A stretch of DNA of 52,643 nt. Origin: a virus. Lineage: Duplodnaviria; Heunggongvirae; Uroviricota; Caudoviricetes; Crassvirales. Below, piece by piece: positions 1 to 52,643 of this stretch. The stretch spans positions 72,322 through 124,964 of IMG/VR virus record IMGVR_UViG_3300027816_000067. One strand, 5' to 3'. Position numbers and translations under genes: made by a program. Positions within the stretch are counted from its first letter, which is position 1. Every line of letters begins with the position of its first letter. The notes under the pieces were generated by a model that was given only the letters and a program-made list of their open reading frames with translations, was not told where the DNA came from and did no database searches.

Positions 1-3000
1 AGTGATGCCAAAATTTTCTAATAGTGTGCTAAGTTGATTAGCTTGTTCTTGTGTAATATTACGTGATTTTCTAATAGCTTCTACTATTTTCTGATACTCA
101 TCAAAATATTGTTTTGCTTTTACCGTATCAATTTCACCATTTTTAGTTATATTATTGCCTGCTGAATTTTTTAAATTTGTATTCCATTCGTCAATAATTA
201 ACTGTTTTATATTTTTTCTATTAGCATTAAATACTCTCATGCTAATTTCATTACCAAATTCTAGTTCTTTAATATTACGAATTACTTTTAAAAATGGAGT
301 ATACGCTTTGTTAAAAGCAACAAATAATTTAGTTTTAAACTGTTCATCTGCTAAAGCCTTAACAACAACATCTCTTAATTCAGGACGTTTATATTGTAAC
401 TCCTGAAGTTTTGCGATCATTTCATTTGTTGTATTAACATCAGCTAAATTATTAAATAAGAAATTTACAATTTCATCGTAATTTGCAAAACTAGTAAATC
501 CTAAATCATCATTAGTTTCACTGGTTCCTTTAACAAATTCTCCATTAACAATACTATATTTTTCTAGTTTACGTAAAAACTTACGAACATCATATGAAAA
601 GTTATCTTTAGGATTTTCTGTTAATCTACTTTTATCATGAATAGTATCAAAATTCTCTTCTTCATACAGCTCTTCAAAACTAGTATTATTTATATCTTCT
701 AATACTTGTTCATTAGTCTCACCTTCTGGTGTATACTTTAATCCATAGCGTCTAAGATCAGCTAATGCTTTTCCAAAATATCCATCAACATCACTAATTT
801 CTTTATCTTGATTCTCTACAAAAAACTGATTAATCAGATTTTGTAATTTAGCTTTTCTAGGGTCAGTATTAGGTAATTTAAATTCTGCTTGGCGAAGACC
901 ATTTAGAATAGAGCCATATACTGTAATTAAACCTAATTTATAATCGTTCTTACCAATTTTTTCAATAAGTTTAGTATCAGATAATCCTTCAAAATTAGGA
1001 TTTTTTGCTCTATAATTATCTAAAGCTTTAAAAAACTGATAATTAATCATAGCTACGCGCTTTCTAGCTACAATAGGATCTTCTATAACTTTATATTTGG
1101 GAGATGTGTTTTTAACAGGAAGTTGCTTATCTTTATAATAACCAGTATTAATTCGATACATTAATGTATCAATATCTACTTTGTTAAATACTGATTTAAT
1201 TGCAGTCCATAATTTTCTAAAAAACTGTCGTATATTGTAAGATAAAGAATCTGCATTAGCACCGTCCTCTTGGACATACTCCATAAACTCATCTGCTAGT
1301 TTTTCTTCTAATTTTAAATCATTAGTATTATAAACAGATTTGTCTAAAGAAGATAGTCTAATTATTTCTTGTTTTTGTTGTTCAGTTAAAGTAATTTCCT
1401 GCCAAGTATTACCATATTCATCAGTAATTAATACAGGATTATATCCTTGTTTTTTAAGAATATTAGCTACAGTATTCTCATAGAAATTATAAATAGGTTT
1501 TAAAGCACCAAACCCTTCTTTTTCTACTCTTTCAAGTTCTTGTTTAAGTTGGTTTATTTCTTCACGAGTTTTAACTCTATCTTTTTTAATTTTGTCAATA
1601 AATTCTTCTGCTCTTTCTCTTTTACTATAACTAACACCTTTTTCACCTACATTATTTACAACATAAAATCTACCATCTGTATCTTGTTCAATAGTGTAAT
1701 CAAAAAATTCTTGTTCGAGAACTTTAATCCTATCTTCTTTCTGCTTTTTAAACTCTTCTAAAGTAGTGTGACCTTCAACTTTACTAGCTGTATTACCTGA
1801 AGGGAATAATACCTTTTCATAACCTTTCTTAGCACTATCTTGAATAATAGATTTAATAAAGAATGTAACCCAGTTGTTGTCTTTATTCAGAAGTTGGAGA
1901 AATTGATTTTCTTGTTCTCCTGAATAAATTTCTTTAGGAGTATCGCTAGAAAAATCAACGTCTAGTAATTCTTGTAAAGCTAAACTTTTCTTATCCCTAC
2001 CTTTCTGAAACAAATCAGATTGTATTTCTTGTATTTCTACAACTTTAGTAATTGTATTGTAATACAATCTTATCCAACCAATAGTATTATCATCAGCAAA
2101 AGAAGCGTGGGCTTTTATAGAAGGTGTAATCAAAGGGGTATTAATTTTTAATTCCTGATATACCCAACCATCCTCAGATCTATACATTTCTGCTTCTCTA
2201 GGATTATTACGAGAAGCTACTAAATTAATTCCACCCTTACCGTAAATATTAGTAGGTTCTTTTACAATAGAATCTTTTTTAGCTTGCTCAAATTCTTCTA
2301 TTGTAATACTTACAGGTTCACCATTTATTATTTTTAAATATTCAGGACGATTATACCCTTGCTCAACTATATAAGTTACACCATTTGAAATAAATCCTTC
2401 TCCTCCATCATCTAATTGTTTTTGAGCTTCTGGACCAAACGCAGTATTAATCTCAACAGTATAACTATAATTAGCTAATAAAGAAGTAAGTATTTCTTCT
2501 CTATTATAAGGATTTTCTACACTTAAAGATTTAAGTAACTCTATTTGTTCTTTAGGTATTTGTAAATCTTGTTGTAATTTTTGCCAAAATTGTTCTCCTT
2601 TCCATTGTCCTTTATCTCTCTTTTTAAACCATTCAATAGCTTTATCAGATGAAAGAATATTAACTGATTTTAGTTGAAAATCAACAGCATTATATCTTGC
2701 AATAGTATCTACAGAATCAAAACTTCTAGGAATACCATATCTTATAGAAGCTTCATTTAAAATAGCTTCTCTTTCTTTTGGTGATAAAAATAGATTAAAT
2801 ACAGCGTGAAATGCTTCGTGATAAGCTATTTTATTAGGTGCTGCGTTATATAAAATAATTGCCGCATCTTTAAACATACCCCAAGCATATCCACCGTTTT
2901 TCTTAATCTCAATTAAATGAGGAATAATTTCTACTGGAACTTGTGGTAAATTCTTTTCAAACCAAGCACGAATTTCTCCTTCATTTAAAGGAGTATAATT

Positions 3001-6000
3001 ATCTCCATCTGTAGCTTCTTTAAACTTCCCAATATCTCCTAAATCAATAGACGTAATTCCAAAATCTACATCATTTAAAGAAAATTTTTCGTTTAATCCT
3101 GCAATATTAGAATGTTCAACTGTTGTTTTAGCTTCTGAAATAGGAGCATCTTTAACAACTTCAGGAATGTAAGGTTCAACAATTACTCTAGTAGAGTGAA
3201 AATAATCTGGATGTAAATCTGTTACAATATATCCGTTTTTAGAAACAGTACTATTGTAAGCTTCGCCATTCACTGTTCTATTAATTTTATTTACATCAAT
3301 TTGAACACGGAGTTGACCTAGAACTTCAACAGCATTTTCCTCTGTAAAAGTTTTAATAGTCTTAGTTTTATTATCAGTTAGAACTAAATTATAAGACTGA
3401 GTGTTAGGACTATAATATAAATCACTAATAGAAACAATATCAGAAATTCTATCAACTGCTTCTCTTCTTTGTGTGGCATCTGTAATTTCTTTAAATGAAA
3501 GAGCCATTGATCTTACTTCTGCAAGTAAATCAGGAAAAGTATTAAGAGTTTTATTAAATATCTTAATTGGTAGTATATTACCTGATTTATCAGGTATCAT
3601 CATATAAACAGCACCTTTTTCTACATTTTTTTGTGCAGTTACCTTATTAACATAAGGATGATTAACGTCACCAAAATCAAGATAAGCTTGACCATTGGTT
3701 TTTTGACGACCAATAGCAAGTACCAATTTATTATTTCCTATAATATCTAAAGGATTTTGTTCTAATGGCTTACTATCTTGACGTAAGTTATGAATAGGAC
3801 CAGATTCATAACTTTTTAATTTAGTAGTTGGTGTAAGAGTAATACGACCAATCTTATTAGTAGTATTTAAAACCTCACTCCACAACTTTTCTTTAAAAGC
3901 TTTAAGATTATTTGAATTATCTTTACTACCAAAATTTTTAGTTTCAGTCCATATAGGAACAGCACCTAGAATAACTCTGTTAGTCTCTGTTTTATTATTA
4001 TCTTTATAATAAACAATTTCTATTTGAGCATTATTTGCATCTATTTTTTCAAATCCTTTAATGGTACCTTTATTAAAAGAATCGTTAAAATCATATTCAT
4101 AATATAAAGTAGAACCAACGGGGATTTCTCCTCTATTTAACGCTCCCCAATTTATCTTTTGACTTAACGAAGAAGTATTTAAAACTAGTCCGTTTTCTGT
4201 TTCTGTAAATGAACCATTCTCATATTTAAACTCAAGACTAGCTGTTTTCCACGGGTTAGTAGGGTAGCCAACTGTATTCTGTTGTGTAGTTGTTTCTTTT
4301 GTTTTAATATTAACATCTACACCATCAGAGTTAGTCGGTTCTTTTTTAAGATCTATTTTAGTAACACTTACAACAGAATTAGATTGCTTAAAGTAATTAT
4401 TAAGCTTAGTTTTAAATACAGGATCACTATTATACCGTTCTGCTATATACTTTTCATCAACAACAGTATTTTCAGGAATACCACCATTTAGTATAGCCAA
4501 GTTAGTAATTTCTTGTACTTCTTTAGCTTTTAAAAGAGAGTTATCCGTCCAGCGTGTTTTTAATGAAGCCTCTAAATTTACTTCATCAATCTTTGAAGCT
4601 GTAGCTTGTATTTCTTTAACTTTAACAGCTAAAGCTTCTTTAAATTCTTTATCTTTATTAATAATTTTAGCTGCTTCTTTTAATTGAACTAGCTCTTCTT
4701 CAGTAGTATTTTTATTAATCTTTTTAGTTAATGTAAGTAATTCTTTATTTTGAGTTTCTTCCCGTAAAGTATTAACTTTATCCTGAATTTTTGCAGGATT
4801 ACTAGCCAGTGTTGCGTCTTTATTCAGTTGTGCAAGTTGTAGTTCTTCAACACTTTTTAAGAATGTATTTTGTGTTAAAAGAGAAGTATCTACCTGATTT
4901 AACTTTTCTTTAACTTGATCTTCTGTTAAACTTTGATTCGTTTTAACAGTTTCTAAAAATAAAGCATAACTATCTTTCTTTTCTTTAAGTAGATTATCTT
5001 TAATTTCTTTATCAATACCTAAATCTTCTGGTTTTAAAGCTTCCAGCGATTCAATGTCTTTACTAAGTTCTAATACTTTAGTAAGATCAGAAGTTAATTT
5101 AAAATCTTCTGTTAGTCTGCCTAATTCTTTATTAACCTCTTGTTGTCTTAAATCTAAAGAAGCACGTTTAATATTTCTACCTGCTTTATTTGCAAGTAAA
5201 AATCTCATTGTTTCTCCAGTATTATTTTTTCTAACGGTATTAAAGTAAGATTCAAACCCTTTTAATTGTTCTAATCCCCATTGTCCTTTAGCATTAATTT
5301 CTTTTGCTTCTTCTTGCGAAATGTCATCAGCTGGTTTAGTATCAACCATCATTTGAAACAAAGATTCTGCATGATCTGCTCTTCCTTGTTCTAATAATTC
5401 AAAGATAAATCTATAAGATTCTTCCTGTTCAATTTTTAAAAATTTCTTTTTATCTCCTTCAAATACAGCTAATTGTTTTTGATATTCTGTATCACGTAAT
5501 TCATTAGCTATTTGTTGTTGTTTTGCAAATTTATTATTAATAGCTGTACCAGCTACTTCAAATACACCACCACCTAATGCACCAAAGAAAACAGAAGTTA
5601 AAAAGTTTTCATCAGTTGCATATTTAGCTAATCTTTCAGGATAAGATAAATAATCTTTTTCACGAATACCATATTTTTGAGCAACTTCTCTTGCTTGTTC
5701 TTCAGCTGTAATAAACTGATAACCTTCTTCTGCTCCTTCAATACCCATTTGAGTAAGAATAGATTTTGCAGTAGATTTATTAGCATTAGATAAAGCCAAC
5801 TCCTTCCCTTTTCTAGAATAAGTAGACCAACCTTTGTTAATCATACCAAATTGAACAAGATCATTCATAATCAGTGTCCAATTTTTATTATAAACAGATT
5901 TAGCAGCTTCTTTTGCTGCTTGTTTTGCTAAATCATCACTAAATCCTTTTTGTTTAGCTTCTTCAAGAATAGTATTGTATGTTTCTGTTGCCTCCATCAT

Positions 6001-6630
6001 GTTTTCAGCATGACGTGACATACCAGCCATTGTAATGGTTTCTAAGCCCGCAGTAGCTGTATTAAAAACTGGACTTCCTTCTGCAACTCCAATAGCTTTT
6101 AACAATTTATGTCCTCTCATTGCTCTAGCTGTTGCACCTAAAGCTTTAGTTCCAGCCATTGCAGGAATCATTAATGAAATTGCACTACCAATAGAAGAAA
6201 AATTTTCAAAAAACCACTCACTTACATCTGCTGTCTCTGTATTATTATATACAGGAAACATATCTTGTTGGAGTTCTTCATTCTTTTTTGCTGCCCACTC
6301 TGATATAACATTACCAAACTGTTTCTCAGAATCAAAAGCAGTAGTAATAAGTTGAAGTGGATTTAAATATCCTGCACCTTCTACTGCTCCTAATACAACT
6401 TCTCCACCAAAATTAACTAAACTATTACCTAATTCACTCCAAAATCCTTGATTAGCTGCTTTTACATCATTAGGATTAGAATCAGTTGTTAATCCTTGTA
6501 AAAAACGAGAATCAGAAGTCATTCTTAAACCACCTATAGGTGATCTAGGATTAATATCTGCCTTATAACGAAATGGATTAAATTCTTCAGTTTCTTTACC
6601 AGAACTGAGAAAAGGATTAATATTGCTCAT
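1..6630 (-). CDS. Giant crAss-like virion (ejected cargo) protein, >2210 aa, 3'-truncated at window edge; contains zincin/MPTase metallopeptidase motifs
   Basis: ATG at 6630 (MSNINPFLSSGKE...). My manual translation stays open to base 1 (...LLENFGIT); the ORF track omits it, consistent with no stop in the window. HEAFH at 2806-2820, EEKLADEF at ~1285-1308. Glycine-rich hydrophobic helices near the N-terminus. Lies downstream of muzzle and cargo genes as in crAss-like phages. Confidence 0.85.
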   Translation of the reverse strand, partial: MSNINPFLSSGKETEEFNPFRYKADINPRSPIGGLRMTSDSRFLQGLTTDSNPNDVKAANQGFWSELGNSLVNFGGEVVLGAVEGAGYLNPLQLITTAFDSEKQFGNVISEWAAKKNEELQQDMFPVYNNTETADVSEWFFENFSSIGSAISLMIPAMAGTKALGATARAMRGHKLLKAIGVAEGSPVFNTATAGLETITMAGMSRHAENMMEATETYNTILEEAKQKGFSDDLAKQAAKEAAKSVYNKNWTLIMNDLVQFGMINKGWSTYSRKGKELALSNANKSTAKSILTQMGIEGAEEGYQFITAEEQAREVAQKYGIREKDYLSYPERLAKYATDENFLTSVFFGALGGGVFEVAGTAINNKFAKQQQIANELRDTEYQKQLAVFEGDKKKFLKIEQEESYRFIFELLEQGRADHAESLFQMMVDTKPADDISQEEAKEINAKGQWGLEQLKGFESYFNTVRKNNTGETMRFLLANKAGRNIKRASLDLRQQEVNKELGRLTEDFKLTSDLTKVLELSKDIESLEALKPEDLGIDKEIKDNLLKEKKDSYALFLETVKTNQSLTEDQVKEKLNQVDTSLLTQNTFLKSVEELQLAQLNKDATLASNPAKIQDKVNTLREETQNKELLTLTKKINKNTTEEELVQLKEAAKIINKDKEFKEALAVKVKEIQATASKIDEVNLEASLKTRWTDNSLLKAKEVQEITNLAILNGGIPENTVVDEKYIAERYNSDPVFKTKLNNYFKQSNSVVSVTKIDLKKEPTNSDGVDVNIKTKETTTQQNTVGYPTNPWKTASLEFKYENGSFTETENGLVLNTSSLSQKINWGALNRGEIPVGSTLYYEYDFNDSFNKGTIKGFEKIDANNAQIEIVYYKDNNKTETNRVILGAVPIWTETKNFGSKDNSNNLKAFKEKLWSEVLNTTNKIGRITLTPTTKLKSYESGPIHNLRQDSKPLEQNPLDIIGNNKLVLAIGRQKTNGQAYLDFGDVNHPYVNKVTAQKNVEKGAVYMMIPDKSGNILPIKIFNKTLNTFPDLLAEVRSMALSFKEITDATQRREAVDRISDIVSISDLYYSPNTQSYNLVLTDNKTKTIKTFTEENAVEVLGQLRVQIDVNKINRTVNGEAYNSTVSKNGYIVTDLHPDYFHSTRVIVEPYIPEVVKDAPISEAKTTVEHSNIAGLNEKFSLNDVDFGITSIDLGDIGKFKEATDGDNYTPLNEGEIRAWFEKNLPQVPVEIIPHLIEIKKNGGYAWGMFKDAAIILYNAAPNKIAYHEAFHAVFNLFLSPKEREAILNEASIRYGIPRSFDSVDTIARYNAVDFQLKSVNILSSDKAIEWFKKRDKGQWKGEQFWQKLQQDLQIPKEQIELLKSLSVENPYNREEILTSLLANYSYTVEINTAFGPEAQKQLDDGGEGFISNGVTYIVEQGYNRPEYLKIINGEPVSITIEEFEQAKKDSIVKEPTNIYGKGGINLVASRNNPREAEMYRSEDGWVYQELKINTPLITPSIKAHASFADDNTIGWIRLYYNTITKVVEIQEIQSDLFQKGRDKKSLALQELLDVDFSSDTPKEIYSGEQENQFLQLLNKDNNWVTFFIKSIIQDSAKKGYEKVLFPSGNTASKVEGHTTLEEFKKQKEDRIKVLEQEFFDYTIEQDTDGRFYVVNNVGEKGVSYSKRERAEEFIDKIKKDRVKTREEINQLKQELERVEKEGFGALKPIYNFYENTVANILKKQGYNPVLITDEYGNTWQEITLTEQQKQEIIRLSSLDKSVYNTNDLKLEEKLADEFMEYVQEDGANADSLSYNIRQFFRKLWTAIKSVFNKVDIDTLMYRINTGYYKDKQLPVKNTSPKYKVIEDPIVARKRVAMINYQFFKALDNYRAKNPNFEGLSDTKLIEKIGKNDYKLGLITVYGSILNGLRQAEFKLPNTDPRKAKLQNLINQFFVENQDKEISDVDGYFGKALADLRRYGLKYTPEGETNEQVLEDINNTSFEELYEEENFDTIHDKSRLTENPKDNFSYDVRKFLRKLEKYSIVNGEFVKGTSETNDDLGFTSFANYDEIVNFLFNNLADVNTTNEMIAKLQELQYKRPELRDVVVKALADEQFKTKLFVAFNKAYTPFLKVIRNIKELEFGNEISMRVFNANRKNIKQLIIDEWNTNLKNSAGNNITKNGEIDTVKAKQYFDEYQKIVEAIRKSRNITQEQANQLSTLLENFGIT

Positions 6631-6631
6631 G

Positions 6632-8644
6632 TTATTTTAGATATTTTTCTACTTCTAATGGAACAAGACTCTTATAATATTCTGGAAAACTACTAAGAGT
6701 CTTTGCTACTTTCATTCCTGCTGCGTCAGTAATAACTACATAACCAACAAAAGGTACTGATTTTCTCATAGCTTTATCAGGATTAGGAACACTTATTACA
6801 TCAAACGTCAAATTCATATTCTTTCCAACAGAAGGAATATAAACGTTATCTGCTTTAATTTGTGTAGAATTACCTGCCATTGCAGCACTCATTACATCTT
6901 GCATAGGTTGTAATGCACTATCTTCAACAGGAACAATTACACTTCTTTTAAATGTTTTACCATCCTTATCTTGATATATAAAATCGTAACGCTGTCCTGG
7001 TCTACCACTAATAGGATTAATTTGTGCAAGACCATTATATGTTACATCTACTAGTTTTCCATCTTTTTGAGTTTCTTCCAAAAACGAAGAAATATCTACT
7101 ACACCTTCTCGTTTAGATTCTTTATCAGCACCTAATTCAAAAACATCTCTACCTCCAATAGTTCTAATAATATTAGGAATATTTAATTCTTCTCCTTTAC
7201 GCTTCATAGAAGCTCTAGTTTCAATCGGAGTCCAAACTCTATTATCATTCATAACTGCTGCATTTTTAACAGCATCTTTATGATTCTCTAAAGTTTGTTT
7301 CATATATTCAGGATTATTCCATCGAGGCTCATTAATTCTTAAATAATCATCAATTTGTTTTTGATACTTTTGAGGATCATTTAACCACTGTTCTGGAACT
7401 TTATTATCAGTAACTTGTTGAACTAAAAATTGCTTTTTACTATCATTAGTTAAGTTAGTGATATGTTTATTTTGAATTTCTTCTTCTTCAACACTAGAAG
7501 CTTCTCTAAACTTATAATTAACTGCACTATTATCTGCACCTTCGGCTATTTGTTTTGTCAAAGGTTCCTGTGTTTTATTAATATATGCTTGAGGACTAAG
7601 CTTATCCTCTGTTTTCTCATTATAATAATATCCTCTCTTGGTACCTTCCGGTGTACTAACATTTCCTATATAATTACCATAAACAAATTTTCCGTCTACG
7701 TAATTTAAATCTTCATACTTATCTTTAGCATGAAGATTTTTACTAGATATATCTTGAATGGCTAAAGAAGAACCAACAGGAGTCATTCTATCATACATCC
7801 ACTCTGGATAAACTTGTTGTTGAGATTTATCTTTAAGGAATCTGTATTTACCACCTATAGGTTGATTTGTTCTGGGATTAATTTCTCCAGCAACGTATGC
7901 TACACCAGCTAAAATTTCTTTATTTAATTGTTCTCCGAGACCAAGAACATTCATAGTCTGAGTATAGCTTTTAAATTCAGAAGAACCTTCTAAATATCGC
8001 ATTGCAGCTTGTTGAATATCTTGCATTGTTCTATATTCACCACCTACAATAGTATAGGTACCATCACCATTATTTTGAATTTTACCTACTTTTCCTTGAG
8101 ATTCCATTCCTTTAATGGCATCGTCAAGCATCTTTGATACGTCTACACTTTTAGAAGGTACAAAACCACTAAATTGACCTTGTAATACCTGATCTCTAGT
8201 CATAGCAGAATTATCTGCCTTTGTCTTATTTAATGCTGCTTGATAAACGTCTGATTTAATTTCTCCTTTCTCATAACGCTCTTGTAATGAGGCTTTATAA
8301 TCTCCATAAGCTTTTTTACGTTGCATTAAGGGAGTAATTTCTTGAGCAAATTGTCTACTCGCTTTCTTTACTTCTCTACCAAGATTTTCATAATCTCCTC
8401 TTTCAGACCATTGATCTATTTGACCACGATACTTACCCATTAATTCCTCTGCATAATATGAGTCTGGTTCAAATGGAGCGACACTCTGTTTTAGAGTGTC
8501 TGTTTGATAACCTAATACATCTGCTGTTTCCGCAGCAACTTCATAATCATTACGTCTTTGCGTAATTAATTCATTTAATTCTTTATTAACATTACCCATA
8601 TATGGTTGTATATATGGGTTAATATTAAAATTAGGTAATGACAT
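6632..8644 (-). CDS. crAss-like virion cargo/ejection protein (670 aa)
   Basis: Long helical ORF between cargo-1-like gene and giant protein; called by synteny with crAss-like ejection modules. Confidence 0.6.
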   Translation of the reverse strand: MSLPNFNINPYIQPYMGNVNKELNELITQRRNDYEVAAETADVLGYQTDTLKQSVAPFEPDSYYAEELMGKYRGQIDQWSERGDYENLGREVKKASRQFAQEITPLMQRKKAYGDYKASLQERYEKGEIKSDVYQAALNKTKADNSAMTRDQVLQGQFSGFVPSKSVDVSKMLDDAIKGMESQGKVGKIQNNGDGTYTIVGGEYRTMQDIQQAAMRYLEGSSEFKSYTQTMNVLGLGEQLNKEILAGVAYVAGEINPRTNQPIGGKYRFLKDKSQQQVYPEWMYDRMTPVGSSLAIQDISSKNLHAKDKYEDLNYVDGKFVYGNYIGNVSTPEGTKRGYYYNEKTEDKLSPQAYINKTQEPLTKQIAEGADNSAVNYKFREASSVEEEEIQNKHITNLTNDSKKQFLVQQVTDNKVPEQWLNDPQKYQKQIDDYLRINEPRWNNPEYMKQTLENHKDAVKNAAVMNDNRVWTPIETRASMKRKGEELNIPNIIRTIGGRDVFELGADKESKREGVVDISSFLEETQKDGKLVDVTYNGLAQINPISGRPGQRYDFIYQDKDGKTFKRSVIVPVEDSALQPMQDVMSAAMAGNSTQIKADNVYIPSVGKNMNLTFDVISVPNPDKAMRKSVPFVGYVVITDAAGMKVAKTLSSFPEYYKSLVPLEVEKYLK

Positions 8645-10728
8645 TATCCAATAGGTTTACGTGAACGTTTATAGTAATTACCAAATATTTTACGCAACAT
8701 TCTATCATCTAGATTTTCATCTGCCCATCTTTGAAAAACTCCAGTATCACCTTCTTTAAAAGTAGTCATAAAGTTTTTCATAAAATCTAATTGTTGAGAA
8801 TCTTTCATTGCTTGATTACCCATAATACTACGTAATCCAGCGTCAATATTTTGTTGAGTTAATGCACGTCTTTGATTACGATTATTCATTGATTCTAACC
8901 TAGCTTGATTTGTTACTGATGTATTGAACATATTAGTTCTATTAGACATATCATTAAATCTAGCTTTAAATTGATCTTCTCTACCAAATTCATCAAGACT
9001 TGCTCGATTTAAACTTTCTAAGCTTTTAGCAAAAAGATTAGATTGTAATGCTTGGTTATCTTGCGCTCCACTTCCACGTAGTCCTTGTGTTGCTGTTCTA
9101 TAAGCACCAAATACTTGATCTCTCAAGTAAGGCATCCTATTGGTAAAATTATAAACAGGAGCAGGAGCAACATCAGGAGTAAACTCTGTTTCTAATTTAT
9201 TAATCTGTGCTTGATTAGCTAAAGTTCCAATTCCTGTAGCAAGTAAACCTGTATTACCTTGTAAAGCTTCTAAAATATCTCCAAATTTATATTTAGGTAA
9301 CATACCACCTTTAGCATAGGACATTCCATATGCTTTAGTTGCACCACTGGGTTTAAATGCTCCTCTTCCACCAGAAACTCCTGATATAGCACCAAAGTTT
9401 GTAGGATATACCTGACTTTCTTTTACTTTGCTACTCTTTTCTGTCGTTTGTTTATTTTTAGTAACGGGTGTCATCATCTCCATTTCAATAATAGCTGCAT
9501 TATCATTAGTAAATGGCACGTAGTTCGCAGGCGCACCTTGTGGATATTTCCATTTATTGATAGCATCACCATCAAACTTACCAATGTGAATACGAGAAAT
9601 ATTTGGATCAGAATCAAATGCATCTTTTACTTTATTCACACCAAAACCTTCCCAAAATAAATTTTGATTACCTTGTAATGGAGTATTCCATGGTACTTGA
9701 TTTTCTTGCCATGCTTTTTTCCAAGCATTATATTCTTCTCTAGTAACCCATCCTCTATCCTGCACAAAACCTTTTTCTTTAGGTTCTTTACTTGTAAAAT
9801 AATTATAAATACTTTCTTGACCTTTTACAATTTTAGGTTTACCGGGTTCAGTAGTTCCACCTTCTGTCATTTTACGAAGATAACCACCAAAACGCATTTT
9901 ATCGTTAGATATATTTTTATTTATTTTCTGAAATTCTTGGTCTTGAAATAATGTATCAACAGCACTATTTAATCGTTCTAACATTAATTTTGCTGTTCCC
10001 GCCTCTCCTAATCTTGTTGATTTAAGATTAGTTTCATATTCTCCTTTTTTCTTAGCATATCTTTCTGCTAATGAAGCATAAGTATCATCTGACTTAATAT
10101 TAACACCTAAACCTTTTAATTGTTCTAATACCTCTTTAGAAGGTTTAAGTCTATTAGATAATACCATGTTATCTTTTATAACTTCTCCATCTTCAATTTC
10201 TATATCTGCTTGATTATCCTGATTAGTATCAATGGGAATACCACCATTTGCGTGAGTATCTCCTTCATAAACAGCAGCATTAGATGAAAGTTGTTTTACT
10301 TCTGAATCATCAGTAGGATAAGGTAAATAACCTCCGGCAGGACGCATTGGTAAATAAGTACCATATTTAGCTGTCATTATTCCTTGAGAAGGAAAAGTAC
10401 TAAGTACTTGTTGAGATTGATTTTTAATTAGTGATGTTGCACGTTCAAGTCTTTCTTGTCTAATTCTTCTTTCCTCTTTTTTTGCTTTCTCGTTTCCAAA
10501 AACAGATGTTAAACCACCAATTACACCCCCTGCTAATGCACCCCAAGGGCCAGCTACCATACCTGCACTAGCGCCTTTAAGAACACCACTAGCCCCTGCC
10601 GCTAGATTACTTCTAACACCAAATTCATTTCCTGGATCTAAAACATCAACAAGATTACCTGCCATACCTGCAAAAGGAGCAGTCTCAGCGTTTAGATAAT
10701 CACCAAACTTATATTTTTTAAGTTTCAT
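8644..10728 (-). CDS. crAss-like cargo protein 1-like ejection protein (694 aa)
   Basis: Glycine-zipper segment (GASAGMVAGPWGALAGGVIGG), GDTHANGGI motif, repeated K(Y/F)xxG motifs, immediately downstream of the muzzle gene. Confidence 0.7.
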   Translation of the reverse strand: MKLKKYKFGDYLNAETAPFAGMAGNLVDVLDPGNEFGVRSNLAAGASGVLKGASAGMVAGPWGALAGGVIGGLTSVFGNEKAKKEERRIRQERLERATSLIKNQSQQVLSTFPSQGIMTAKYGTYLPMRPAGGYLPYPTDDSEVKQLSSNAAVYEGDTHANGGIPIDTNQDNQADIEIEDGEVIKDNMVLSNRLKPSKEVLEQLKGLGVNIKSDDTYASLAERYAKKKGEYETNLKSTRLGEAGTAKLMLERLNSAVDTLFQDQEFQKINKNISNDKMRFGGYLRKMTEGGTTEPGKPKIVKGQESIYNYFTSKEPKEKGFVQDRGWVTREEYNAWKKAWQENQVPWNTPLQGNQNLFWEGFGVNKVKDAFDSDPNISRIHIGKFDGDAINKWKYPQGAPANYVPFTNDNAAIIEMEMMTPVTKNKQTTEKSSKVKESQVYPTNFGAISGVSGGRGAFKPSGATKAYGMSYAKGGMLPKYKFGDILEALQGNTGLLATGIGTLANQAQINKLETEFTPDVAPAPVYNFTNRMPYLRDQVFGAYRTATQGLRGSGAQDNQALQSNLFAKSLESLNRASLDEFGREDQFKARFNDMSNRTNMFNTSVTNQARLESMNNRNQRRALTQQNIDAGLRSIMGNQAMKDSQQLDFMKNFMTTFKEGDTGVFQRWADENLDDRMLRKIFGNYYKRSRKPIG

Positions 10729-13700
10729 TTATAATTCAGCTTTACGTATCTTTACACCAAAATCGTATAAATATAATGAATTTTGTGTTAAATCCAAGTT
10801 AGGTGCATTATCGTACTTAAATCTTACTTTAGCATATACACCTACTAATGGTTTCTTTTTATACACGTCTGCATTTGCATCCTTCATTTTATTAAAGTTC
10901 CATGTATTATGCGCTGCTCTAGTATTTCCAGGATTATTAAAATCACTATGAGGTTGTATTACAATTTCTCCTGTTTGTTGATAATTTGTTTCTAGTTGTA
11001 TATGAGAAATAGTTTTATCTCTTATTAACTGGTTATTACTATCAAACATTTCACTAGTCCAAAATGTATTAAAGAATATTTTATCATCTTGTTGATAATC
11101 ATTAAATACCAAATCAATATAGGATGGTTGAACACTATTACCAAAATACTTACAGATAGTTCCTTCTACATTAAATTGATGTATCTTATTATCTTTAAAT
11201 CCAAAGAAAGTCTTATTGTTAAAAAACATATAATCAGGAGTATAATCGTGATACCCTACCCACTGTTGATCGGACAAAGAGAAAGAAATAGTAAAAGGAT
11301 TAGTATTAGATTTTTTACTGAATATTAATCTTTTAAACATAGGATCATAACAAGTCATAATACCTTGACCTGTAATGGGGTTATCTGGAAATGTATTATC
11401 TATTAAGCAATTATCTCTAAAGAAATTAAACATTCCAAAATTAGATATTTCCTGAACACCATTTGGTCCAATTATAAATACTCTTCCTGTATTTTGATCT
11501 AACCAACTATATCCACCTAAAAAAGAACAACAACCAAATATATTTTGTACTCCTAAATAACCTAACCTAGAAGGAATAGGTTCTTTTGGTTCTTGTGAAA
11601 ATATATCGCCAGCACCTAAAAATACTTCTGTAGAATCAAAACTAAGTCTATTTGCTCCAATAGTCCTAAATAAACCATATCTATGATGAATTAACAATAC
11701 ATCATCTAATACTGCAAGATTAACAATTTCTCCTCTATTTCTATTCTTATCATAAAAATCATTAGATAAAAATGTTTTCCATGAATTTAATCCTGTAAAA
11801 TTAGTGCCAGCTACACCACTACGAATAACTCTAAACGGAAATTTATTAGTTACCTGATTAACTTTATTAGGATTATATATTAATGCTTGATTAATATAAT
11901 TAGTTTCTTTATAATCACTTTTAAAACCTGATGTATCGTAAGTATCACTTCCAAAATTAAATTGTATTCTTCTATCGTCTGACTTTAGATAAAAATTAGA
12001 AGCATTAGTTTTTGGATAATATTTTGTATTTTCATTTCCATCTACCTCATATCTTAATCTAGTATTGTACCTACTTTCACAAATATGATACCTTATTGTC
12101 ATTGCTCTAGCTTTATTATTAGTTATATCACTTGGTCTAGCGCTAGTACTACCTACGTGCATTTTTGTAATAGGTCCAATAAATCTATCACCGTAACCAA
12201 TATGATTTTTAGTATATAGTGGTGGAGCTACTGTACCATCTAATAAAGGAGAACAAATTGTTAAAATTTGTTGATCGTATAAACTATGAACATTAGACTT
12301 TACTTGACATAAAGAATATAAGTACGTCTCTTCAATAAAGTCTGTTGGAGTAGGTTCATTACCTTGTATTAAACCAGTTGGAATAAAAGTAATACCCAAT
12401 TTAGTATCATAGTTAATACGTTTAAAACTAAAATTTGGAGGGTTACCTTCATTCATTCTTTCATATAATGTACTTTTTAAATAGATAGATTCACCACTTC
12501 GTAAATTATATTTATTGCCGTCTAATACACCATTTGCTAAATATCTAAATTCGGTTACTGGAAAAGTACTAAGAGTATTAATCATAACATGATCAGGAAA
12601 CTCTCTTTTAACTCCAGAAACAACACCAGGAACTTTTATAGGTCTATTTATGTAATCTAAGAGATATATAAAACCACTATTATCTGGAGAAACTACATCA
12701 CCTCTTGAATCTCTGCTTCCAAAATATCTATACCTTGCTTCTAATCTAAGGTATAATTGAGAAGTAGATAATTGTGGTTTATCTTTAAGTAAATCTCTTA
12801 TGTGTGACCTAATACTATTAAACTCAATAGATTGAACACGTGTACCATCATAAGATGACTCATTATTATATGCGGTATCCCACTCTATATTATCCGTTAC
12901 TGTTGGATTTTTAGCACTAAATTGTAATAAATCTAATCCATAATTAATACAATCTTCATAATCTTTTTTAGCATAACAAATAAAATAACCTGAAAATTTA
13001 CCTTGCATTTCAACAGGAATTGCAGGTATATACGTGTCAATACCTAAAATATCTAATTGAGATTTTAAATATTCGGGATTACTATTGTAATGTCTAGTTC
13101 TACATTCTTGATAACTAGGAAATACGTGATGTCTTACTCGTTGACCACCTAAACCACCAGGCCAATTAGGAGGATACTCTTCATTTTCATTCTCCCAATA
13201 ACCCATATTTGAGTAAAAAGACTGGTTAGGACTTATAGTAGTTCCGGCTGGAGTAAGAACAGTAGTATAAGTAGTATCGCTTTGATTAGTTGTATCTCTT
13301 ATTTGGTATCTTTTAGCTGCAATACCACCTACAGTAATATTAGCTAAAGGATCGGGTTCTCCGGGAATAACTGGTCTACCAGGAATATGATATGCTTTTG
13401 ATAAAGAACCATTATTTAATACAAATACTATATAAAAAGCATAAACTTCTTTATGTCCAAAAGTAGGTAAGTTTTGTGCATTTAAATTATTTGCACTTGT
13501 AATTGTGCTATTATAATAAATTTTTATTTGATTAGCTACTTCTTGAAAATTAAAATCTTCTTGTGTTTCTAAATCTGCAAGATATAGTACATTATGAAGT
13601 TGAGCCATTGCTCCAACTTTTGTATAAATAGGTTTTGAAGTTAATACTTCTTCTAAAGATAAAGTAACTGGTGTTTCTGAACCAATATAAGTAATCGTCA

Positions 13701-14523
13701 TATTTGGTCCAATGATAATTTCTTCTTTAATTTCAAAAGCTGTTTTAACACCATTGATAGTACTAATAGCTACTAAAACAAAACTATTATATGATGTATC
13801 TAAACCAGTTAATTGAATTTGAATAGATTTACCAGTAAAAGAACCAGGAGGAGTACCGTCATATAATGAAACATTACCTGTAATATCTTCAACAACATAT
13901 ACAGAGCTTTGAAATGGACTATAATTTGTAATAGTTCCATCTATATTTTTATATTTAATTGCAAACGTATAGTGTCCTGCTTTTATGCTTCCACCACTGT
14001 TTAATATTGTAGAAACTATGTTTGGGCTTTTAAAAGAAGGAAACAGGTTTAATTTGTTTAAGTCTGTGGCCGTTATAAAAGCTTTTCCAACAGTAAGAGC
14101 AAAACCTAAATTATCAATATTAGCAATTCTTGCTACATTATTTTTATCTGTCCAAGATATTATACGTTGTTTTAAAAAATTGTAATCAAATTCACTTGAT
14201 CTAATAGGATAGTTTTGACTAAAATTTAGTAAATTATCTATAATAATATCAGAATAAACTCCATTAGTTTCTACAACACCTAATCTGTCTTGACCACCAT
14301 TGATTCCATCAGAATAAACAACATAAGAACCATCAGGAAATACAGTTGTTCCAATAGGTTTTGCTGTTGCAAATGGATAACCTGTTGCAGTTACAACAGT
14401 ACCTAGATCGGATGTAATAGCACGTTTTTTCTTATCTTTTAAAATATTACGTGCATCAATCCAAGTTCCTTTTGGTTGATTAAACTCGTTACTATCTTGA
14501 TATAATCCTTTATCGGGTAACAT
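10729..14523 (-). CDS. crAss-like muzzle / tail stabilisation protein (P22 gp10-like), 1264 aa
   Basis: Size, beta-rich composition, N-terminal KGTWIDARNI, C-terminal SYIDLVFND...KIFFNTFW...WNFN; position after ring protein. Confidence 0.8.
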   Translation of the reverse strand: MLPDKGLYQDSNEFNQPKGTWIDARNILKDKKKRAITSDLGTVVTATGYPFATAKPIGTTVFPDGSYVVYSDGINGGQDRLGVVETNGVYSDIIIDNLLNFSQNYPIRSSEFDYNFLKQRIISWTDKNNVARIANIDNLGFALTVGKAFITATDLNKLNLFPSFKSPNIVSTILNSGGSIKAGHYTFAIKYKNIDGTITNYSPFQSSVYVVEDITGNVSLYDGTPPGSFTGKSIQIQLTGLDTSYNSFVLVAISTINGVKTAFEIKEEIIIGPNMTITYIGSETPVTLSLEEVLTSKPIYTKVGAMAQLHNVLYLADLETQEDFNFQEVANQIKIYYNSTITSANNLNAQNLPTFGHKEVYAFYIVFVLNNGSLSKAYHIPGRPVIPGEPDPLANITVGGIAAKRYQIRDTTNQSDTTYTTVLTPAGTTISPNQSFYSNMGYWENENEEYPPNWPGGLGGQRVRHHVFPSYQECRTRHYNSNPEYLKSQLDILGIDTYIPAIPVEMQGKFSGYFICYAKKDYEDCINYGLDLLQFSAKNPTVTDNIEWDTAYNNESSYDGTRVQSIEFNSIRSHIRDLLKDKPQLSTSQLYLRLEARYRYFGSRDSRGDVVSPDNSGFIYLLDYINRPIKVPGVVSGVKREFPDHVMINTLSTFPVTEFRYLANGVLDGNKYNLRSGESIYLKSTLYERMNEGNPPNFSFKRINYDTKLGITFIPTGLIQGNEPTPTDFIEETYLYSLCQVKSNVHSLYDQQILTICSPLLDGTVAPPLYTKNHIGYGDRFIGPITKMHVGSTSARPSDITNNKARAMTIRYHICESRYNTRLRYEVDGNENTKYYPKTNASNFYLKSDDRRIQFNFGSDTYDTSGFKSDYKETNYINQALIYNPNKVNQVTNKFPFRVIRSGVAGTNFTGLNSWKTFLSNDFYDKNRNRGEIVNLAVLDDVLLIHHRYGLFRTIGANRLSFDSTEVFLGAGDIFSQEPKEPIPSRLGYLGVQNIFGCCSFLGGYSWLDQNTGRVFIIGPNGVQEISNFGMFNFFRDNCLIDNTFPDNPITGQGIMTCYDPMFKRLIFSKKSNTNPFTISFSLSDQQWVGYHDYTPDYMFFNNKTFFGFKDNKIHQFNVEGTICKYFGNSVQPSYIDLVFNDYQQDDKIFFNTFWTSEMFDSNNQLIRDKTISHIQLETNYQQTGEIVIQPHSDFNNPGNTRAAHNTWNFNKMKDANADVYKKKPLVGVYAKVRFKYDNAPNLDLTQNSLYLYDFGVKIRKAEL

Positions 14524-15317
14524 TATTCAATATTTGAAGGTTGTTCTAAATTCATAAAAAACTCTTGACCCCACTCATTACCTATTGCAAATCGACTCCA
14601 AGTATTTCTAAATCTTTCGGCTGCATCAATGCTAGGCATTTTAGGAGCATTTTCTGCACGAAGTCTATAAGTTTCCCACATTTGATATGCATCTTTCCAA
14701 GAAAGATCAGGGTGTTTAAATCCTTTTAAAAGCATATTATAAACTACATACCACTCAACTGCCATTTTATAATCAGCATCATCAAGAATACGAGGATAAC
14801 CATTTTTATCTAAGGCAAAACCTACATAATGTAATTTAATCAATCCTTCTGTAAATGATGTATAAATATAGTCTCCATCTAAATTATAATAAGGAGCACC
14901 AGGAGAAATACCTGTTGTCCTTGGATTGTCTTCTGCAAATCCATATCCTGTTTGATCAGAACCTAAAAACATTTTTACACCACGATAAGTACAGTCAGGA
15001 TTATATTCTACTTGAGGAAAAGGAGTAGTGCCGTCGGGATTAAGTAGATTTCTTTCTGAAAAAGCATCAGGTAACAGTTGTTCTATTACTTTAATACGCT
15101 CTACATGACACGGAACTTTTGCTCTATTATTAGTTACTTTAATATAAGGTGGTTCTGTTTGTTTATGTTCAAATCCAGCATGATAACCAATAGCTTGAAT
15201 AGCTAAACCAATATCCTCAATAGCATCACCAATCCAACTTGAATCAGGTGGTCTAAATGTTCTTTGTACTTTGTTTAAAATAGTAGAAACAGAAGTAAGT
15301 TTATGAATGTGAGGCAT
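14523..15317 (-). CDS. crAss-like tail ring / tail tubular protein (P22 gp4-like)
   Basis: Motifs YNLDGDYIYTSFTEGLIKLHY, LDKNGYPRILDD, WETYRLRA; synteny IHF-like - ring - muzzle. Confidence 0.8.
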   Translation of the reverse strand: MPHIHKLTSVSTILNKVQRTFRPPDSSWIGDAIEDIGLAIQAIGYHAGFEHKQTEPPYIKVTNNRAKVPCHVERIKVIEQLLPDAFSERNLLNPDGTTPFPQVEYNPDCTYRGVKMFLGSDQTGYGFAEDNPRTTGISPGAPYYNLDGDYIYTSFTEGLIKLHYVGFALDKNGYPRILDDADYKMAVEWYVVYNMLLKGFKHPDLSWKDAYQMWETYRLRAENAPKMPSIDAAERFRNTWSRFAIGNEWGQEFFMNLEQPSNIE

Positions 15318-15783
15318 ATTCTGCTTGTGGATTTAATTGTACTGCTTTTGCAACTGCTCTTCTATTTCCTGTCATTGGTGTAAACTTATACATTTTACAA
15401 TTCTTAATAAAAGTAGCTGCTTTATCTTTAAACCAAGACCATTTATAATAATCTCCTTCATGGTAAATAAACCATTTTACACCATCAAGTGCAGTAGTTT
15501 TATTAAAAGGAGTAAGTCCACTATCTATTAATTCCTGTTTTCTCTTTTTAGAAGCTCCCCAATTAATACTTTCACCCTTTCTTGCTACACGAAGAACTTT
15601 AAAATATCCTATATTTATTTTAAAATTATATTCGTTAAATATAATTTTATTAGAAACACCTTTATGAAATTCTCTAACTACATCGTAAAAATCTCTATAG
15701 GAACAAGTTTCTTTATTTATTAAACCTTGTTCTATGCAAAGATTATAAATTGATCTAGTATTATATTGACTGTTAGGATTCAT
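15301..15783 (-). CDS. crAss-like IHF/HU-related protein
   Basis: INWGASKKRKQEL...GVKWFIYH...YKWSW...IKNCKMYKFTP resembles the IHF-like gene conserved in crAss-like tail modules. Confidence 0.75.
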   Translation of the reverse strand: MNPNSQYNTRSIYNLCIEQGLINKETCSYRDFYDVVREFHKGVSNKIIFNEYNFKINIGYFKVLRVARKGESINWGASKKRKQELIDSGLTPFNKTTALDGVKWFIYHEGDYYKWSWFKDKAATFIKNCKMYKFTPMTGNRRAVAKAVQLNPQAEYASHS

Positions 15784-16417
15784 TTAATTTAATTTCTTGC
15801 GTTTCTGGTACTTGACGTACTGATCTATATTCTTCAAGAATAAATTGTTTAATAAGACGTTTCATATCATCATCAATATAAACAGCCTCTAAACAAGGTT
15901 TACCTTCACAATTAGTTAAATTTAATAATTCTAATGGATTACCAAATACATCTCTAACATTAATACGTTGTGTAGCACTATTAAAAATATAAATGTATCC
16001 ATCTACATAATCGTAATAAGTATCTGATTTAGTAAATTTATTACCTTCTAATATATTTTTTATAATGTAAGAAGGAGCGTAAGTAAATGCTTTTTCTGCA
16101 TTAGCGGAACCAACAAATAAGAAAGGAGTAGACATATTATTTGTTCTAACTCCAGAAGGAACTCTGTCTATTGTTCTAGATACTTCACACTCTATATCTT
16201 CGTCAATGCAACATTCAACTGCTTTAACTTTCTTTAATTTTAAACAAATTTTTTGCTCGCTACCTCTAGGAAATCTACCATTTTTATCAAACTCTTGTTT
16301 TAAAATAGTTGCTCTATATCCTATAATAGACTGTTTTAATACCTCTAAAAAAGGTAAATCAAATTGTTTATTAAAAATTGTTGCAATTTCTTCTGCAAAT
16401 ACTTTTATTTCAGTCAT
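15773..16417 (-). CDS. crAss-like tail ring protein
   Basis: Cys cluster (VECC...CEVSRT...VP), FLFVGS, YDYVDGYIYIFN, VFGNP motifs; synteny. Confidence 0.75.
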   Translation of the reverse strand: MTEIKVFAEEIATIFNKQFDLPFLEVLKQSIIGYRATILKQEFDKNGRFPRGSEQKICLKLKKVKAVECCIDEDIECEVSRTIDRVPSGVRTNNMSTPFLFVGSANAEKAFTYAPSYIIKNILEGNKFTKSDTYYDYVDGYIYIFNSATQRINVRDVFGNPLELLNLTNCEGKPCLEAVYIDDDMKRLIKQFILEEYRSVRQVPETQEIKLNES

Positions 16418-16788
16418 AGTAATAAAGCAATTACAATAAGTACAGGACTAATAATTTTTAATAACTTATTTTGTCGTTTAAGTTCTTTATTTTCTGATTT
16501 TTTAATATCTACTATCTTATTACTATTAGATTGAATACTGTCTTTGTTTGTGATTATTTTATTATAAATAACACTATCTAATCTATAATTTTTAATAATT
16601 TTATCTTGAGTTAAAATTATAGTATCTTTTTTTGCTATAAGACTATCTTTCTCTAAGCTAATTTTTTTAATAACTTGTAAAGAATCATCTTTTTCTAAAG
16701 ACCATTTTAAAATATTAATATCAACTAAAACTTTCTGACTATAAGTATAATTACTTATTAGTAGAAGTAGAAAAATTATCTTTTTCAT
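16414..16788 (-). CDS. Secreted coiled-coil protein, spanin-like outer partner
   Basis: Signal peptide MKKIIFLLLLISNYTYS-Q, coiled coil, C-terminal hydrophobic tail; overlaps the upstream TM/coiled-coil gene in the lysis cluster. Confidence 0.5.
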   Translation of the reverse strand: MKKIIFLLLLISNYTYSQKVLVDINILKWSLEKDDSLQVIKKISLEKDSLIAKKDTIILTQDKIIKNYRLDSVIYNKIITNKDSIQSNSNKIVDIKKSENKELKRQNKLLKIISPVLIVIALLL

Positions 16789-17128
16789 ATCTTTTTATTA
16801 TTAACAACAGTACTGAATCTGTTGTTAAATGATTATATCTTCCCTTGATATTACTTAACTCCTTAGTCAATAAAACTATTCTATTATTTCGTAACGTAAC
16901 TTCTTTATTAATAGAATCTATTTTAAGAAATAAATTTAACTTATATTTTGCGTTATATGTTAACGAATCTTTTAGTTTATTATTTATTTCTGTTAATTCT
17001 TTATTTTTTTGTTGTAACTCAAAAATAACTGACTCATTGTATTGTTTCTTATTACCCTCTAAGATTAGAGTAGTAATCAGAACGATTATTAAAAATATAA
17101 GTAAACTAACTGCCTTGTTGTTTCCCAT
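16751..17128 (-). CDS. Inner-membrane spanin-like protein
   Basis: Single N-terminal TM (LLIFLIIVLITTLIL) followed by a long coiled coil; lysis cluster. Confidence 0.5.
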   Translation of the reverse strand: MGNNKAVSLLIFLIIVLITTLILEGNKKQYNESVIFELQQKNKELTEINNKLKDSLTYNAKYKLNLFLKIDSINKEVTLRNNRIVLLTKELSNIKGRYNHLTTDSVLLLIIKRYEKDNFSTSTNK

Positions 17129-17435
17129 ACTTTGTTTGAATAAAATTATCTAAATTTTTACTTCCTAAATTTGCAAAGTAGCATAAATCTAAAGACCACC
17201 ATACCTGTTCTCCAACTGATATACCAAAAACACTAATTATAGCTAGTGTAGGAAATAAAGCAAGCCATATAATAGCAGATAATTCTCGTAATTGCCACCA
17301 AGTATCTTTTCCTCGTAAATCATTAATTATATTATTACGCTGCAAAAAATAAATAGCATATATTTGTATTAAACAAGATATTGCTATAAAATATGCAATA
17401 TAATTAGCAAGATTGTCTTTAATTAAATCAATCAT
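17106..17435 (-). CDS. Holin-like membrane protein
   Basis: 109 aa, 2-3 hydrophobic segments, near endolysin. Confidence 0.5.
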   Translation of the reverse strand: MIDLIKDNLANYIAYFIAISCLIQIYAIYFLQRNNIINDLRGKDTWWQLRELSAIIWLALFPTLAIISVFGISVGEQVWWSLDLCYFANLGSKNLDNFIQTKYGKQQGS

Positions 17436-17815
17436 AATAAACCATCAGGAGGCATAATTCCTTTAAGAACAAGATATAAACCTACAAACTGAATAATTAA
17501 TTTAATAAAGTCTTTAGAAACATCAACCATTTCTTGTTTAAATGTTTTCTTTATATTAAAACTAAGGTCTTGTTCTTTATCTTTTTCGTGTATTTCTTTA
17601 ATTTGTACTTTAAGAGTTTCTATCTCTTTTTCTAACTCTTCTTGTTTTTCAAGAACACCTTTGTGTTTATTTTTCTTATCACCATAAATGCCAGTATTCA
17701 TAGTATAAACTAACTCTAGTACCTCGTCTAGTTTTTTACTAACTTCTCCCAAGTCCACTTTTAATTCTTGCATATCTTGTTCTAAACTATCTAAACGTAG
17801 ATCTTCCATAACCAA
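17432..17815 (-). CDS. Coiled-coil protein with C-terminal TM (lysis-associated, holin-like)
   Basis: Heptad repeats then IIQFVGLYLVL. Confidence 0.45.
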   Translation of the reverse strand: MVMEDLRLDSLEQDMQELKVDLGEVSKKLDEVLELVYTMNTGIYGDKKNKHKGVLEKQEELEKEIETLKVQIKEIHEKDKEQDLSFNIKKTFKQEMVDVSKDFIKLIIQFVGLYLVLKGIMPPDGLL

Positions 17816-18255
17816 ATACCGATTAATAATTCAAAAATTTTAATTATACAATTAACAACTGGTACTGTAATCGGTTTATTAAATTTTTTAATTTTTGTAA
17901 ATAATAAACCTATATTTCTTATTGTATTGTCCAATAAGTTATTACCCAGATGAAAAATTCTAGAAAAAGATAGTCTTTCTCTTTGATATGCTACACTAAT
18001 ATTTAATAATATATCAAAAAGGACATGATATATTAATAAAATAGAAAGAAGTAATAGTAAGCTTGTTACTGTTACTCCATAAGTCCTAATTAGTAAAATA
18101 CTAGGAATAATTACACGTAATATTGCATCATATGTATGCCATAGCCTCTGAAATTTTTTATCAGAAGAAATACCATATCTAATAAGCAAACTTTCGTTAG
18201 CTATATTATATATCAGTAAAACTAATACAATTAATATGATTAAATCACTTGTCAT
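17791..18255 (-). CDS. Multi-pass membrane protein of the lysis cluster
   Basis: About 4 hydrophobic segments; WH...FD.LLN pattern. Confidence 0.5.
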   Translation of the reverse strand: MTSDLIILIVLVLLIYNIANESLLIRYGISSDKKFQRLWHTYDAILRVIIPSILLIRTYGVTVTSLLLLLSILLIYHVLFDILLNISVAYQRERLSFSRIFHLGNNLLDNTIRNIGLLFTKIKKFNKPITVPVVNCIIKIFELLIGIWLWKIYV

Positions 18256-18728
18256 TATTGCGTTTTCTTATCTTCTTCTTTTACTAGAAATCCTAATTCT
18301 TCTAATGTAATTTTATTATAAATTGTTAAATCTGCGCCATCAGAAGTAGTAAAGATTTTAAACTTTACAGAAACAGGTTTTTTAAGAAGTTCTCGTAAAT
18401 CTGCTTGACGTTTTTTCTCACCGTCTTTAGTATATACATTTACTTGATATTCTTCTTTAGTATCTACTCCTTTAACTGTTTTAGTTCTTTGCATTGTCTC
18501 TTTTAAGAGTACTTGCTGACCTTTGTCATTTTCATAAGTTGCACAGTTGTCAAGATCAATAACTTGTACTTTTTCGTTATAATCTTCAAACCAAGGTTTC
18601 ATAGAACGAAGTGTTCTAGCTTGCATTTCTCCTCTATGAGTACCCTCTGAAATAGAGATACTGTTAAGAATACTAAATAACTCTAATGCTTTTTCATTAG
18701 TCATTGTTTCTAATTCCTTTTTTTCCAT
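18255..18728 (-). CDS. Hypothetical protein
   Basis: 157-aa ORF abutting the next gene. Confidence 0.6.
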   Translation of the reverse strand: MEKKELETMTNEKALELFSILNSISISEGTHRGEMQARTLRSMKPWFEDYNEKVQVIDLDNCATYENDKGQQVLLKETMQRTKTVKGVDTKEEYQVNVYTKDGEKKRQADLRELLKKPVSVKFKIFTTSDGADLTIYNKITLEELGFLVKEEDKKTQ

Positions 18729-18798
18729 AATATAAAAGTTTTGTGGTTATATAATGCTAATATATTAATTATCAACAAGTTAGCCAAATTTTAACTTA

Positions 18799-19305
18799 TT
18801 AAACTAATTTATCCCAAGTAAAATGATCTTTAGGAACTTTAAAAAACATATCTTTAGCTTCTAATCTAAATTCCCAATGCCATCTTTCACTAGGAACTGT
18901 TCTTACTAATTTATTGTATCTAAAAGCATTTTTAACTAACCATTCATAAGAAGGTAGTGTTCCACCTTTAGGATTAGTTACATTAAAATCATAAGCTATA
19001 CCTGGACCATGATTAGAAAAACCAGGTCTTCCTGTTTCAGGATTAAATAATTTAGGACTTGCAGTTTTAAGATAAATAATGTCATTAACTTTTGTTTTAT
19101 CAATAACATTCCTTTTTCTTAAATCCAACTGTTCAATAGGAGTTCTAATACCTTTTGCAATAGATATATCTACACTATTTTTCTTAGCATCTGCTATTAA
19201 GCTTCTAAGAATAGGAGCATAAATTTTAAGTACTTTGGCGTTTCCAATGTACTCATATTCTGCCATTCCTATACTCTTACCATCTTTCCACAATTCTATC
19301 ATCAT
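18799..19305 (-). CDS. Endolysin, peptidase M15B/C (VanY-like) Zn-peptidase
   Basis: GIRT..EQ, SNHGPGIAYD (SxHxxGxAxD) and ERWH (ExWH) motifs. Confidence 0.85.
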   Translation of the reverse strand: MMIELWKDGKSIGMAEYEYIGNAKVLKIYAPILRSLIADAKKNSVDISIAKGIRTPIEQLDLRKRNVIDKTKVNDIIYLKTASPKLFNPETGRPGFSNHGPGIAYDFNVTNPKGGTLPSYEWLVKNAFRYNKLVRTVPSERWHWEFRLEAKDMFFKVPKDHFTWDKLV

Positions 19306-19733
19306 ACTGGTAACTCTCCATTTGCCTGACGAATTAAAATAACTTCTCTTAAAATACCCCTTGCTAAATCATCTAAACAATCTCCATTACCAACTCCCGG
19401 AAATGTATTAAGTATTTTAGACTCAAAATAAAAAGCTAAAGTTATAGCATTAGGATCAACAGTATCATCCGACAAATAAAGTCTTGTTGTAGAAGATATT
19501 TTACGTTGATTTATCATAAAAGTTTCTTCATAACTTTCTACAGCTTTTCGGGCGCGTTGAGTAGTTCCATTAGGAATTGCATCAGTTGTTTCATCAGTCT
19601 CTTTTAATGTTACAAGATATTGCACAAAAAGAGGATAACCGTCTCGTCCTATTGGCGCAGCAGTCAATTCTAGTATCATTCTTTTTCCTGTAACAGCATC
19701 ATTATTTGTCACTTTAAATTTAACTTGTGCCAT
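19302..19733 (-). CDS. Hypothetical protein (possible fibre-associated)
   Basis: 143-aa ORF, ATGA overlap with endolysin. Confidence 0.55.
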   Translation of the reverse strand: MAQVKFKVTNNDAVTGKRMILELTAAPIGRDGYPLFVQYLVTLKETDETTDAIPNGTTQRARKAVESYEETFMINQRKISSTTRLYLSDDTVDPNAITLAFYFESKILNTFPGVGNGDCLDDLARGILREVILIRQANGELPV

Positions 19734-19744
19734 ATTATTTTAAT

Positions 19745-20977
19745 TTATATAAATCCATAACCATAAGTTCCTCCACTTGCGGAAGGAGGAGGAGGAGGAG
19801 GATAATGTAAAATTTCTACTTCTATAGTATAGTAGTTAGTAATTGAAAAATTAGAGCAAATTATAGCAAGACCTTCTCCTGGTCTTATCATAATACCTTG
19901 TTGTTTTGTACTATATCCATTACCATTTCCTTTATAATTTAACTGTGATGCAAATAAAGCATTTACTCCAACTTGTGTATTTTGAGGAACTAACAATAAA
20001 TTTCTAACCATACCAATTCCTCTTACAAAAATTGTATTTGATAAAGGATAACCTAAATTTTGTATTAGGTCTAAAGATGTAACTACTGCATACTTTGGAC
20101 CGTTATCTTCTATATGATTTTCTCTAACAGATAAAGCTGTTGGTATCGTTGTATCTGATCTTACTTTAATAGGAGTTATTAATCTACCTCCTCGTAAACC
20201 ACCAAATGTTTTTAAAATTCGTACTTTAGGAGAATCTTGTGCTTCACCAGTAATAGAAAAAGGACCAAGTTCAAACATATCTATGGAATTAATAGATATA
20301 TTTCCAGTAGTTCCTGTTCCATTAGCTAGCCCTATTAAAGCTTGTTTACCGGTATCACAAATTACCTCATTTATAAAATAACTATTTCCATTAAATGAAA
20401 AATTAATATTAATATACCAAGCAGCAGCTCTGCTTGGGTTTGCATTATCATTAGGTGTAATAATAAGTGCTTCATTTTCTCGAATTAGAACTTGTTCAAT
20501 ATTTGCATCGCCATGTCCTGCTCTTAATACTGTTGCTGTTCTTGCACTATTTGTTCCTTGTATAGAACCAAACCCAGTTCTATAATTAATATTTGCAAGT
20601 GCTCCTGCTCCTATTGCAGAAAAAGGAGCAACAAAAACTCTTCTTAATAATGTAAAAGTAGCACCAGGAACAGTGTCAGTATGTTTTCTACAAACTACAG
20701 CAGCAGGTAAATTAGGAGCATTAGATCTTAATTTATTAATATTAATATTAAAATACTCATTATCCTCTGGATTAATTAAAGCAGAAAATCCTGGACCATG
20801 ACTAATGCGTTGTATTAAAAATCTACTATCTGTGCCACTAACCATTGCTGGTTTAATAGTAATATTTTTAACTTCAAAATATCTACGTAAATCAGATTCT
20901 TCATTATTAGTTATACTAATTAATGAATCTTCTTGATTTCCAAAAATATTTCTAACAACTTTAAATGTTTCAGCCAT
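19745..20977 (-). CDS. Putative virion structural protein (beta-rich, 410 aa)
   Basis: Beta-strand-rich sequence with poly-Pro C-terminus; downstream of the fibre gene. Confidence 0.45.
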   Translation of the reverse strand: MAETFKVVRNIFGNQEDSLISITNNEESDLRRYFEVKNITIKPAMVSGTDSRFLIQRISHGPGFSALINPEDNEYFNININKLRSNAPNLPAAVVCRKHTDTVPGATFTLLRRVFVAPFSAIGAGALANINYRTGFGSIQGTNSARTATVLRAGHGDANIEQVLIRENEALIITPNDNANPSRAAAWYININFSFNGNSYFINEVICDTGKQALIGLANGTGTTGNISINSIDMFELGPFSITGEAQDSPKVRILKTFGGLRGGRLITPIKVRSDTTIPTALSVRENHIEDNGPKYAVVTSLDLIQNLGYPLSNTIFVRGIGMVRNLLLVPQNTQVGVNALFASQLNYKGNGNGYSTKQQGIMIRPGEGLAIICSNFSITNYYTIEVEILHYPPPPPPSASGGTYGYGFI

Positions 20978-21183
20978 TATTGTTGAATATAATTTAAATC
21001 GCCGTTTCTAAAACATTCTAGTTTATAACCTTTAACTAATTTTTTCTGTTCTTTAGGTTCATCATATTCTCCTAAAATAATCCATTCCTCATTGTAACAA
21101 TTACTACAAGGAATAATTCTAGAATTTTCGTCTTTATCAAATTCTACTATACTTTTATGTCCACATTTACATATAAATTCCAT
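20977..21183 (-). CDS. Small Zn-ribbon protein
   Basis: CKCGH...CSNC motif, 68 aa. Confidence 0.5.
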   Translation of the reverse strand: MEFICKCGHKSIVEFDKDENSRIIPCSNCYNEEWIILGEYDEPKEQKKLVKGYKLECFRNGDLNYIQQ

Positions 21184-21192
21184 AAGATAATT

Positions 21193-21723
21193 TTAAGATG
21201 CACTATCTGTAAATTCGATTTCTGCGTCTGCAGTTACAGTTGCTGTTGCTAATGTAACGTTTACAATAGCAAAACCTTCTGATGTGCCTGACACAGCTGT
21301 TAAAGGTTCTATTGCTGTATCTCCATAACCACTATTCCAAATTTCTCCAAATGGAATAAGAGTTAATAAAGCATCCATATCAAGAGTTGTTACAGTTGCT
21401 TCATCATTTTGCCACAATATTTGACGATAAATATGAGAAGTTGTAATAGTTCTGTTGGTTCCGGCTGTAGTACCAGCATTTAAAGCTGCATAAGCAGAAC
21501 TATGAGGTACAGGTGTAACTCCGGTTCCAGCTGAAGCTGCTGTAATTCGTTGAACACGTACAGTACCTAAACCACCAGTACCAATACCAGTACCGTTGTT
21601 AAGAAAAAACATTCTATAAACTCGAATAAATCGAGTAGATGTGTTAGCATTAAATACATCTAACATATCTTTGTTAGCTGCATATGTAATACCTTGACTT
21701 GTTGCTCTCCAAGTATTTGCCAT
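21193..21723 (-). CDS. Putative virion structural protein (jelly-roll-like)
   Basis: Ala/Thr/Gly-rich beta protein starting MANTWRAT, ending EIEFTDSAS. Confidence 0.45.
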   Translation of the reverse strand: MANTWRATSQGITYAANKDMLDVFNANTSTRFIRVYRMFFLNNGTGIGTGGLGTVRVQRITAASAGTGVTPVPHSSAYAALNAGTTAGTNRTITTSHIYRQILWQNDEATVTTLDMDALLTLIPFGEIWNSGYGDTAIEPLTAVSGTSEGFAIVNVTLATATVTADAEIEFTDSAS

Positions 21724-21724
21724 A

Positions 21725-22012
21725 TTAATATGTTATAATTTTTCCTGTTCCTTTTGTTGATTTAAATAATTCAATGTCTCCTTTATCAGTTTGAACCTGA
21801 TAAATTCTATTACTTCTTGCTGCTTCAATCATTTTTGCAAACTTATCTTTAGTTTCACCAGGAGGTAATGATCTCCATCTTTCTACATTTATTTTTACTA
21901 CAGCGTTACAAATTAATTTTAAATCATGTTGTGATAGAATCTTACCTTTTTCCGGATGTACTACGTAAACACAATCTCTATCTACATCATATCCTGTTGC
22001 TAAATGTTTCAT
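21725..22012 (-). CDS. Hypothetical protein
   Basis: 95-aa ORF in tight operon. Confidence 0.55.
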   Translation of the reverse strand: MKHLATGYDVDRDCVYVVHPEKGKILSQHDLKLICNAVVKINVERWRSLPPGETKDKFAKMIEAARSNRIYQVQTDKGDIELFKSTKGTGKIITY

Positions 22013-22045
22013 AATTTTAATGGTTAAGTTGTAAATATAAGTTAT

Positions 22046-24907
22046 TTAAGAAGTAACTTCAACTACTAACTCAACACCTATATGATTTGCAGCAGTATTA
22101 GAAGAAACTTCTAATTCAAAATAATCGTTTTCTACAACTGTAGTATCCCAACCTGTTAAAGTAAACCCGTTGTTTGTTCTAGAAGCACTTAACGATGGCT
22201 GAACGGAACCAGTTATATCTACTCCATTTTTTCTAACTCTTAAAGTTGCTGTTGTACTCACATCAGCTAAAGCTTTCCATCTCACAATTCTACCAGCATA
22301 AGGAGAAATAATAATAGTTCTTACTTTTGTACCCGTAGTAACTACTCCTGACTCTCCTGCAATGACTGTAATTATCTTCTCATTCTTTAAAGAATAAATA
22401 CTACCGCTAGGACTTCTCCATTGCCAATTTCCTGCATTAATATAAGTAAATATACCTCCAGTTGGGTTTCCTGTAGGTGCAGTTAATACATTTGCAATAT
22501 ATAAACCACGCTCCATTGACTGCCAAGTCACGGATGTTGTTAACAATCCTATGTTCCCATCTAATCCACTTCCTGCTTTATTACCGTAACTTAAATAAAG
22601 ATCTCCACCATTATTATTTCCGCTTTGAGCATTTCCAGAACGAATTGTAAGATTTTGCCCAACCGCTAGATTACTAGAAGAGTAAATTTCTCTATTGGCG
22701 CTTAAAATAATCCCTGTAAAAGAATTAAGTGATCCTCCGCTTATCAAAACTAATTTAGAGACAGTGTTGAAAAATAACCAGTTATTAATAACAACTTGAT
22801 TTTCCGAATTTAAATGTAGGTTAGCATTAAATAAATTATTACTTGCAGAAATAGTTCTATCACCAGCAAAGGTAGAATCTCCCAATTTTAAGGTTGTAGT
22901 TTGTAATCCTATTGATGCTCCTCCTTTTGGGGAAAGCAATAACGGCACCGCTCCAGCGCTACCATCAGTTACTATTGATCTTGTAGAGCCTGCAACAAGT
23001 GTATTATCTCCTAAAGTAATATCTCCATTGGCAGCACTAAATAATTTTCTACCAATGGCATTAGTGCCATTACTTACCATTAGTTCGTTACTTACTGCAC
23101 TGTTGGTTATTCCACCACCTGCACCTAACCCAACCCAAGCACCATTCTGTCTAAACCTGAATGTGTTAGATGTGGTGTTATACATGATCAACCCATTAAC
23201 CGGACTTGAATCATCTACTGTGTTAGTGCCTACTACAAGAGAGCCATTATTACCTGTTGCAAAAGTTTGGCGGCCAGTAAACGTTTTGGCACTAAGAACG
23301 TAACCTCTATCGACTAAACTTCTGTCGGTGTAGTTAGCTGAATAATCATTTCCATATTTTAACCCTCCCTGTCCAACGTTACCGGCTTCTCCAAAAAAAA
23401 CTTCTTCAACCGCTTCCTGGTTAAACACTCGGAACCTTCCTCCTCCTCCCAAACCATCCCCCGCATTAAAAGTAATTTCGTAGCCACTATAGTCGATAGA
23501 CGTGTTAGAATTAAGACTACCCGTCAACCACCCATTCAAATCACTTCTGCTCGCAGTCTCCTGCCATACTGTACCGTTATGCCAGTTAGGTCTATTACTT
23601 GTTGTTGAATGTATTTGTAAACCACTATAAGGACTTCCAATAGCATTACGTTGGGTATCTGTCATTCGCGGCAAAGCGAAACCCTGTGTGGTGGATTGGA
23701 TGTCGAGAATGGTATTGGCATTGGTTAGCGAAGTGCCTCCGATCAACATAGAGCCTGAAGTATTTCGCCATGCGATGTGAGTTGCGCCTGTAAGAGACGT
23801 CAGTGTTGGGTTATAGTCAATGCCGTTGATTGTCCCGCTGTAGCTTGCTGTAGTATTATAGGTTGGATTCAGCTGCAAATGCGTATGCGTATTCGTACCG
23901 GAATTTCTTGTAAATCCTCCTTTGGTGCGGATAAATACACCTGAGTTGACTCCACCTATATTTGTGTCAGAAGTCGTCTCCCGTATCTCCATCGCAGCAC
24001 CACCAGTAGGTATTGATGAAAGATCAAAGCGAAATGGATTTGTTGCCCCCGCAATAGAATTTATTTGGCCCACATTAATATTTGATCCACCTCCTCCGCC
24101 AATAAGTGACGACCAGCCTTGATAAGAACTTCCTATCCATGTATGCGTTGTAGCCGTTGTTGTTAAATTCAATGTACCTTCATCGTTTAGTGTTAATCGT
24201 GTTACGTTGGCGCTATTAGCCACGCGCAAACCAAAGGTCGAAGATGTAGTACCCGTACCACGGACGTCCAGCCTTGTGTTGTCTGTAATAGTGGCACCCG
24301 TGGGCCCAACCAGCAAATTCCCGTTCAGTAGATTCACATTGTTTGCGCCCAAGGCATTAGTTCCTATCGCCAGCAACGTGCCGCTGAAATCGGGCAGCGT
24401 ATAAGTACGATCGGCTGTTATGCCAGTTGCGTCAAAAGTGCGTATGAACGAACTTCCACCTGTGCCTAACCTCCAGTTCAATCGTCCGCTATTATCTGCC
24501 CAAAGCGTTGTTCGGCTTGCGGCACCCGTTGGGTTGGCGCTCTGCCAATCCATCTGCAAAAAGCCAGCGCCAGCAGTGCCGTTCACACGCAGTGATTGCA
24601 AAGTTTCAGCACCGGTAATTCCATACCCGCTAAGAGTGGTGGGGGTGCCAGTGATCTTGCTCCAAGCTAAAGAATTTAACCAAGAAGGATTGGAGTAGCT
24701 ACCAGAAAGAAGGGGAAACAAATTCTGCCACTGAGATATACTCATCTTTCTGTTAGCCCCTCCTTGTACCACAGGCACTAACTCCGTACCAGTTGGGTCA
24801 GTGGCTGCTGGCATGTCGCTTATTTTAACGCTTTGCGCACTTGCCGCAAGCGCAACAAGTAGCAAAATCAGCGCAGCGATTAAGATGGATAGTAATTCAC
24901 GTTTCAT
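22046..24907 (-). CDS. Mosaic tail fibre/spike protein with N-terminal signal peptide (953 aa)
   Basis: Gly/Thr/Asn-rich. KISDMPAATDPTGTELVPVVQGG fibre-anchor-like motif, WLNSLAWSKITGTP repeat motif, LDIQSTTQGFALPRMT..QRNAI Bacteroidota motif. GC content falls from the N- to the C-terminal part. Confidence 0.8.
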   Translation of the reverse strand: MKRELLSILIAALILLLVALAASAQSVKISDMPAATDPTGTELVPVVQGGANRKMSISQWQNLFPLLSGSYSNPSWLNSLAWSKITGTPTTLSGYGITGAETLQSLRVNGTAGAGFLQMDWQSANPTGAASRTTLWADNSGRLNWRLGTGGSSFIRTFDATGITADRTYTLPDFSGTLLAIGTNALGANNVNLLNGNLLVGPTGATITDNTRLDVRGTGTTSSTFGLRVANSANVTRLTLNDEGTLNLTTTATTHTWIGSSYQGWSSLIGGGGGSNINVGQINSIAGATNPFRFDLSSIPTGGAAMEIRETTSDTNIGGVNSGVFIRTKGGFTRNSGTNTHTHLQLNPTYNTTASYSGTINGIDYNPTLTSLTGATHIAWRNTSGSMLIGGTSLTNANTILDIQSTTQGFALPRMTDTQRNAIGSPYSGLQIHSTTSNRPNWHNGTVWQETASRSDLNGWLTGSLNSNTSIDYSGYEITFNAGDGLGGGGRFRVFNQEAVEEVFFGEAGNVGQGGLKYGNDYSANYTDRSLVDRGYVLSAKTFTGRQTFATGNNGSLVVGTNTVDDSSPVNGLIMYNTTSNTFRFRQNGAWVGLGAGGGITNSAVSNELMVSNGTNAIGRKLFSAANGDITLGDNTLVAGSTRSIVTDGSAGAVPLLLSPKGGASIGLQTTTLKLGDSTFAGDRTISASNNLFNANLHLNSENQVVINNWLFFNTVSKLVLISGGSLNSFTGIILSANREIYSSSNLAVGQNLTIRSGNAQSGNNNGGDLYLSYGNKAGSGLDGNIGLLTTSVTWQSMERGLYIANVLTAPTGNPTGGIFTYINAGNWQWRSPSGSIYSLKNEKIITVIAGESGVVTTGTKVRTIIISPYAGRIVRWKALADVSTTATLRVRKNGVDITGSVQPSLSASRTNNGFTLTGWDTTVVENDYFELEVSSNTAANHIGVELVVEVTS

Positions 24908-25173
24908 TCCGTTTCTGTTTTTTTGCTTACGATTTTTTCAGCACGGTTAAAAATTTTGTCGAAATAATTCTCGTTCATAAACAAAAGAAACAGGCCTAAA
25001 ATTAAAGGCCAAAGAGGTGTGTGCCAGTCGTAAGGTATCTCTGTTTTTAGTTCAAAGAACGCTGGCAGAATATATTTGATCGCGTACATAGTCGCGGATA
25101 TGGACATGAACACGGCTCCCAACATTGTAGTTACAGGGTTTCTTTTTGGGTTTGCATTTTCGATTAAGCTCAT
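24904..25173 (-). CDS. Holin-like 2-TM protein
   Basis: 89 aa, two hydrophobic helices, charged C-terminus. Confidence 0.5.
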   Translation of the reverse strand: MSLIENANPKRNPVTTMLGAVFMSISATMYAIKYILPAFFELKTEIPYDWHTPLWPLILGLFLLFMNENYFDKIFNRAEKIVSKKTETE

Positions 25174-25189
25174 ATAGATTTTGTTTTTA

Positions 25190-25645
25190 TTACTCTACTA
25201 AAATGTTTCCAGTGCCATCTTCAAGGCCAATAGGCGTTGTACCGTCTTCCATCAATATAAAGCCTTCCTCCGCCGAAGGTGGCGGCACAAAGATAAAAGG
25301 TATTCCGCGTCTGTAATACTTTTCTGTGCTTTGCACTCCATCAAACGCGCAAACGTAAAAGAAAAGCCCCTCAGATAAATCCTGTTCGGCCACACTTGCC
25401 GATGTTCCTTTACCTCTGTAAACAACTTGAAAGCGCGGGTTATCGTCTGCCTTTGAGTATGTAATGCCGTCAAGGGGAAAGAAATCAAACGGCTTTTTAC
25501 TGGCAACAACTAGCGACTGTTCTCCGTTGCCTTTTGTCCATGACAAAGTTTGAGTGCCTGAGTTGTATAGCACGTTGGTATCCTGCACGGTAGGGGTTAT
25601 CTCCGCGTGATTGGTTACCTGGCCATATATGTTTCCATTTCTCAA
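25190..25645 (-). CDS. Tail-associated protein with FN3/Ig-like domain
   Basis: LSWTKGNG...VVYRGKGTS...FFYVCAF pattern; C-terminal ILMEDG..IGLEDG motif typical of tail-tip proteins. Confidence 0.55.
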   Translation of the reverse strand: MRNGNIYGQVTNHAEITPTVQDTNVLYNSGTQTLSWTKGNGEQSLVVASKKPFDFFPLDGITYSKADDNPRFQVVYRGKGTSASVAEQDLSEGLFFYVCAFDGVQSTEKYYRRGIPFIFVPPPSAEEGFILMEDGTTPIGLEDGTGNILVE

Positions 25646-26088
25646 AGCAAGTTTAAATAATTTTCGTCCTTCAAAGTTAAGAAAACTGCACCAGTAAAAA
25701 ACGGGTACTTATCCGATAGCTTTTCCATCTCGTAATTTTCCTCTTTCAACCAACTTTGGTTTTGAATGAAAATCGAATTGTGCTGCAAGGCAAGTTTTAG
25801 TTTTTTGTGCTCGTAAGGCGGCATAGGTTCAACCTCCAAATGTCGCTGTGTTTTAGTCGTGCTCGAAAGTTTGTCAATACTTCCGCTGCCATCCTCCACG
25901 CTTTCGTTTTCTTCGGGGTATCGCTCCTCGTAAAATCGGGCAAAAATCCGGTGATTGAAAGCGGGCGAACCCGAATTGTAAATAATCCCGGCAAAGTCTG
26001 AATCGTTCGATACCGTTACCAATAGCGAATCCTCGTGCAAATCGCGCACGTTTTGAAGATCAGACCGAGCGATAACGACCTTTGCCAT
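25642..26088 (-). CDS. Siphovirus tail-tip protein (possibly C-terminal half of a split gene)
   Basis: MPPYEHKKLKLALQH motif recalled from Bacteroidota siphovirus tail genes; position. Confidence 0.5.
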   Translation of the reverse strand: MAKVVIARSDLQNVRDLHEDSLLVTVSNDSDFAGIIYNSGSPAFNHRIFARFYEERYPEENESVEDGSGSIDKLSSTTKTQRHLEVEPMPPYEHKKLKLALQHNSIFIQNQSWLKEENYEMEKLSDKYPFFTGAVFLTLKDENYLNLL

Positions 26089-26092
26089 ACGG

Positions 26093-26482
26093 TTAAGCCT
26101 GTACGGTTATGGTGCAACCGGTAATGTTTACGGCTGCCCCGGACGTGATTGCATCGTCATCTATAATCAAATCCGCTCCTGATTCTGCTACGGACATATC
26201 CATCACGATTAACCCGGATGAGCTTATGAAGCGGGCATATCCAGCCGTGCCGGTACCTGATGCCAGGCCTAACCAGGTTCCATTTTTTGAAATCACGCCA
26301 CCGCTGGCCGCAGTAAATGGACTTGCCGGTAGCGTAATCGTGCAAAGCAACGTGCCGGAAGCAGCATCGTTTGCCGAAGCTGGCTGAGTTCCGGTTCGAA
26401 TTTGGACAGTGCCGTTAGCAAACAGTCCGGCCTTATGGTTTGCGATTGAGTTGCGGTAGTTCGTGTTTTTTCTGTACGCCAT
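26093..26482 (-). CDS. Small virion structural protein
   Basis: IRTGTQPASANDAASGTLL...GTGTAGYARF pattern of a widespread phage structural family. Confidence 0.55.
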   Translation of the reverse strand: MAYRKNTNYRNSIANHKAGLFANGTVQIRTGTQPASANDAASGTLLCTITLPASPFTAASGGVISKNGTWLGLASGTGTAGYARFISSSGLIVMDMSVAESGADLIIDDDAITSGAAVNITGCTITVQA

Positions 26483-26505
26483 AAATTGTTTATTTAACTT
26501 TTTTT

Positions 26506-27336
26506 TTACTCTTCTATTGGAACACTCCGTTCATAAATTTCTATTGCTAAGTCATCCGTAGGCAGAAGCTCAGTGTAGTTGTAAATGATTTCCGACATGT
26601 TGTCGCCTATGTTGAATACATGGGTGTGCACAGCAGTTCCGTTTTTGTAGAATTTCACCAAACCGACATCTTGAGCAATGCCGCCATTTGATGTTTTCTG
26701 CGCCCGGCCAGTTACGTTGCCAGTGCCATCGCTTTGCAAAATACCGCTTTCGGTATCGCTTAATCCTAAGCTGGTATCTAAACTAAATGATTTAATTTCC
26801 AGGGTGTTTGTAAATCGTGACTCCCAGAATAGGAAGCTAGTAAATCCAAACAAGCTGCCAACGATGTCGTAAGGGATGGCATTAACGATAGTTCCGGCCA
26901 CGGCTTCCACTGGATCGTTTACGCCACCTGAAATATTGAATGCCGTCACGGTGTTGGTTATGGTTCCGGATACCGCTTCAATTGGGTCAACCACCCCACC
27001 GTTAATATCAAAGAACGACAGCACAATTTGAGCCCGGACGTAGGCGTTATCTACTCCAATGTCCGTCCAACGGAAACCCGTATCAAAAACGTAGATACCA
27101 TTTACAAATGATTTAGTAAAGGCCCGTGTGTGCAGCACCGTTCCGGCCTTGTCTAAAATTTCAAGCTGATAATTGAAATCGCTTGTGTCGTAAAACTGCA
27201 ATGCGATTTCATCTTCAGCGTTCCACTTTTTAAAGTAACACGCATGATCTACACCGGGCTCCGGCTTTTCGTTGTAAGTGGGAACGCCAAGCGGCCAAAA
27301 CTGAATCGGTATTGCATTTGAGATATTTATGCTCAT
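26506..27336 (-). CDS. Tail protein with internal 24-aa tandem repeat
   Basis: FDINGGVVDPIEAVSGTITNTVTA / FNISGGVNDPVEAVAGTIVNAIPY (72-nt period, ~26870-27012). Confidence 0.55.
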   Translation of the reverse strand: MSINISNAIPIQFWPLGVPTYNEKPEPGVDHACYFKKWNAEDEIALQFYDTSDFNYQLEILDKAGTVLHTRAFTKSFVNGIYVFDTGFRWTDIGVDNAYVRAQIVLSFFDINGGVVDPIEAVSGTITNTVTAFNISGGVNDPVEAVAGTIVNAIPYDIVGSLFGFTSFLFWESRFTNTLEIKSFSLDTSLGLSDTESGILQSDGTGNVTGRAQKTSNGGIAQDVGLVKFYKNGTAVHTHVFNIGDNMSEIIYNYTELLPTDDLAIEIYERSVPIEE

Positions 27337-27366
27337 GGCTCTACGTCAGTTACAGTAATATAATTC

Positions 27367-29511
27367 TCATAGTTCTTCATTGTTTCTCTGAATTAGGAGC
27401 ATGTTCGCCTTGCTTTTGAATACTGAATAGTCTAAATCTAATAGATAACAGGGAATAAATCCAGTACTTCCTCTACTAATTCCCACTGCGTTATTCTTAT
27501 TTTCATTCAGCAACTTGTACGTTTCCCAGCTCATTTCATAATTACCGACTTCCACCAAGTAAGGGTACCAAAGCCTTGGTGAACCCGTAGATGAGTAGTT
27601 TGACCGCTCATTTATTAATTCGTCAGGATTGGTAGTAGCTTCATAATCAGTAGGACGTAATCTAGTTTGAGCTAAGTTATTTCCCTCTCCTCTTCCAAAC
27701 ATGTACAACAACCCATCATAGTTGAATAAATTCCTCCACCGTTTAAAGACCCTCATCACAGTGTGGCGAAGATTGGCTCTTGCAGAGGAGTTTAAAATTC
27801 CAGTTATTGAAGCAAAGTTTTCCGCAAACTCAAGTTGCCAATTACTTCCATCCGGAATAACAGACACCAGCATCATGTCCTCATCCAATCGGTCATCCTT
27901 GCCAAACTCTAGTTTGTTCCTCCTGCTCCGCTCAATAGCCAGCCCAGCAGTTATAAAGGAACTTAAAATTTTCAAGTCTTCCCCAAAGGTAGCCGCCTGT
28001 ACATTTCGGGTCTGCTTTGTCTGAGGGTCATCAATACCTGAACTACTTTCAGCACTCCATTTCTGATAACCAATCTCCACACTATTTATAAACCTCTCTG
28101 CATCAAACCTTCGTACTATGTTTCGACAATCTGGAAAATTAACAATAACAGTAGGATTGAAAGCGTATGCCTTATCCTCAATGTAAATTTTGTCTTCACC
28201 TAAAACCTTAGTGTACCCTAAACAAAGATTGAACATCGGGTCAGCTCCTTTCCACCACTCGTCAAATGACATTGAAATCTCCTTGGTGGCGAAGTCATAA
28301 CCACGATTGTGTTTGCCTCTAAAAATTGCGTTCCTATTAAAGGTAGCGTTGCTGAATTTAGTTGATACTAGGGGAGAGTTATTGGAAGTGTACTTACGCA
28401 GTATATTATCCGCAGCATCTTTTATAAGGAATGCATCCGTGGAGGAATCTGGAAATGAGCTGTTAGTCTGAGCATATAAACGGTTTGTGCTAGCAACATC
28501 AAAATGAACTCTGTTGGTACTACCAAATGCCTCAAGATTCGAAGTCACACGGATATAAAAATAAAATTCATCTCCTGCTGAACAGTCGGTAAATGTAGGA
28601 TTGAATGAAGGTTGAAGCGCTCCGAAATTCAACCACCCACTATCATAAGGAACATTAGTCAAAACAGTATGTGGCAAAAATACTGTAGTGTGGATATCCA
28701 AGACCCCAGTTTCTATTTTTCTACGAACAATAAAAATATCAGCAGATATTGTGTCAAAGTTTTGGGGGTCTCCGACAGTAATCTTCATTCGCATTTCATT
28801 GGAGAACACCCAATCTCCTGTACTTCTGGAATTAAGTTTTAGGAAAAATAGTCTATCTGTTGTAGGAAGATTGTTACTAACTTGGTCTTCAATACCAAAA
28901 AACTCTCCAACATCATCATTTAGTTGATTGGCTGAGAGAGCAGGGATAAAATACTTAGTAGTGTTGCCTGTGTAAGTTGCCCCAAAAAAAGGAGTTGCTG
29001 AATCCCTATCTGCACGAATCTGCTTCAGCAACAGTTGACTTCGCATTTTAACAATAGTTTTCGGAACTACTGTTACAGTGCCTCCACCTACAGCTCCAGT
29101 AGATAGAAGATCAACAGGCTTCTTTATTTGGTTTATGAACTTACTCCAAAAATCATCTCGAATAACAGGTGCTACAATTTTATACTCCTGGTCTCCGGCT
29201 GAAAGTTCCTCCATCTGAATAAGTCGAATGGTTCCGGTATATAAAGTTTCCCACACCCCCTCTTCAAAAGAAATCTCGAATCTTACTCCAATTACAGTAC
29301 TGGGGCCAAATGAGTTCCTAATAGTTCTAAGAGTTTCAAAGGCCGAACCGTACCACATGAAGTTGCCTTTGAAGTGTTCAATTAGCGTGTGGTATTCCTC
29401 ATGCCGCTCAAGGGACAGAGTAATATCCTTCCACCCAGCAGGGTTGGTTACAATTTGCTGTCCTCCAGAAATACTTGGATGGATGAAGTAGGTTCTGAAT
29501 GCCGGAGTCAT
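27367..29511 (-). CDS. Distal tail / baseplate hub protein (714 aa)
   Basis: Directly downstream of tape measure; NPAGWKDITLSLER N-terminus and SVEIGYQKW...DDP pattern. Confidence 0.65.
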   Translation of the reverse strand: MTPAFRTYFIHPSISGGQQIVTNPAGWKDITLSLERHEEYHTLIEHFKGNFMWYGSAFETLRTIRNSFGPSTVIGVRFEISFEEGVWETLYTGTIRLIQMEELSAGDQEYKIVAPVIRDDFWSKFINQIKKPVDLLSTGAVGGGTVTVVPKTIVKMRSQLLLKQIRADRDSATPFFGATYTGNTTKYFIPALSANQLNDDVGEFFGIEDQVSNNLPTTDRLFFLKLNSRSTGDWVFSNEMRMKITVGDPQNFDTISADIFIVRRKIETGVLDIHTTVFLPHTVLTNVPYDSGWLNFGALQPSFNPTFTDCSAGDEFYFYIRVTSNLEAFGSTNRVHFDVASTNRLYAQTNSSFPDSSTDAFLIKDAADNILRKYTSNNSPLVSTKFSNATFNRNAIFRGKHNRGYDFATKEISMSFDEWWKGADPMFNLCLGYTKVLGEDKIYIEDKAYAFNPTVIVNFPDCRNIVRRFDAERFINSVEIGYQKWSAESSSGIDDPQTKQTRNVQAATFGEDLKILSSFITAGLAIERSRRNKLEFGKDDRLDEDMMLVSVIPDGSNWQLEFAENFASITGILNSSARANLRHTVMRVFKRWRNLFNYDGLLYMFGRGEGNNLAQTRLRPTDYEATTNPDELINERSNYSSTGSPRLWYPYLVEVGNYEMSWETYKLLNENKNNAVGISRGSTGFIPCYLLDLDYSVFKSKANMLLIQRNNEEL

Positions 29512-31781
29512 TTGCCCATTACTGATCTACGAATCAACTTTCTATTTCTGTGCTCGTCTTCCCGAACTTCATAGAGCAACGAACCTTGGCGCACTAAGCT
29601 CGGTTGAGAGGATTTGTAAGCAGCTATCAACTTTTTATTCTCCTCCCTCATTACCTTAGCCATTGTCAGCATACCAAGCTGCTCTGAGTTCATACGTTGC
29701 TCTACACCAATGCCTGAAAGCGCAAGAGCCTTGGTCTCGTCAGCAGTAAACACCTTAGAGCCTTTCTCCAAGTAAGTGAGTGAAGGCCCATTGGGAGACA
29801 AGGAGAATCTCCCAGAAGGAGTTTGAATCAACTCTGGCCCCTTCTCCCCAACAATTGCCAAACCTCCCGGTGCGAAGTCGGTACCTTTTTCGAATTTCAT
29901 TATTTGAGATCGGGCTGTAGCAAATGCAATTTTAATCAGCCCTGAGATTGCAAGGGCTCTCGCTATACCAGTAGCTCCGAAGGTAAGAACAGAATCTGGG
30001 GTAGATAAGGCTTGAGCTGTAGCCTTTGCAATGGTAGCATGCTGCACTGCCAGTAACTCCTTCTCAACCTGATTAAGTAGGAACACCAAGGCTCCTTTCG
30101 AAAGCGCCCTGATAAAATTATCATTGGACTGGAGCGCTCCCTGAATTGTAGCTACTAACTCGTTGGTCAGAGAGGTCATGTACATAGTCTCATCCATGAA
30201 CTGTTTTTTGCGCCGTTCAGACTGACTCATAAACTTTTCTGTAGTCTCCTCTCCGTATCCATTTATGACTTCTTGTACCTGCTCCTCCCAAGTCTTCAAT
30301 TCCTGTAAACGAACAAGCATTGCATCAAACTCTTCTTTCCGCTTCTTATCTTGTTCGTTTAACATCTGAGCCCGTTGCAAGTCAGCATTGATCTCGTTTT
30401 GAATTCGCTGCTCTAATTCAGCCTTCAATTTGGCAGTAAGTTCCTTAGCGTTTTTTGTTCTGGTGGCCTGTTCTTCAGCGTCAATCAATAACAACTCTTT
30501 GGATGCATCTTGGCGAATCTTTAACAACTCGGCTTCCTCGTCCTCAGTCAGCTTACGGTTTTCTTTAAAGTAAACCGCTTTGTTGCCCAGTAACCAAAGA
30601 GCAAGTGTCTTTGCTTTATTTACTTCGGCAACACCGGCCTCTCTTTGCCTATCGACACTCTTAATAATCTCCTCTTGTTTCTTGCGCTCTAGATCAAAAG
30701 TTGCCTCACCTCGTATTTGAAGCAGTCTAATTTCCAGATCGTATCTTTCTTCCATCGTTGTTCTCTCCTTAGCGTAGCGCTCAATAGCTTTTTGACTAAC
30801 TTCGTCAGCAATATCCGAAAACCACTTGAATGCAGCAGCAGCGGCAACCAATACACCCGCGACCAAGAAAATTGGATTGGAGAACAAAGCAACTCCAATG
30901 GCTTTAAAGGACTTTCCGATTCCTCCCAAGCCTTCAATAATTTCTTTGGAAGACATTCCCTTCAAACTTGCTGCTAACTGATTGGCCGAAGTGGCCGCAC
31001 CGCTCAAGTCCCCAGCTCGAAGTTGGGACCCCAATTGTTGAAAAGACCCTGCAATGTTTTCCACTCCTGAGGCTTGAGTGTTCTTCACCGCATCATTAAT
31101 ATCATTAAGTTCGTCTTTCAATTTACCGGCTCTTTGAGCAGCGGCAATAAATTCTGGACTGCCTGTACCAAGCGTTGCTGCAATTCCTGCCATCTCATCT
31201 TTAGCCGCACGTAACTCCAGCTTCAATTCCTTAGTGGCGTTTTCATATTGGCCAACCTTATCTTGGTGCTGACCCATACTTGCCTTCAAGTCTTTCACGG
31301 CTTGGTCTTGTTCTTCAATAACCTTCAATAACTCCCGACCACTATCGCTGTTTCGTTCTTGGTCACTGCGGAGTTCGCGGTAGGCATTACGATTCGCCTT
31401 GAGGGCAGCTTCCAATTCATGAAGGCTGGAAGTCTGAGCCTTAACGGACTTTGCATCCTTATCACCAAGAACAGACTTTTGTCTAGTCTCTTCCTTAACT
31501 TTTTGAAGTACTTTGATTTGATCTTGGTAAGCTTGAGTGTTTCGAGCTTCGGCAGTGGCCACTTGCTTCTGGATTTTCTCTAGCTCCATTTGAGCTAATG
31601 TTAAATCTTCAATAGCTTTCTTGTGTTTCGAGGGGCTATCTCCATTAGCAGCAGCGTTGAAACTCTTCGTTACCTCCATAAGTTTGTAGGCAGAGTTGAC
31701 GGCCTCCATCATGTTCTTGCTGAGGACTAACGGAGCGTCAATAGCTTCCTGGGATAGAATGTCTTGTTTTTGAATACTCAT
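29508..31781 (-). CDS. Tape measure protein
   Basis: Long Ala/Lys/Glu-rich helical protein, central TM-like segment, C-terminal FEKGTDFAPGGLAIVGEKGPELI motif. Confidence 0.85.
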   Translation of the reverse strand: MSIQKQDILSQEAIDAPLVLSKNMMEAVNSAYKLMEVTKSFNAAANGDSPSKHKKAIEDLTLAQMELEKIQKQVATAEARNTQAYQDQIKVLQKVKEETRQKSVLGDKDAKSVKAQTSSLHELEAALKANRNAYRELRSDQERNSDSGRELLKVIEEQDQAVKDLKASMGQHQDKVGQYENATKELKLELRAAKDEMAGIAATLGTGSPEFIAAAQRAGKLKDELNDINDAVKNTQASGVENIAGSFQQLGSQLRAGDLSGAATSANQLAASLKGMSSKEIIEGLGGIGKSFKAIGVALFSNPIFLVAGVLVAAAAAFKWFSDIADEVSQKAIERYAKERTTMEERYDLEIRLLQIRGEATFDLERKKQEEIIKSVDRQREAGVAEVNKAKTLALWLLGNKAVYFKENRKLTEDEEAELLKIRQDASKELLLIDAEEQATRTKNAKELTAKLKAELEQRIQNEINADLQRAQMLNEQDKKRKEEFDAMLVRLQELKTWEEQVQEVINGYGEETTEKFMSQSERRKKQFMDETMYMTSLTNELVATIQGALQSNDNFIRALSKGALVFLLNQVEKELLAVQHATIAKATAQALSTPDSVLTFGATGIARALAISGLIKIAFATARSQIMKFEKGTDFAPGGLAIVGEKGPELIQTPSGRFSLSPNGPSLTYLEKGSKVFTADETKALALSGIGVEQRMNSEQLGMLTMAKVMREENKKLIAAYKSSQPSLVRQGSLLYEVREDEHRNRKLIRRSVMGK

Positions 31782-32434
31782 TTTCCTTTGGGCTCAGACC
31801 GTTTCTTTATAATCTTTTTGTACTCGTTGTACCTTGCAAGAGTAATGTCGTCAGGGACTGTGAAACCTAATTGTACACATAAGGTAGCCATCAACTCTTC
31901 GAAGGTAATGGCGTTTTCAGATTCCCCCTTAAAGTTAGCTACCTCAGATTGTAGCATACGAATACGCGTGGTGAGTTCGGACGAACGTCTTACTAACTCA
32001 GAAAGAGCTGCGTCATACTCCTCTGTATTGGAGTATGAAAATTTATAACCACGGGCAGTGAGATCGGAAATAATTTGTTGATCTACTTTAAAAGCAAGTA
32101 TAATGATGGCAGTTCGGATTAAGGTGTACTCAGCCACTACTTTTTCGTAAGCCTTCAACGTGCGAATGTAGTGGTAAAACTGATTGTTATTTGAACTGGT
32201 ACTGTTCTTCTTAATAATCTCCTCCCAAGTATTCACAAGAACCTCCTGAGGTGGATTACCACTCACCACTAACTGCTTGTATTCTTGAGTCTCCGCTATT
32301 TGCATAAAGACTTTTAATGGTATTTTAGAGTAGTCAAATATTTTCCAAGATGGCTTTGGAGACTTCCGGGAGAACAATCTGTTGCGCCACTCTTTCAGTG
32401 TTGACTTTATCCGTTCCAAAAATCTCTTCACCAT
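31778..32434 (-). CDS. Tail assembly chaperone-like protein
   Basis: Immediately upstream of TMP, helical; true start may be downstream (100-nt overlap with previous gene). Confidence 0.5.
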   Translation of the reverse strand: MVKRFLERIKSTLKEWRNRLFSRKSPKPSWKIFDYSKIPLKVFMQIAETQEYKQLVVSGNPPQEVLVNTWEEIIKKNSTSSNNNQFYHYIRTLKAYEKVVAEYTLIRTAIIILAFKVDQQIISDLTARGYKFSYSNTEEYDAALSELVRRSSELTTRIRMLQSEVANFKGESENAITFEELMATLCVQLGFTVPDDITLARYNEYKKIIKKRSEPKGK

Positions 32435-32747
32435 ACTTCGCTTTTAGTTCTGTAGTCTTCTCGTCTCTCGAATCAAATAATACCGAGAACTCATCTGCTT
32501 TCAGGTACATTGCATTGTAAAAGTCACCGGTCAATTTCAGGTCTACTGTAATTCGACCTTTCATGTTTGCGTACGCAATACTGGCATACTCTCCCAATGG
32601 TTCCCCCTCCCGATCAAAGGAGTCTTGAAGCTGCTCTCTGTTAAAGTCCAATACGGCTTGCTCATTCTGTCTTAGAGCCTGAAGCGCGACACGCTCCAGG
32701 TCTAAGGCAGCTAAATTAACAGCAGCTTGTTTTAGCTTCTCAAGCAT
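32334..32747 (-). CDS. Neck/tail-completion-type protein
   Basis: DLKLTGDFY...KYGEEIFG motifs; between major tail and chaperone genes. Confidence 0.5.
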   Translation of the reverse strand: MLEKLKQAAVNLAALDLERVALQALRQNEQAVLDFNREQLQDSFDREGEPLGEYASIAYANMKGRITVDLKLTGDFYNAMYLKADEFSVLFDSRDEKTTELKAKYGEEIFGTDKVNTERVAQQIVLPEVSKAILENI

Positions 32748-33634
32748 TAAGACACATCCAGTGTGGCCGAAGTCAGTACCTCAAACGCTGTCACGGTCAG
32801 CAACGAAGCATCTCGAAGCGTCACAGTACCGTCAACGAAATTGCCCGTACGGACTACGTTGTACACCCCTGAGCCAACGGAAGTTTCCGTTACTGAGGTA
32901 GGATTCTGTGCACCTCCAGCGGCTGTGAAGGCAAGGAAATCTGCCAGCAGTAATCCACTAACAGGAGTGCCGTCACACTTCGAGCGTACCGTAGCAGTGA
33001 AAGAGCCTGCAAGAACACTGCTGAGAATGATTTCCGCGTCAGTCAATGGAATCAACTCACCAACAAAGTCGGCAGGGATCATCAACCCACGATCGTCAAT
33101 CTCGTTGTGGTCTTTCAGTACAAAATACACCGGGCTCTTGGTCGCAACACTTCCATCGCTGATAATCAACTTCTCAACGTTGATAAGACTGGTACGGAAA
33201 CCAGCGCCATCTCCGTTGGACAGCTCCGTCATAAAGAAGTTGTTGTTCAAATCAAAGAAAATCACACGGTCGTCAGAGCCGGAGTGGCTGAACATAGCTT
33301 TGTGCAGACACAGATTCTTGGAGATGTGTGCACGAAAACGATACTTGCCCTGACGGACACGAATGTCAGTCAGTGGAGTTTCTTCGTACACCACCTCTTC
33401 ACTCACAGCCTCGCAATTCGAGAAGGTAGGCCACAAGTAAATACGGGAAGCAAGACCAGCCTTGAGCGCATTCTGAAGAAACGTCTTCAGTGCGGCAGGG
33501 TTAGCCAACGTTGCAGCCGGGATACTGAAATTGGCAGGAGTCGTGATGGCTCCAGCAAACAGACCGGGCAACTTGTTACACTTACTGGCACCAAGGTTTT
33601 GCTTAGGGTCAGTAGAACAGATTATTTCTGCCAT
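32747..33634 (-). CDS. Major tail tube protein with C-terminal Ig-like domain
   Basis: N-terminal Cys motif (CSTDPKQNLGASKC), position after neck genes, beta-rich C-terminal extension. Confidence 0.7.
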   Translation of the reverse strand: MAEIICSTDPKQNLGASKCNKLPGLFAGAITTPANFSIPAATLANPAALKTFLQNALKAGLASRIYLWPTFSNCEAVSEEVVYEETPLTDIRVRQGKYRFRAHISKNLCLHKAMFSHSGSDDRVIFFDLNNNFFMTELSNGDGAGFRTSLINVEKLIISDGSVATKSPVYFVLKDHNEIDDRGLMIPADFVGELIPLTDAEIILSSVLAGSFTATVRSKCDGTPVSGLLLADFLAFTAAGGAQNPTSVTETSVGSGVYNVVRTGNFVDGTVTLRDASLLTVTAFEVLTSATLDVS

Positions 33635-33640
33635 AATTTT

Positions 33641-34177
33641 TTAACAGTTAGTTTCTTTTTGGTTAATTCTCAAATTCACAATTTCGATTGCATCAATTGG
33701 ATCGCTAAAAACCTGACGCTGAGCCGCTTTTTTATTGTTCAATGTTTCTTCGGGTGTGCCCCAAAAGTAACGGTTGATAGACGTGTGTTCTGGGCGTTGC
33801 AAATTGCCGCTCCACATAAACAAACCCGAACGTTTGAGGGCTACAAAAAATCGTTCGTACAGCGGAAACAATGTTGGTTTGAACACCCGCGTTAATCGCT
33901 CCTCTGCGTTCAGGTTCTTTTCAGTGGCCGCAATAATGGCAAGGTTAAGGCTATATCGCAGCATGTCGCCATCACGCTCAGGTGTGGTGGGCAACCGCAA
34001 AACAATTAGCGGAAACCTTTTATTGTACCTTGCCGGGCTTTTGGCCATTGCAACTATGCGCTCGTTAACTTCGGCAACGTGACCAAACATGTAGTAAGGC
34101 GCATCCTCTGCGGCATCTCCGTTCAGCGTTCGCATTAACTGCACTACGGTTCCGATATCATCCTCGATGATTCTCAT
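33641..34177 (-). CDS. Tail terminator / head-tail joining protein
   Basis: YYMFGHVAEV...KRFPLIVL...FKPTLFPLYERF pattern; synteny. Confidence 0.55.
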   Translation of the reverse strand: MRIIEDDIGTVVQLMRTLNGDAAEDAPYYMFGHVAEVNERIVAMAKSPARYNKRFPLIVLRLPTTPERDGDMLRYSLNLAIIAATEKNLNAEERLTRVFKPTLFPLYERFFVALKRSGLFMWSGNLQRPEHTSINRYFWGTPEETLNNKKAAQRQVFSDPIDAIEIVNLRINQKETNC

Positions 34178-34899
34178 AAACCGAAGGCGTTAATGTATTC
34201 CGGGTAACAGAATTTGTCTGCCAGGTATTCGCGGAAGTCGGTGTACCCTTTACTTGTTACCAGGTCATTAAAGTCCTCATAATTTTCGTAAAGGTAACCA
34301 TATAGCGAATCTTGGTTTTCGTTGGCAGATGGATATTGGTCATCGTACAACACGCCGATAAGTTCCGCGAATCGATTGTACCCCGCAACAATCATCGGAG
34401 TAGGGTTTACAATAGTGGCATTTTCTGCGGCACTTATTACCGCACCAGACCCGGTAATGCTATGCGCGTATTCACGCAAGTATTCAGCATGTAGGTACGG
34501 CACAATTGCCTCGTTAAAGCCTAACCATTGTTGTTCGAATCCGCTCCAGTTATACGTGGTGCCTTTTTTTAAGACCAGCCATCGGTCGACAGGTTGCAGC
34601 GTCCAGCCAATTAAAGTATCGGGCACGTTTTGATTATTGTTGATAGTCGATTGATAAATCGATAATCCATAAACCACGCGATCACCTATACTGTAGTGTG
34701 GATGCGGCGTTGTCGTCCATTCAGCAGGCAAGGCTTCAACGCCAGATTTTAAAGCGTTCCAAAAAATCAGCCCTAAAGTCTTTTGTAATATCTCTTTTTC
34801 TTTACGAGTAAAGAACGCAGTGAGGCCACTATCGCTATCAGGCGATTGGCGCACCGTGTAAGGAGGCGCAACAAAATCCGTTAGGGCTGTGAATAGCAT
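34174..34899 (-). CDS. Head-tail connector (adaptor) protein
   Basis: Second gene after MCP; EKEILQKTLG, YLHAEYLR, INAFGL C-terminus. Confidence 0.55.
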   Translation of the reverse strand: MLFTALTDFVAPPYTVRQSPDSDSGLTAFFTRKEKEILQKTLGLIFWNALKSGVEALPAEWTTTPHPHYSIGDRVVYGLSIYQSTINNNQNVPDTLIGWTLQPVDRWLVLKKGTTYNWSGFEQQWLGFNEAIVPYLHAEYLREYAHSITGSGAVISAAENATIVNPTPMIVAGYNRFAELIGVLYDDQYPSANENQDSLYGYLYENYEDFNDLVTSKGYTDFREYLADKFCYPEYINAFGL

Positions 34900-34912
34900 C
34901 GAATTGTTTTTT

Positions 34913-35362
34913 TTACTGCCGCATAAAATAAGCCTGAGCCGTGAACGTGGCGTTCATGGTACCAGTTCCCGTCCAGCTCACGCGGTAAAACGGAAACGGA
35001 CTACCGTTAATGCGCCAGTGATAGGCAGCAGTAGCGTCAGCAGCGGTAATCGTTGGCAGAGCGGTTTGCGTTTCAATGGTTCGCAATGCAACAAAACTTG
35101 TCCCATCCAGCGAGCCAAGTAGCGTAATAGTGCCACCAACCGTACCGGATACTTTCGTAACGTTTACCTGTACGACCGTATAGCTTGCACGTTCTTGCAG
35201 CAATCGCGGAGTAGTCAGAAACGCAGTACCGGTATTTACAACGGTTTCAAAAAGTGCCGATGTGCCGGACACCAAGTTAACCGTCTGGCCATTCGAAGGC
35301 GCAGCAATAATCGCGAACAAGGCTACCAAGCCCACGATCAGGAAATTGAATTTAGTTTTCAT
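34913..35362 (-). CDS. Capsid-adjacent beta protein (possible head decoration) with signal peptide
   Basis: MKTKFNFLIVGLVALFAIIAAPSNG-Q signal peptide; TITLLGSLDG...FYRVSWTGTGT beta-sandwich; directly after MCP. Confidence 0.55.
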   Translation of the reverse strand: MKTKFNFLIVGLVALFAIIAAPSNGQTVNLVSGTSALFETVVNTGTAFLTTPRLLQERASYTVVQVNVTKVSGTVGGTITLLGSLDGTSFVALRTIETQTALPTITAADATAAYHWRINGSPFPFYRVSWTGTGTMNATFTAQAYFMRQ

Positions 35363-35396
35363 TTTTCTTCTTTTACTTTTTCGTTACACCATTCGA

Positions 35397-36635
35397 TTAG
35401 TCAAGCAATGCAATAGCAGCAGGAATGTCAGTCACTTTTGCAAATGCATTCAGGTCAACGTTACGAACGAGTAACGCAGTACGCTTACGCGCCTTAATCG
35501 TCATCATATCGTTGATGAATTGGTTTGCGATGAATCCCATTTCAACCTCAATTCCACCAGCGGTAAACTGAGTGGCCCAATTAAAGTCACCCACCAGCAT
35601 TTCGTTTACTCCAGGCAAGGCATGAGGAATCACGCGAACGCCATTTACATTAGCGGTTCCATCTGGTAAGAATTGCACAAATTGCGGGTTCAGGTAATGA
35701 CCGTCAACGGCTTTTTTAATCAGCATCTCGTTGAAGCGAGCGTAAGAAATAATCGCGGTGCTTGCGCGGAATTTCGATTCCCGGCCAGCGTTAATTTGCT
35801 CGGCCACTTTTACGATTAGGTCAAACAAGTTCGGCTCATCCAGTTGCAAATCAGGCGCTACATACGTTGGCGCGTACGTAAGGATACCGGTAATGTTTGG
35901 AGCAATACCATTGGCATTCCACAAATCAGCATCTTCACGCAAGCCAACGTTAACTTGTAACAGTTGTTCAATTTCGCCAGCGATGTAGTCAACATCGTTA
36001 AAGGCTTCCATTGACACCGGCACTTGGTCGCCAATTTTTTGCAGCGACAAAGTGTACTCTTGCCACGGAAAGGTAGATTCCGGGAAAGCGTTATTTTCAG
36101 CAACGGACGCAGCCGCGCGGGTAGGTGCCGATTGATCCACATAACGAACAATCCCGTTTGAGTTAGGCGCAATCGGGCGTTGACGGAACAAAGATGAAAG
36201 CGTAAAACTACGATATGCCACTTGGCCAATGTCATCCAAGCGCATTGCCTGCGTGGTGTTGGTAACGGACGAGCGGAGTACCGGCGCTTTGGTAACGGGC
36301 ACCTCAATTTTGAAAGACGTTTTCTCGCCCTTCGCAATGCGCCCCATCACATCTTTCTTTTCTTCGATCAATTCGGCCACAGACTTGTCTTTGTTGCCGC
36401 CTTTGCCGGTCAGTATCTTGTTGATTTCAAGCCCTTGAGCCTCTACGGCTTTCGTCAGCTTTTCAATTGCATCGGCTTTAACACCCGCTTTTTCAAGGGT
36501 TTCGGTAAGTTTTTCGGTTGTTACCAAGCCTTCCGTAGCCTTTTTGATTTCATTCTTCACGGCCTCAATTTGGCTGCCGTGTTCTTTTCCGAGCTTTTGG
36601 ATTAGCTCCTGAATTTCTTTCACTTCGATTTCCAT
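35397..36635 (-). CDS. HK97-fold major capsid protein
   Basis: N-terminal coiled-coil delta domain, AASVAENNAFPES, KIGDQVPVSME, LVGDF, FINDMMTIKARKR motifs. Confidence 0.92.
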   Translation of the reverse strand: MEIEVKEIQELIQKLGKEHGSQIEAVKNEIKKATEGLVTTEKLTETLEKAGVKADAIEKLTKAVEAQGLEINKILTGKGGNKDKSVAELIEEKKDVMGRIAKGEKTSFKIEVPVTKAPVLRSSVTNTTQAMRLDDIGQVAYRSFTLSSLFRQRPIAPNSNGIVRYVDQSAPTRAAASVAENNAFPESTFPWQEYTLSLQKIGDQVPVSMEAFNDVDYIAGEIEQLLQVNVGLREDADLWNANGIAPNITGILTYAPTYVAPDLQLDEPNLFDLIVKVAEQINAGRESKFRASTAIISYARFNEMLIKKAVDGHYLNPQFVQFLPDGTANVNGVRVIPHALPGVNEMLVGDFNWATQFTAGGIEVEMGFIANQFINDMMTIKARKRTALLVRNVDLNAFAKVTDIPAAIALLD

Positions 36636-36648
36636 TTTTTTGATGGTT

Positions 36649-37455
36649 TTAGTTTATAATTGATTTGCGATACACGTCCACCAAATCATTTACGTTCAGA
36701 GTGGTTTTTACCGGCTCAGTTTTTTCAGTGGGTTTACCCGGCTGAATTTTATTGTTCAATGTTGGTGTAAGTACGTTTGATCCTAACAATACAGCAGACA
36801 CTTCGATTAGTTTTGCTTCACGCACGGCAAAGAAAAATCCGGCTTCTTCTGCTTCCTCTTTGTTGCCGAGTGATGGGAACACTTCTTCCCAGGTTTCATA
36901 CTCGGATTTGTAGTTGTCATCATTTGCGGCCAATTCAATCTTGGTGTAAATCATTCCTACCGAATGTTGATCTACCGCATCGTCTTTGTATTCCTCGTAA
37001 ACCTTTTTGTTGAGCCTGGCTTCGATTTGGCTTTCCATAAGTAATACAACCGTATCACCGTTTTTAGGATGGCCAAGCGCCCGCCACTTCATCCCGACTT
37101 CGGCAAAGGAAAGCGGGCGGCCAACCTTTGCCGCAAGTTGAAACTTATGATCGTGCAGGTGTGGGATGCGCGTGCCGCGTTCCTGAATTGATTTTGCAAA
37201 TATGCCATTTAAGTGTACGTCTCCATGACTGTCTAACCAATTGTAAGTGTTGGAAACAATAGTCCGTTTCAATATGCCTTTTTCCTCATCGTTCTCATAA
37301 AGGTATCGGCCCTTTGTAACGGATGGCTCAAACGACTTATTAGGCAGCAGCGTAATCGCATCGGCAATTTTCATTTTTTGCGTTGCCAAGCGGAAGTCTT
37401 TTTCCGCGATTAGCCGCTGATATGTGGCCTTGTCAATGCGTGTTTTCATTTGCAA
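36649..37455 (-). CDS. HK97-family prohead protease
   Basis: DSHGDVHLNGIF, HLHDH, HSVGM, LIEVSAVLLGSN motifs; between portal and MCP. Confidence 0.88.
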   Translation of the reverse strand: MQMKTRIDKATYQRLIAEKDFRLATQKMKIADAITLLPNKSFEPSVTKGRYLYENDEEKGILKRTIVSNTYNWLDSHGDVHLNGIFAKSIQERGTRIPHLHDHKFQLAAKVGRPLSFAEVGMKWRALGHPKNGDTVVLLMESQIEARLNKKVYEEYKDDAVDQHSVGMIYTKIELAANDDNYKSEYETWEEVFPSLGNKEEAEEAGFFFAVREAKLIEVSAVLLGSNVLTPTLNNKIQPGKPTEKTEPVKTTLNVNDLVDVYRKSIIN

Positions 37456-37621
37456 TAGGTGTTACTTCAACTATAAAATGATTAACAGAAAAATACACAA
37501 TGCCACCATCGTTTTTGTTAACTTCAATGCAGTCTTTTAATTGGCAAACGCTTGTAGCGGTGTACGTTGCAATTGTAAAGAACATTAACGTTTTTACTTC
37601 AACTTTCATTAATGTGTTCAT
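37433..37621 (-). CDS. Small hypothetical protein
   Basis: 62-aa ORF, coupled by ATGA overlap to the upstream ORF. Confidence 0.45.
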   Translation of the reverse strand: MNTLMKVEVKTLMFFTIATYTATSVCQLKDCIEVNKNDGGIVYFSVNHFIVEVTPIANENTH

Positions 37622-37725
37622 TTGCGCACAATTTGTTTTTTGTCAGTCATTGCCTTTTTTATGGCTTTGATCCGTTCGATTTCCTCGCGGGAAATCTTAA
37701 TCTTCGGTTCCGTTTGCTTCGGCAT
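37618..37725 (-). CDS. Small basic protein (35 aa, MPKQTEPKIKISREEIERIKAIKKAMTDKKQIVRK)
   Basis: Manual translation; fills the gap and its stop overlaps the next ATG. Confidence 0.4.
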   Translation of the reverse strand: MPKQTEPKIKISREEIERIKAIKKAMTDKKQIVRK

Positions 37726-37882
37726 TGCGTTTTGCTTTACGTTGTTTCCGATTTTCAATAGCGCGATTTATACGCTCAATGTATCGGTTTGGCTTCTTTA
37801 CCGGCACATCAACAAACACTTCGTTGATTGATTCGTCCGGCACAAAAGGTTTTTCTTCGGTTGCTTTTTTCTTGCGTCCCAT
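37697..37882 (-). CDS. Small basic hypothetical protein
   Basis: 61-aa ORF directly after portal. Confidence 0.45.
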   Translation of the reverse strand: MGRKKKATEEKPFVPDESINEVFVDVPVKKPNRYIERINRAIENRKQRKAKRNAEANGTED

Positions 37883-37883
37883 G

Positions 37884-39368
37884 TTATTGTTGATTTTGTT
37901 GAGATGGCTGACCTAAAATTTCCGAGGCTTGCTCTGGTGTAAATCCGTAAACCACTGTCAATATCCCAAGCGCAGATTCGCGCGTACTTGTTCCAGCCGC
38001 TACGCTCGCTTGAATGTTTAGAATACCTTGAACGCCTCCAACGCTGCCGCGTAATTGAGCCTGAGCCGCTAACGTTTCAACGTCAGACTGATTGTCATCC
38101 GCTGGCGGTGGTATTTCTTTTCCATCGCCAAAGCCAAGTTTTTGCAGTTCAAATCTGTATTCCGATTGGGTGATTTGTTTGTCTTGCAACAGCAGCGACA
38201 AATTAGTTATAGCAGTGCGCTTTGCTTCCGATTTGGTTTTCAAATCGTCTTCGAAAATTGGCAGATAAAAGTAATCCGCGATAATACGTGTCTGGCGATC
38301 TTTACCTCTCAGGTCGTAATCAATACCACCGATCCATTCGTTTGCCTCTGGCATGATGGTACGAACGTATAAACCCTTTTCAGCCTGCTTTTGGTTTTCG
38401 AATGTTGCCCCGCTGATAGACGCAAAAACATCTTTAGGAACGCCAGCAGCATCGCATATCTTAAAAAAGCCTTCGCGGGTTTCCTCAAAGATTCCTAAGT
38501 TCTGCGGGTTGTTTGTACCTGCCTGTTCCCATCGCAAATTTTGACTGGTAACAATTGTTTGCTTTTGACCCTTTAGCGTTCCATATTTTGAAAACGCCCT
38601 TTCTAAACGTTGGCGTTCTTCTTTTGGAAGTTCTATTGAACCGCTTATGTCCTTACTGTCATTTACCCACGCACCATTAGCGCCACGATGCGCTAAGATA
38701 ATCCCCCTGGATTCATAAGCCATTTTGAGGTTATTGATAACTGCGCTCATGGCCATGTACTTACTCTGGCCGACTAAGATTTTATCGTCAGTAGAGTTTT
38801 TGATCTTAGTCCGATTGTCGTTGAAGTGAATGATGTTTTCGCCTTCAACTTTATCGTACTCGTTATCGGCTTTCAGTATTTTGTAGAAAACCTTTGGCGG
38901 CTCGCTGTGCAGGTAAAAAGGAAGTTCAGCATCGTACTTGCACTTAATGATGTCGTGAGGGATTGTAAACAATGCCTTCACATTGCCGTTGCCCATGCCA
39001 AAAGGCAGGAGCTTGTATATGTACTCGTTGCCGTAAACTTCGCGTAAAATTTTAGTCTGAATCAAAAATTCCTTGTCGCCCTGAAACCAATTCGGGTTTG
39101 AGATTAGGTTTATGATTCGCTGCCCTTCGGTTGTTTTCTTTTCGTTGCCATCAGCGTCAACTTCTTTCAGGCGCATGTTAGCATACGAGCGGGCTTTCAG
39201 TGCAATAGGTGCGTAAACTTCTGGTATGGTTTCGAAAGCCTCCATTACGTCGGCCTCTTTGAATGTGTCAGCGGATGAGGCGAGAACGTACCAATATTGC
39301 CCGCCTTCCCTGCGCCAGCCGAGTAGATTTGTAAACGTCCTAATTAGCTTAGGAAATGTAGCTGCCAT
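37884..39368 (-). CDS. Portal protein (HK97 family) with C-terminal helical extension
   Basis: IPEVYAPIALKA, NPNWFQ, YGNEYI, AAGVPKDVF motifs; downstream of TerL. Confidence 0.88.
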   Translation of the reverse strand: MAATFPKLIRTFTNLLGWRREGGQYWYVLASSADTFKEADVMEAFETIPEVYAPIALKARSYANMRLKEVDADGNEKKTTEGQRIINLISNPNWFQGDKEFLIQTKILREVYGNEYIYKLLPFGMGNGNVKALFTIPHDIIKCKYDAELPFYLHSEPPKVFYKILKADNEYDKVEGENIIHFNDNRTKIKNSTDDKILVGQSKYMAMSAVINNLKMAYESRGIILAHRGANGAWVNDSKDISGSIELPKEERQRLERAFSKYGTLKGQKQTIVTSQNLRWEQAGTNNPQNLGIFEETREGFFKICDAAGVPKDVFASISGATFENQKQAEKGLYVRTIMPEANEWIGGIDYDLRGKDRQTRIIADYFYLPIFEDDLKTKSEAKRTAITNLSLLLQDKQITQSEYRFELQKLGFGDGKEIPPPADDNQSDVETLAAQAQLRGSVGGVQGILNIQASVAAGTSTRESALGILTVVYGFTPEQASEILGQPSQQNQQ

Positions 39369-39375
39369 TCATATT

Positions 39376-39417
39376 CGTATATGCAAATATACGTTTATTT
39401 GAGTATTCGCATAAACG
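39376..39417 (-). promoter_or_regulatory. Bacteroidota-type promoter upstream of portal with overlapping palindromes
   Basis: Minus strand TTTA-N20-TATATTTG (-7 box at 39384-39391); inverted repeats CGTATAT-N4-ATATACG and CGTTTAT-N12-ATAAACG. Confidence 0.6.
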
Positions 39418-39479
39418 AGTATACAAATATTACATTTGTGCCATAGGTTGTCATTGTTTTAGGTCGAAAGGGCCGCGTT

Positions 39480-39533
39480 TTAAAGCCGATTACTCAAAGC
39501 CGCAAGCCTTGCCGCGTCCCAAAGGTGATTGTT
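39480..39533 (-). pseudogene. Relic second copy of the TerL 3' end
   Basis: Encodes NNHLWDAARLAALSNRL* versus TerL end NDHLWDATRMTVLGNRL* (11/17 aa, 32/54 nt identical). Confidence 0.85.
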
Positions 39534-39535
39534 TG

Positions 39536-40954
39536 TCAAAGTCGATTACCTAACACTGTCATTCGGGTTGCATCCCACAAATGGTCATTACCATCAATGG
39601 GGTCATCTGTAGTTACCCAAATACCGTTTACTCGAGCCCGTGCTTTCGTGTAGCCGCTTTGCTCCTTACGCCATTCCGGGCAATCGACAATGTGAATGCG
39701 ATACTTTAGCAGCGCTGAGTTGCCAAACTTGCGCGACCCTGGGTAAGTGTTAGCCGCCAAGACTCGGAAACCTTCGCGCCTACAAGCGGCAATCATGCCA
39801 CGGCCCCCATCATCTCCAGAGGGATCGGCCCAAACCGTTTCGCCCTGTGAAGGCAAATTTTGTTTGAGCAATGGCATAAGCTCATTTGGGCTGGGCGTTG
39901 GTTGGTAGAACATCTTTTGCAGATAGATGTTGTTGCCCATTACCCCTACCTTAACTAAGGCAGACGGACTTGTAGTGTATCCAAAATCCAAGCCCCAGTA
40001 GATTTTCTCGATGTTGGCTGGGAAATTTTGAACCCAAACCACATTCGGGAAAATCAAACCTTCGGGTGCGCGTCTTTCACCCTCACCGTAAACCGACCAA
40101 TTGTAAGCGTCAGCCGTGCCGGTTGCCTCGTTGTACTTGCACCGCTCCAGTTCGGACAGATCGGCCCGGTCAAAGCCTTTCGTATTGGCTTGTGTGTCGT
40201 ATGCCTTTGCCAGGTTGACCGCGTTTACAACTTCATTAACCTGATCGCTTTTGGCCCCGAATGCCTTAGCAATGCGGGAGGCGGCAATCGGTTGGTAGCT
40301 TTCAATCTTTGACCGTTCGTTGGGCGAGATAAACGGGTTATCGTGGTACGTGGTCTTTAGATAGCCCACGTCCGACCGTGGCATGACCGAATTGAAAATG
40401 TAGTGATCCGCGTATTTTGGGTTAAAATCCGCAAACCAAAACTTACGGCAGCGCATGGTGGCCTGATCGAATACCTCTTTAGGTATGTCCAGAACTTCAT
40501 TGAAGTACACGTAATCGGAGCCGGCACCCATAAATTTTGACAAATCGCCATCTGCACCTAAAAAATTTACCCGGTTGCCGAATAGCTTGAAAGTCGATAT
40601 TTCCTGTTTTCGAAGAAAAGGGTTATCGACTATACCAAAGTCTGAAAGCCTCTTTGCATAGTCATCGTACAGGGTTGTCTTGAAGCTGTTGTACGTATCG
40701 CGTATTACGTTTATCGTTGCGTTTGTTTCGAATGTGGAGGTTAGCATTACCTGAAAGTCAATCGCAGCCGTGGTCTTTCCGGATCGGCTTGACCCCTCTA
40801 AAAGCAACCCGGACTTTATGCCGCGCGTCTGGCATTCGGCTTGATATTGCTCGTAGCTAATCTGCTTTTTTTGGTAAGCGCTAAATAATTCACTTCGCTC
40901 TTTGTGCCGGAGTTGTTTGGATAAAAACGAAAGATTGGGATTGATTAAAGGCAT
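39536..40954 (-). CDS. terL: Terminase large subunit
   Basis: Walker A LEGSSRSGKT, YVYFNE Walker B, FNP, YWGLDFG nuclease motif, DHLWDATR C-terminal motif. Confidence 0.93.
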   Translation of the reverse strand: MPLINPNLSFLSKQLRHKERSELFSAYQKKQISYEQYQAECQTRGIKSGLLLEGSSRSGKTTAAIDFQVMLTSTFETNATINVIRDTYNSFKTTLYDDYAKRLSDFGIVDNPFLRKQEISTFKLFGNRVNFLGADGDLSKFMGAGSDYVYFNEVLDIPKEVFDQATMRCRKFWFADFNPKYADHYIFNSVMPRSDVGYLKTTYHDNPFISPNERSKIESYQPIAASRIAKAFGAKSDQVNEVVNAVNLAKAYDTQANTKGFDRADLSELERCKYNEATGTADAYNWSVYGEGERRAPEGLIFPNVVWVQNFPANIEKIYWGLDFGYTTSPSALVKVGVMGNNIYLQKMFYQPTPSPNELMPLLKQNLPSQGETVWADPSGDDGGRGMIAACRREGFRVLAANTYPGSRKFGNSALLKYRIHIVDCPEWRKEQSGYTKARARVNGIWVTTDDPIDGNDHLWDATRMTVLGNRL

Positions 40955-41197
40955 TTACTTTACTACAGTCGCAATCAGTTCCCCGTTTACGATCAAATCA
41001 CGCACCACGACGCGCTTTGTTTCGAATAGCACCCCCGCATTAGTGTGCCCGCAATAATAGCAGCACCTGGAAACGTAACGGGCGCGGTGTTCATTCAATA
41101 CTGTTTCGCATGCCGGGCATATCTGCACGGTGTAATACTCGCCCCAGCGCGACCCTGGCGGCATATACTGGTCGGATATCCGCTTTACTTGCGTCAT
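40955..41197 (-). CDS. Small Cys-rich (Zn-finger) protein
   Basis: CPAC and CCYYC motifs. Confidence 0.5.
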   Translation of the reverse strand: MTQVKRISDQYMPPGSRWGEYYTVQICPACETVLNEHRARYVSRCCYYCGHTNAGVLFETKRVVVRDLIVNGELIATVVK

Positions 41198-41237
41198 CTT
41201 AGCGCGGTCGGTTTGTTGGCCGGGAAATGGAAAGAGG

Positions 41238-41576
41238 TCATTCCGCTTTCAATTGATCCGGGAAAAGGTCTGAGGTTGTCTTGCGGGTGTCAACAATTCC
41301 CGTAAAATCCACGGTCTGCTTTGCTTTGCCCTCGGTTCTGTCAAAAATCTGTTCAATCGCCCGTATATCCCCGTCATTTGCTTTCTTTAACAGTTTGCGA
41401 ATGATGACTTCCTGAAACTGCCTGCGCTCCTTCTTGCCATCAATGACCACTTCAACATCCTCCTCCAGCATTTCCTTTAGGATGGTCGAAAGGTTACGGC
41501 TACCCTTTGGCCTGCCGTTGGGGTTGCCTGATTCGCCTTCTTTAAATTGGTTAAGATGTTCGTTAGGTATTGGCAT
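41238..41576 (-). CDS. terS: Terminase small subunit-like protein
   Basis: FKEGESGNPNGRPKG motif, GDIRAIEQIFDRTEGK; upstream of terL. Confidence 0.75.
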   Translation of the reverse strand: MPIPNEHLNQFKEGESGNPNGRPKGSRNLSTILKEMLEEDVEVVIDGKKERRQFQEVIIRKLLKKANDGDIRAIEQIFDRTEGKAKQTVDFTGIVDTRKTTSDLFPDQLKAE

Positions 41577-42863
41577 GTGCCTGTATTTCGCCTGTTTTAA
41601 CGTATTCCTGCCCGTTTCGCTTAATCTTCAAAGACGGGTCGAGTTTAAGCATCCGGTCGATGATTACTTGGCAGTATTTGGGGTCGAGTTCCATGCCGTA
41701 ACATTTGCGGTTGAGTTGGTGGGCGGCTACCATTGTTGTGCCGCTGCCTAAAAACAAATCCAAAACCATATCATCTTTACGACTTGCGTGTTCAACGGCT
41801 TTTGCAGCCAATTCAACGGGCTTCATTGTTGGGTGTTCTTCTGACTTCTTGGGCCTCGGTATGTCCCACACGTTTGTCTGTGTGCGGTCACCATAAAACG
41901 TTGTGCCGTTATCAACCCACCCAAACCAAATGGGCTCGTATTTATTCTGATATTTACCCCTTCCGAGAGTAAATTGGTCTTTATTCCAATAACAGTCGAA
42001 CAATGAAGTGCTTTATCGGCAGCCATAAACATTATTCTACCATCATGGCCTGGGGGGCCAGCCATATAAACACATCCCTTATTAAACAAAACAATATTTG
42101 AAATAAACCCAGTGCAGAATGTTTCAAAATCCTCCCCACTCATGTTGTCGTTCTCTATTTCTCTTTGCTTAAACTTGGGGTGTTTTATATTGCCGTAGTT
42201 GATATTGTAAGGAGGATCGGTAAAAACCATATCAGCCTTTTGCCCATTCATCAACCTACCCACCGCATCCGAATCCGTACTATCCCCACAAAGCAACCTA
42301 TGCTCCCCAATCTCAAACAAATCGCCAAGTACTATATCGGTTTCAATTCCACCTTCAGGAACATCAAAGTCATCTTCCTCCGCATCAAGCTGTTGAATAT
42401 CAGGAACATCAAGACCCCATTCGGTCAGTTTGTTAGCATCCCATTCATTCGCCAACACATCCCAATCCCACTCACCGCCTGACACGTTGTCTTTTATTAT
42501 AAACTCCCTTTGCTGCTCCTCTGACCAATCGGCCACGATAACTGGCACTTCTTTCATTCCTGCTTCGATGCATGCTTTGAGGCGCATATTGCCACCTAGC
42601 ACGATCATATCTTTGTTTACCACGATAGGCCGCTTGTTGAGCATATCGGGAAAGTCTTTGATGGACTGGACTAGCTTTTTAAACTTGTCGTCCTTTATTA
42701 GCCTTGGATTGTTCGGGTTGGGCTTAATCTTTGAAACTGAAATTGTCATGCTCCCTCCATTACGTAGTGTGTCAGCTTGCTTCCACGTGGAACGTTCCCG
42801 TTTAGCCGCAAAGATCAAGATTAACAGGATTATAAATACGGCTAAAGTCAGGTAACGTTTCAT
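41563..42863 (-). pseudogene. ParB-like nuclease domain + N6-adenine/N4-cytosine DNA methyltransferase, split by a frameshift near 41987-41992
   Basis: ORF 41823-42863: IKPNPNNPR ParB domain, RLLCGDS, FTDPPY. ORF 41563-42003: WNKD...YEPIWFGW, HPTMKP, VLDLFLGSGTT. Junction GTT AT-TGG AAT lacks one base. Confidence 0.8.
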
Positions 42864-43045
42864 TTCTCGTTGATGTACGGCTTACCAGCAACCCTGACAA
42901 CCTCGAAGTTGCGGAGGCACTCGTGTTTGCCCCGGTACTTGGTGACCGATTCGGGGTAGCCTTTGATTAGCTGATAGACGTAAACGTGGGAAATGTTGTG
43001 TTTTGCGGCAAATTTAGCGGGGGTCAATAGTTCGTTGTTTTCCAT
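42860..43045 (-). CDS. Small HTH DNA-binding protein (Cro/Xis/MerR-like)
   Basis: LLTPAKFAAKHNISHVYVYQLIK helix-turn-helix pattern; first gene of the leftward operon. Confidence 0.65.
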   Translation of the reverse strand: MENNELLTPAKFAAKHNISHVYVYQLIKGYPESVTKYRGKHECLRNFEVVRVAGKPYINEK

Positions 43046-43073
43046 GAAATAGCTGTTTTAGCCGCAATTATAA

Positions 43074-43104
43074 CAAATTTAACGGTATTATAAAAATATT
43101 TAAA
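43074..43104 (-). promoter_or_regulatory. Leftward Bacteroidota sigma promoter
   Basis: Minus strand TTTA-N19-TAAATTTG, against consensus TTTG-N19-21-TAnnTTTG. Confidence 0.65.
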
Positions 43105-43121
43105 AAAAGATTGTCAATAGT

Positions 43122-43156
43122 TTTGTGGTTTGGTGTAAAGTGTTTACATTTGTAAA
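43122..43156 (+). promoter_or_regulatory. Rightward Bacteroidota sigma promoter with TGTAAA/TTTACA operator repeats
   Basis: TTTG(43122)-N19-TACATTTG(43145-43152); half-sites TGTAAA 43134, TTTACA 43143, TGTAAA 43151. Confidence 0.7.
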
Positions 43157-43160
43157 GTAA

Positions 43161-43412
43161 TTGAAACGGGAACATATGAAAACTTGGCCGCGCGAAACAA
43201 CAATACCGGGATGGTATAACGAAGAAATTGAAATGACCGTTAGGCTGCATGAGCAGCAGCTACAAGAGGGCGGGGAAATTATACACGAAATTGAAGTGGT
43301 AAACAACCCCGAAGGACTTAACGACCGCGATCAAATTGAAAGCATTATGCGTCACTTTAGCGATTCTTTTGGCAAGATGTTTACAGACAACCCTCAAATT
43401 ATAACTTTATAA
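43161..43412 (+). CDS. Hypothetical early protein
   Basis: First ORF after the rightward promoter. Confidence 0.55.
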   Translation: MKREHMKTWPRETTIPGWYNEEIEMTVRLHEQQLQEGGEIIHEIEVVNNPEGLNDRDQIESIMRHFSDSFGKMFTDNPQIITL

Positions 43413-43431
43413 CTTTTAAACCAATAAAAAA

Positions 43432-43677
43432 ATGAAAGCATTTGTCGAGGAAATTCTTCAACCAAACGGACGCGGCCATTATCTTGTATTTGGAGCCCAC
43501 CGCGCTTACGACTATGACCGCAAGTTTACCCAATGTTTTGTATTTAATCCTAACCCTGAGTTTGACCAAAAAGTATGGGGTAAGGATTTAGCTTATAAAC
43601 AGGCGATGGAGTACGTTAAGCGAATTGAAGAAATGACAGCAGAAAAGAAAACAATAATTTACCAAACGCCTGATTAA
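43432..43677 (+). CDS. Hypothetical protein
   Basis: 81-aa ORF with AT-rich translation start context. Confidence 0.6.
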   Translation: MKAFVEEILQPNGRGHYLVFGAHRAYDYDRKFTQCFVFNPNPEFDQKVWGKDLAYKQAMEYVKRIEEMTAEKKTIIYQTPD

Positions 43678-43699
43678 TGAGCGCCACACAAACGAGACT

Positions 43700-44335
43700 T
43701 TGAAAACATCCGTGACTTTTAATATGGAAACGCCTAAAGTACCCGCTAAAATTGAAAGCAACCTGCCCACGTTGCAAGAACTGTTTGATGACAGCCTAGA
43801 AGTAGCCGCAAAATCGGAGGGCTTAAATGCCATTTTAAACACCCAACCGCCTGAGAAGTGGATTAAGGAACATCCATTTATAAAGATGGATTCCAAAGAT
43901 GCCAACGGTAATCCTATTAAAATACCTTACAGATACTTGCCAATTGACCGAGTTGAGTTCCTTCTAAGGAAGATATTTAAGCGGTTTTGGGTAGAGATTA
44001 CAGGCCAGGGAACTGCTTTCAACGGGGTTTGGGTTACTGTTAGGATTCATTATTTTAATCCAGCCACTAATGAAATGGCTTGTTCTGATGGGATAGGGTC
44101 AGTTCAATTACAGACCGCAAAGGGAACAAGTCCTGCTGATTTGGTTAATATCAATAATGGAGCTTTGGCAATGGCTTTCCCTGCCGCTAAGACATACGCC
44201 ATAAAGGATGCGGCTGAGCTGATAGGTAATATATTTGGAGCCAACATAAGCCGCAAAGATACCCTTGCCTTTGTGCCTGATGAAACCATACTAGCAAAAG
44301 TTAAATCCAATAAAGAAAAGCTCAATGGAAATTAA
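43700..44335 (+). CDS. ssDNA-annealing recombinase (Sak/Rad52- or ERF-like)
   Basis: YRYLPIDRVEFLL, A.PAAKTYAIKDAA..IG.IFG; adjacent to exonuclease and SSB; TTG start. Confidence 0.7.
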   Translation: MKTSVTFNMETPKVPAKIESNLPTLQELFDDSLEVAAKSEGLNAILNTQPPEKWIKEHPFIKMDSKDANGNPIKIPYRYLPIDRVEFLLRKIFKRFWVEITGQGTAFNGVWVTVRIHYFNPATNEMACSDGIGSVQLQTAKGTSPADLVNINNGALAMAFPAAKTYAIKDAAELIGNIFGANISRKDTLAFVPDETILAKVKSNKEKLNGN

Positions 44336-45059
44336 AAGATTCATATTCGAGAATAAAAACGACTGGATGGAGGTTCGTAAGGACTTGTTCACCGGATCGA
44401 GGATTAGCGAAATAATGCCAAACGGTAAGCGATTGATGACAGAGGAGGAACTAATCGCCTACAAAAAAGAGAACCCTAAAAGCAAAGCAAAATATATTGA
44501 GGATGAAACCGCTTTAGGGGATGGGGCTATTTCTTACATTTTGGAAATCATTCAGAGATTAGAGGGAGCGCCTAAAGATGAATATTACTCTAACTCTATG
44601 GAGTGGGGTAACGATCAGGAGCCTAACGCTGTACTTCGTTACTGTCAGGATTACGGGTTTGATCTTTACGCTGATGATGTAATTTATACAAGCGTGGGAG
44701 GTACTGTATTCTTTACAGGTGATGACTTGCTAGGGTGTACTCCTGATGTAATTCTTCCCACTAAAATAGTACAAGTTAAATGCCCTGATTCAAGCACTCA
44801 CCTACGGTATAAACTGTTTTTGAATGAGGATAATTTCCAAGAATCGGAAAGCAAATACTTCTATCAGATGCAATTGGAAATGATGCTCACCGAAAGAAAG
44901 CAGGGTGATTTCTTTTCCTTTGACCCAAGATTCAAAAGAGAAAAAATGCAGACCCATAAAGTAGAGGTAGCCGCTGATATTGATGTGCAAAATGCTATCT
45001 TTAGAAAGGCTAAACTTTGTAAGGCTAAGATAAACGAATTTATAAACGAATTAAAATAA
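44325..45059 (+). CDS. YqaJ/lambda-exonuclease family nuclease
   Basis: FTGSRI, MEWGNDQEPNA, LGCTPD, QVKCP, YFYQMQ motifs. Confidence 0.88.
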   Translation: MEIKRFIFENKNDWMEVRKDLFTGSRISEIMPNGKRLMTEEELIAYKKENPKSKAKYIEDETALGDGAISYILEIIQRLEGAPKDEYYSNSMEWGNDQEPNAVLRYCQDYGFDLYADDVIYTSVGGTVFFTGDDLLGCTPDVILPTKIVQVKCPDSSTHLRYKLFLNEDNFQESESKYFYQMQLEMMLTERKQGDFFSFDPRFKREKMQTHKVEVAADIDVQNAIFRKAKLCKAKINEFINELK

Positions 45060-45322
45060 TGGCATACGAACAAAAACCCAATAGCGGAACGCTATTTAAG
45101 AACGAAAGAAAAACCGCCAGCAACCACCCGGACTATACGGGTAAATGGATGGATATAACCGGTAAGGTCTGGAATCTTGCCGGATGGGTGAAGCAGGGGA
45201 AGAAAGGCAATTTTTTAAGTCTATCGGCCAGCGAGATCAGGACTAACTCGGCTGATGGTGCGCCAAGTACTCCCCCTTCACAAACTATTGAAACAAGATA
45301 CGAAGATGACTTACCATTTTAA
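45059..45322 (+). CDS. ssb: Short single-stranded DNA-binding protein
   Basis: NSGTLFKN...HPDYTG...LAGW...FLSLS fold and acidic DDLPF C-terminus. Confidence 0.7.
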   Translation: MAYEQKPNSGTLFKNERKTASNHPDYTGKWMDITGKVWNLAGWVKQGKKGNFLSLSASEIRTNSADGAPSTPPSQTIETRYEDDLPF

Positions 45323-45476
45323 ACCATGAGCGCAACAACACAAACCCCGGAACCCATGCGAAAACTTGTAATATGGTTTTTGCTGCTGATCGTGGCAATA
45401 ATGGCCATGCACTTCTTTACTTGCTGTCAGTCGGTTTACCCCGCTGAAAACAAGGTATTGAAACAAGATACGAAGA
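45286..45476 (+). repeat. Perfect 21-bp direct repeat TATTGAAACAAGATACGAAGA (45286-45306 and 45456-45476)
   Basis: Read directly from the sequence; 170-bp period. Confidence 0.95.
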
Positions 45477-45502
45477 GGTATAACGAAAAGGTTGGGCGGT
45501 AA
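45326..45502 (+). CDS. Small membrane/lipoprotein-like protein (58 aa)
   Basis: Manual translation ...MRKLVIWFLLLIVAIMAMHFFTCCQ...; TAATG coupling to the next gene. Confidence 0.5.
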   Translation: MSATTQTPEPMRKLVIWFLLLIVAIMAMHFFTCCQSVYPAENKVLKQDTKRYNEKVGR

Positions 45503-45822
45503 TGCAACTTGATTTTTTCGAACCCAAACAGCGGCCATCGTTCCACAACTCCGTGCCCATACACGGCAAGGAATTGATACAGGCCGAACGTAACGCGAAG
45601 GCGCAAGAGGCGCGGGTGTTAACAATATTTCAGGAAACAGGGCGCGATTACAACGCCTGGGAAATGTACCAAACATATCAGGAACGGTTTGGACTGGCTT
45701 TGAAGGATTCGATTAAACGGGCGCTTACCAACCTGACAACCGAGGGCAAGCTGGAACGGACTAACGTAATGCGGCCCGGACAATGGGGCGCGGGAAATTC
45801 GGTTTACAGGCTATGCAAGTAA
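45502..45822 (+). CDS. Winged-helix DNA-binding protein
   Basis: VLTIFQ...SIKRALTNLTTEGKLERT pattern. Confidence 0.55.
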   Translation: MQLDFFEPKQRPSFHNSVPIHGKELIQAERNAKAQEARVLTIFQETGRDYNAWEMYQTYQERFGLALKDSIKRALTNLTTEGKLERTNVMRPGQWGAGNSVYRLCK

Positions 45823-46010
45823 CAGACTACCCTAAACACTTCGACACCGAAGTTAAGGCACAAGGCGAGGCCGAGCGGTTGTCGGCTGAATATGACAGCC
45901 TTGTTTACGTCATCGCCTCCACGTTTGGCGGCTATTGGGTGGACGTGGTGTATGACATCTACTCGGATGAAACGTTAATAGCGACTTGGTATAACGGGCA
46001 ACTGCAATAG
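45813..46010 (+). CDS. Hypothetical protein (likely start MQVTDY)
   Basis: ORF 45783-46010; the internal ATG at 45813 gives a shorter overlap. Confidence 0.5.
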   Translation: MQVTDYPKHFDTEVKAQGEAERLSAEYDSLVYVIASTFGGYWVDVVYDIYSDETLIATWYNGQLQ

Positions 46011-46121
46011 TATGCCACGGAAATACACAAAGGCAAGGCGGGAAGCTCGTAAACGCAACAAAGCGATTTATGACCGCCTGTACTATCAGAGAAACAAGGT
46101 TAAATTTAAAACCAAAAAAGA

Positions 46122-46325
46122 ATGCCTAAAGCGAAATCAAGTAGCGGAGACTGGAGCCGGACTCACCCCTACCTAAGAGGGATACCCGAAAACGAACGGA
46201 GTACCGCCACAATCAAACGGACGCGAAAAAAAGGAATTGATCGCAATGTGATGGTAAGCGTTAACGACATGGTTATCTGGCATTGCAAGGACGGTAAAGT
46301 ATTGATTAATGTTGCAACAGCCTGA
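46122..46325 (+). CDS. Hypothetical basic protein
   Basis: 67-aa ORF in operon direction. Confidence 0.4.
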   Translation: MPKAKSSSGDWSRTHPYLRGIPENERSTATIKRTRKKGIDRNVMVSVNDMVIWHCKDGKVLINVATA

Positions 46326-46479
46326 ACACTTTGCCACAATGGACAAGATGGCCCCCATGCTTACCCGCCTGCTGGCATTACTTGAAGTGCGCGAAGGCGT
46401 GGAATACAAGGAGGACGGTATCGTTTTCCATTACAACGCATGCGAAGTGACTGTAAAAATTAAAGAACCTAAAAAATGA
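46309..46479 (+). CDS. Hypothetical protein (56 aa)
   Basis: Manual translation; stop overlaps the ATG of the M15 peptidase. Confidence 0.45.
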   Translation: MLQQPEHFATMDKMAPMLTRLLALLEVREGVEYKEDGIVFHYNACEVTVKIKEPKK

Positions 46480-46946
46480 AACTATCCACATACCTAACAC
46501 TTGAAGAGGCTACCCGTAGCCAGACGGCCAAACGTAACGGACTGAGCAACGAGGTAACAAACCCGGAGCATCTTGAAAATCTCAAATGGCTGGCCAAAAC
46601 CGTCTACGACCCACTCAAATTTGAGTTCCCCGAAATGTTAATCCAAATTATTTACCGAACGCCAGCCGTAAACAAAGCCGTGGGCGGTGCGTTGCGCAGT
46701 CAGCATTTGGTTGGTGAGGCTGCCGACCTTGACAGCCCTGACAACAAACTCAACGCGGCCATTTTCCGGCACATCGTCAAAAACCTGCCGTTCGATCAGG
46801 TCATTTGGGAGTTTGGCAACGAGGCAAACCCCGACTGGGTACACGTAAGCTGCAAGCGCGGCAATATCGGCAACCGCAAAAAAATCACCCGCGCCATTCG
46901 CGAGGGTGGTAAAACCAGGTACATACCGTTTAACCTGCCTCTATGA
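46476..46946 (+). CDS. Peptidase M15A Zn-peptidase (endolysin-like)
   Basis: LSTYLTLEEATRS, YRTPAVNKAVGG, SQHLVGEAAD, WVHVS motifs. Confidence 0.88.
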   Translation: MKLSTYLTLEEATRSQTAKRNGLSNEVTNPEHLENLKWLAKTVYDPLKFEFPEMLIQIIYRTPAVNKAVGGALRSQHLVGEAADLDSPDNKLNAAIFRHIVKNLPFDQVIWEFGNEANPDWVHVSCKRGNIGNRKKITRAIREGGKTRYIPFNLPL

Positions 46947-47218
46947 AATACAACCTTTTTGACGGACACCGGCCAAAGCAGGAGCCAAGGTACTGCAAGC
47001 AATACGAGGCAGAAACGCTTAAAATGTTGAAACTGACCGGAATGCTATTAGTCGTGTTTATAGCCACTTTAGTAGCTGTCATGAGTATTCTTGCCAACCG
47101 GGAGGCGATAGACGCTATAAAGCCACAGTATCAAGCCTACGGGGTGTTTATTGTTTGCCTTGTTGGCGGCTGCTGGTGGGTGGTTAAATTTTTAAAGTCT
47201 CAAAATGAGCAAATGTAA
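46943..47218 (+). CDS. Two-TM membrane protein (holin-like)
   Basis: Two hydrophobic helices; coupled to the M15A gene. Confidence 0.45.
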   Translation: MKYNLFDGHRPKQEPRYCKQYEAETLKMLKLTGMLLVVFIATLVAVMSILANREAIDAIKPQYQAYGVFIVCLVGGCWWVVKFLKSQNEQM

Positions 47219-47486
47219 AACTTGTAAACACTGGAAAAATCAACAGGCAGAGTTAGGCTACTCTAAGTTTGACGGCATTTGCACAGCTAAGAATTGGCAA
47301 TATAAATTTGACAATAATAGCGCGGCAAAGGTATTAGATCGTCAAAATAGAAGTCAGGCGCATACGGGAACGCATGTATTTGAATTTCAGCATGACATTG
47401 CTCCACTAATAGCCGTACCTGAAAAAAGCCGGTATTGCTTAGTAACTCAGGATGAGTTTGGGTGTATTCACCATGCACAAAATTGA
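47205..47486 (+). CDS. Cys-rich hypothetical protein
   Basis: CKTCKHW...GIC...FGCIHH pattern. Confidence 0.55.
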   Translation: MSKCKTCKHWKNQQAELGYSKFDGICTAKNWQYKFDNNSAAKVLDRQNRSQAHTGTHVFEFQHDIAPLIAVPEKSRYCLVTQDEFGCIHHAQN

Positions 47487-47493
47487 AAAAAAC

Positions 47494-47524
47494 TTTGGTG
47501 GAAAGTAAAAATACTTTAAGTTTG
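47494..47524 (+). promoter_or_regulatory. Consensus Bacteroidota sigma promoter for replication genes
   Basis: TTTG(47494)-N19-TAAGTTTG(47517-47524), exact consensus. Confidence 0.8.
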
Positions 47525-47533
47525 TACTTTCAA

Positions 47534-47617
47534 TCCGGGGGCAGCCGGAAACAGTGACTTAATTACCCTTGTTGGGGGATGGCCTGCCCGCCTGAACCCG
47601 ACAAGGGATTTTTTTTT
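47534..47617 (+). ncRNA. Structured 5' leader: two hairpins with complementary loops followed by a U-tract
   Basis: TCCGG-GGGCAG-CCGGA; CCCTTGTTGGG...CTGCCC...CCCGACAAGGG followed by A and a T9 run. Confidence 0.6.
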
Positions 47618-47618
47618 A

Positions 47619-48215
47619 ATGGCTAAGGATAAGAAATCGGTTTTGCTGTATTGCGATTTAATAACCACGGTTGAGGAGTTGGATGACGTGGACGCTGGTT
47701 TATTGTTTAAGCATTACCTAAGGTACATAAACGATCAAAACCCCGAAGCGCCTTCAAAACTAATAAAGATTGTATTTGAGCCAATAAAGCAATCATTGAA
47801 GCGAGACCTTAAAAAATGGCAGGAAAAGGCGGAAAATAGAAGTATTGCTGGTAAGGCTGGTGCTGAGGCAAGATGGCAAAAGATGGCAAAAGATGGCAAA
47901 CGCATAGATGAGATGGCAAAAATGCCTGTTAGTGTTAATGTAAAAGATAGTGTAACAGTAAATGATAGAGAGATAGAAGTATTTGGCACACTCCCTCAAA
48001 AGTTTTTTACAGTTAAATCCAAATACCTACACGAAAAGCCATGCCGGGTACACCAAGACGGATTTAGACAATACTGCGAAAAGCACCTTCTTGGTACTTG
48101 GTTCAAACGCGACTACATGGCCGAACTGTTTTGGAAGGAAAATGAAGGGAAGATGTTCAACGAGCATACACACGTAAACAACGTCATGCTTAAAATCAAT
48201 AACTCAAATGGATAA
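47619..48215 (+). CDS. Replisome organiser / replication initiator (DUF6291-like N-terminus)
   Basis: KKSVLLYCD...LDDVDAGLLFK...IKQSLKRDLKKW...AGKAG; upstream of helicase. Confidence 0.65.
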   Translation: MAKDKKSVLLYCDLITTVEELDDVDAGLLFKHYLRYINDQNPEAPSKLIKIVFEPIKQSLKRDLKKWQEKAENRSIAGKAGAEARWQKMAKDGKRIDEMAKMPVSVNVKDSVTVNDREIEVFGTLPQKFFTVKSKYLHEKPCRVHQDGFRQYCEKHLLGTWFKRDYMAELFWKENEGKMFNEHTHVNNVMLKINNSNG

Positions 48216-48561
48216 CGTAACGCTTCAAAAGCTGGTTGGCCGACCTAACTTTCTAAAAGACCATAACTTCAAATACTTGGAGTTTAGCGTAACGATTACC
48301 GAAAGGTTGGCAATCCTACGTGAGATAGCCGAAAGCCTGCCACAGGGCAAAAGAAAGACGCAGATGACCGAAATCATAACTTTCCTACATACGGCATTTG
48401 AGGACGTGGTTAAAGACTACAACGCGCTCCAGGAGGGTAGCGTGGCCCGTAACCATATCGAGGACATGGCGGCCAGTCTGATTTTTAAGGAACGCGAGAT
48501 AAGCCACCTGACGCAATTAAACAAAAGTTTAACCCAACGCTTAAAAGATGTTAAGTCCTGA
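48208..48561 (+). CDS. Hypothetical helical protein
   Basis: 117-aa ORF overlapping both neighbours. Confidence 0.55.
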   Translation: MDNVTLQKLVGRPNFLKDHNFKYLEFSVTITERLAILREIAESLPQGKRKTQMTEIITFLHTAFEDVVKDYNALQEGSVARNHIEDMAASLIFKEREISHLTQLNKSLTQRLKDVKS

Positions 48562-49483
48562 GGATGCTTTAAAGCGTATTGCTGCCCGGTATGACATGGA
48601 AAATCATTACTTCGCACAGCCGGAGGAATGGATATATGAGATTAAAACTGGCGTTAAGTTTGAGGTTCACAAGTACGGCCACAAACTGATAGACCACCAC
48701 ATGCCCTACAAGCAGGGCCAGTTGACGGTATTTGTCGGCAATACCAACGTGGGCAAAACCTACACTGTTCTTTACCTGCTTTCTAAAATGCTTAACCGCA
48801 AAAAGCTAATTGTATATTCGGCTGAGAACCGTATCAGTACGCTTGCCAGGTATTTAATCCAGTTTTGTTTTAACACCAACAACCATGCAACGATACTGGA
48901 TAAAACCAAATGGCTTTCCGACAGGGTTGAATTTATCCGGCATGAGAAACGATTCACACACATAGAAATTTTAACCCAGTTTGTAAAGGGCCAGCACCGT
49001 GGATTTGATGCTGACATGATGTTCATTGACCCTTACAACGCGCTTTCAATATCGGGCGGCCACGAAGGGCATTATGATGCGATTGAGGATTTACGGATAT
49101 TCACCCAGCAAACCGGCAAAAGCATTTTTTTAAACTGCCACACGGTTACCGAAACACAACGGCAAAAGCTGGATAAGTCCGGGGCTACCGCGGTTCCCAT
49201 GATGAGCGATGTGGAGGGCGGTGGTAAGTTTCCAAACAAGGCCGATGACGTTATAGTAGTTCACCGCAACCTTTACCACATGGACGAGGAAGAACGGTTT
49301 ACAACGCTTTTATACGTTGGTAAGGTTAGAAACAAAGAGGGAGGCGGTCAGCCCACAAGGTTTGACGAACCTATAAGGATGAGGTTTAAACGCGACTGGA
49401 CGGGGTTTGAAACGGATGAGGACAAGATTAATCAGGCGTATGACGACACAAACGGATGGGCAACATTGAAAGCACCGTTTTAG
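48548..49483 (+). CDS. DnaB-like (SF4) replicative helicase
   Basis: Walker A GNTNVGKT, YSAEN, MFIDPYN, KADDVIVVHR, KVRN motifs. Confidence 0.85.
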   Translation: MLSPEDALKRIAARYDMENHYFAQPEEWIYEIKTGVKFEVHKYGHKLIDHHMPYKQGQLTVFVGNTNVGKTYTVLYLLSKMLNRKKLIVYSAENRISTLARYLIQFCFNTNNHATILDKTKWLSDRVEFIRHEKRFTHIEILTQFVKGQHRGFDADMMFIDPYNALSISGGHEGHYDAIEDLRIFTQQTGKSIFLNCHTVTETQRQKLDKSGATAVPMMSDVEGGGKFPNKADDVIVVHRNLYHMDEEERFTTLLYVGKVRNKEGGGQPTRFDEPIRMRFKRDWTGFETDEDKINQAYDDTNGWATLKAPF

Positions 49484-49651
49484 CGGGGCAATTTTGAAAC
49501 ATTAATTATCAAACAATGTGAAAACTAAAGAAGAAATTTTGGAGGGACACTTTGGAAGTGACTATTGGATGAATACCAGTTTGCAATACATTTTACGTGC
49601 TATGGATGAAGATGCGTCCGTTGACTCAAGGAACAACATTGCTTATTTGAT

Positions 49652-50461
49652 ATGAAAAAATATACTAAAGAACAGATTTTAATAGCAGCAGAAATCGGAG
49701 AAGTTTCAATAATTGATGCAAGGCACGTAGTTTCATTACTTGACGAAGCTGTCATTTTGGAACGAAAACGAAAATTGCGTTTTGAATTAAAAAAGAAGGG
49801 TCGGCCTTTATTGCTCGATTTATTTTGTTGCTCTGGTGGTGCTGGTATGGGATATTATCAAGCGGGGTTTGATGTAACAGGAATTGATATTGAACCGCAA
49901 CCAAAATATCCTTTTAAGTTCATTTTGAGCGATGCAATTATTTACCTAAAAGAACACGGCAAGGAATACGATTTCATTCACGCCTCACCACCATGTCAAG
50001 GGTATAGCCACCTAACACCAAAGGAACACAAAGGCAATTATGAAAAGTTGATAGATGTATTGCGTGAATTACTAAATGAAATAGGAAAGCCGTATTGCAT
50101 TGAGAATGTAGCGGGGGCAAAAAATGAACTTAAAAATCCTACCATGCTTTGCGGTTCAATGTTCAATTTGCGTACTCAGCGCCACAGGTTCTTTGAAACT
50201 TCATTTCCTTTGGTTGCACCTTGTAAATGTGATCATAGCGAACTACCACTATTAGTAACGACAGCAAGTAAAGCAAGTAGAGAAAAGCGTTTCAAACTTG
50301 GTATGCAACCAAAGACAGTAAAGAACGCCCCTCTCGCTTATGGAATTGACTGGATGGACTTTAAGGGATTGAAAGAAGCAATTCCTCCCGCTTACACAAA
50401 ATTTATTGGTGAAACTTTTTTGTGCGGTGGGTTTTTTAATTCAAATGCCAATTTTGCATAA
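49652..50461 (+). CDS. C5-cytosine DNA methyltransferase-like protein with ~50-aa N-terminal extension
   Basis: LDLFCCSGG (motif I), ASPPCQ (IV), IENV (VI), QRHR.FE (VIII). Confidence 0.85.
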   Translation: MKKYTKEQILIAAEIGEVSIIDARHVVSLLDEAVILERKRKLRFELKKKGRPLLLDLFCCSGGAGMGYYQAGFDVTGIDIEPQPKYPFKFILSDAIIYLKEHGKEYDFIHASPPCQGYSHLTPKEHKGNYEKLIDVLRELLNEIGKPYCIENVAGAKNELKNPTMLCGSMFNLRTQRHRFFETSFPLVAPCKCDHSELPLLVTTASKASREKRFKLGMQPKTVKNAPLAYGIDWMDFKGLKEAIPPAYTKFIGETFLCGGFFNSNANFA

Positions 50462-50510
50462 CGTAGGAGGGGTTTAAAATCGTAGGGCAACTAACACGAT
50501 AAAACTAACT

Positions 50511-50723
50511 ATGAAATACATAAAGAATTTTTTAAAAAATGCGAAGGGTCGGGTTTTAGAACCAATACCCAAACGATATAATCAGTTGGTAAATAAATGG
50601 GAAACGAGTTGGATTTTATTGAAGACTTTACAAATATCAAAGTATGAAATTGCTAGAGGGTATCCAGAAACAAAATATATTGTTGACAAAACCTACAGTA
50701 TTAGCTTATGTAAAAGAGGTTGA
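50511..50723 (+). CDS. Hypothetical protein inside IR element
   Basis: ATG after AAAACTAACT; overlaps the next ORF by 80 nt. Confidence 0.4.
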   Translation: MKYIKNFLKNAKGRVLEPIPKRYNQLVNKWETSWILLKTLQISKYEIARGYPETKYIVDKTYSISLCKRG

Positions 50724-50967
50724 TTCGCTCGACCAATTTCAAAAAACTAAGATTTTTTTAGACCGTCATATTACAGATTTGTTTCTGACGTTGACTGGTT
50801 CAAAATACCCAACACAAACATTTGAAGAGTTTATTTCACCAGATAATGTTGAGATAAGAGACATGGGGGAAGATTGGTCTAAGTTTCAATTTGCTCAACG
50901 ATACGACCATGTATATTTTGGAATTTATGATTGGTACTGGAAATTCAAACACCGAATTAACTTATGA
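50644..50967 (+). CDS. Hypothetical protein inside IR element
   Basis: 107-aa ORF, aromatic-rich C-terminus. Confidence 0.5.
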   Translation: MKLLEGIQKQNILLTKPTVLAYVKEVDSLDQFQKTKIFLDRHITDLFLTLTGSKYPTQTFEEFISPDNVEIRDMGEDWSKFQFAQRYDHVYFGIYDWYWKFKHRINL

Positions 50968-51161
50968 AACTCTTGTGCGGTGGGGCATTTTTTAAAAAAA
51001 TTCTTTTCCACGAAAATAACTATGAAAAGCGCACTACCCGTTGCCCTATGTTTTAAACCCCTTGTTGGCCTGTGCGCTGGCCTAGCGCGGGCCGCTTAAC
51101 GGTGTTTTAGAATCCCGTTTTTTGGCCTGTTTTCGGGGTTTTAAAAATATTTTCAAAAATA

Positions 51162-51227
51162 TCTTGATTAAATGTAACAAGTAATCAAAATAGTCGTATA
51201 TTTACGTAACAATTAAACGAAACGACA
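51162..51227 (+). promoter_or_regulatory. Repeated early promoter unit A
   Basis: TCTTGA...GTATATTTAC-N5-AATTAAACG...ATGACAAC, near TAnnTTTG consensus; similar unit at 52241-52307. Confidence 0.6.
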
Positions 51228-51434
51228 ATGACAACCGCACAAAAATTACAAATCGAAACAGCAAAATTTGTAGGACAAAACATCCTTAAAGTAACTGGTA
51301 ATGACATTGCTAAATTCTATACAATGGAATTTACCTCTAATCTGTATGCTCAAAAGGTTGCTGCTATTTTTAGCAAGTTAAATGCCTTAGTTAATGTTGA
51401 AGGATCAAAACTTACTATGATATGGACGAAATAA
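51228..51434 (+). CDS. Small early protein
   Basis: 68 aa, behind promoter A. Confidence 0.6.
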   Translation: MTTAQKLQIETAKFVGQNILKVTGNDIAKFYTMEFTSNLYAQKVAAIFSKLNALVNVEGSKLTMIWTK

Positions 51435-51446
51435 AATTTTCTAACG

Positions 51447-51472
51447 GTGGTAGGCAATTTATAGCCTACCAC
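51447..51472. terminator. Perfect 9-bp GC-rich hairpin (terminator or processing site)
   Basis: GTGGTAGGC-AATTTATA-GCCTACCAC just after a stop codon; no clear U-tract. Confidence 0.4.
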
Positions 51473-51582
51473 AAAGGAGATCAAAAATATGACGTTTATT
51501 CTGGCGGATTATTAAAAGGGCTTGGCGTTGACTTTCTTCTTATAGTTATGCTTTATGAATATTGTAAAGGGCATAAAACGCC

Positions 51583-51807
51583 ATGACAACTACACAAAAT
51601 CAAATCTCAAGAATAGCTCAGGATTGGTCAAAAATTGCTAAGGAGCCAGTAAAAGTTGAAAACGTATCCGGTACTATCTATGGTTTTTGCTCTGAGATTG
51701 CAGCTCTAAGACTAGCTAATAAATACAGAAATTCAGGTGACAGCGCAAAGGCTGATTTCTCAAAGAATCTTAACACTTGGTTTTTCAGAATTGAACTTGC
51801 AAACTAA
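51583..51807 (+). CDS. Small early protein
   Basis: 74 aa, starts MTTTQ. Confidence 0.6.
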   Translation: MTTTQNQISRIAQDWSKIAKEPVKVENVSGTIYGFCSEIAALRLANKYRNSGDSAKADFSKNLNTWFFRIELAN

Positions 51808-52066
51808 ACTATTTCAGGAACTGGCTAAGCCCCGGTTCCATTACCACCATTACAGAATATCGAATCATAAAATTTGGTATGGATATTCTTGTAATGAAAA
51901 GCCAATTGTTGGAGGCATTAGATTTTTGTGTGAAACTGTTGAAGAAACTTTAAGTCTGATAAAATCATTCAATGGTGATGGTTGGGTAATAACTACTTTC
52001 TTAATTGATTATGAAGGAGATGACGGAATAATAATAGACTCAAGGTTTAAACAGTATTCACTATGA
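51737..52066 (+). CDS. Hypothetical protein (start uncertain)
   Basis: 109-aa ORF; stop overlaps the next ATG. Confidence 0.45.
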   Translation: MTAQRLISQRILTLGFSELNLQTKLFQELAKPRFHYHHYRISNHKIWYGYSCNEKPIVGGIRFLCETVEETLSLIKSFNGDGWVITTFLIDYEGDDGIIIDSRFKQYSL

Positions 52067-52209
52067 AAAATAAAACCCACGGAGGTAAACGTAAGGGCGC
52101 AGGCCGTCCAAAGCTGCCGCCTGAATTGAAGAAAGAGGAAACAGTTACTATGCGAATACCGAAAACGAAAGTACCGGCTGTACTCAAGGCTATTGGCAAA
52201 TTAACCTGA
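52063..52209 (+). CDS. Small AT-hook / ribbon-helix-helix-like DNA-binding protein (48 aa)
   Basis: Manual translation MKNKTHGGKRKGAGRPKLPPELKKEETVTMRIP... Confidence 0.65.
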   Translation: MKNKTHGGKRKGAGRPKLPPELKKEETVTMRIPKTKVPAVLKAIGKLT

Positions 52210-52240
52210 TTTCAAAGGTCAAAAAATAAATTAAAAATAA

Positions 52241-52307
52241 TCTTGAAAAGTGTTGCAAGATTCAAGTAGGCGCTGTATATTTACATCGTAATTAAACGCT
52301 AAAGCAA
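52241..52307 (+). promoter_or_regulatory. Repeated early promoter unit B
   Basis: TCTTGA...GTTG-N20-TATATTTAC-N5-AATTAAACG...ATGACAAC. Confidence 0.6.
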
Positions 52308-52466
52308 ATGACAACTACAACAAACACCTACGCAACAATCATCTTCAATGGTTCAAAAACTTACATGGTAGTTGATTCAGCTAACCAGTGCCACTTTGCA
52401 ACCCCATCAGAAAGAAAAGCTAAAAACTTCTTAGCTAAACTTTTAAAGGCTGCTGGCGCATGCTAG
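52308..52466 (+). CDS. Small early protein (52 aa, MTTTTNTY...)
   Basis: Manual translation behind promoter B. Confidence 0.55.
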   Translation: MTTTTNTYATIIFNGSKTYMVVDSANQCHFATPSERKAKNFLAKLLKAAGAC

Positions 52467-52643
52467 TAGGTGATAAAGTAAAGTATAACCACTTGAATGA
52501 AGTGGTTATACTAAAAATTGAAGGAAACTACGCCCTTATTCAATTTGATTCAGGAACTAAGATTTGCACTAATCTTCACGGCTTAAAAAAATCCCCCAAG
52601 TGTGCATCGTTGAGAGGCAAGGAGGATGTATTAAAAATGACCC
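52460..52643 (+). CDS. Small KOW/SH3-like protein, truncated at window edge
   Basis: MLVGDKVKYNHLNEVVILKIEGNYALIQF pattern; open to the edge. Confidence 0.45.
   Translation, partial: MLVGDKVKYNHLNEVVILKIEGNYALIQFDSGTKICTNLHGLKKSPKCASLRGKEDVLKMT

Follow-up and report, generated by a model that had tools for sequence, protein, structure and literature searches.

A crAss-like podovirus and an HK97-type siphovirus from fresh water share recently exchanged fibre DNA and were very probably joined through it during assembly

Introduction

The virion module plan of the Crassvirales is known from phiCrAss001 (PMC10172136), and podo-, myo- and siphoviruses have been documented to share fibre modules, as in the Alteromonas phages A5, V22 and P24, which are a schitovirus, a myovirus and a siphovirus, respectively, with a common host-recognition module in otherwise dissimilar genomes (PMC10579305). 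A circular genome and another genome that share a repeat longer than ~300 bp are hard to reconstruct from short reads, most so when their coverages are similar (PMC6581055).

The window analyzed here is a stretch of 52,643 nucleotides that corresponds to C1:72322-124964, the final 52.6 kb of the 124,964-bp contig C1. Like phiCrAss001, the AT-rich 90.5-kb half of this contig has terminase, crAss-type portal, capsid, fibre, ring and muzzle genes and a candidate cargo/giant virion gene, and its virion genes stand in the expected order once the half is closed through a repeat. Unlike phiCrAss001, it would be a distant, uncultured freshwater member, whose capsid protein finds its best matches among crAss-like phages with ~31% identity to the nearest in GenBank. 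The GC-rich half resembles vB_FspS_snork6-1 and tooticki6-1 in its HK97-type head genes, tape measure and genome size, the nearest cultured relatives of its capsid being Flavobacterium siphoviruses of 36.9-38.2 kb; the capsid identity is only ~32%, however, which on present evidence sets it in a separate genus-level group. As in A5, V22 and P24, fibre-module genes are common to morphologically and phylogenetically unrelated phages. In the Alteromonas phages the protein similarity of fibres and chaperones is 35-67% and extends to the C-terminal part, whereas here the likeness is in the middle of the fibre, at 93% DNA identity and with a 365-bp identical tract, the tips are unrelated, one partner is crAss-like and both are uncultured. 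Fibre-module exchange between unrelated phages is already well established; what sets the present case apart is the nucleotide-level identity and the crAss-like partner. As with the repeats shared by plasmids and chromosomes (PMC6581055), a circular replicon would have been misassembled into another genome through a repeat, but in the present case each replicon is a phage and the repeat encodes part of a fibre.

Results and Discussion

Two sets of virion genes and one long repeat

A reading of this DNA from its letters and open reading frames (hereafter the sequence-only reading) had placed the meeting of two lineages in a fibre gene, with crAss-type genes to the left and HK97-type siphovirus genes to the right, and both composition and gene content support this division. 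GC content is 0.30 left of position 23097 and 0.44 right of 24270 (the line counts quoted earlier, 14/60 at 22801 and 35/60 at 36061, are both exact), gene-level GC3 is 0.14 in the AT-rich half against 0.46 in the GC-rich half, and tetranucleotide usage correlates at 0.87 within the AT-rich half and at 0.26-0.39 between the halves. HMM searches matched 10729-16417 to crAss ring and muzzle families above the cut-off (PF24228, PF25702 and PF25729). The features of the crAss-like side are as follows.

10729..14523, minus strand: crAss muzzle protein (crAss_MUZ_C, E 1.9e-9; phrog_28748, E 9e-26)
14523..15317, minus strand: crAss ring protein CrAss_Ring_1 (E 2e-29)
15773..16417, minus strand: crAss ring protein CrAss_Ring_2 (E 3.2e-18)
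18799..19305, minus strand: VanY-type peptidase, probable endolysin of the crAss side (PF02557, E 2.9e-6)
19302..19733, minus strand: crAss 143-aa fibre-module gene, homologue of a siphovirus 160-aa gene
C1:13568-15025, outside the window: crAss-type major capsid protein (Crass_capsid PF23898, E 2e-62)
C1:16343-18673, outside the window: crAss-type portal (phrog_6547, E 6e-87)

The crAss portal and capsid genes had been thought absent; both lie on C1 outside the window, and the crAss half retains its own terminase on C1 as well. For the IHF-like gene proposed at 15301-15783 there is a weak lead from the Atlas, with a score of 0.86 and 27% of members carrying Bac_DNA_binding, and the cargo position holds a 4,895-aa ORF whose in-window part had no PHROG match. 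A 410-aa crAss gene (window 19745-20977), which has a GC3 of 0.07 and no family match, is represented in the sister phage L038 by a remaining piece of only 70 aa (89% over 53 aa).

On the right side, matches were obtained to TerL, HK97-type portal, protease, major head protein and tape measure, as had been claimed, and the TerL, portal, protease and HK97 capsid genes of the GC-rich half lie in one operon.

29508..31781, minus strand: siphovirus tape measure protein (phrog_167, E 1.4e-11)
35397..36635, minus strand: HK97-type major capsid protein of the siphovirus (phrog_10, E 5e-24)
37884..39368, minus strand: siphovirus portal (profile match)
39536..40954, minus strand: siphovirus terminase large subunit (profile match)

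The proposed major tail gene at 32747-33634 encodes a 295-aa candidate that gave no HMM match in Pfam or PHROG and is assigned by its position only, and no match to a tail sheath was found among the proteins scanned.

Self-comparison of C1 revealed a single long repeat of 1,174 bp at 95.3% identity, C1:4944-6117 against C1:95418-96591 (window 23097-24270). The two copies are 90,474 bp apart and enclose a complete crAss-like gene set of 90,474 bp, including portal and capsid, and beyond them both ends of C1 are GC-rich siphovirus-type DNA of a ~38-kb HK97-type siphovirus, giving the order siphovirus, repeat, whole crAss-like genome, repeat, siphovirus.

A pair of reciprocal chimeric fibre genes

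The region 22046-24907 is, as read earlier, a single unbroken ORF of 953 aa on the minus strand. The switch within it had been described as gradual and centered on the STTQGF motif; instead, the protein falls into three blocks, with aa 1-212 found only in the siphovirus, aa 213-604 shared and aa 605-953 found only in the crAss-like phage.

22046..24907, minus strand: 953-aa fibre ORF in its assembled, hybrid form (N-terminus of the siphovirus, then the shared segment, then the C-terminus of the crAss-like phage)
22046..23096, minus strand: crAss-specific 3' part of the fibre gene, with its own distal tip (from protein comparison)
23097..24270, minus strand: fibre segment common to the two phages, aa 213-604 (the other copy, C1:4944-6117, is outside the window)
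24271..24907, minus strand: siphovirus-specific 5' part of the fibre gene (GC3 0.4-0.55)
23187..23887, unstranded: 701-bp tract, 100% the same in both C1 copies, the repeat that the assembler probably walked twice
23187..23551, unstranded: 365-bp tract with 0 differences between the standalone crAss-like phage and the standalone siphovirus, probably the latest exchange
23552..23759, unstranded: patch with 22 differing sites (16 synonymous codons) between the crAss allele and that of most siphovirus contigs

The left repeat copy is contained in a second fibre ORF on C1, of 1,126 aa, and the GC3 and alleles flanking the core identify the two ORFs as reciprocal chimeras: the window ORF joins a siphovirus 5' part to a crAss 3' part, and the ORF at the other end of C1 joins a crAss 5' part to a siphovirus 3' part. 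Undoing the swap predicted native fibres of ~1,216 and 864 aa, and fibres of 1,215 and 864 aa were then found, so that the lengths sum alike (953+1126 = 864+1215). The first 212 residues of the hybrid ORF match the native siphovirus fibre at 212/212 positions and its last 349 match the native crAss fibre at 349/349. Several fibre-module proteins of the siphovirus (window 22046-24907; C1:1619-4178) have hydrophobic, signal-peptide-like N-termini ending in Gln, which is unusual among virion proteins.

Each phage also assembled alone

A search for contigs on which either half continues differently found each phage assembled alone, with its native continuation on other contigs. For example, the 90,094-bp contig L006 carries in succession the capsid, a 710-aa gene, the 1,215-aa fibre, ring and muzzle genes, with no siphovirus DNA within the 20.5 kb fetched, and the 1,215-aa native crAss fibre is present on four contigs. 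The 864-aa native siphovirus fibre occurs as the exact sequence on 23 contigs, including near-complete ones of 36-38 kb; on these contigs the genes of the C1 left end come after the fibre, and close variants of the fibre are found on contigs of 37,721-37,873 bp. Since L027 (37,721 bp) links the left and right ends of C1 across 3.7 kb, the two siphovirus flanks of C1 belong to one ~38-kb genome. The core itself had 0 exact DNA matches among IMG/VR and JGI metagenome contigs, probably because close records are kept out of these sets. A literature search turned up no publication on either phage.

Logan contigs are k=31 graph paths made without repeat resolution, and two of them, L051 and L057, cross the identical tract unforked with siphovirus alleles throughout; such pure siphovirus paths indicate that in these runs the crAss branch is missing or negligible. 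Of the 24 longest crAss contigs, about 20 end within the fibre gene, and those that continue through it are native or hybrid in about equal numbers, which is the pattern that an unresolved repeat should give. Hybrid joins were seen repeatedly, in ~8 public contigs from JGI and ENA assemblies and in both orientations, the 953-aa form in four records and the 1,126/1,131-aa form in four contigs. Wherever the switch point was examined, it fell within an identical tract. These contigs warn that, by way of a fibre segment held in common, one phage genome can be threaded whole into another while the ORFs stay open and plausible.

It is scarcely credible that C1 represents a stable hybrid lineage in which crAss ejection genes serve a siphovirus head and tail. 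The ORF is open across the junction and both halves are on the same strand, in keeping with such a lineage; however, an in-frame join is automatic when homologous fibre genes are fused, and the crAss half still has its own terminase, portal and capsid on C1. In addition, both halves are 99.3-100% identical to the standalone genomes, so nothing has been lost or adapted, and the hybrid contigs vary in extent (44.9, 69.7, 96.2, 122.0 and 125.0 kb), unlike one genome. The standalone native genomes largely refute this reading.

Further fibre alleles were also seen (L019:8200-8352, L024, L031 and L012), among them a crAss variant in which the stretch corresponding to window ~23357-23494 has been replaced by one that is 15 nt longer; some siphovirus variants have another 5' part or a fibre of 901 aa.

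Misassembly or a single molecule

The sequence-only reading had offered two options, one recombinant with two tail systems, or a chimera made in assembly where the two genomes share a fibre segment, which would still imply recent exchange. The first is not supported: the crAss head genes are present, both phages assembled alone at natural size, and the depth ratio of the halves differs between runs. We regard the hybrid genome as very probably an assembly chimera of two co-occurring freshwater phages, joined through a truly common fibre segment.

The crAss-like podovirus (90.5 kb) and the HK97-type siphovirus (~38 kb) would then be independent phages of the same freshwater samples, whose ~390 middle fibre residues are homologous and would have been re-homogenised patchwise by homologous recombination, presumably in co-infected cells, leaving 365 bp identical. 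The identical tract would form a single graph edge with two entries and two exits, on which the circular crAss genome loops. Assemblers may go round a loop that sits on such an edge, and for C1 we infer a path that came in from the siphovirus, made one crAss loop and went out into the remaining siphovirus; this would yield the 125-kb contig and its two in-frame reciprocal chimeric fibre ORFs. Because the repeat is coding, a misjoin gives ORFs that are open and plausible-looking.

The join lies inside a repeat that is longer than both k and the read length and is present twice in C1 (701 bp identical), and the k-mer sets of C1 and of a crAss circle plus a siphovirus are equal for any k up to 702, so that short reads are unable to distinguish C1 from two separate genomes. 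For this reason the forks in the assembly graph, at 23187-23216 and 24235, are not decisive, since a real co-integrate would fork there too.

A single crossover in a co-infected cell would produce the same layout as misassembly, in the form of a ~128-kb molecule, and we consider it distinctly unlikely that such a co-integrate was abundant enough to dominate the assembly. The recurrence of hybrid joins in ~8 contigs and both orientations would be consistent with it, as would the similar magnitude of the halves' depths (within 1.5-fold in both runs, X1 and X3), and the identical tract is proof that these genomes recombine with each other. Nevertheless, the pure native genomes are more common, and the crAss to siphovirus ratio is not locked at 1:1 across the two runs, nor are the alleles equal inside each run. 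Flank depths were 85.7:60.3 in X3 (1.42) and 14.7:16.4 in X1 (0.90), and depths of the 169-bp allele unitigs were 136:89 in X3 (1.53) and 11.5:22 in X1 (0.52), a flip with a rough Fisher p of 6e-5; these Logan depths are coarse and inflated by other carriers of the segment (in X3 the core depth of 211-227 exceeds the flank sum of 146), and X1 and X3 may both be sources of C1. Given headful limits, neither head should be able to package whole a molecule of ~128 kb, which is far above the native 90.5 and ~38 kb. Finally, C1 carries the crAss allele of 23552-23759 in both repeat copies; a clean single crossover with the common siphovirus allele would leave it in one copy, whereas bubble collapse would leave it in both. 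Twenty runs contain at least 96% of the words of both halves, a ranking that selects runs with both and is not evidence of linkage. Of the raw-read runs, X21 and X23 gave one and no matching read, respectively.

We see a small chance that fibre-tract recombination is so frequent that true crAss-siphovirus co-integrates are visible in lake DNA, in which case some of the hybrid contigs, C1 included, would be real.

Recent exchange within the fibre segment

Under the preferred reading of C1 as an assembly chimera, what is real is, as judged from nucleotide comparison, a very recent exchange of fibre DNA that involved a crAss-like phage and a siphovirus unrelated to it; the pool to which both belong spans further lineages. 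Across the segment, the native genomes L006 and L011 have an identity of 93.4%, which is patchy, with 365 bp and 128 bp free of differences beside patches that are 3-28% diverged; the most diverged patches differ mostly at synonymous sites. This mosaic fits repeated homologous exchange at different ages.

Were the identical tract itself an artefact of allele collapse, only an old homology would remain and no recent exchange would have taken place. Collapse likely did happen at 23552-23759 in C1, and a few siphovirus contigs (L013/L033, L016 and L018) have crAss alleles there, but the same 365 bp are found in unforked Logan siphovirus contigs and in pure crAss contigs of other samples, each with its own alleles on either side, and a run of 365 at 93.4% mean identity has a probability of ~1e-11 at a given place, which makes collapse of this tract highly improbable.

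Since the GC3 of the identical tracts (0.34 for the 365-bp tract, and 0.48) exceeds the crAss 99th percentile of 0.29 (median 0.13) and falls within the siphovirus range, the net flow was probably into the crAss-like phage from a GC-richer donor, which could have been a third phage. Sister siphoviruses in IMG/VR (73% capsid identity) gave no DNA match to the fibre segment at the two loci checked.

What the two native fibres have in common lies in the middle of the fibre; their N-terminal anchors and their distal tips are unrelated, and BLASTP between the two tips found no similarity. A common receptor is therefore not implied, and we rejected the reading that both phages use the same one. An AlphaFold model of the shared segment had a mean pLDDT of 38 and exceeded 50 only in a small domain around the STTQGF motif, which is also the only part of the segment matched in GenBank phages; a search of PDB sequences with the shared-segment alignment found nothing.

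A wider exchange pool and the host

The two phages have other sequences in common. The crAss 143-aa gene is 66% identical in protein over 140 aa to the siphovirus 160-aa gene (C1:1619-2101), and we read this pair as the trace of an older exchange between them. In addition, the siphovirus variant L027 (12507-13183) shares a 162-bp piece at 95% with the crAss region C1:30285-30519, outside the window, accompanied by 44-bp pieces that also occur in L030 and L031. The piece is the 3' half of a 108-aa ORF and is a fragment in the crAss genome, at the edge of a long ORF-free region; we read it as another recent transfer between this pair of phages. The idea that this second piece is a structured RNA was dropped on finding that it is the 3' part of the 108-aa ORF.

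Other lineages take part as well. At 24669, run X3 has a loose end whose sequence is an exact match to another siphovirus, L059 (7539-8144), a third phage with its own tape measure, which joins the siphovirus fibre 5' region at this position with 97% identity over 135 bp to the contig end. The contig is binned with a Flammeovirgaceae MAG, a label that is a lead to the host. The segment is also present at 77-79% in L038, a sister crAss-like phage, and in L037, a podovirus with an SU10-type capsid, a P22-type portal and a CrAss_Ring_2 gene. These two, which come from different assemblies, have 1,787 bp in common at 99.2% (L037:13710-15496 and L038:14223-16009), consisting of the fibre end and a 483-aa gene that is 67% identical to the 502-aa post-fibre gene of the siphovirus.

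Through these connections the gene pool of small siphoviruses extends to an environmental crAss-like phage, and they offer a route to inferring a crAss host. Shine-Dalgarno motifs are nearly absent in both halves, and together with the capsid relatives and the MAG label this suggests a Bacteroidota host for both phages; that the two have the same host is a reasonable inference.

The siphovirus region downstream of the 164-aa gene (L027-L036; the gap between the C1 ends) is hypervariable and holds in one and the same slot, depending on the strain, N6/N4 methylases, C5 methylases or a Mom-like gene. This hypervariability is probably the reason that C1 ends there.

Follow-up and report, generated by a model that had tools for sequence, protein, structure and literature searches.

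Secretion leaders with Gln at +1 on a siphovirus tail fibre and a post-capsid jelly-roll protein: candidates for Sec export in late infection

In the textbook view, tailed phages are assembled wholly in the cytoplasm. The stretch of 52,643 nucleotides analysed here (the window) raises the question of why two late genes of such a phage, one for a tail fibre and one next to the major capsid protein gene, encode proteins that begin like secreted ones. The first-pass annotation had assigned both proteins Sec leaders that follow the Bacteroidota Q-rule, and both N-termini were found as quoted there: a basic n-region, a hydrophobic core and a small-x-small site are followed by Gln at position +1. 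This residue is Q25 in the fibre ORF (P0001) and Q26 in the post-capsid protein (P0002). The Q-rule and the stabilising role of Gln at +1 are published (PMC10653852); for signal peptidase I substrates, PMC10367356 cites Bochtler 2018.

Leader calls were based on our own heuristic and on conservation. Among window ORFs of at least 80 aa, a crude 'leader plus Gln' rule retrieved only the fibre, P0002, and one small protein of a low-GC phage. This short list, together with the A|Q island in the homologues described below (the bar marks the predicted cut), points to more than chance. Gln at +1 was also present in the leader-bearing homologues of the fibre and of a partner protein encoded downstream of it. 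Conserved leaders of the Bacteroidota Q-rule type are supported by these sequence comparisons. Given a Bacteroidota-type secretion signal on both, the fibre and P0002 almost certainly leave the cytoplasm as late proteins. Searches of NCBIfam and Pfam at E <= 1 returned nothing for P0001, its 864-aa counterpart P0124, P0002, or two downstream leader-bearing proteins. Type IX secretion cargo was rejected, since searches for a C-terminal sorting domain (NCBIfam, Pfam, E <= 1) gave no match. The hydrophobic N-terminal extension of the ORF at 41823-42863 probably reflects a false start. The putative host phylum was assigned from the Q-rule itself and from two short contigs with identical fragments, which were binned with a Flammeovirgaceae MAG; other relatives were binned with unrelated phyla.

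The window belongs to a 125-kb contig, in which a siphovirus of ~35 kb and a low-GC phage of ~90.5 kb are fused at a common 1.1-kb fibre segment. This segment is the sole long repeat of the contig (1,139 bp, 96.3% identity, 90,474 bp between the copies). The GC content changes from about 45% to about 33% within P0001. The 45%-GC portion of the window would be the late operon of the siphovirus, with a Bacteroidota-type host; to the explanation as a whole, of which this is a part, we give an even chance. The C-terminal third of P0001 (about 22046-23100) comes from the leaderless fibre of the low-GC phage, joined at the repeat. P0124 (864 aa, found on 10 contigs) combines residues 1-618 of P0001 with the C-terminus of P0126 (100% match from residue 558 on). 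The true siphovirus fibre is this 864-aa form, with an identical leader and N-terminal anchor.

Within a siphovirus tail module, the fibre gene takes the distal end, as indicated by the genes for the tape measure and a 714-aa virion protein (27367..31781), and lies past these and the tail-tip protein genes. The order of tape measure, 714-aa protein and, further on, fibre recurs in contigs L018 and L050. An 89-aa protein with two hydrophobic helices adjoins the leader-bearing fibre in L050 as well, and a homologue occupies the equivalent place in L034. A family search with this protein gave no match; it may be either holin-like or a membrane partner. The coordinates of all features are given in Table 1.

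Table 1. Features of the window that bear on the leader-bearing fibre and the post-capsid protein
Feature	Coordinates	Strand	Remarks
143-aa protein of the low-GC phage	19302..19733	-	leaderless homologue (66% identity) of the 160-aa leader-bearing siphovirus protein
Fibre ORF P0001, 953 aa	22046..24907	-	junction ORF; residues 1-~618, siphovirus fibre; ~619-953, C-terminus of low-GC phage fibre
Fibre shaft segment	23097..24235	-	joining repeat of the two genomes, shared with the leaderless fibre of the low-GC phage; exact 701-bp core 23187-23887
N-terminal anchor motif of mature fibre	24725..24835	-	begins 3 residues past the predicted cut
Fibre signal peptide, residues 1-24	24836..24907	-	predicted cut ASA|Q; heuristic and homologues
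89-aa protein, two hydrophobic helices	24904..25173	-	stop overlaps the fibre start
276-aa tail-tip-region protein	26506..27336	-	without leader in the window
714-aa virion structural protein	27367-29511	-	PHROG matches
Tape measure	29508-31781	-	PHROG matches
Post-capsid gene P0002, 149 aa	34913..35362	-	exported jelly-roll pre-protein (predicted); predicted mature part, residues 26-149
P0002 signal peptide, residues 1-25	35288..35362	-	predicted cut SNG|Q; heuristic and family conservation
Major capsid protein	35397..36635	-	phrog_10, major head protein, E 4.8e-24; directly upstream of P0002

A leader of this type stands before the same anchor motif in P0128, P0133, P0143, P0144, P0149, and in L018 and L050. 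The motif is located at residues 3-8 of the leaderless fibres P0175, P0182, and P0195, and was also detected in leaderless IMG/VR fibres of 1,000-2,300 aa. A repeat motif of the fibre has a match in a protein of Leeuwenhoekiella phage Arctus_1 annotated as tail fibre (49% over 65 aa), and fibre homologues carry collagen, S74-chaperone, and pectate-lyase domains. Identification of the protein as a true tail-fibre homologue is supported by these similarities. The fibre assignment of the first-pass annotation is retained for the leader-bearing part of the 953-aa ORF; the C-terminal third belongs to the second phage. A predominance of leaderless homologues would have spoken against the leaders. 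For the fibre, such a predominance is confined to distant relatives, of which 25 out of 33 have no leader; it does not apply to the P0002 family, nearly all members of which have one.

The P0002 ORF starts 34 nt past the stop codon of the capsid gene, and 13 nt separate its end from the following gene. Its surroundings contain no promoter or terminator signal that exceeds chance level. The order of the capsid gene and a P0002 homologue is conserved in about 60 related viral contigs, and also in L105. Among 400 Bacteroidota genomes, only one weak match to P0002 and no evidence of a prophage were found, which argues against a lysogeny function. A moron or superinfection-exclusion gene of the T5 Llp or lambda Bor type was therefore rejected: no promoter or terminator signal was detected around P0002, its position is constant, and homologues are nearly absent from these genomes.

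The P0002 family comprises 251 near-length homologues and, by profile search, 992 clusters at 50% identity, all of them viral. No match to P0002 was found in Pfam, PHROG or NCBIfam, and no homologue in cultured phages. A hydrophobic segment ending at an A|Q-type site was retained in all 207 anchored family members. These have Gln at +1 without exception (207/207), Ala at -1 in 77%, and A, S, V, or T at -3 in 77%. The site forms an island within a variable leader: its entropy is 1.3 bits, whereas the flanks have 3-3.6 bits. Our heuristic identified an N-terminal leader plus Gln in 105 of 148 cluster representatives. In another 28 the segment is internal, behind a conserved hydrophilic domain of 50-100 aa, and A|Q is kept.

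Within the module, no protein is as conserved as P0002. Its median identity is 54.9% versus 36.1% for the capsid protein, and it is the more conserved of the two in 94% of 960 contig pairs. The family is shared by phages with capsid proteins that are just 22-28% identical. A conserved host target fits these values better than a capsid surface does, which counts weakly against binding to the capsid lattice. The AlphaFold model (pLDDT 87.8) displays an N-terminal helix followed by an all-beta part, predicted to be a jelly-roll, for which Foldseek returned generic matches only. The structural matches form a flat list, with Z declining from 9.7 to 8.1 over 24 chains. XepA of PBSX (6i56) is the top match (Z 9.7, rmsd 2.7, 103 residues aligned), and YomS of SPbeta (6i5o) reaches Z 8.4; neither stands clear of unrelated jelly-rolls. 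Both are phage-encoded like P0002, and they are exported and envelope-linked. Unlike P0002, they are lysis-cassette products of Gram-positive (Bacillus prophage) elements, and they share no sequence similarity with it. The jelly-roll cement proteins of BPP-1 (3j4u_H), KHP40 (7dou), and Carin1 (8cjz_B) gave Z values of 8.5, 8.1, and 7.4, a range common for any jelly-roll, with 104-109 residues aligned at 6-16% identity. They resemble P0002 in size (about 125-140 aa), fold, and the location of the gene beside the capsid gene. They lack a secretion leader and bind within the cytoplasm, whereas nearly all members of the P0002 family carry a leader. P0002 may be a virion-type protein. Its earlier description as a decoration protein agrees with a jelly-roll encoded beside the capsid gene, but not readily with generic fold matches or with conservation above that of the capsid protein.

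Close leaderless counterparts of the siphovirus proteins are encoded by the low-GC phage. The shaft segments of the two fibres share 94% protein identity over 421 aa. The partner protein of the siphovirus (160 aa; contig 1619-2101) has a leader; the 143-aa protein of the low-GC phage has none, and a stop codon directly upstream of its start makes a hidden leader impossible. In the partner family alignment, the predicted cut of the leader-bearing forms corresponds to residue 3 of the leaderless forms. With a near-identical shaft and a 66%-identical partner both lacking leaders, the leader is a movable add-on, set exactly at the domain start. Since both proteins exist in both versions, their common job is probably performed at the shared destination of these versions, on the particle or outside the cell, and not in one compartment.

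We consider the chances evenly balanced that the host Sec system and its signal peptidase I handle at least two siphovirus products, the fibre and the 124-aa jelly-roll, and that export is followed by docking of the fibre at lysis, with the jelly-roll perhaps joining too. Both would be translocated late in infection and cut at ASA|Q (fibre) and SNG|Q (jelly-roll), and a host glutaminyl cyclase would cyclise the new N-terminal Gln. Folding and accumulation of the mature proteins in the periplasm would run in parallel with the cytoplasmic assembly of heads and tails. Lysis would merge the compartments, so that the fibre could dock on the tail tip via the anchor motif just past the cut. The jelly-roll may be a late capsid decoration or a free sugar-binding factor. 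In favour of this explanation, the P0002 gene is syntenic and lies inside the late operon with no separate promoter or terminator signal, and the fibre anchor is the motif that stands at the very N-terminus of leaderless fibres. Docking after lysis, on the other hand, must overcome dilution. Also, the Bacteroidota O-glycosylation motif is not enriched in either protein and both have zero cysteines; there is thus no obvious need for periplasmic maturation, which counts against this explanation. A broader proposal, that Bacteroidota tailed phages possess a periplasmic assembly arm in which a Sec-exported, pyroglutamate-capped fibre set and jelly-roll join at lysis, is made tentatively and with less confidence.

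For the fibre, export followed by joining at lysis is plausible by analogy with Cellulophaga baltica phage phi10:1 (KC821618). Its proteins gp091-gp094 carry the annotation 'structural protein, experimental MS/MS', and each begins with a leader plus A|Q or G|Q; detection by mass spectrometry shows neither leader removal nor attachment as opposed to co-purification. The presence of the window fibre on the particle would follow from the same analogy. Similar leaders occur in gp079-gp083 of phi46:3 (KC821622). In both phages, whose type of host phylum would be that of the window phage, fibre-region proteins of the distal tail module have leaders ending at A|Q, G|Q or S|Q, and genes for small membrane proteins and a lysin come next. 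Like the window phage, phi10:1 is a siphovirus with an HK97-type head module; it additionally encodes a pectate lyase (gp095). In contrast, the Cellulophaga phages share no detectable sequence similarity with the window fibre and have no leader-bearing gene beside the capsid gene. We found no paper that comments on their leaders or describes leader-bearing phage fibres. The export route suggested in the first-pass annotation thus gains from the conserved leaders and the phi10:1 annotation. Five unknown ORFs of Porphyromonas gingivalis phages follow the Q-rule (PMC10367356). That paper concludes that phages use the general secretion route of the host, and treats these ORFs as possible modifiers of the host surface. 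Their leader architecture and Gln at +1 are like those of the window proteins; unlike the window genes, they are not tied there to fibres or a capsid gene.

The exported proteins, mainly the jelly-roll, might instead never join the particle and act on the envelope or debris of the infected cell, which we regard as rather unlikely. Their job would be to attach to or cover a conserved glycan at the surface or in the periplasm, to help in breaking the outer membrane, or to stop progeny from sticking to lysed cells. The conservation of the jelly-roll across phages with divergent capsid proteins agrees with such a job. So does the presence of sugar-binding modules and the exported XepA and YomS among its best structural matches, and the conserved aromatic and polar residues Y114, H115, W116, R127, and W130 would suit a ligand site. 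Yet the gene is a constant neighbour of the capsid gene within the late operon and not part of the lysis cassette, the flat fold list also includes the cement proteins of BPP-1 and KHP40, and the single weak match among 400 Bacteroidota genomes speaks against a lysogeny function. The leaderless, near-identical fibre and partner homologues of the other phage argue against a periplasm-tied job, and the fibre keeps its virion-docking anchor. These co-occurring homologues also weaken, for the fibre set, the earlier idea that the infected cell displays these proteins or has its receptors masked by them.

It is improbable that the N-termini stay uncut and tether the proteins, in the long forms with a cytoplasmic domain, to the inner membrane, with assembly there or removal by a phage protease. 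The 28 representatives with an internal segment do look like type II membrane proteins, and the 89-aa membrane protein is translationally coupled to the fibre. However, nothing in the leaders is as conserved as the small-x-small|Gln site, even in the long forms. Only cleavage by signal peptidase I at this site, with Gln left as the new N-terminus, would lead one to expect this. Leaderless homologues, moreover, start exactly at the predicted cut. An artefact of annotation or assembly, in which start codons were misassigned or the chimeric join gave rise to the leaders, is very improbable. The two-phage contig, the hybrid fibre ORF, and the probable false start at 41823-42863 are the grounds for raising it. 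The leader-bearing end of the fibre, however, is 600 bp from the repeat, on the siphovirus side, and 10 contigs independent of one another have it (P0124). In P0002, an alternative Met is missing up to residue ~136, and hundreds of assemblies show the leader again. The absence of a start-codon artefact is supported.

If Sec export is correct, the conserved, host-specific leaders on a receptor-binding fibre and a capsid-linked protein would put part of the particle, or of the late programme, on a path through the envelope. Under the broader proposal of a periplasmic assembly arm, the post-capsid family of ~1,000 clusters would provide the first known case of a capsid accessory protein that arrives by such a route. 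This large, virus-only, unnamed family is open to testing, because its mature domain is predicted to be a small soluble jelly-roll. The swapping of leader-bearing and leaderless versions between unrelated phages bears on the exchange of host-range modules, and the leaders also matter for the expression of such fibres for engineering. In the annotation of metagenomic phages, a Q-rule leader could serve as a marker of the host phylum.

Leaders also vary in the 276-aa protein of the tail-tip region. Its homologues in L018, L032, L034, L050, and L051 have a lipoprotein-type leader (L-x-x-C), and those in L056, L060, and L067 have none. A conserved motif begins straight after the lipoprotein-type leader.

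The GC content of the 125-kb IMG/VR record, of which the window is the final 52.6 kb (124,964 bp in all), is ~45% at contig positions 1–6 kb and 96–125 kb and 26–35% between them. Separate terminase, portal, and capsid genes are present in the low-GC block. The sole long repeat of the record is a direct pair of 1,139 bp (96.3% identity; 701-bp exact core), the copies of which are spaced by 90,474 bp. This spacing is matched by two independent contigs of the low-GC phage, one of 90,373 bp and one of 90,119 bp that terminates within the repeat. Both fibre ORFs of the record are reciprocal hybrids. P0124, the 864-aa fibre of the siphovirus found on 10 contigs (the largest of 36.5 kb), corresponds to residues 1–618 of the 953-aa window ORF (P0001) joined to the C-terminal part of P0126, the second fibre of the contig, with which its identity is 100% from residue 558 onward. 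The C-terminal third of P0001 (about 22046–23100, GC ~33%) is part of the fibre of the low-GC phage. Judging from the GC blocks, repeat geometry, independent contigs, and protein comparisons, the natural units appear to be a siphovirus of ~35 kb and a low-GC phage of ~90.5 kb. The record, rated 91% complete though it joins two genomes at a 1.1-kb direct repeat within fibre genes, would then be a figure-eight traversal of both or a physically equivalent cointegrate. Natural fibre recombinants may exist, since a P0001-type hybrid was also present on one 3.8-kb contig elsewhere (98.4% identity). The leader (signal peptide), anchor, and shaft of the fibre are untouched by the join.

The siphovirus late operon extends from 22 kb to ~43 kb of the window (GC ~45%), and every structural gene of the window is located on the minus strand. 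Comparison of the window DNA with the phage collection gave no near match. The siphovirus endolysin (phrog_894; 46476–46946, plus strand) is located among replication genes on the opposite strand, distant from the membrane proteins adjacent to the fibre.

Genes of the siphovirus late operon and copies of the fibre repeat (window coordinates unless stated otherwise)
Feature	Position	Strand
Large terminase	39536–40954	−
Portal	37884–39368	−
Prohead protease	36649–37455	−
Major capsid protein	35397–36635	−
149-aa post-capsid protein (P0002)	34913–35362	−
Connector and tail genes	between P0002 and tape measure	−
Tape measure	29508–31781	−
714-aa virion protein	27367–29511	−
Four small genes	between 714-aa and 89-aa genes	−
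89-aa two-helix membrane protein	24904–25173	−
953-aa fibre ORF (P0001)	22046–24907	−
Fibre repeat, copy 1	contig 4944–6082	
Fibre repeat, copy 2	contig 95418–96556 (window 23097–24235)	

The translated N-termini of P0001 and P0002 agree with the earlier reading of a leader followed by Gln. Under a crude heuristic rule of our own, applied to all window ORFs of at least 80 aa, this combination was found only in these two proteins and in a single small protein encoded by the low-GC phage. Both proteins lack cysteines; the Bacteroidota O-glycosylation motif occurs twice in the fibre (3.25 expected) and is absent from P0002. Their sequences therefore give no sign of a need for periplasmic chemistry. 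The ParB-like/DNA methyltransferase ORF (41823–42863, minus strand) is probably an example of a false leader: its longest reading opens with a hydrophobic stretch, and an internal Met is probably the true start because the family match begins only at residue ~23–40.

The gene for P0002 begins 34 nt downstream of the capsid gene stop codon, and 13 nt separate its end from the gene that follows; no promoter or terminator signal around it rises above chance. It is therefore a late-operon gene and not a moron. We identified 251 near-length homologues, and a profile search yielded 992 clusters at 50% identity. By the heuristic, 105 of the 148 best representatives possess an N-terminal leader with Gln. 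Another 28 display a hydrophobic segment, still ending in Ala before Gln, behind a conserved hydrophilic domain of 50–100 aa; the remainder are mostly truncated, or heuristic misses also with A-Q. Cut sites were aligned with two independent anchors, the hydrophobic segment and the core motif, which left 207 usable sequences. Gln was present between the two anchors in all 207, and Ala occupied position −1 in 77%. Entropy was 1.3 bits at −1 versus 3–3.6 bits on each flank. Selection acts on the cut site, and the rest of the leader varies freely.

The order terminase, portal, protease, capsid, P0002 homologue, connectors was conserved in ~60 of 80 related viral contigs and also in contig L105, and several phages carry a tandem pair of P0002-type genes, both with leaders. 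A matching arrangement occurs in the uncultured record Rhodobacteraceae phage LS06-2018-MD05 (OP947161.1), where a homologue at 4839–5252 directly follows a capsid-type gene; its Q-rule leader (Gln at +1 after the cut) hints at a Bacteroidota rather than a Rhodobacteraceae host. The low-GC phage contains no P0002 homologue. Median pairwise identity reached 54.9% in the P0002 family, compared with 45.4% (portal) and 36.1% (capsid protein). In 94% of the 960 contig pairs compared, the P0002 homologue exceeded the capsid protein in identity, a figure somewhat inflated by the choice of contigs via this homologue. P0002 is thus the best-conserved member of the module. Searches with tblastn using P0002, a divergent homologue, and the LS06-2018-MD05 protein revealed zero relatives among cultured phages. 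Neither P0002 nor the N-terminal domain of the long forms matched Pfam, PHROGs, or NCBIfam. Look-alike clusters in the Atlas are unnamed and 86–100% viral, one of them with DUF6385 on 15% of its members. A prophage function seems not to be at issue, since the family is nearly absent among 400 Bacteroidota genomes.

The O-glycosylation motif D-T-V occupies one fixed site in 112 of 120 homologues, equivalent to P0002 residues 39–41, early in the mature domain; P0002 itself has E-T-V there. The long forms (P0018, P0079, P0086, and 35 others) share a conserved hydrophilic front domain of the pattern Y-H ... G ... A ... G-W. To the eye, it is similar to gp078 and gp079 of Cellulophaga phage phi10:1, small proteins whose genes follow the capsid gene, and the long forms may for this reason be fusions of two neighbouring genes.

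In the fibre, the anchor motif begins three residues past the predicted cut; in leaderless fibres it occupies residues 3–8. Among the 33 IMG/VR fibres with the shaft repeat, 25 are leaderless, five have a leader with Gln, and two another leader. The leaderless fibre of the low-GC phage and the leader-bearing siphovirus fibre share 421 shaft residues at 94% identity. On the downstream side of the siphovirus fibre proper (contig 1–4.2 kb), three small membrane proteins are encoded along with two further leader-plus-Gln proteins, of 509 and 160 aa. The shorter of these two shares 66% identity with a partner protein of 143 aa in the low-GC phage (window 19302–19733); this partner is leaderless, and a stop codon immediately precedes its start. 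This partner family comprises ~10 leaderless members and 4–5 with leaders, and the predicted cut corresponds to residue 3 of the leaderless forms. The 276-aa protein of the tail-tip region (26506–27336) is leaderless in the window, and its homologues in five related siphoviruses (L018, L032, L034, L050, L051) carry a lipoprotein-type leader (L-x-x-C). Because leaderless and leader-bearing relatives occur and the predicted cut coincides with the domain start, the leader is a module added exactly at this point, gained and lost between close relatives as well as between two phages exchanging fibre parts. As they trade these parts, the two phages probably share a host. No matches in Pfam, PHROGs, or NCBIfam were obtained for the fibre or the downstream leader-bearing proteins; PF26696 is listed as a precomputed annotation of fibre homologues. 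The model of the 143-aa partner (pLDDT 78.5) had no structural match above Z 4.3.

Comparable leader-bearing proteins occur in cultured Cellulophaga phages. In the siphovirus phi10:1 (KC821618), gp091–gp094 are annotated as 'structural protein, based on experimental MS/MS proteomics', and each of these four, like the pectate lyase gp095, opens with a leader that ends in Gln; next in order come small membrane proteins and a glycosyl hydrolase. In at least one cultured Bacteroidota phage, purified particles thus contain fibre-region proteins encoded with a leader, although the annotation does not record the condition of their N-termini. The podovirus phi46:3 (KC821622) encodes five such proteins, annotated by similarity. 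Its gp080 and phi10:1 gp093, both fibre-region proteins, have in common the leader and the N-terminal ~50 residues, a cross-morphotype module exchange like that between the two phages of our contig.

In our preferred reading, the fibre and P0002 would be exported via Sec, cleaved before Gln, which would then cyclise, and joined to the particle at lysis. Export of both proteins is very likely. An artefact is excluded by the recurrence of the leaders on many assemblies, and an uncleaved membrane anchor is unlikely because the cut site is conserved. For a function compatible with both presence and absence of export, the simplest view is that it is exercised once release has occurred, either on the particle or extracellularly. 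A location of the fibre on the particle is slightly favoured. For mature P0002, a jelly-roll is confidently predicted (pLDDT 87.8). Its fold matches include XepA (Z 9.7), the PNGase F N-domain (9.3), the BPP-1 cement protein (8.5), YomS (8.4), the KHP40 cement protein (8.1), and Carin1 (7.4); the match lists are flat, with many sugar-binding modules likewise at Z ~8. Capsid decoration by P0002 is a tentative assignment, somewhat less likely than not, and its main rival, an envelope- or glycan-directed factor, would account for the unusual conservation of the protein.

The Q-rule is already published (PMC10653852; Bochtler 2018). Five Q-rule ORFs of unknown function were reported in P. gingivalis phages, with host-surface effects suggested (PMC10367356). 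Our literature searches found nothing on secretion leaders of tail fibres or capsid-adjacent proteins, and nothing relevant beyond the latter paper on leader-bearing fibres, pyroglutamate in virions, or crAss001 leaders. New here is how large, constant, and conserved the post-capsid family is, and that it includes long forms whose cut site is internal. Also new are the naturally paired leader-bearing and leaderless versions in two co-assembled phages and the recognition of the fibre ORF as read as a junction product.

The low-GC phage part of the window opens with an open-ended ORF at least 2,210 aa long (1–6630, minus strand) without a PHROG match. Of the next three ORFs (670, 694, and 1,264 aa), only the last matches a virion structural family. 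Further on (16414–18255, minus strand), a 124-aa protein with a leader and Gln, cut after Y-S, is placed among three small proteins with hydrophobic N-termini; this neighbourhood may be the lysis cassette of the low-GC phage.
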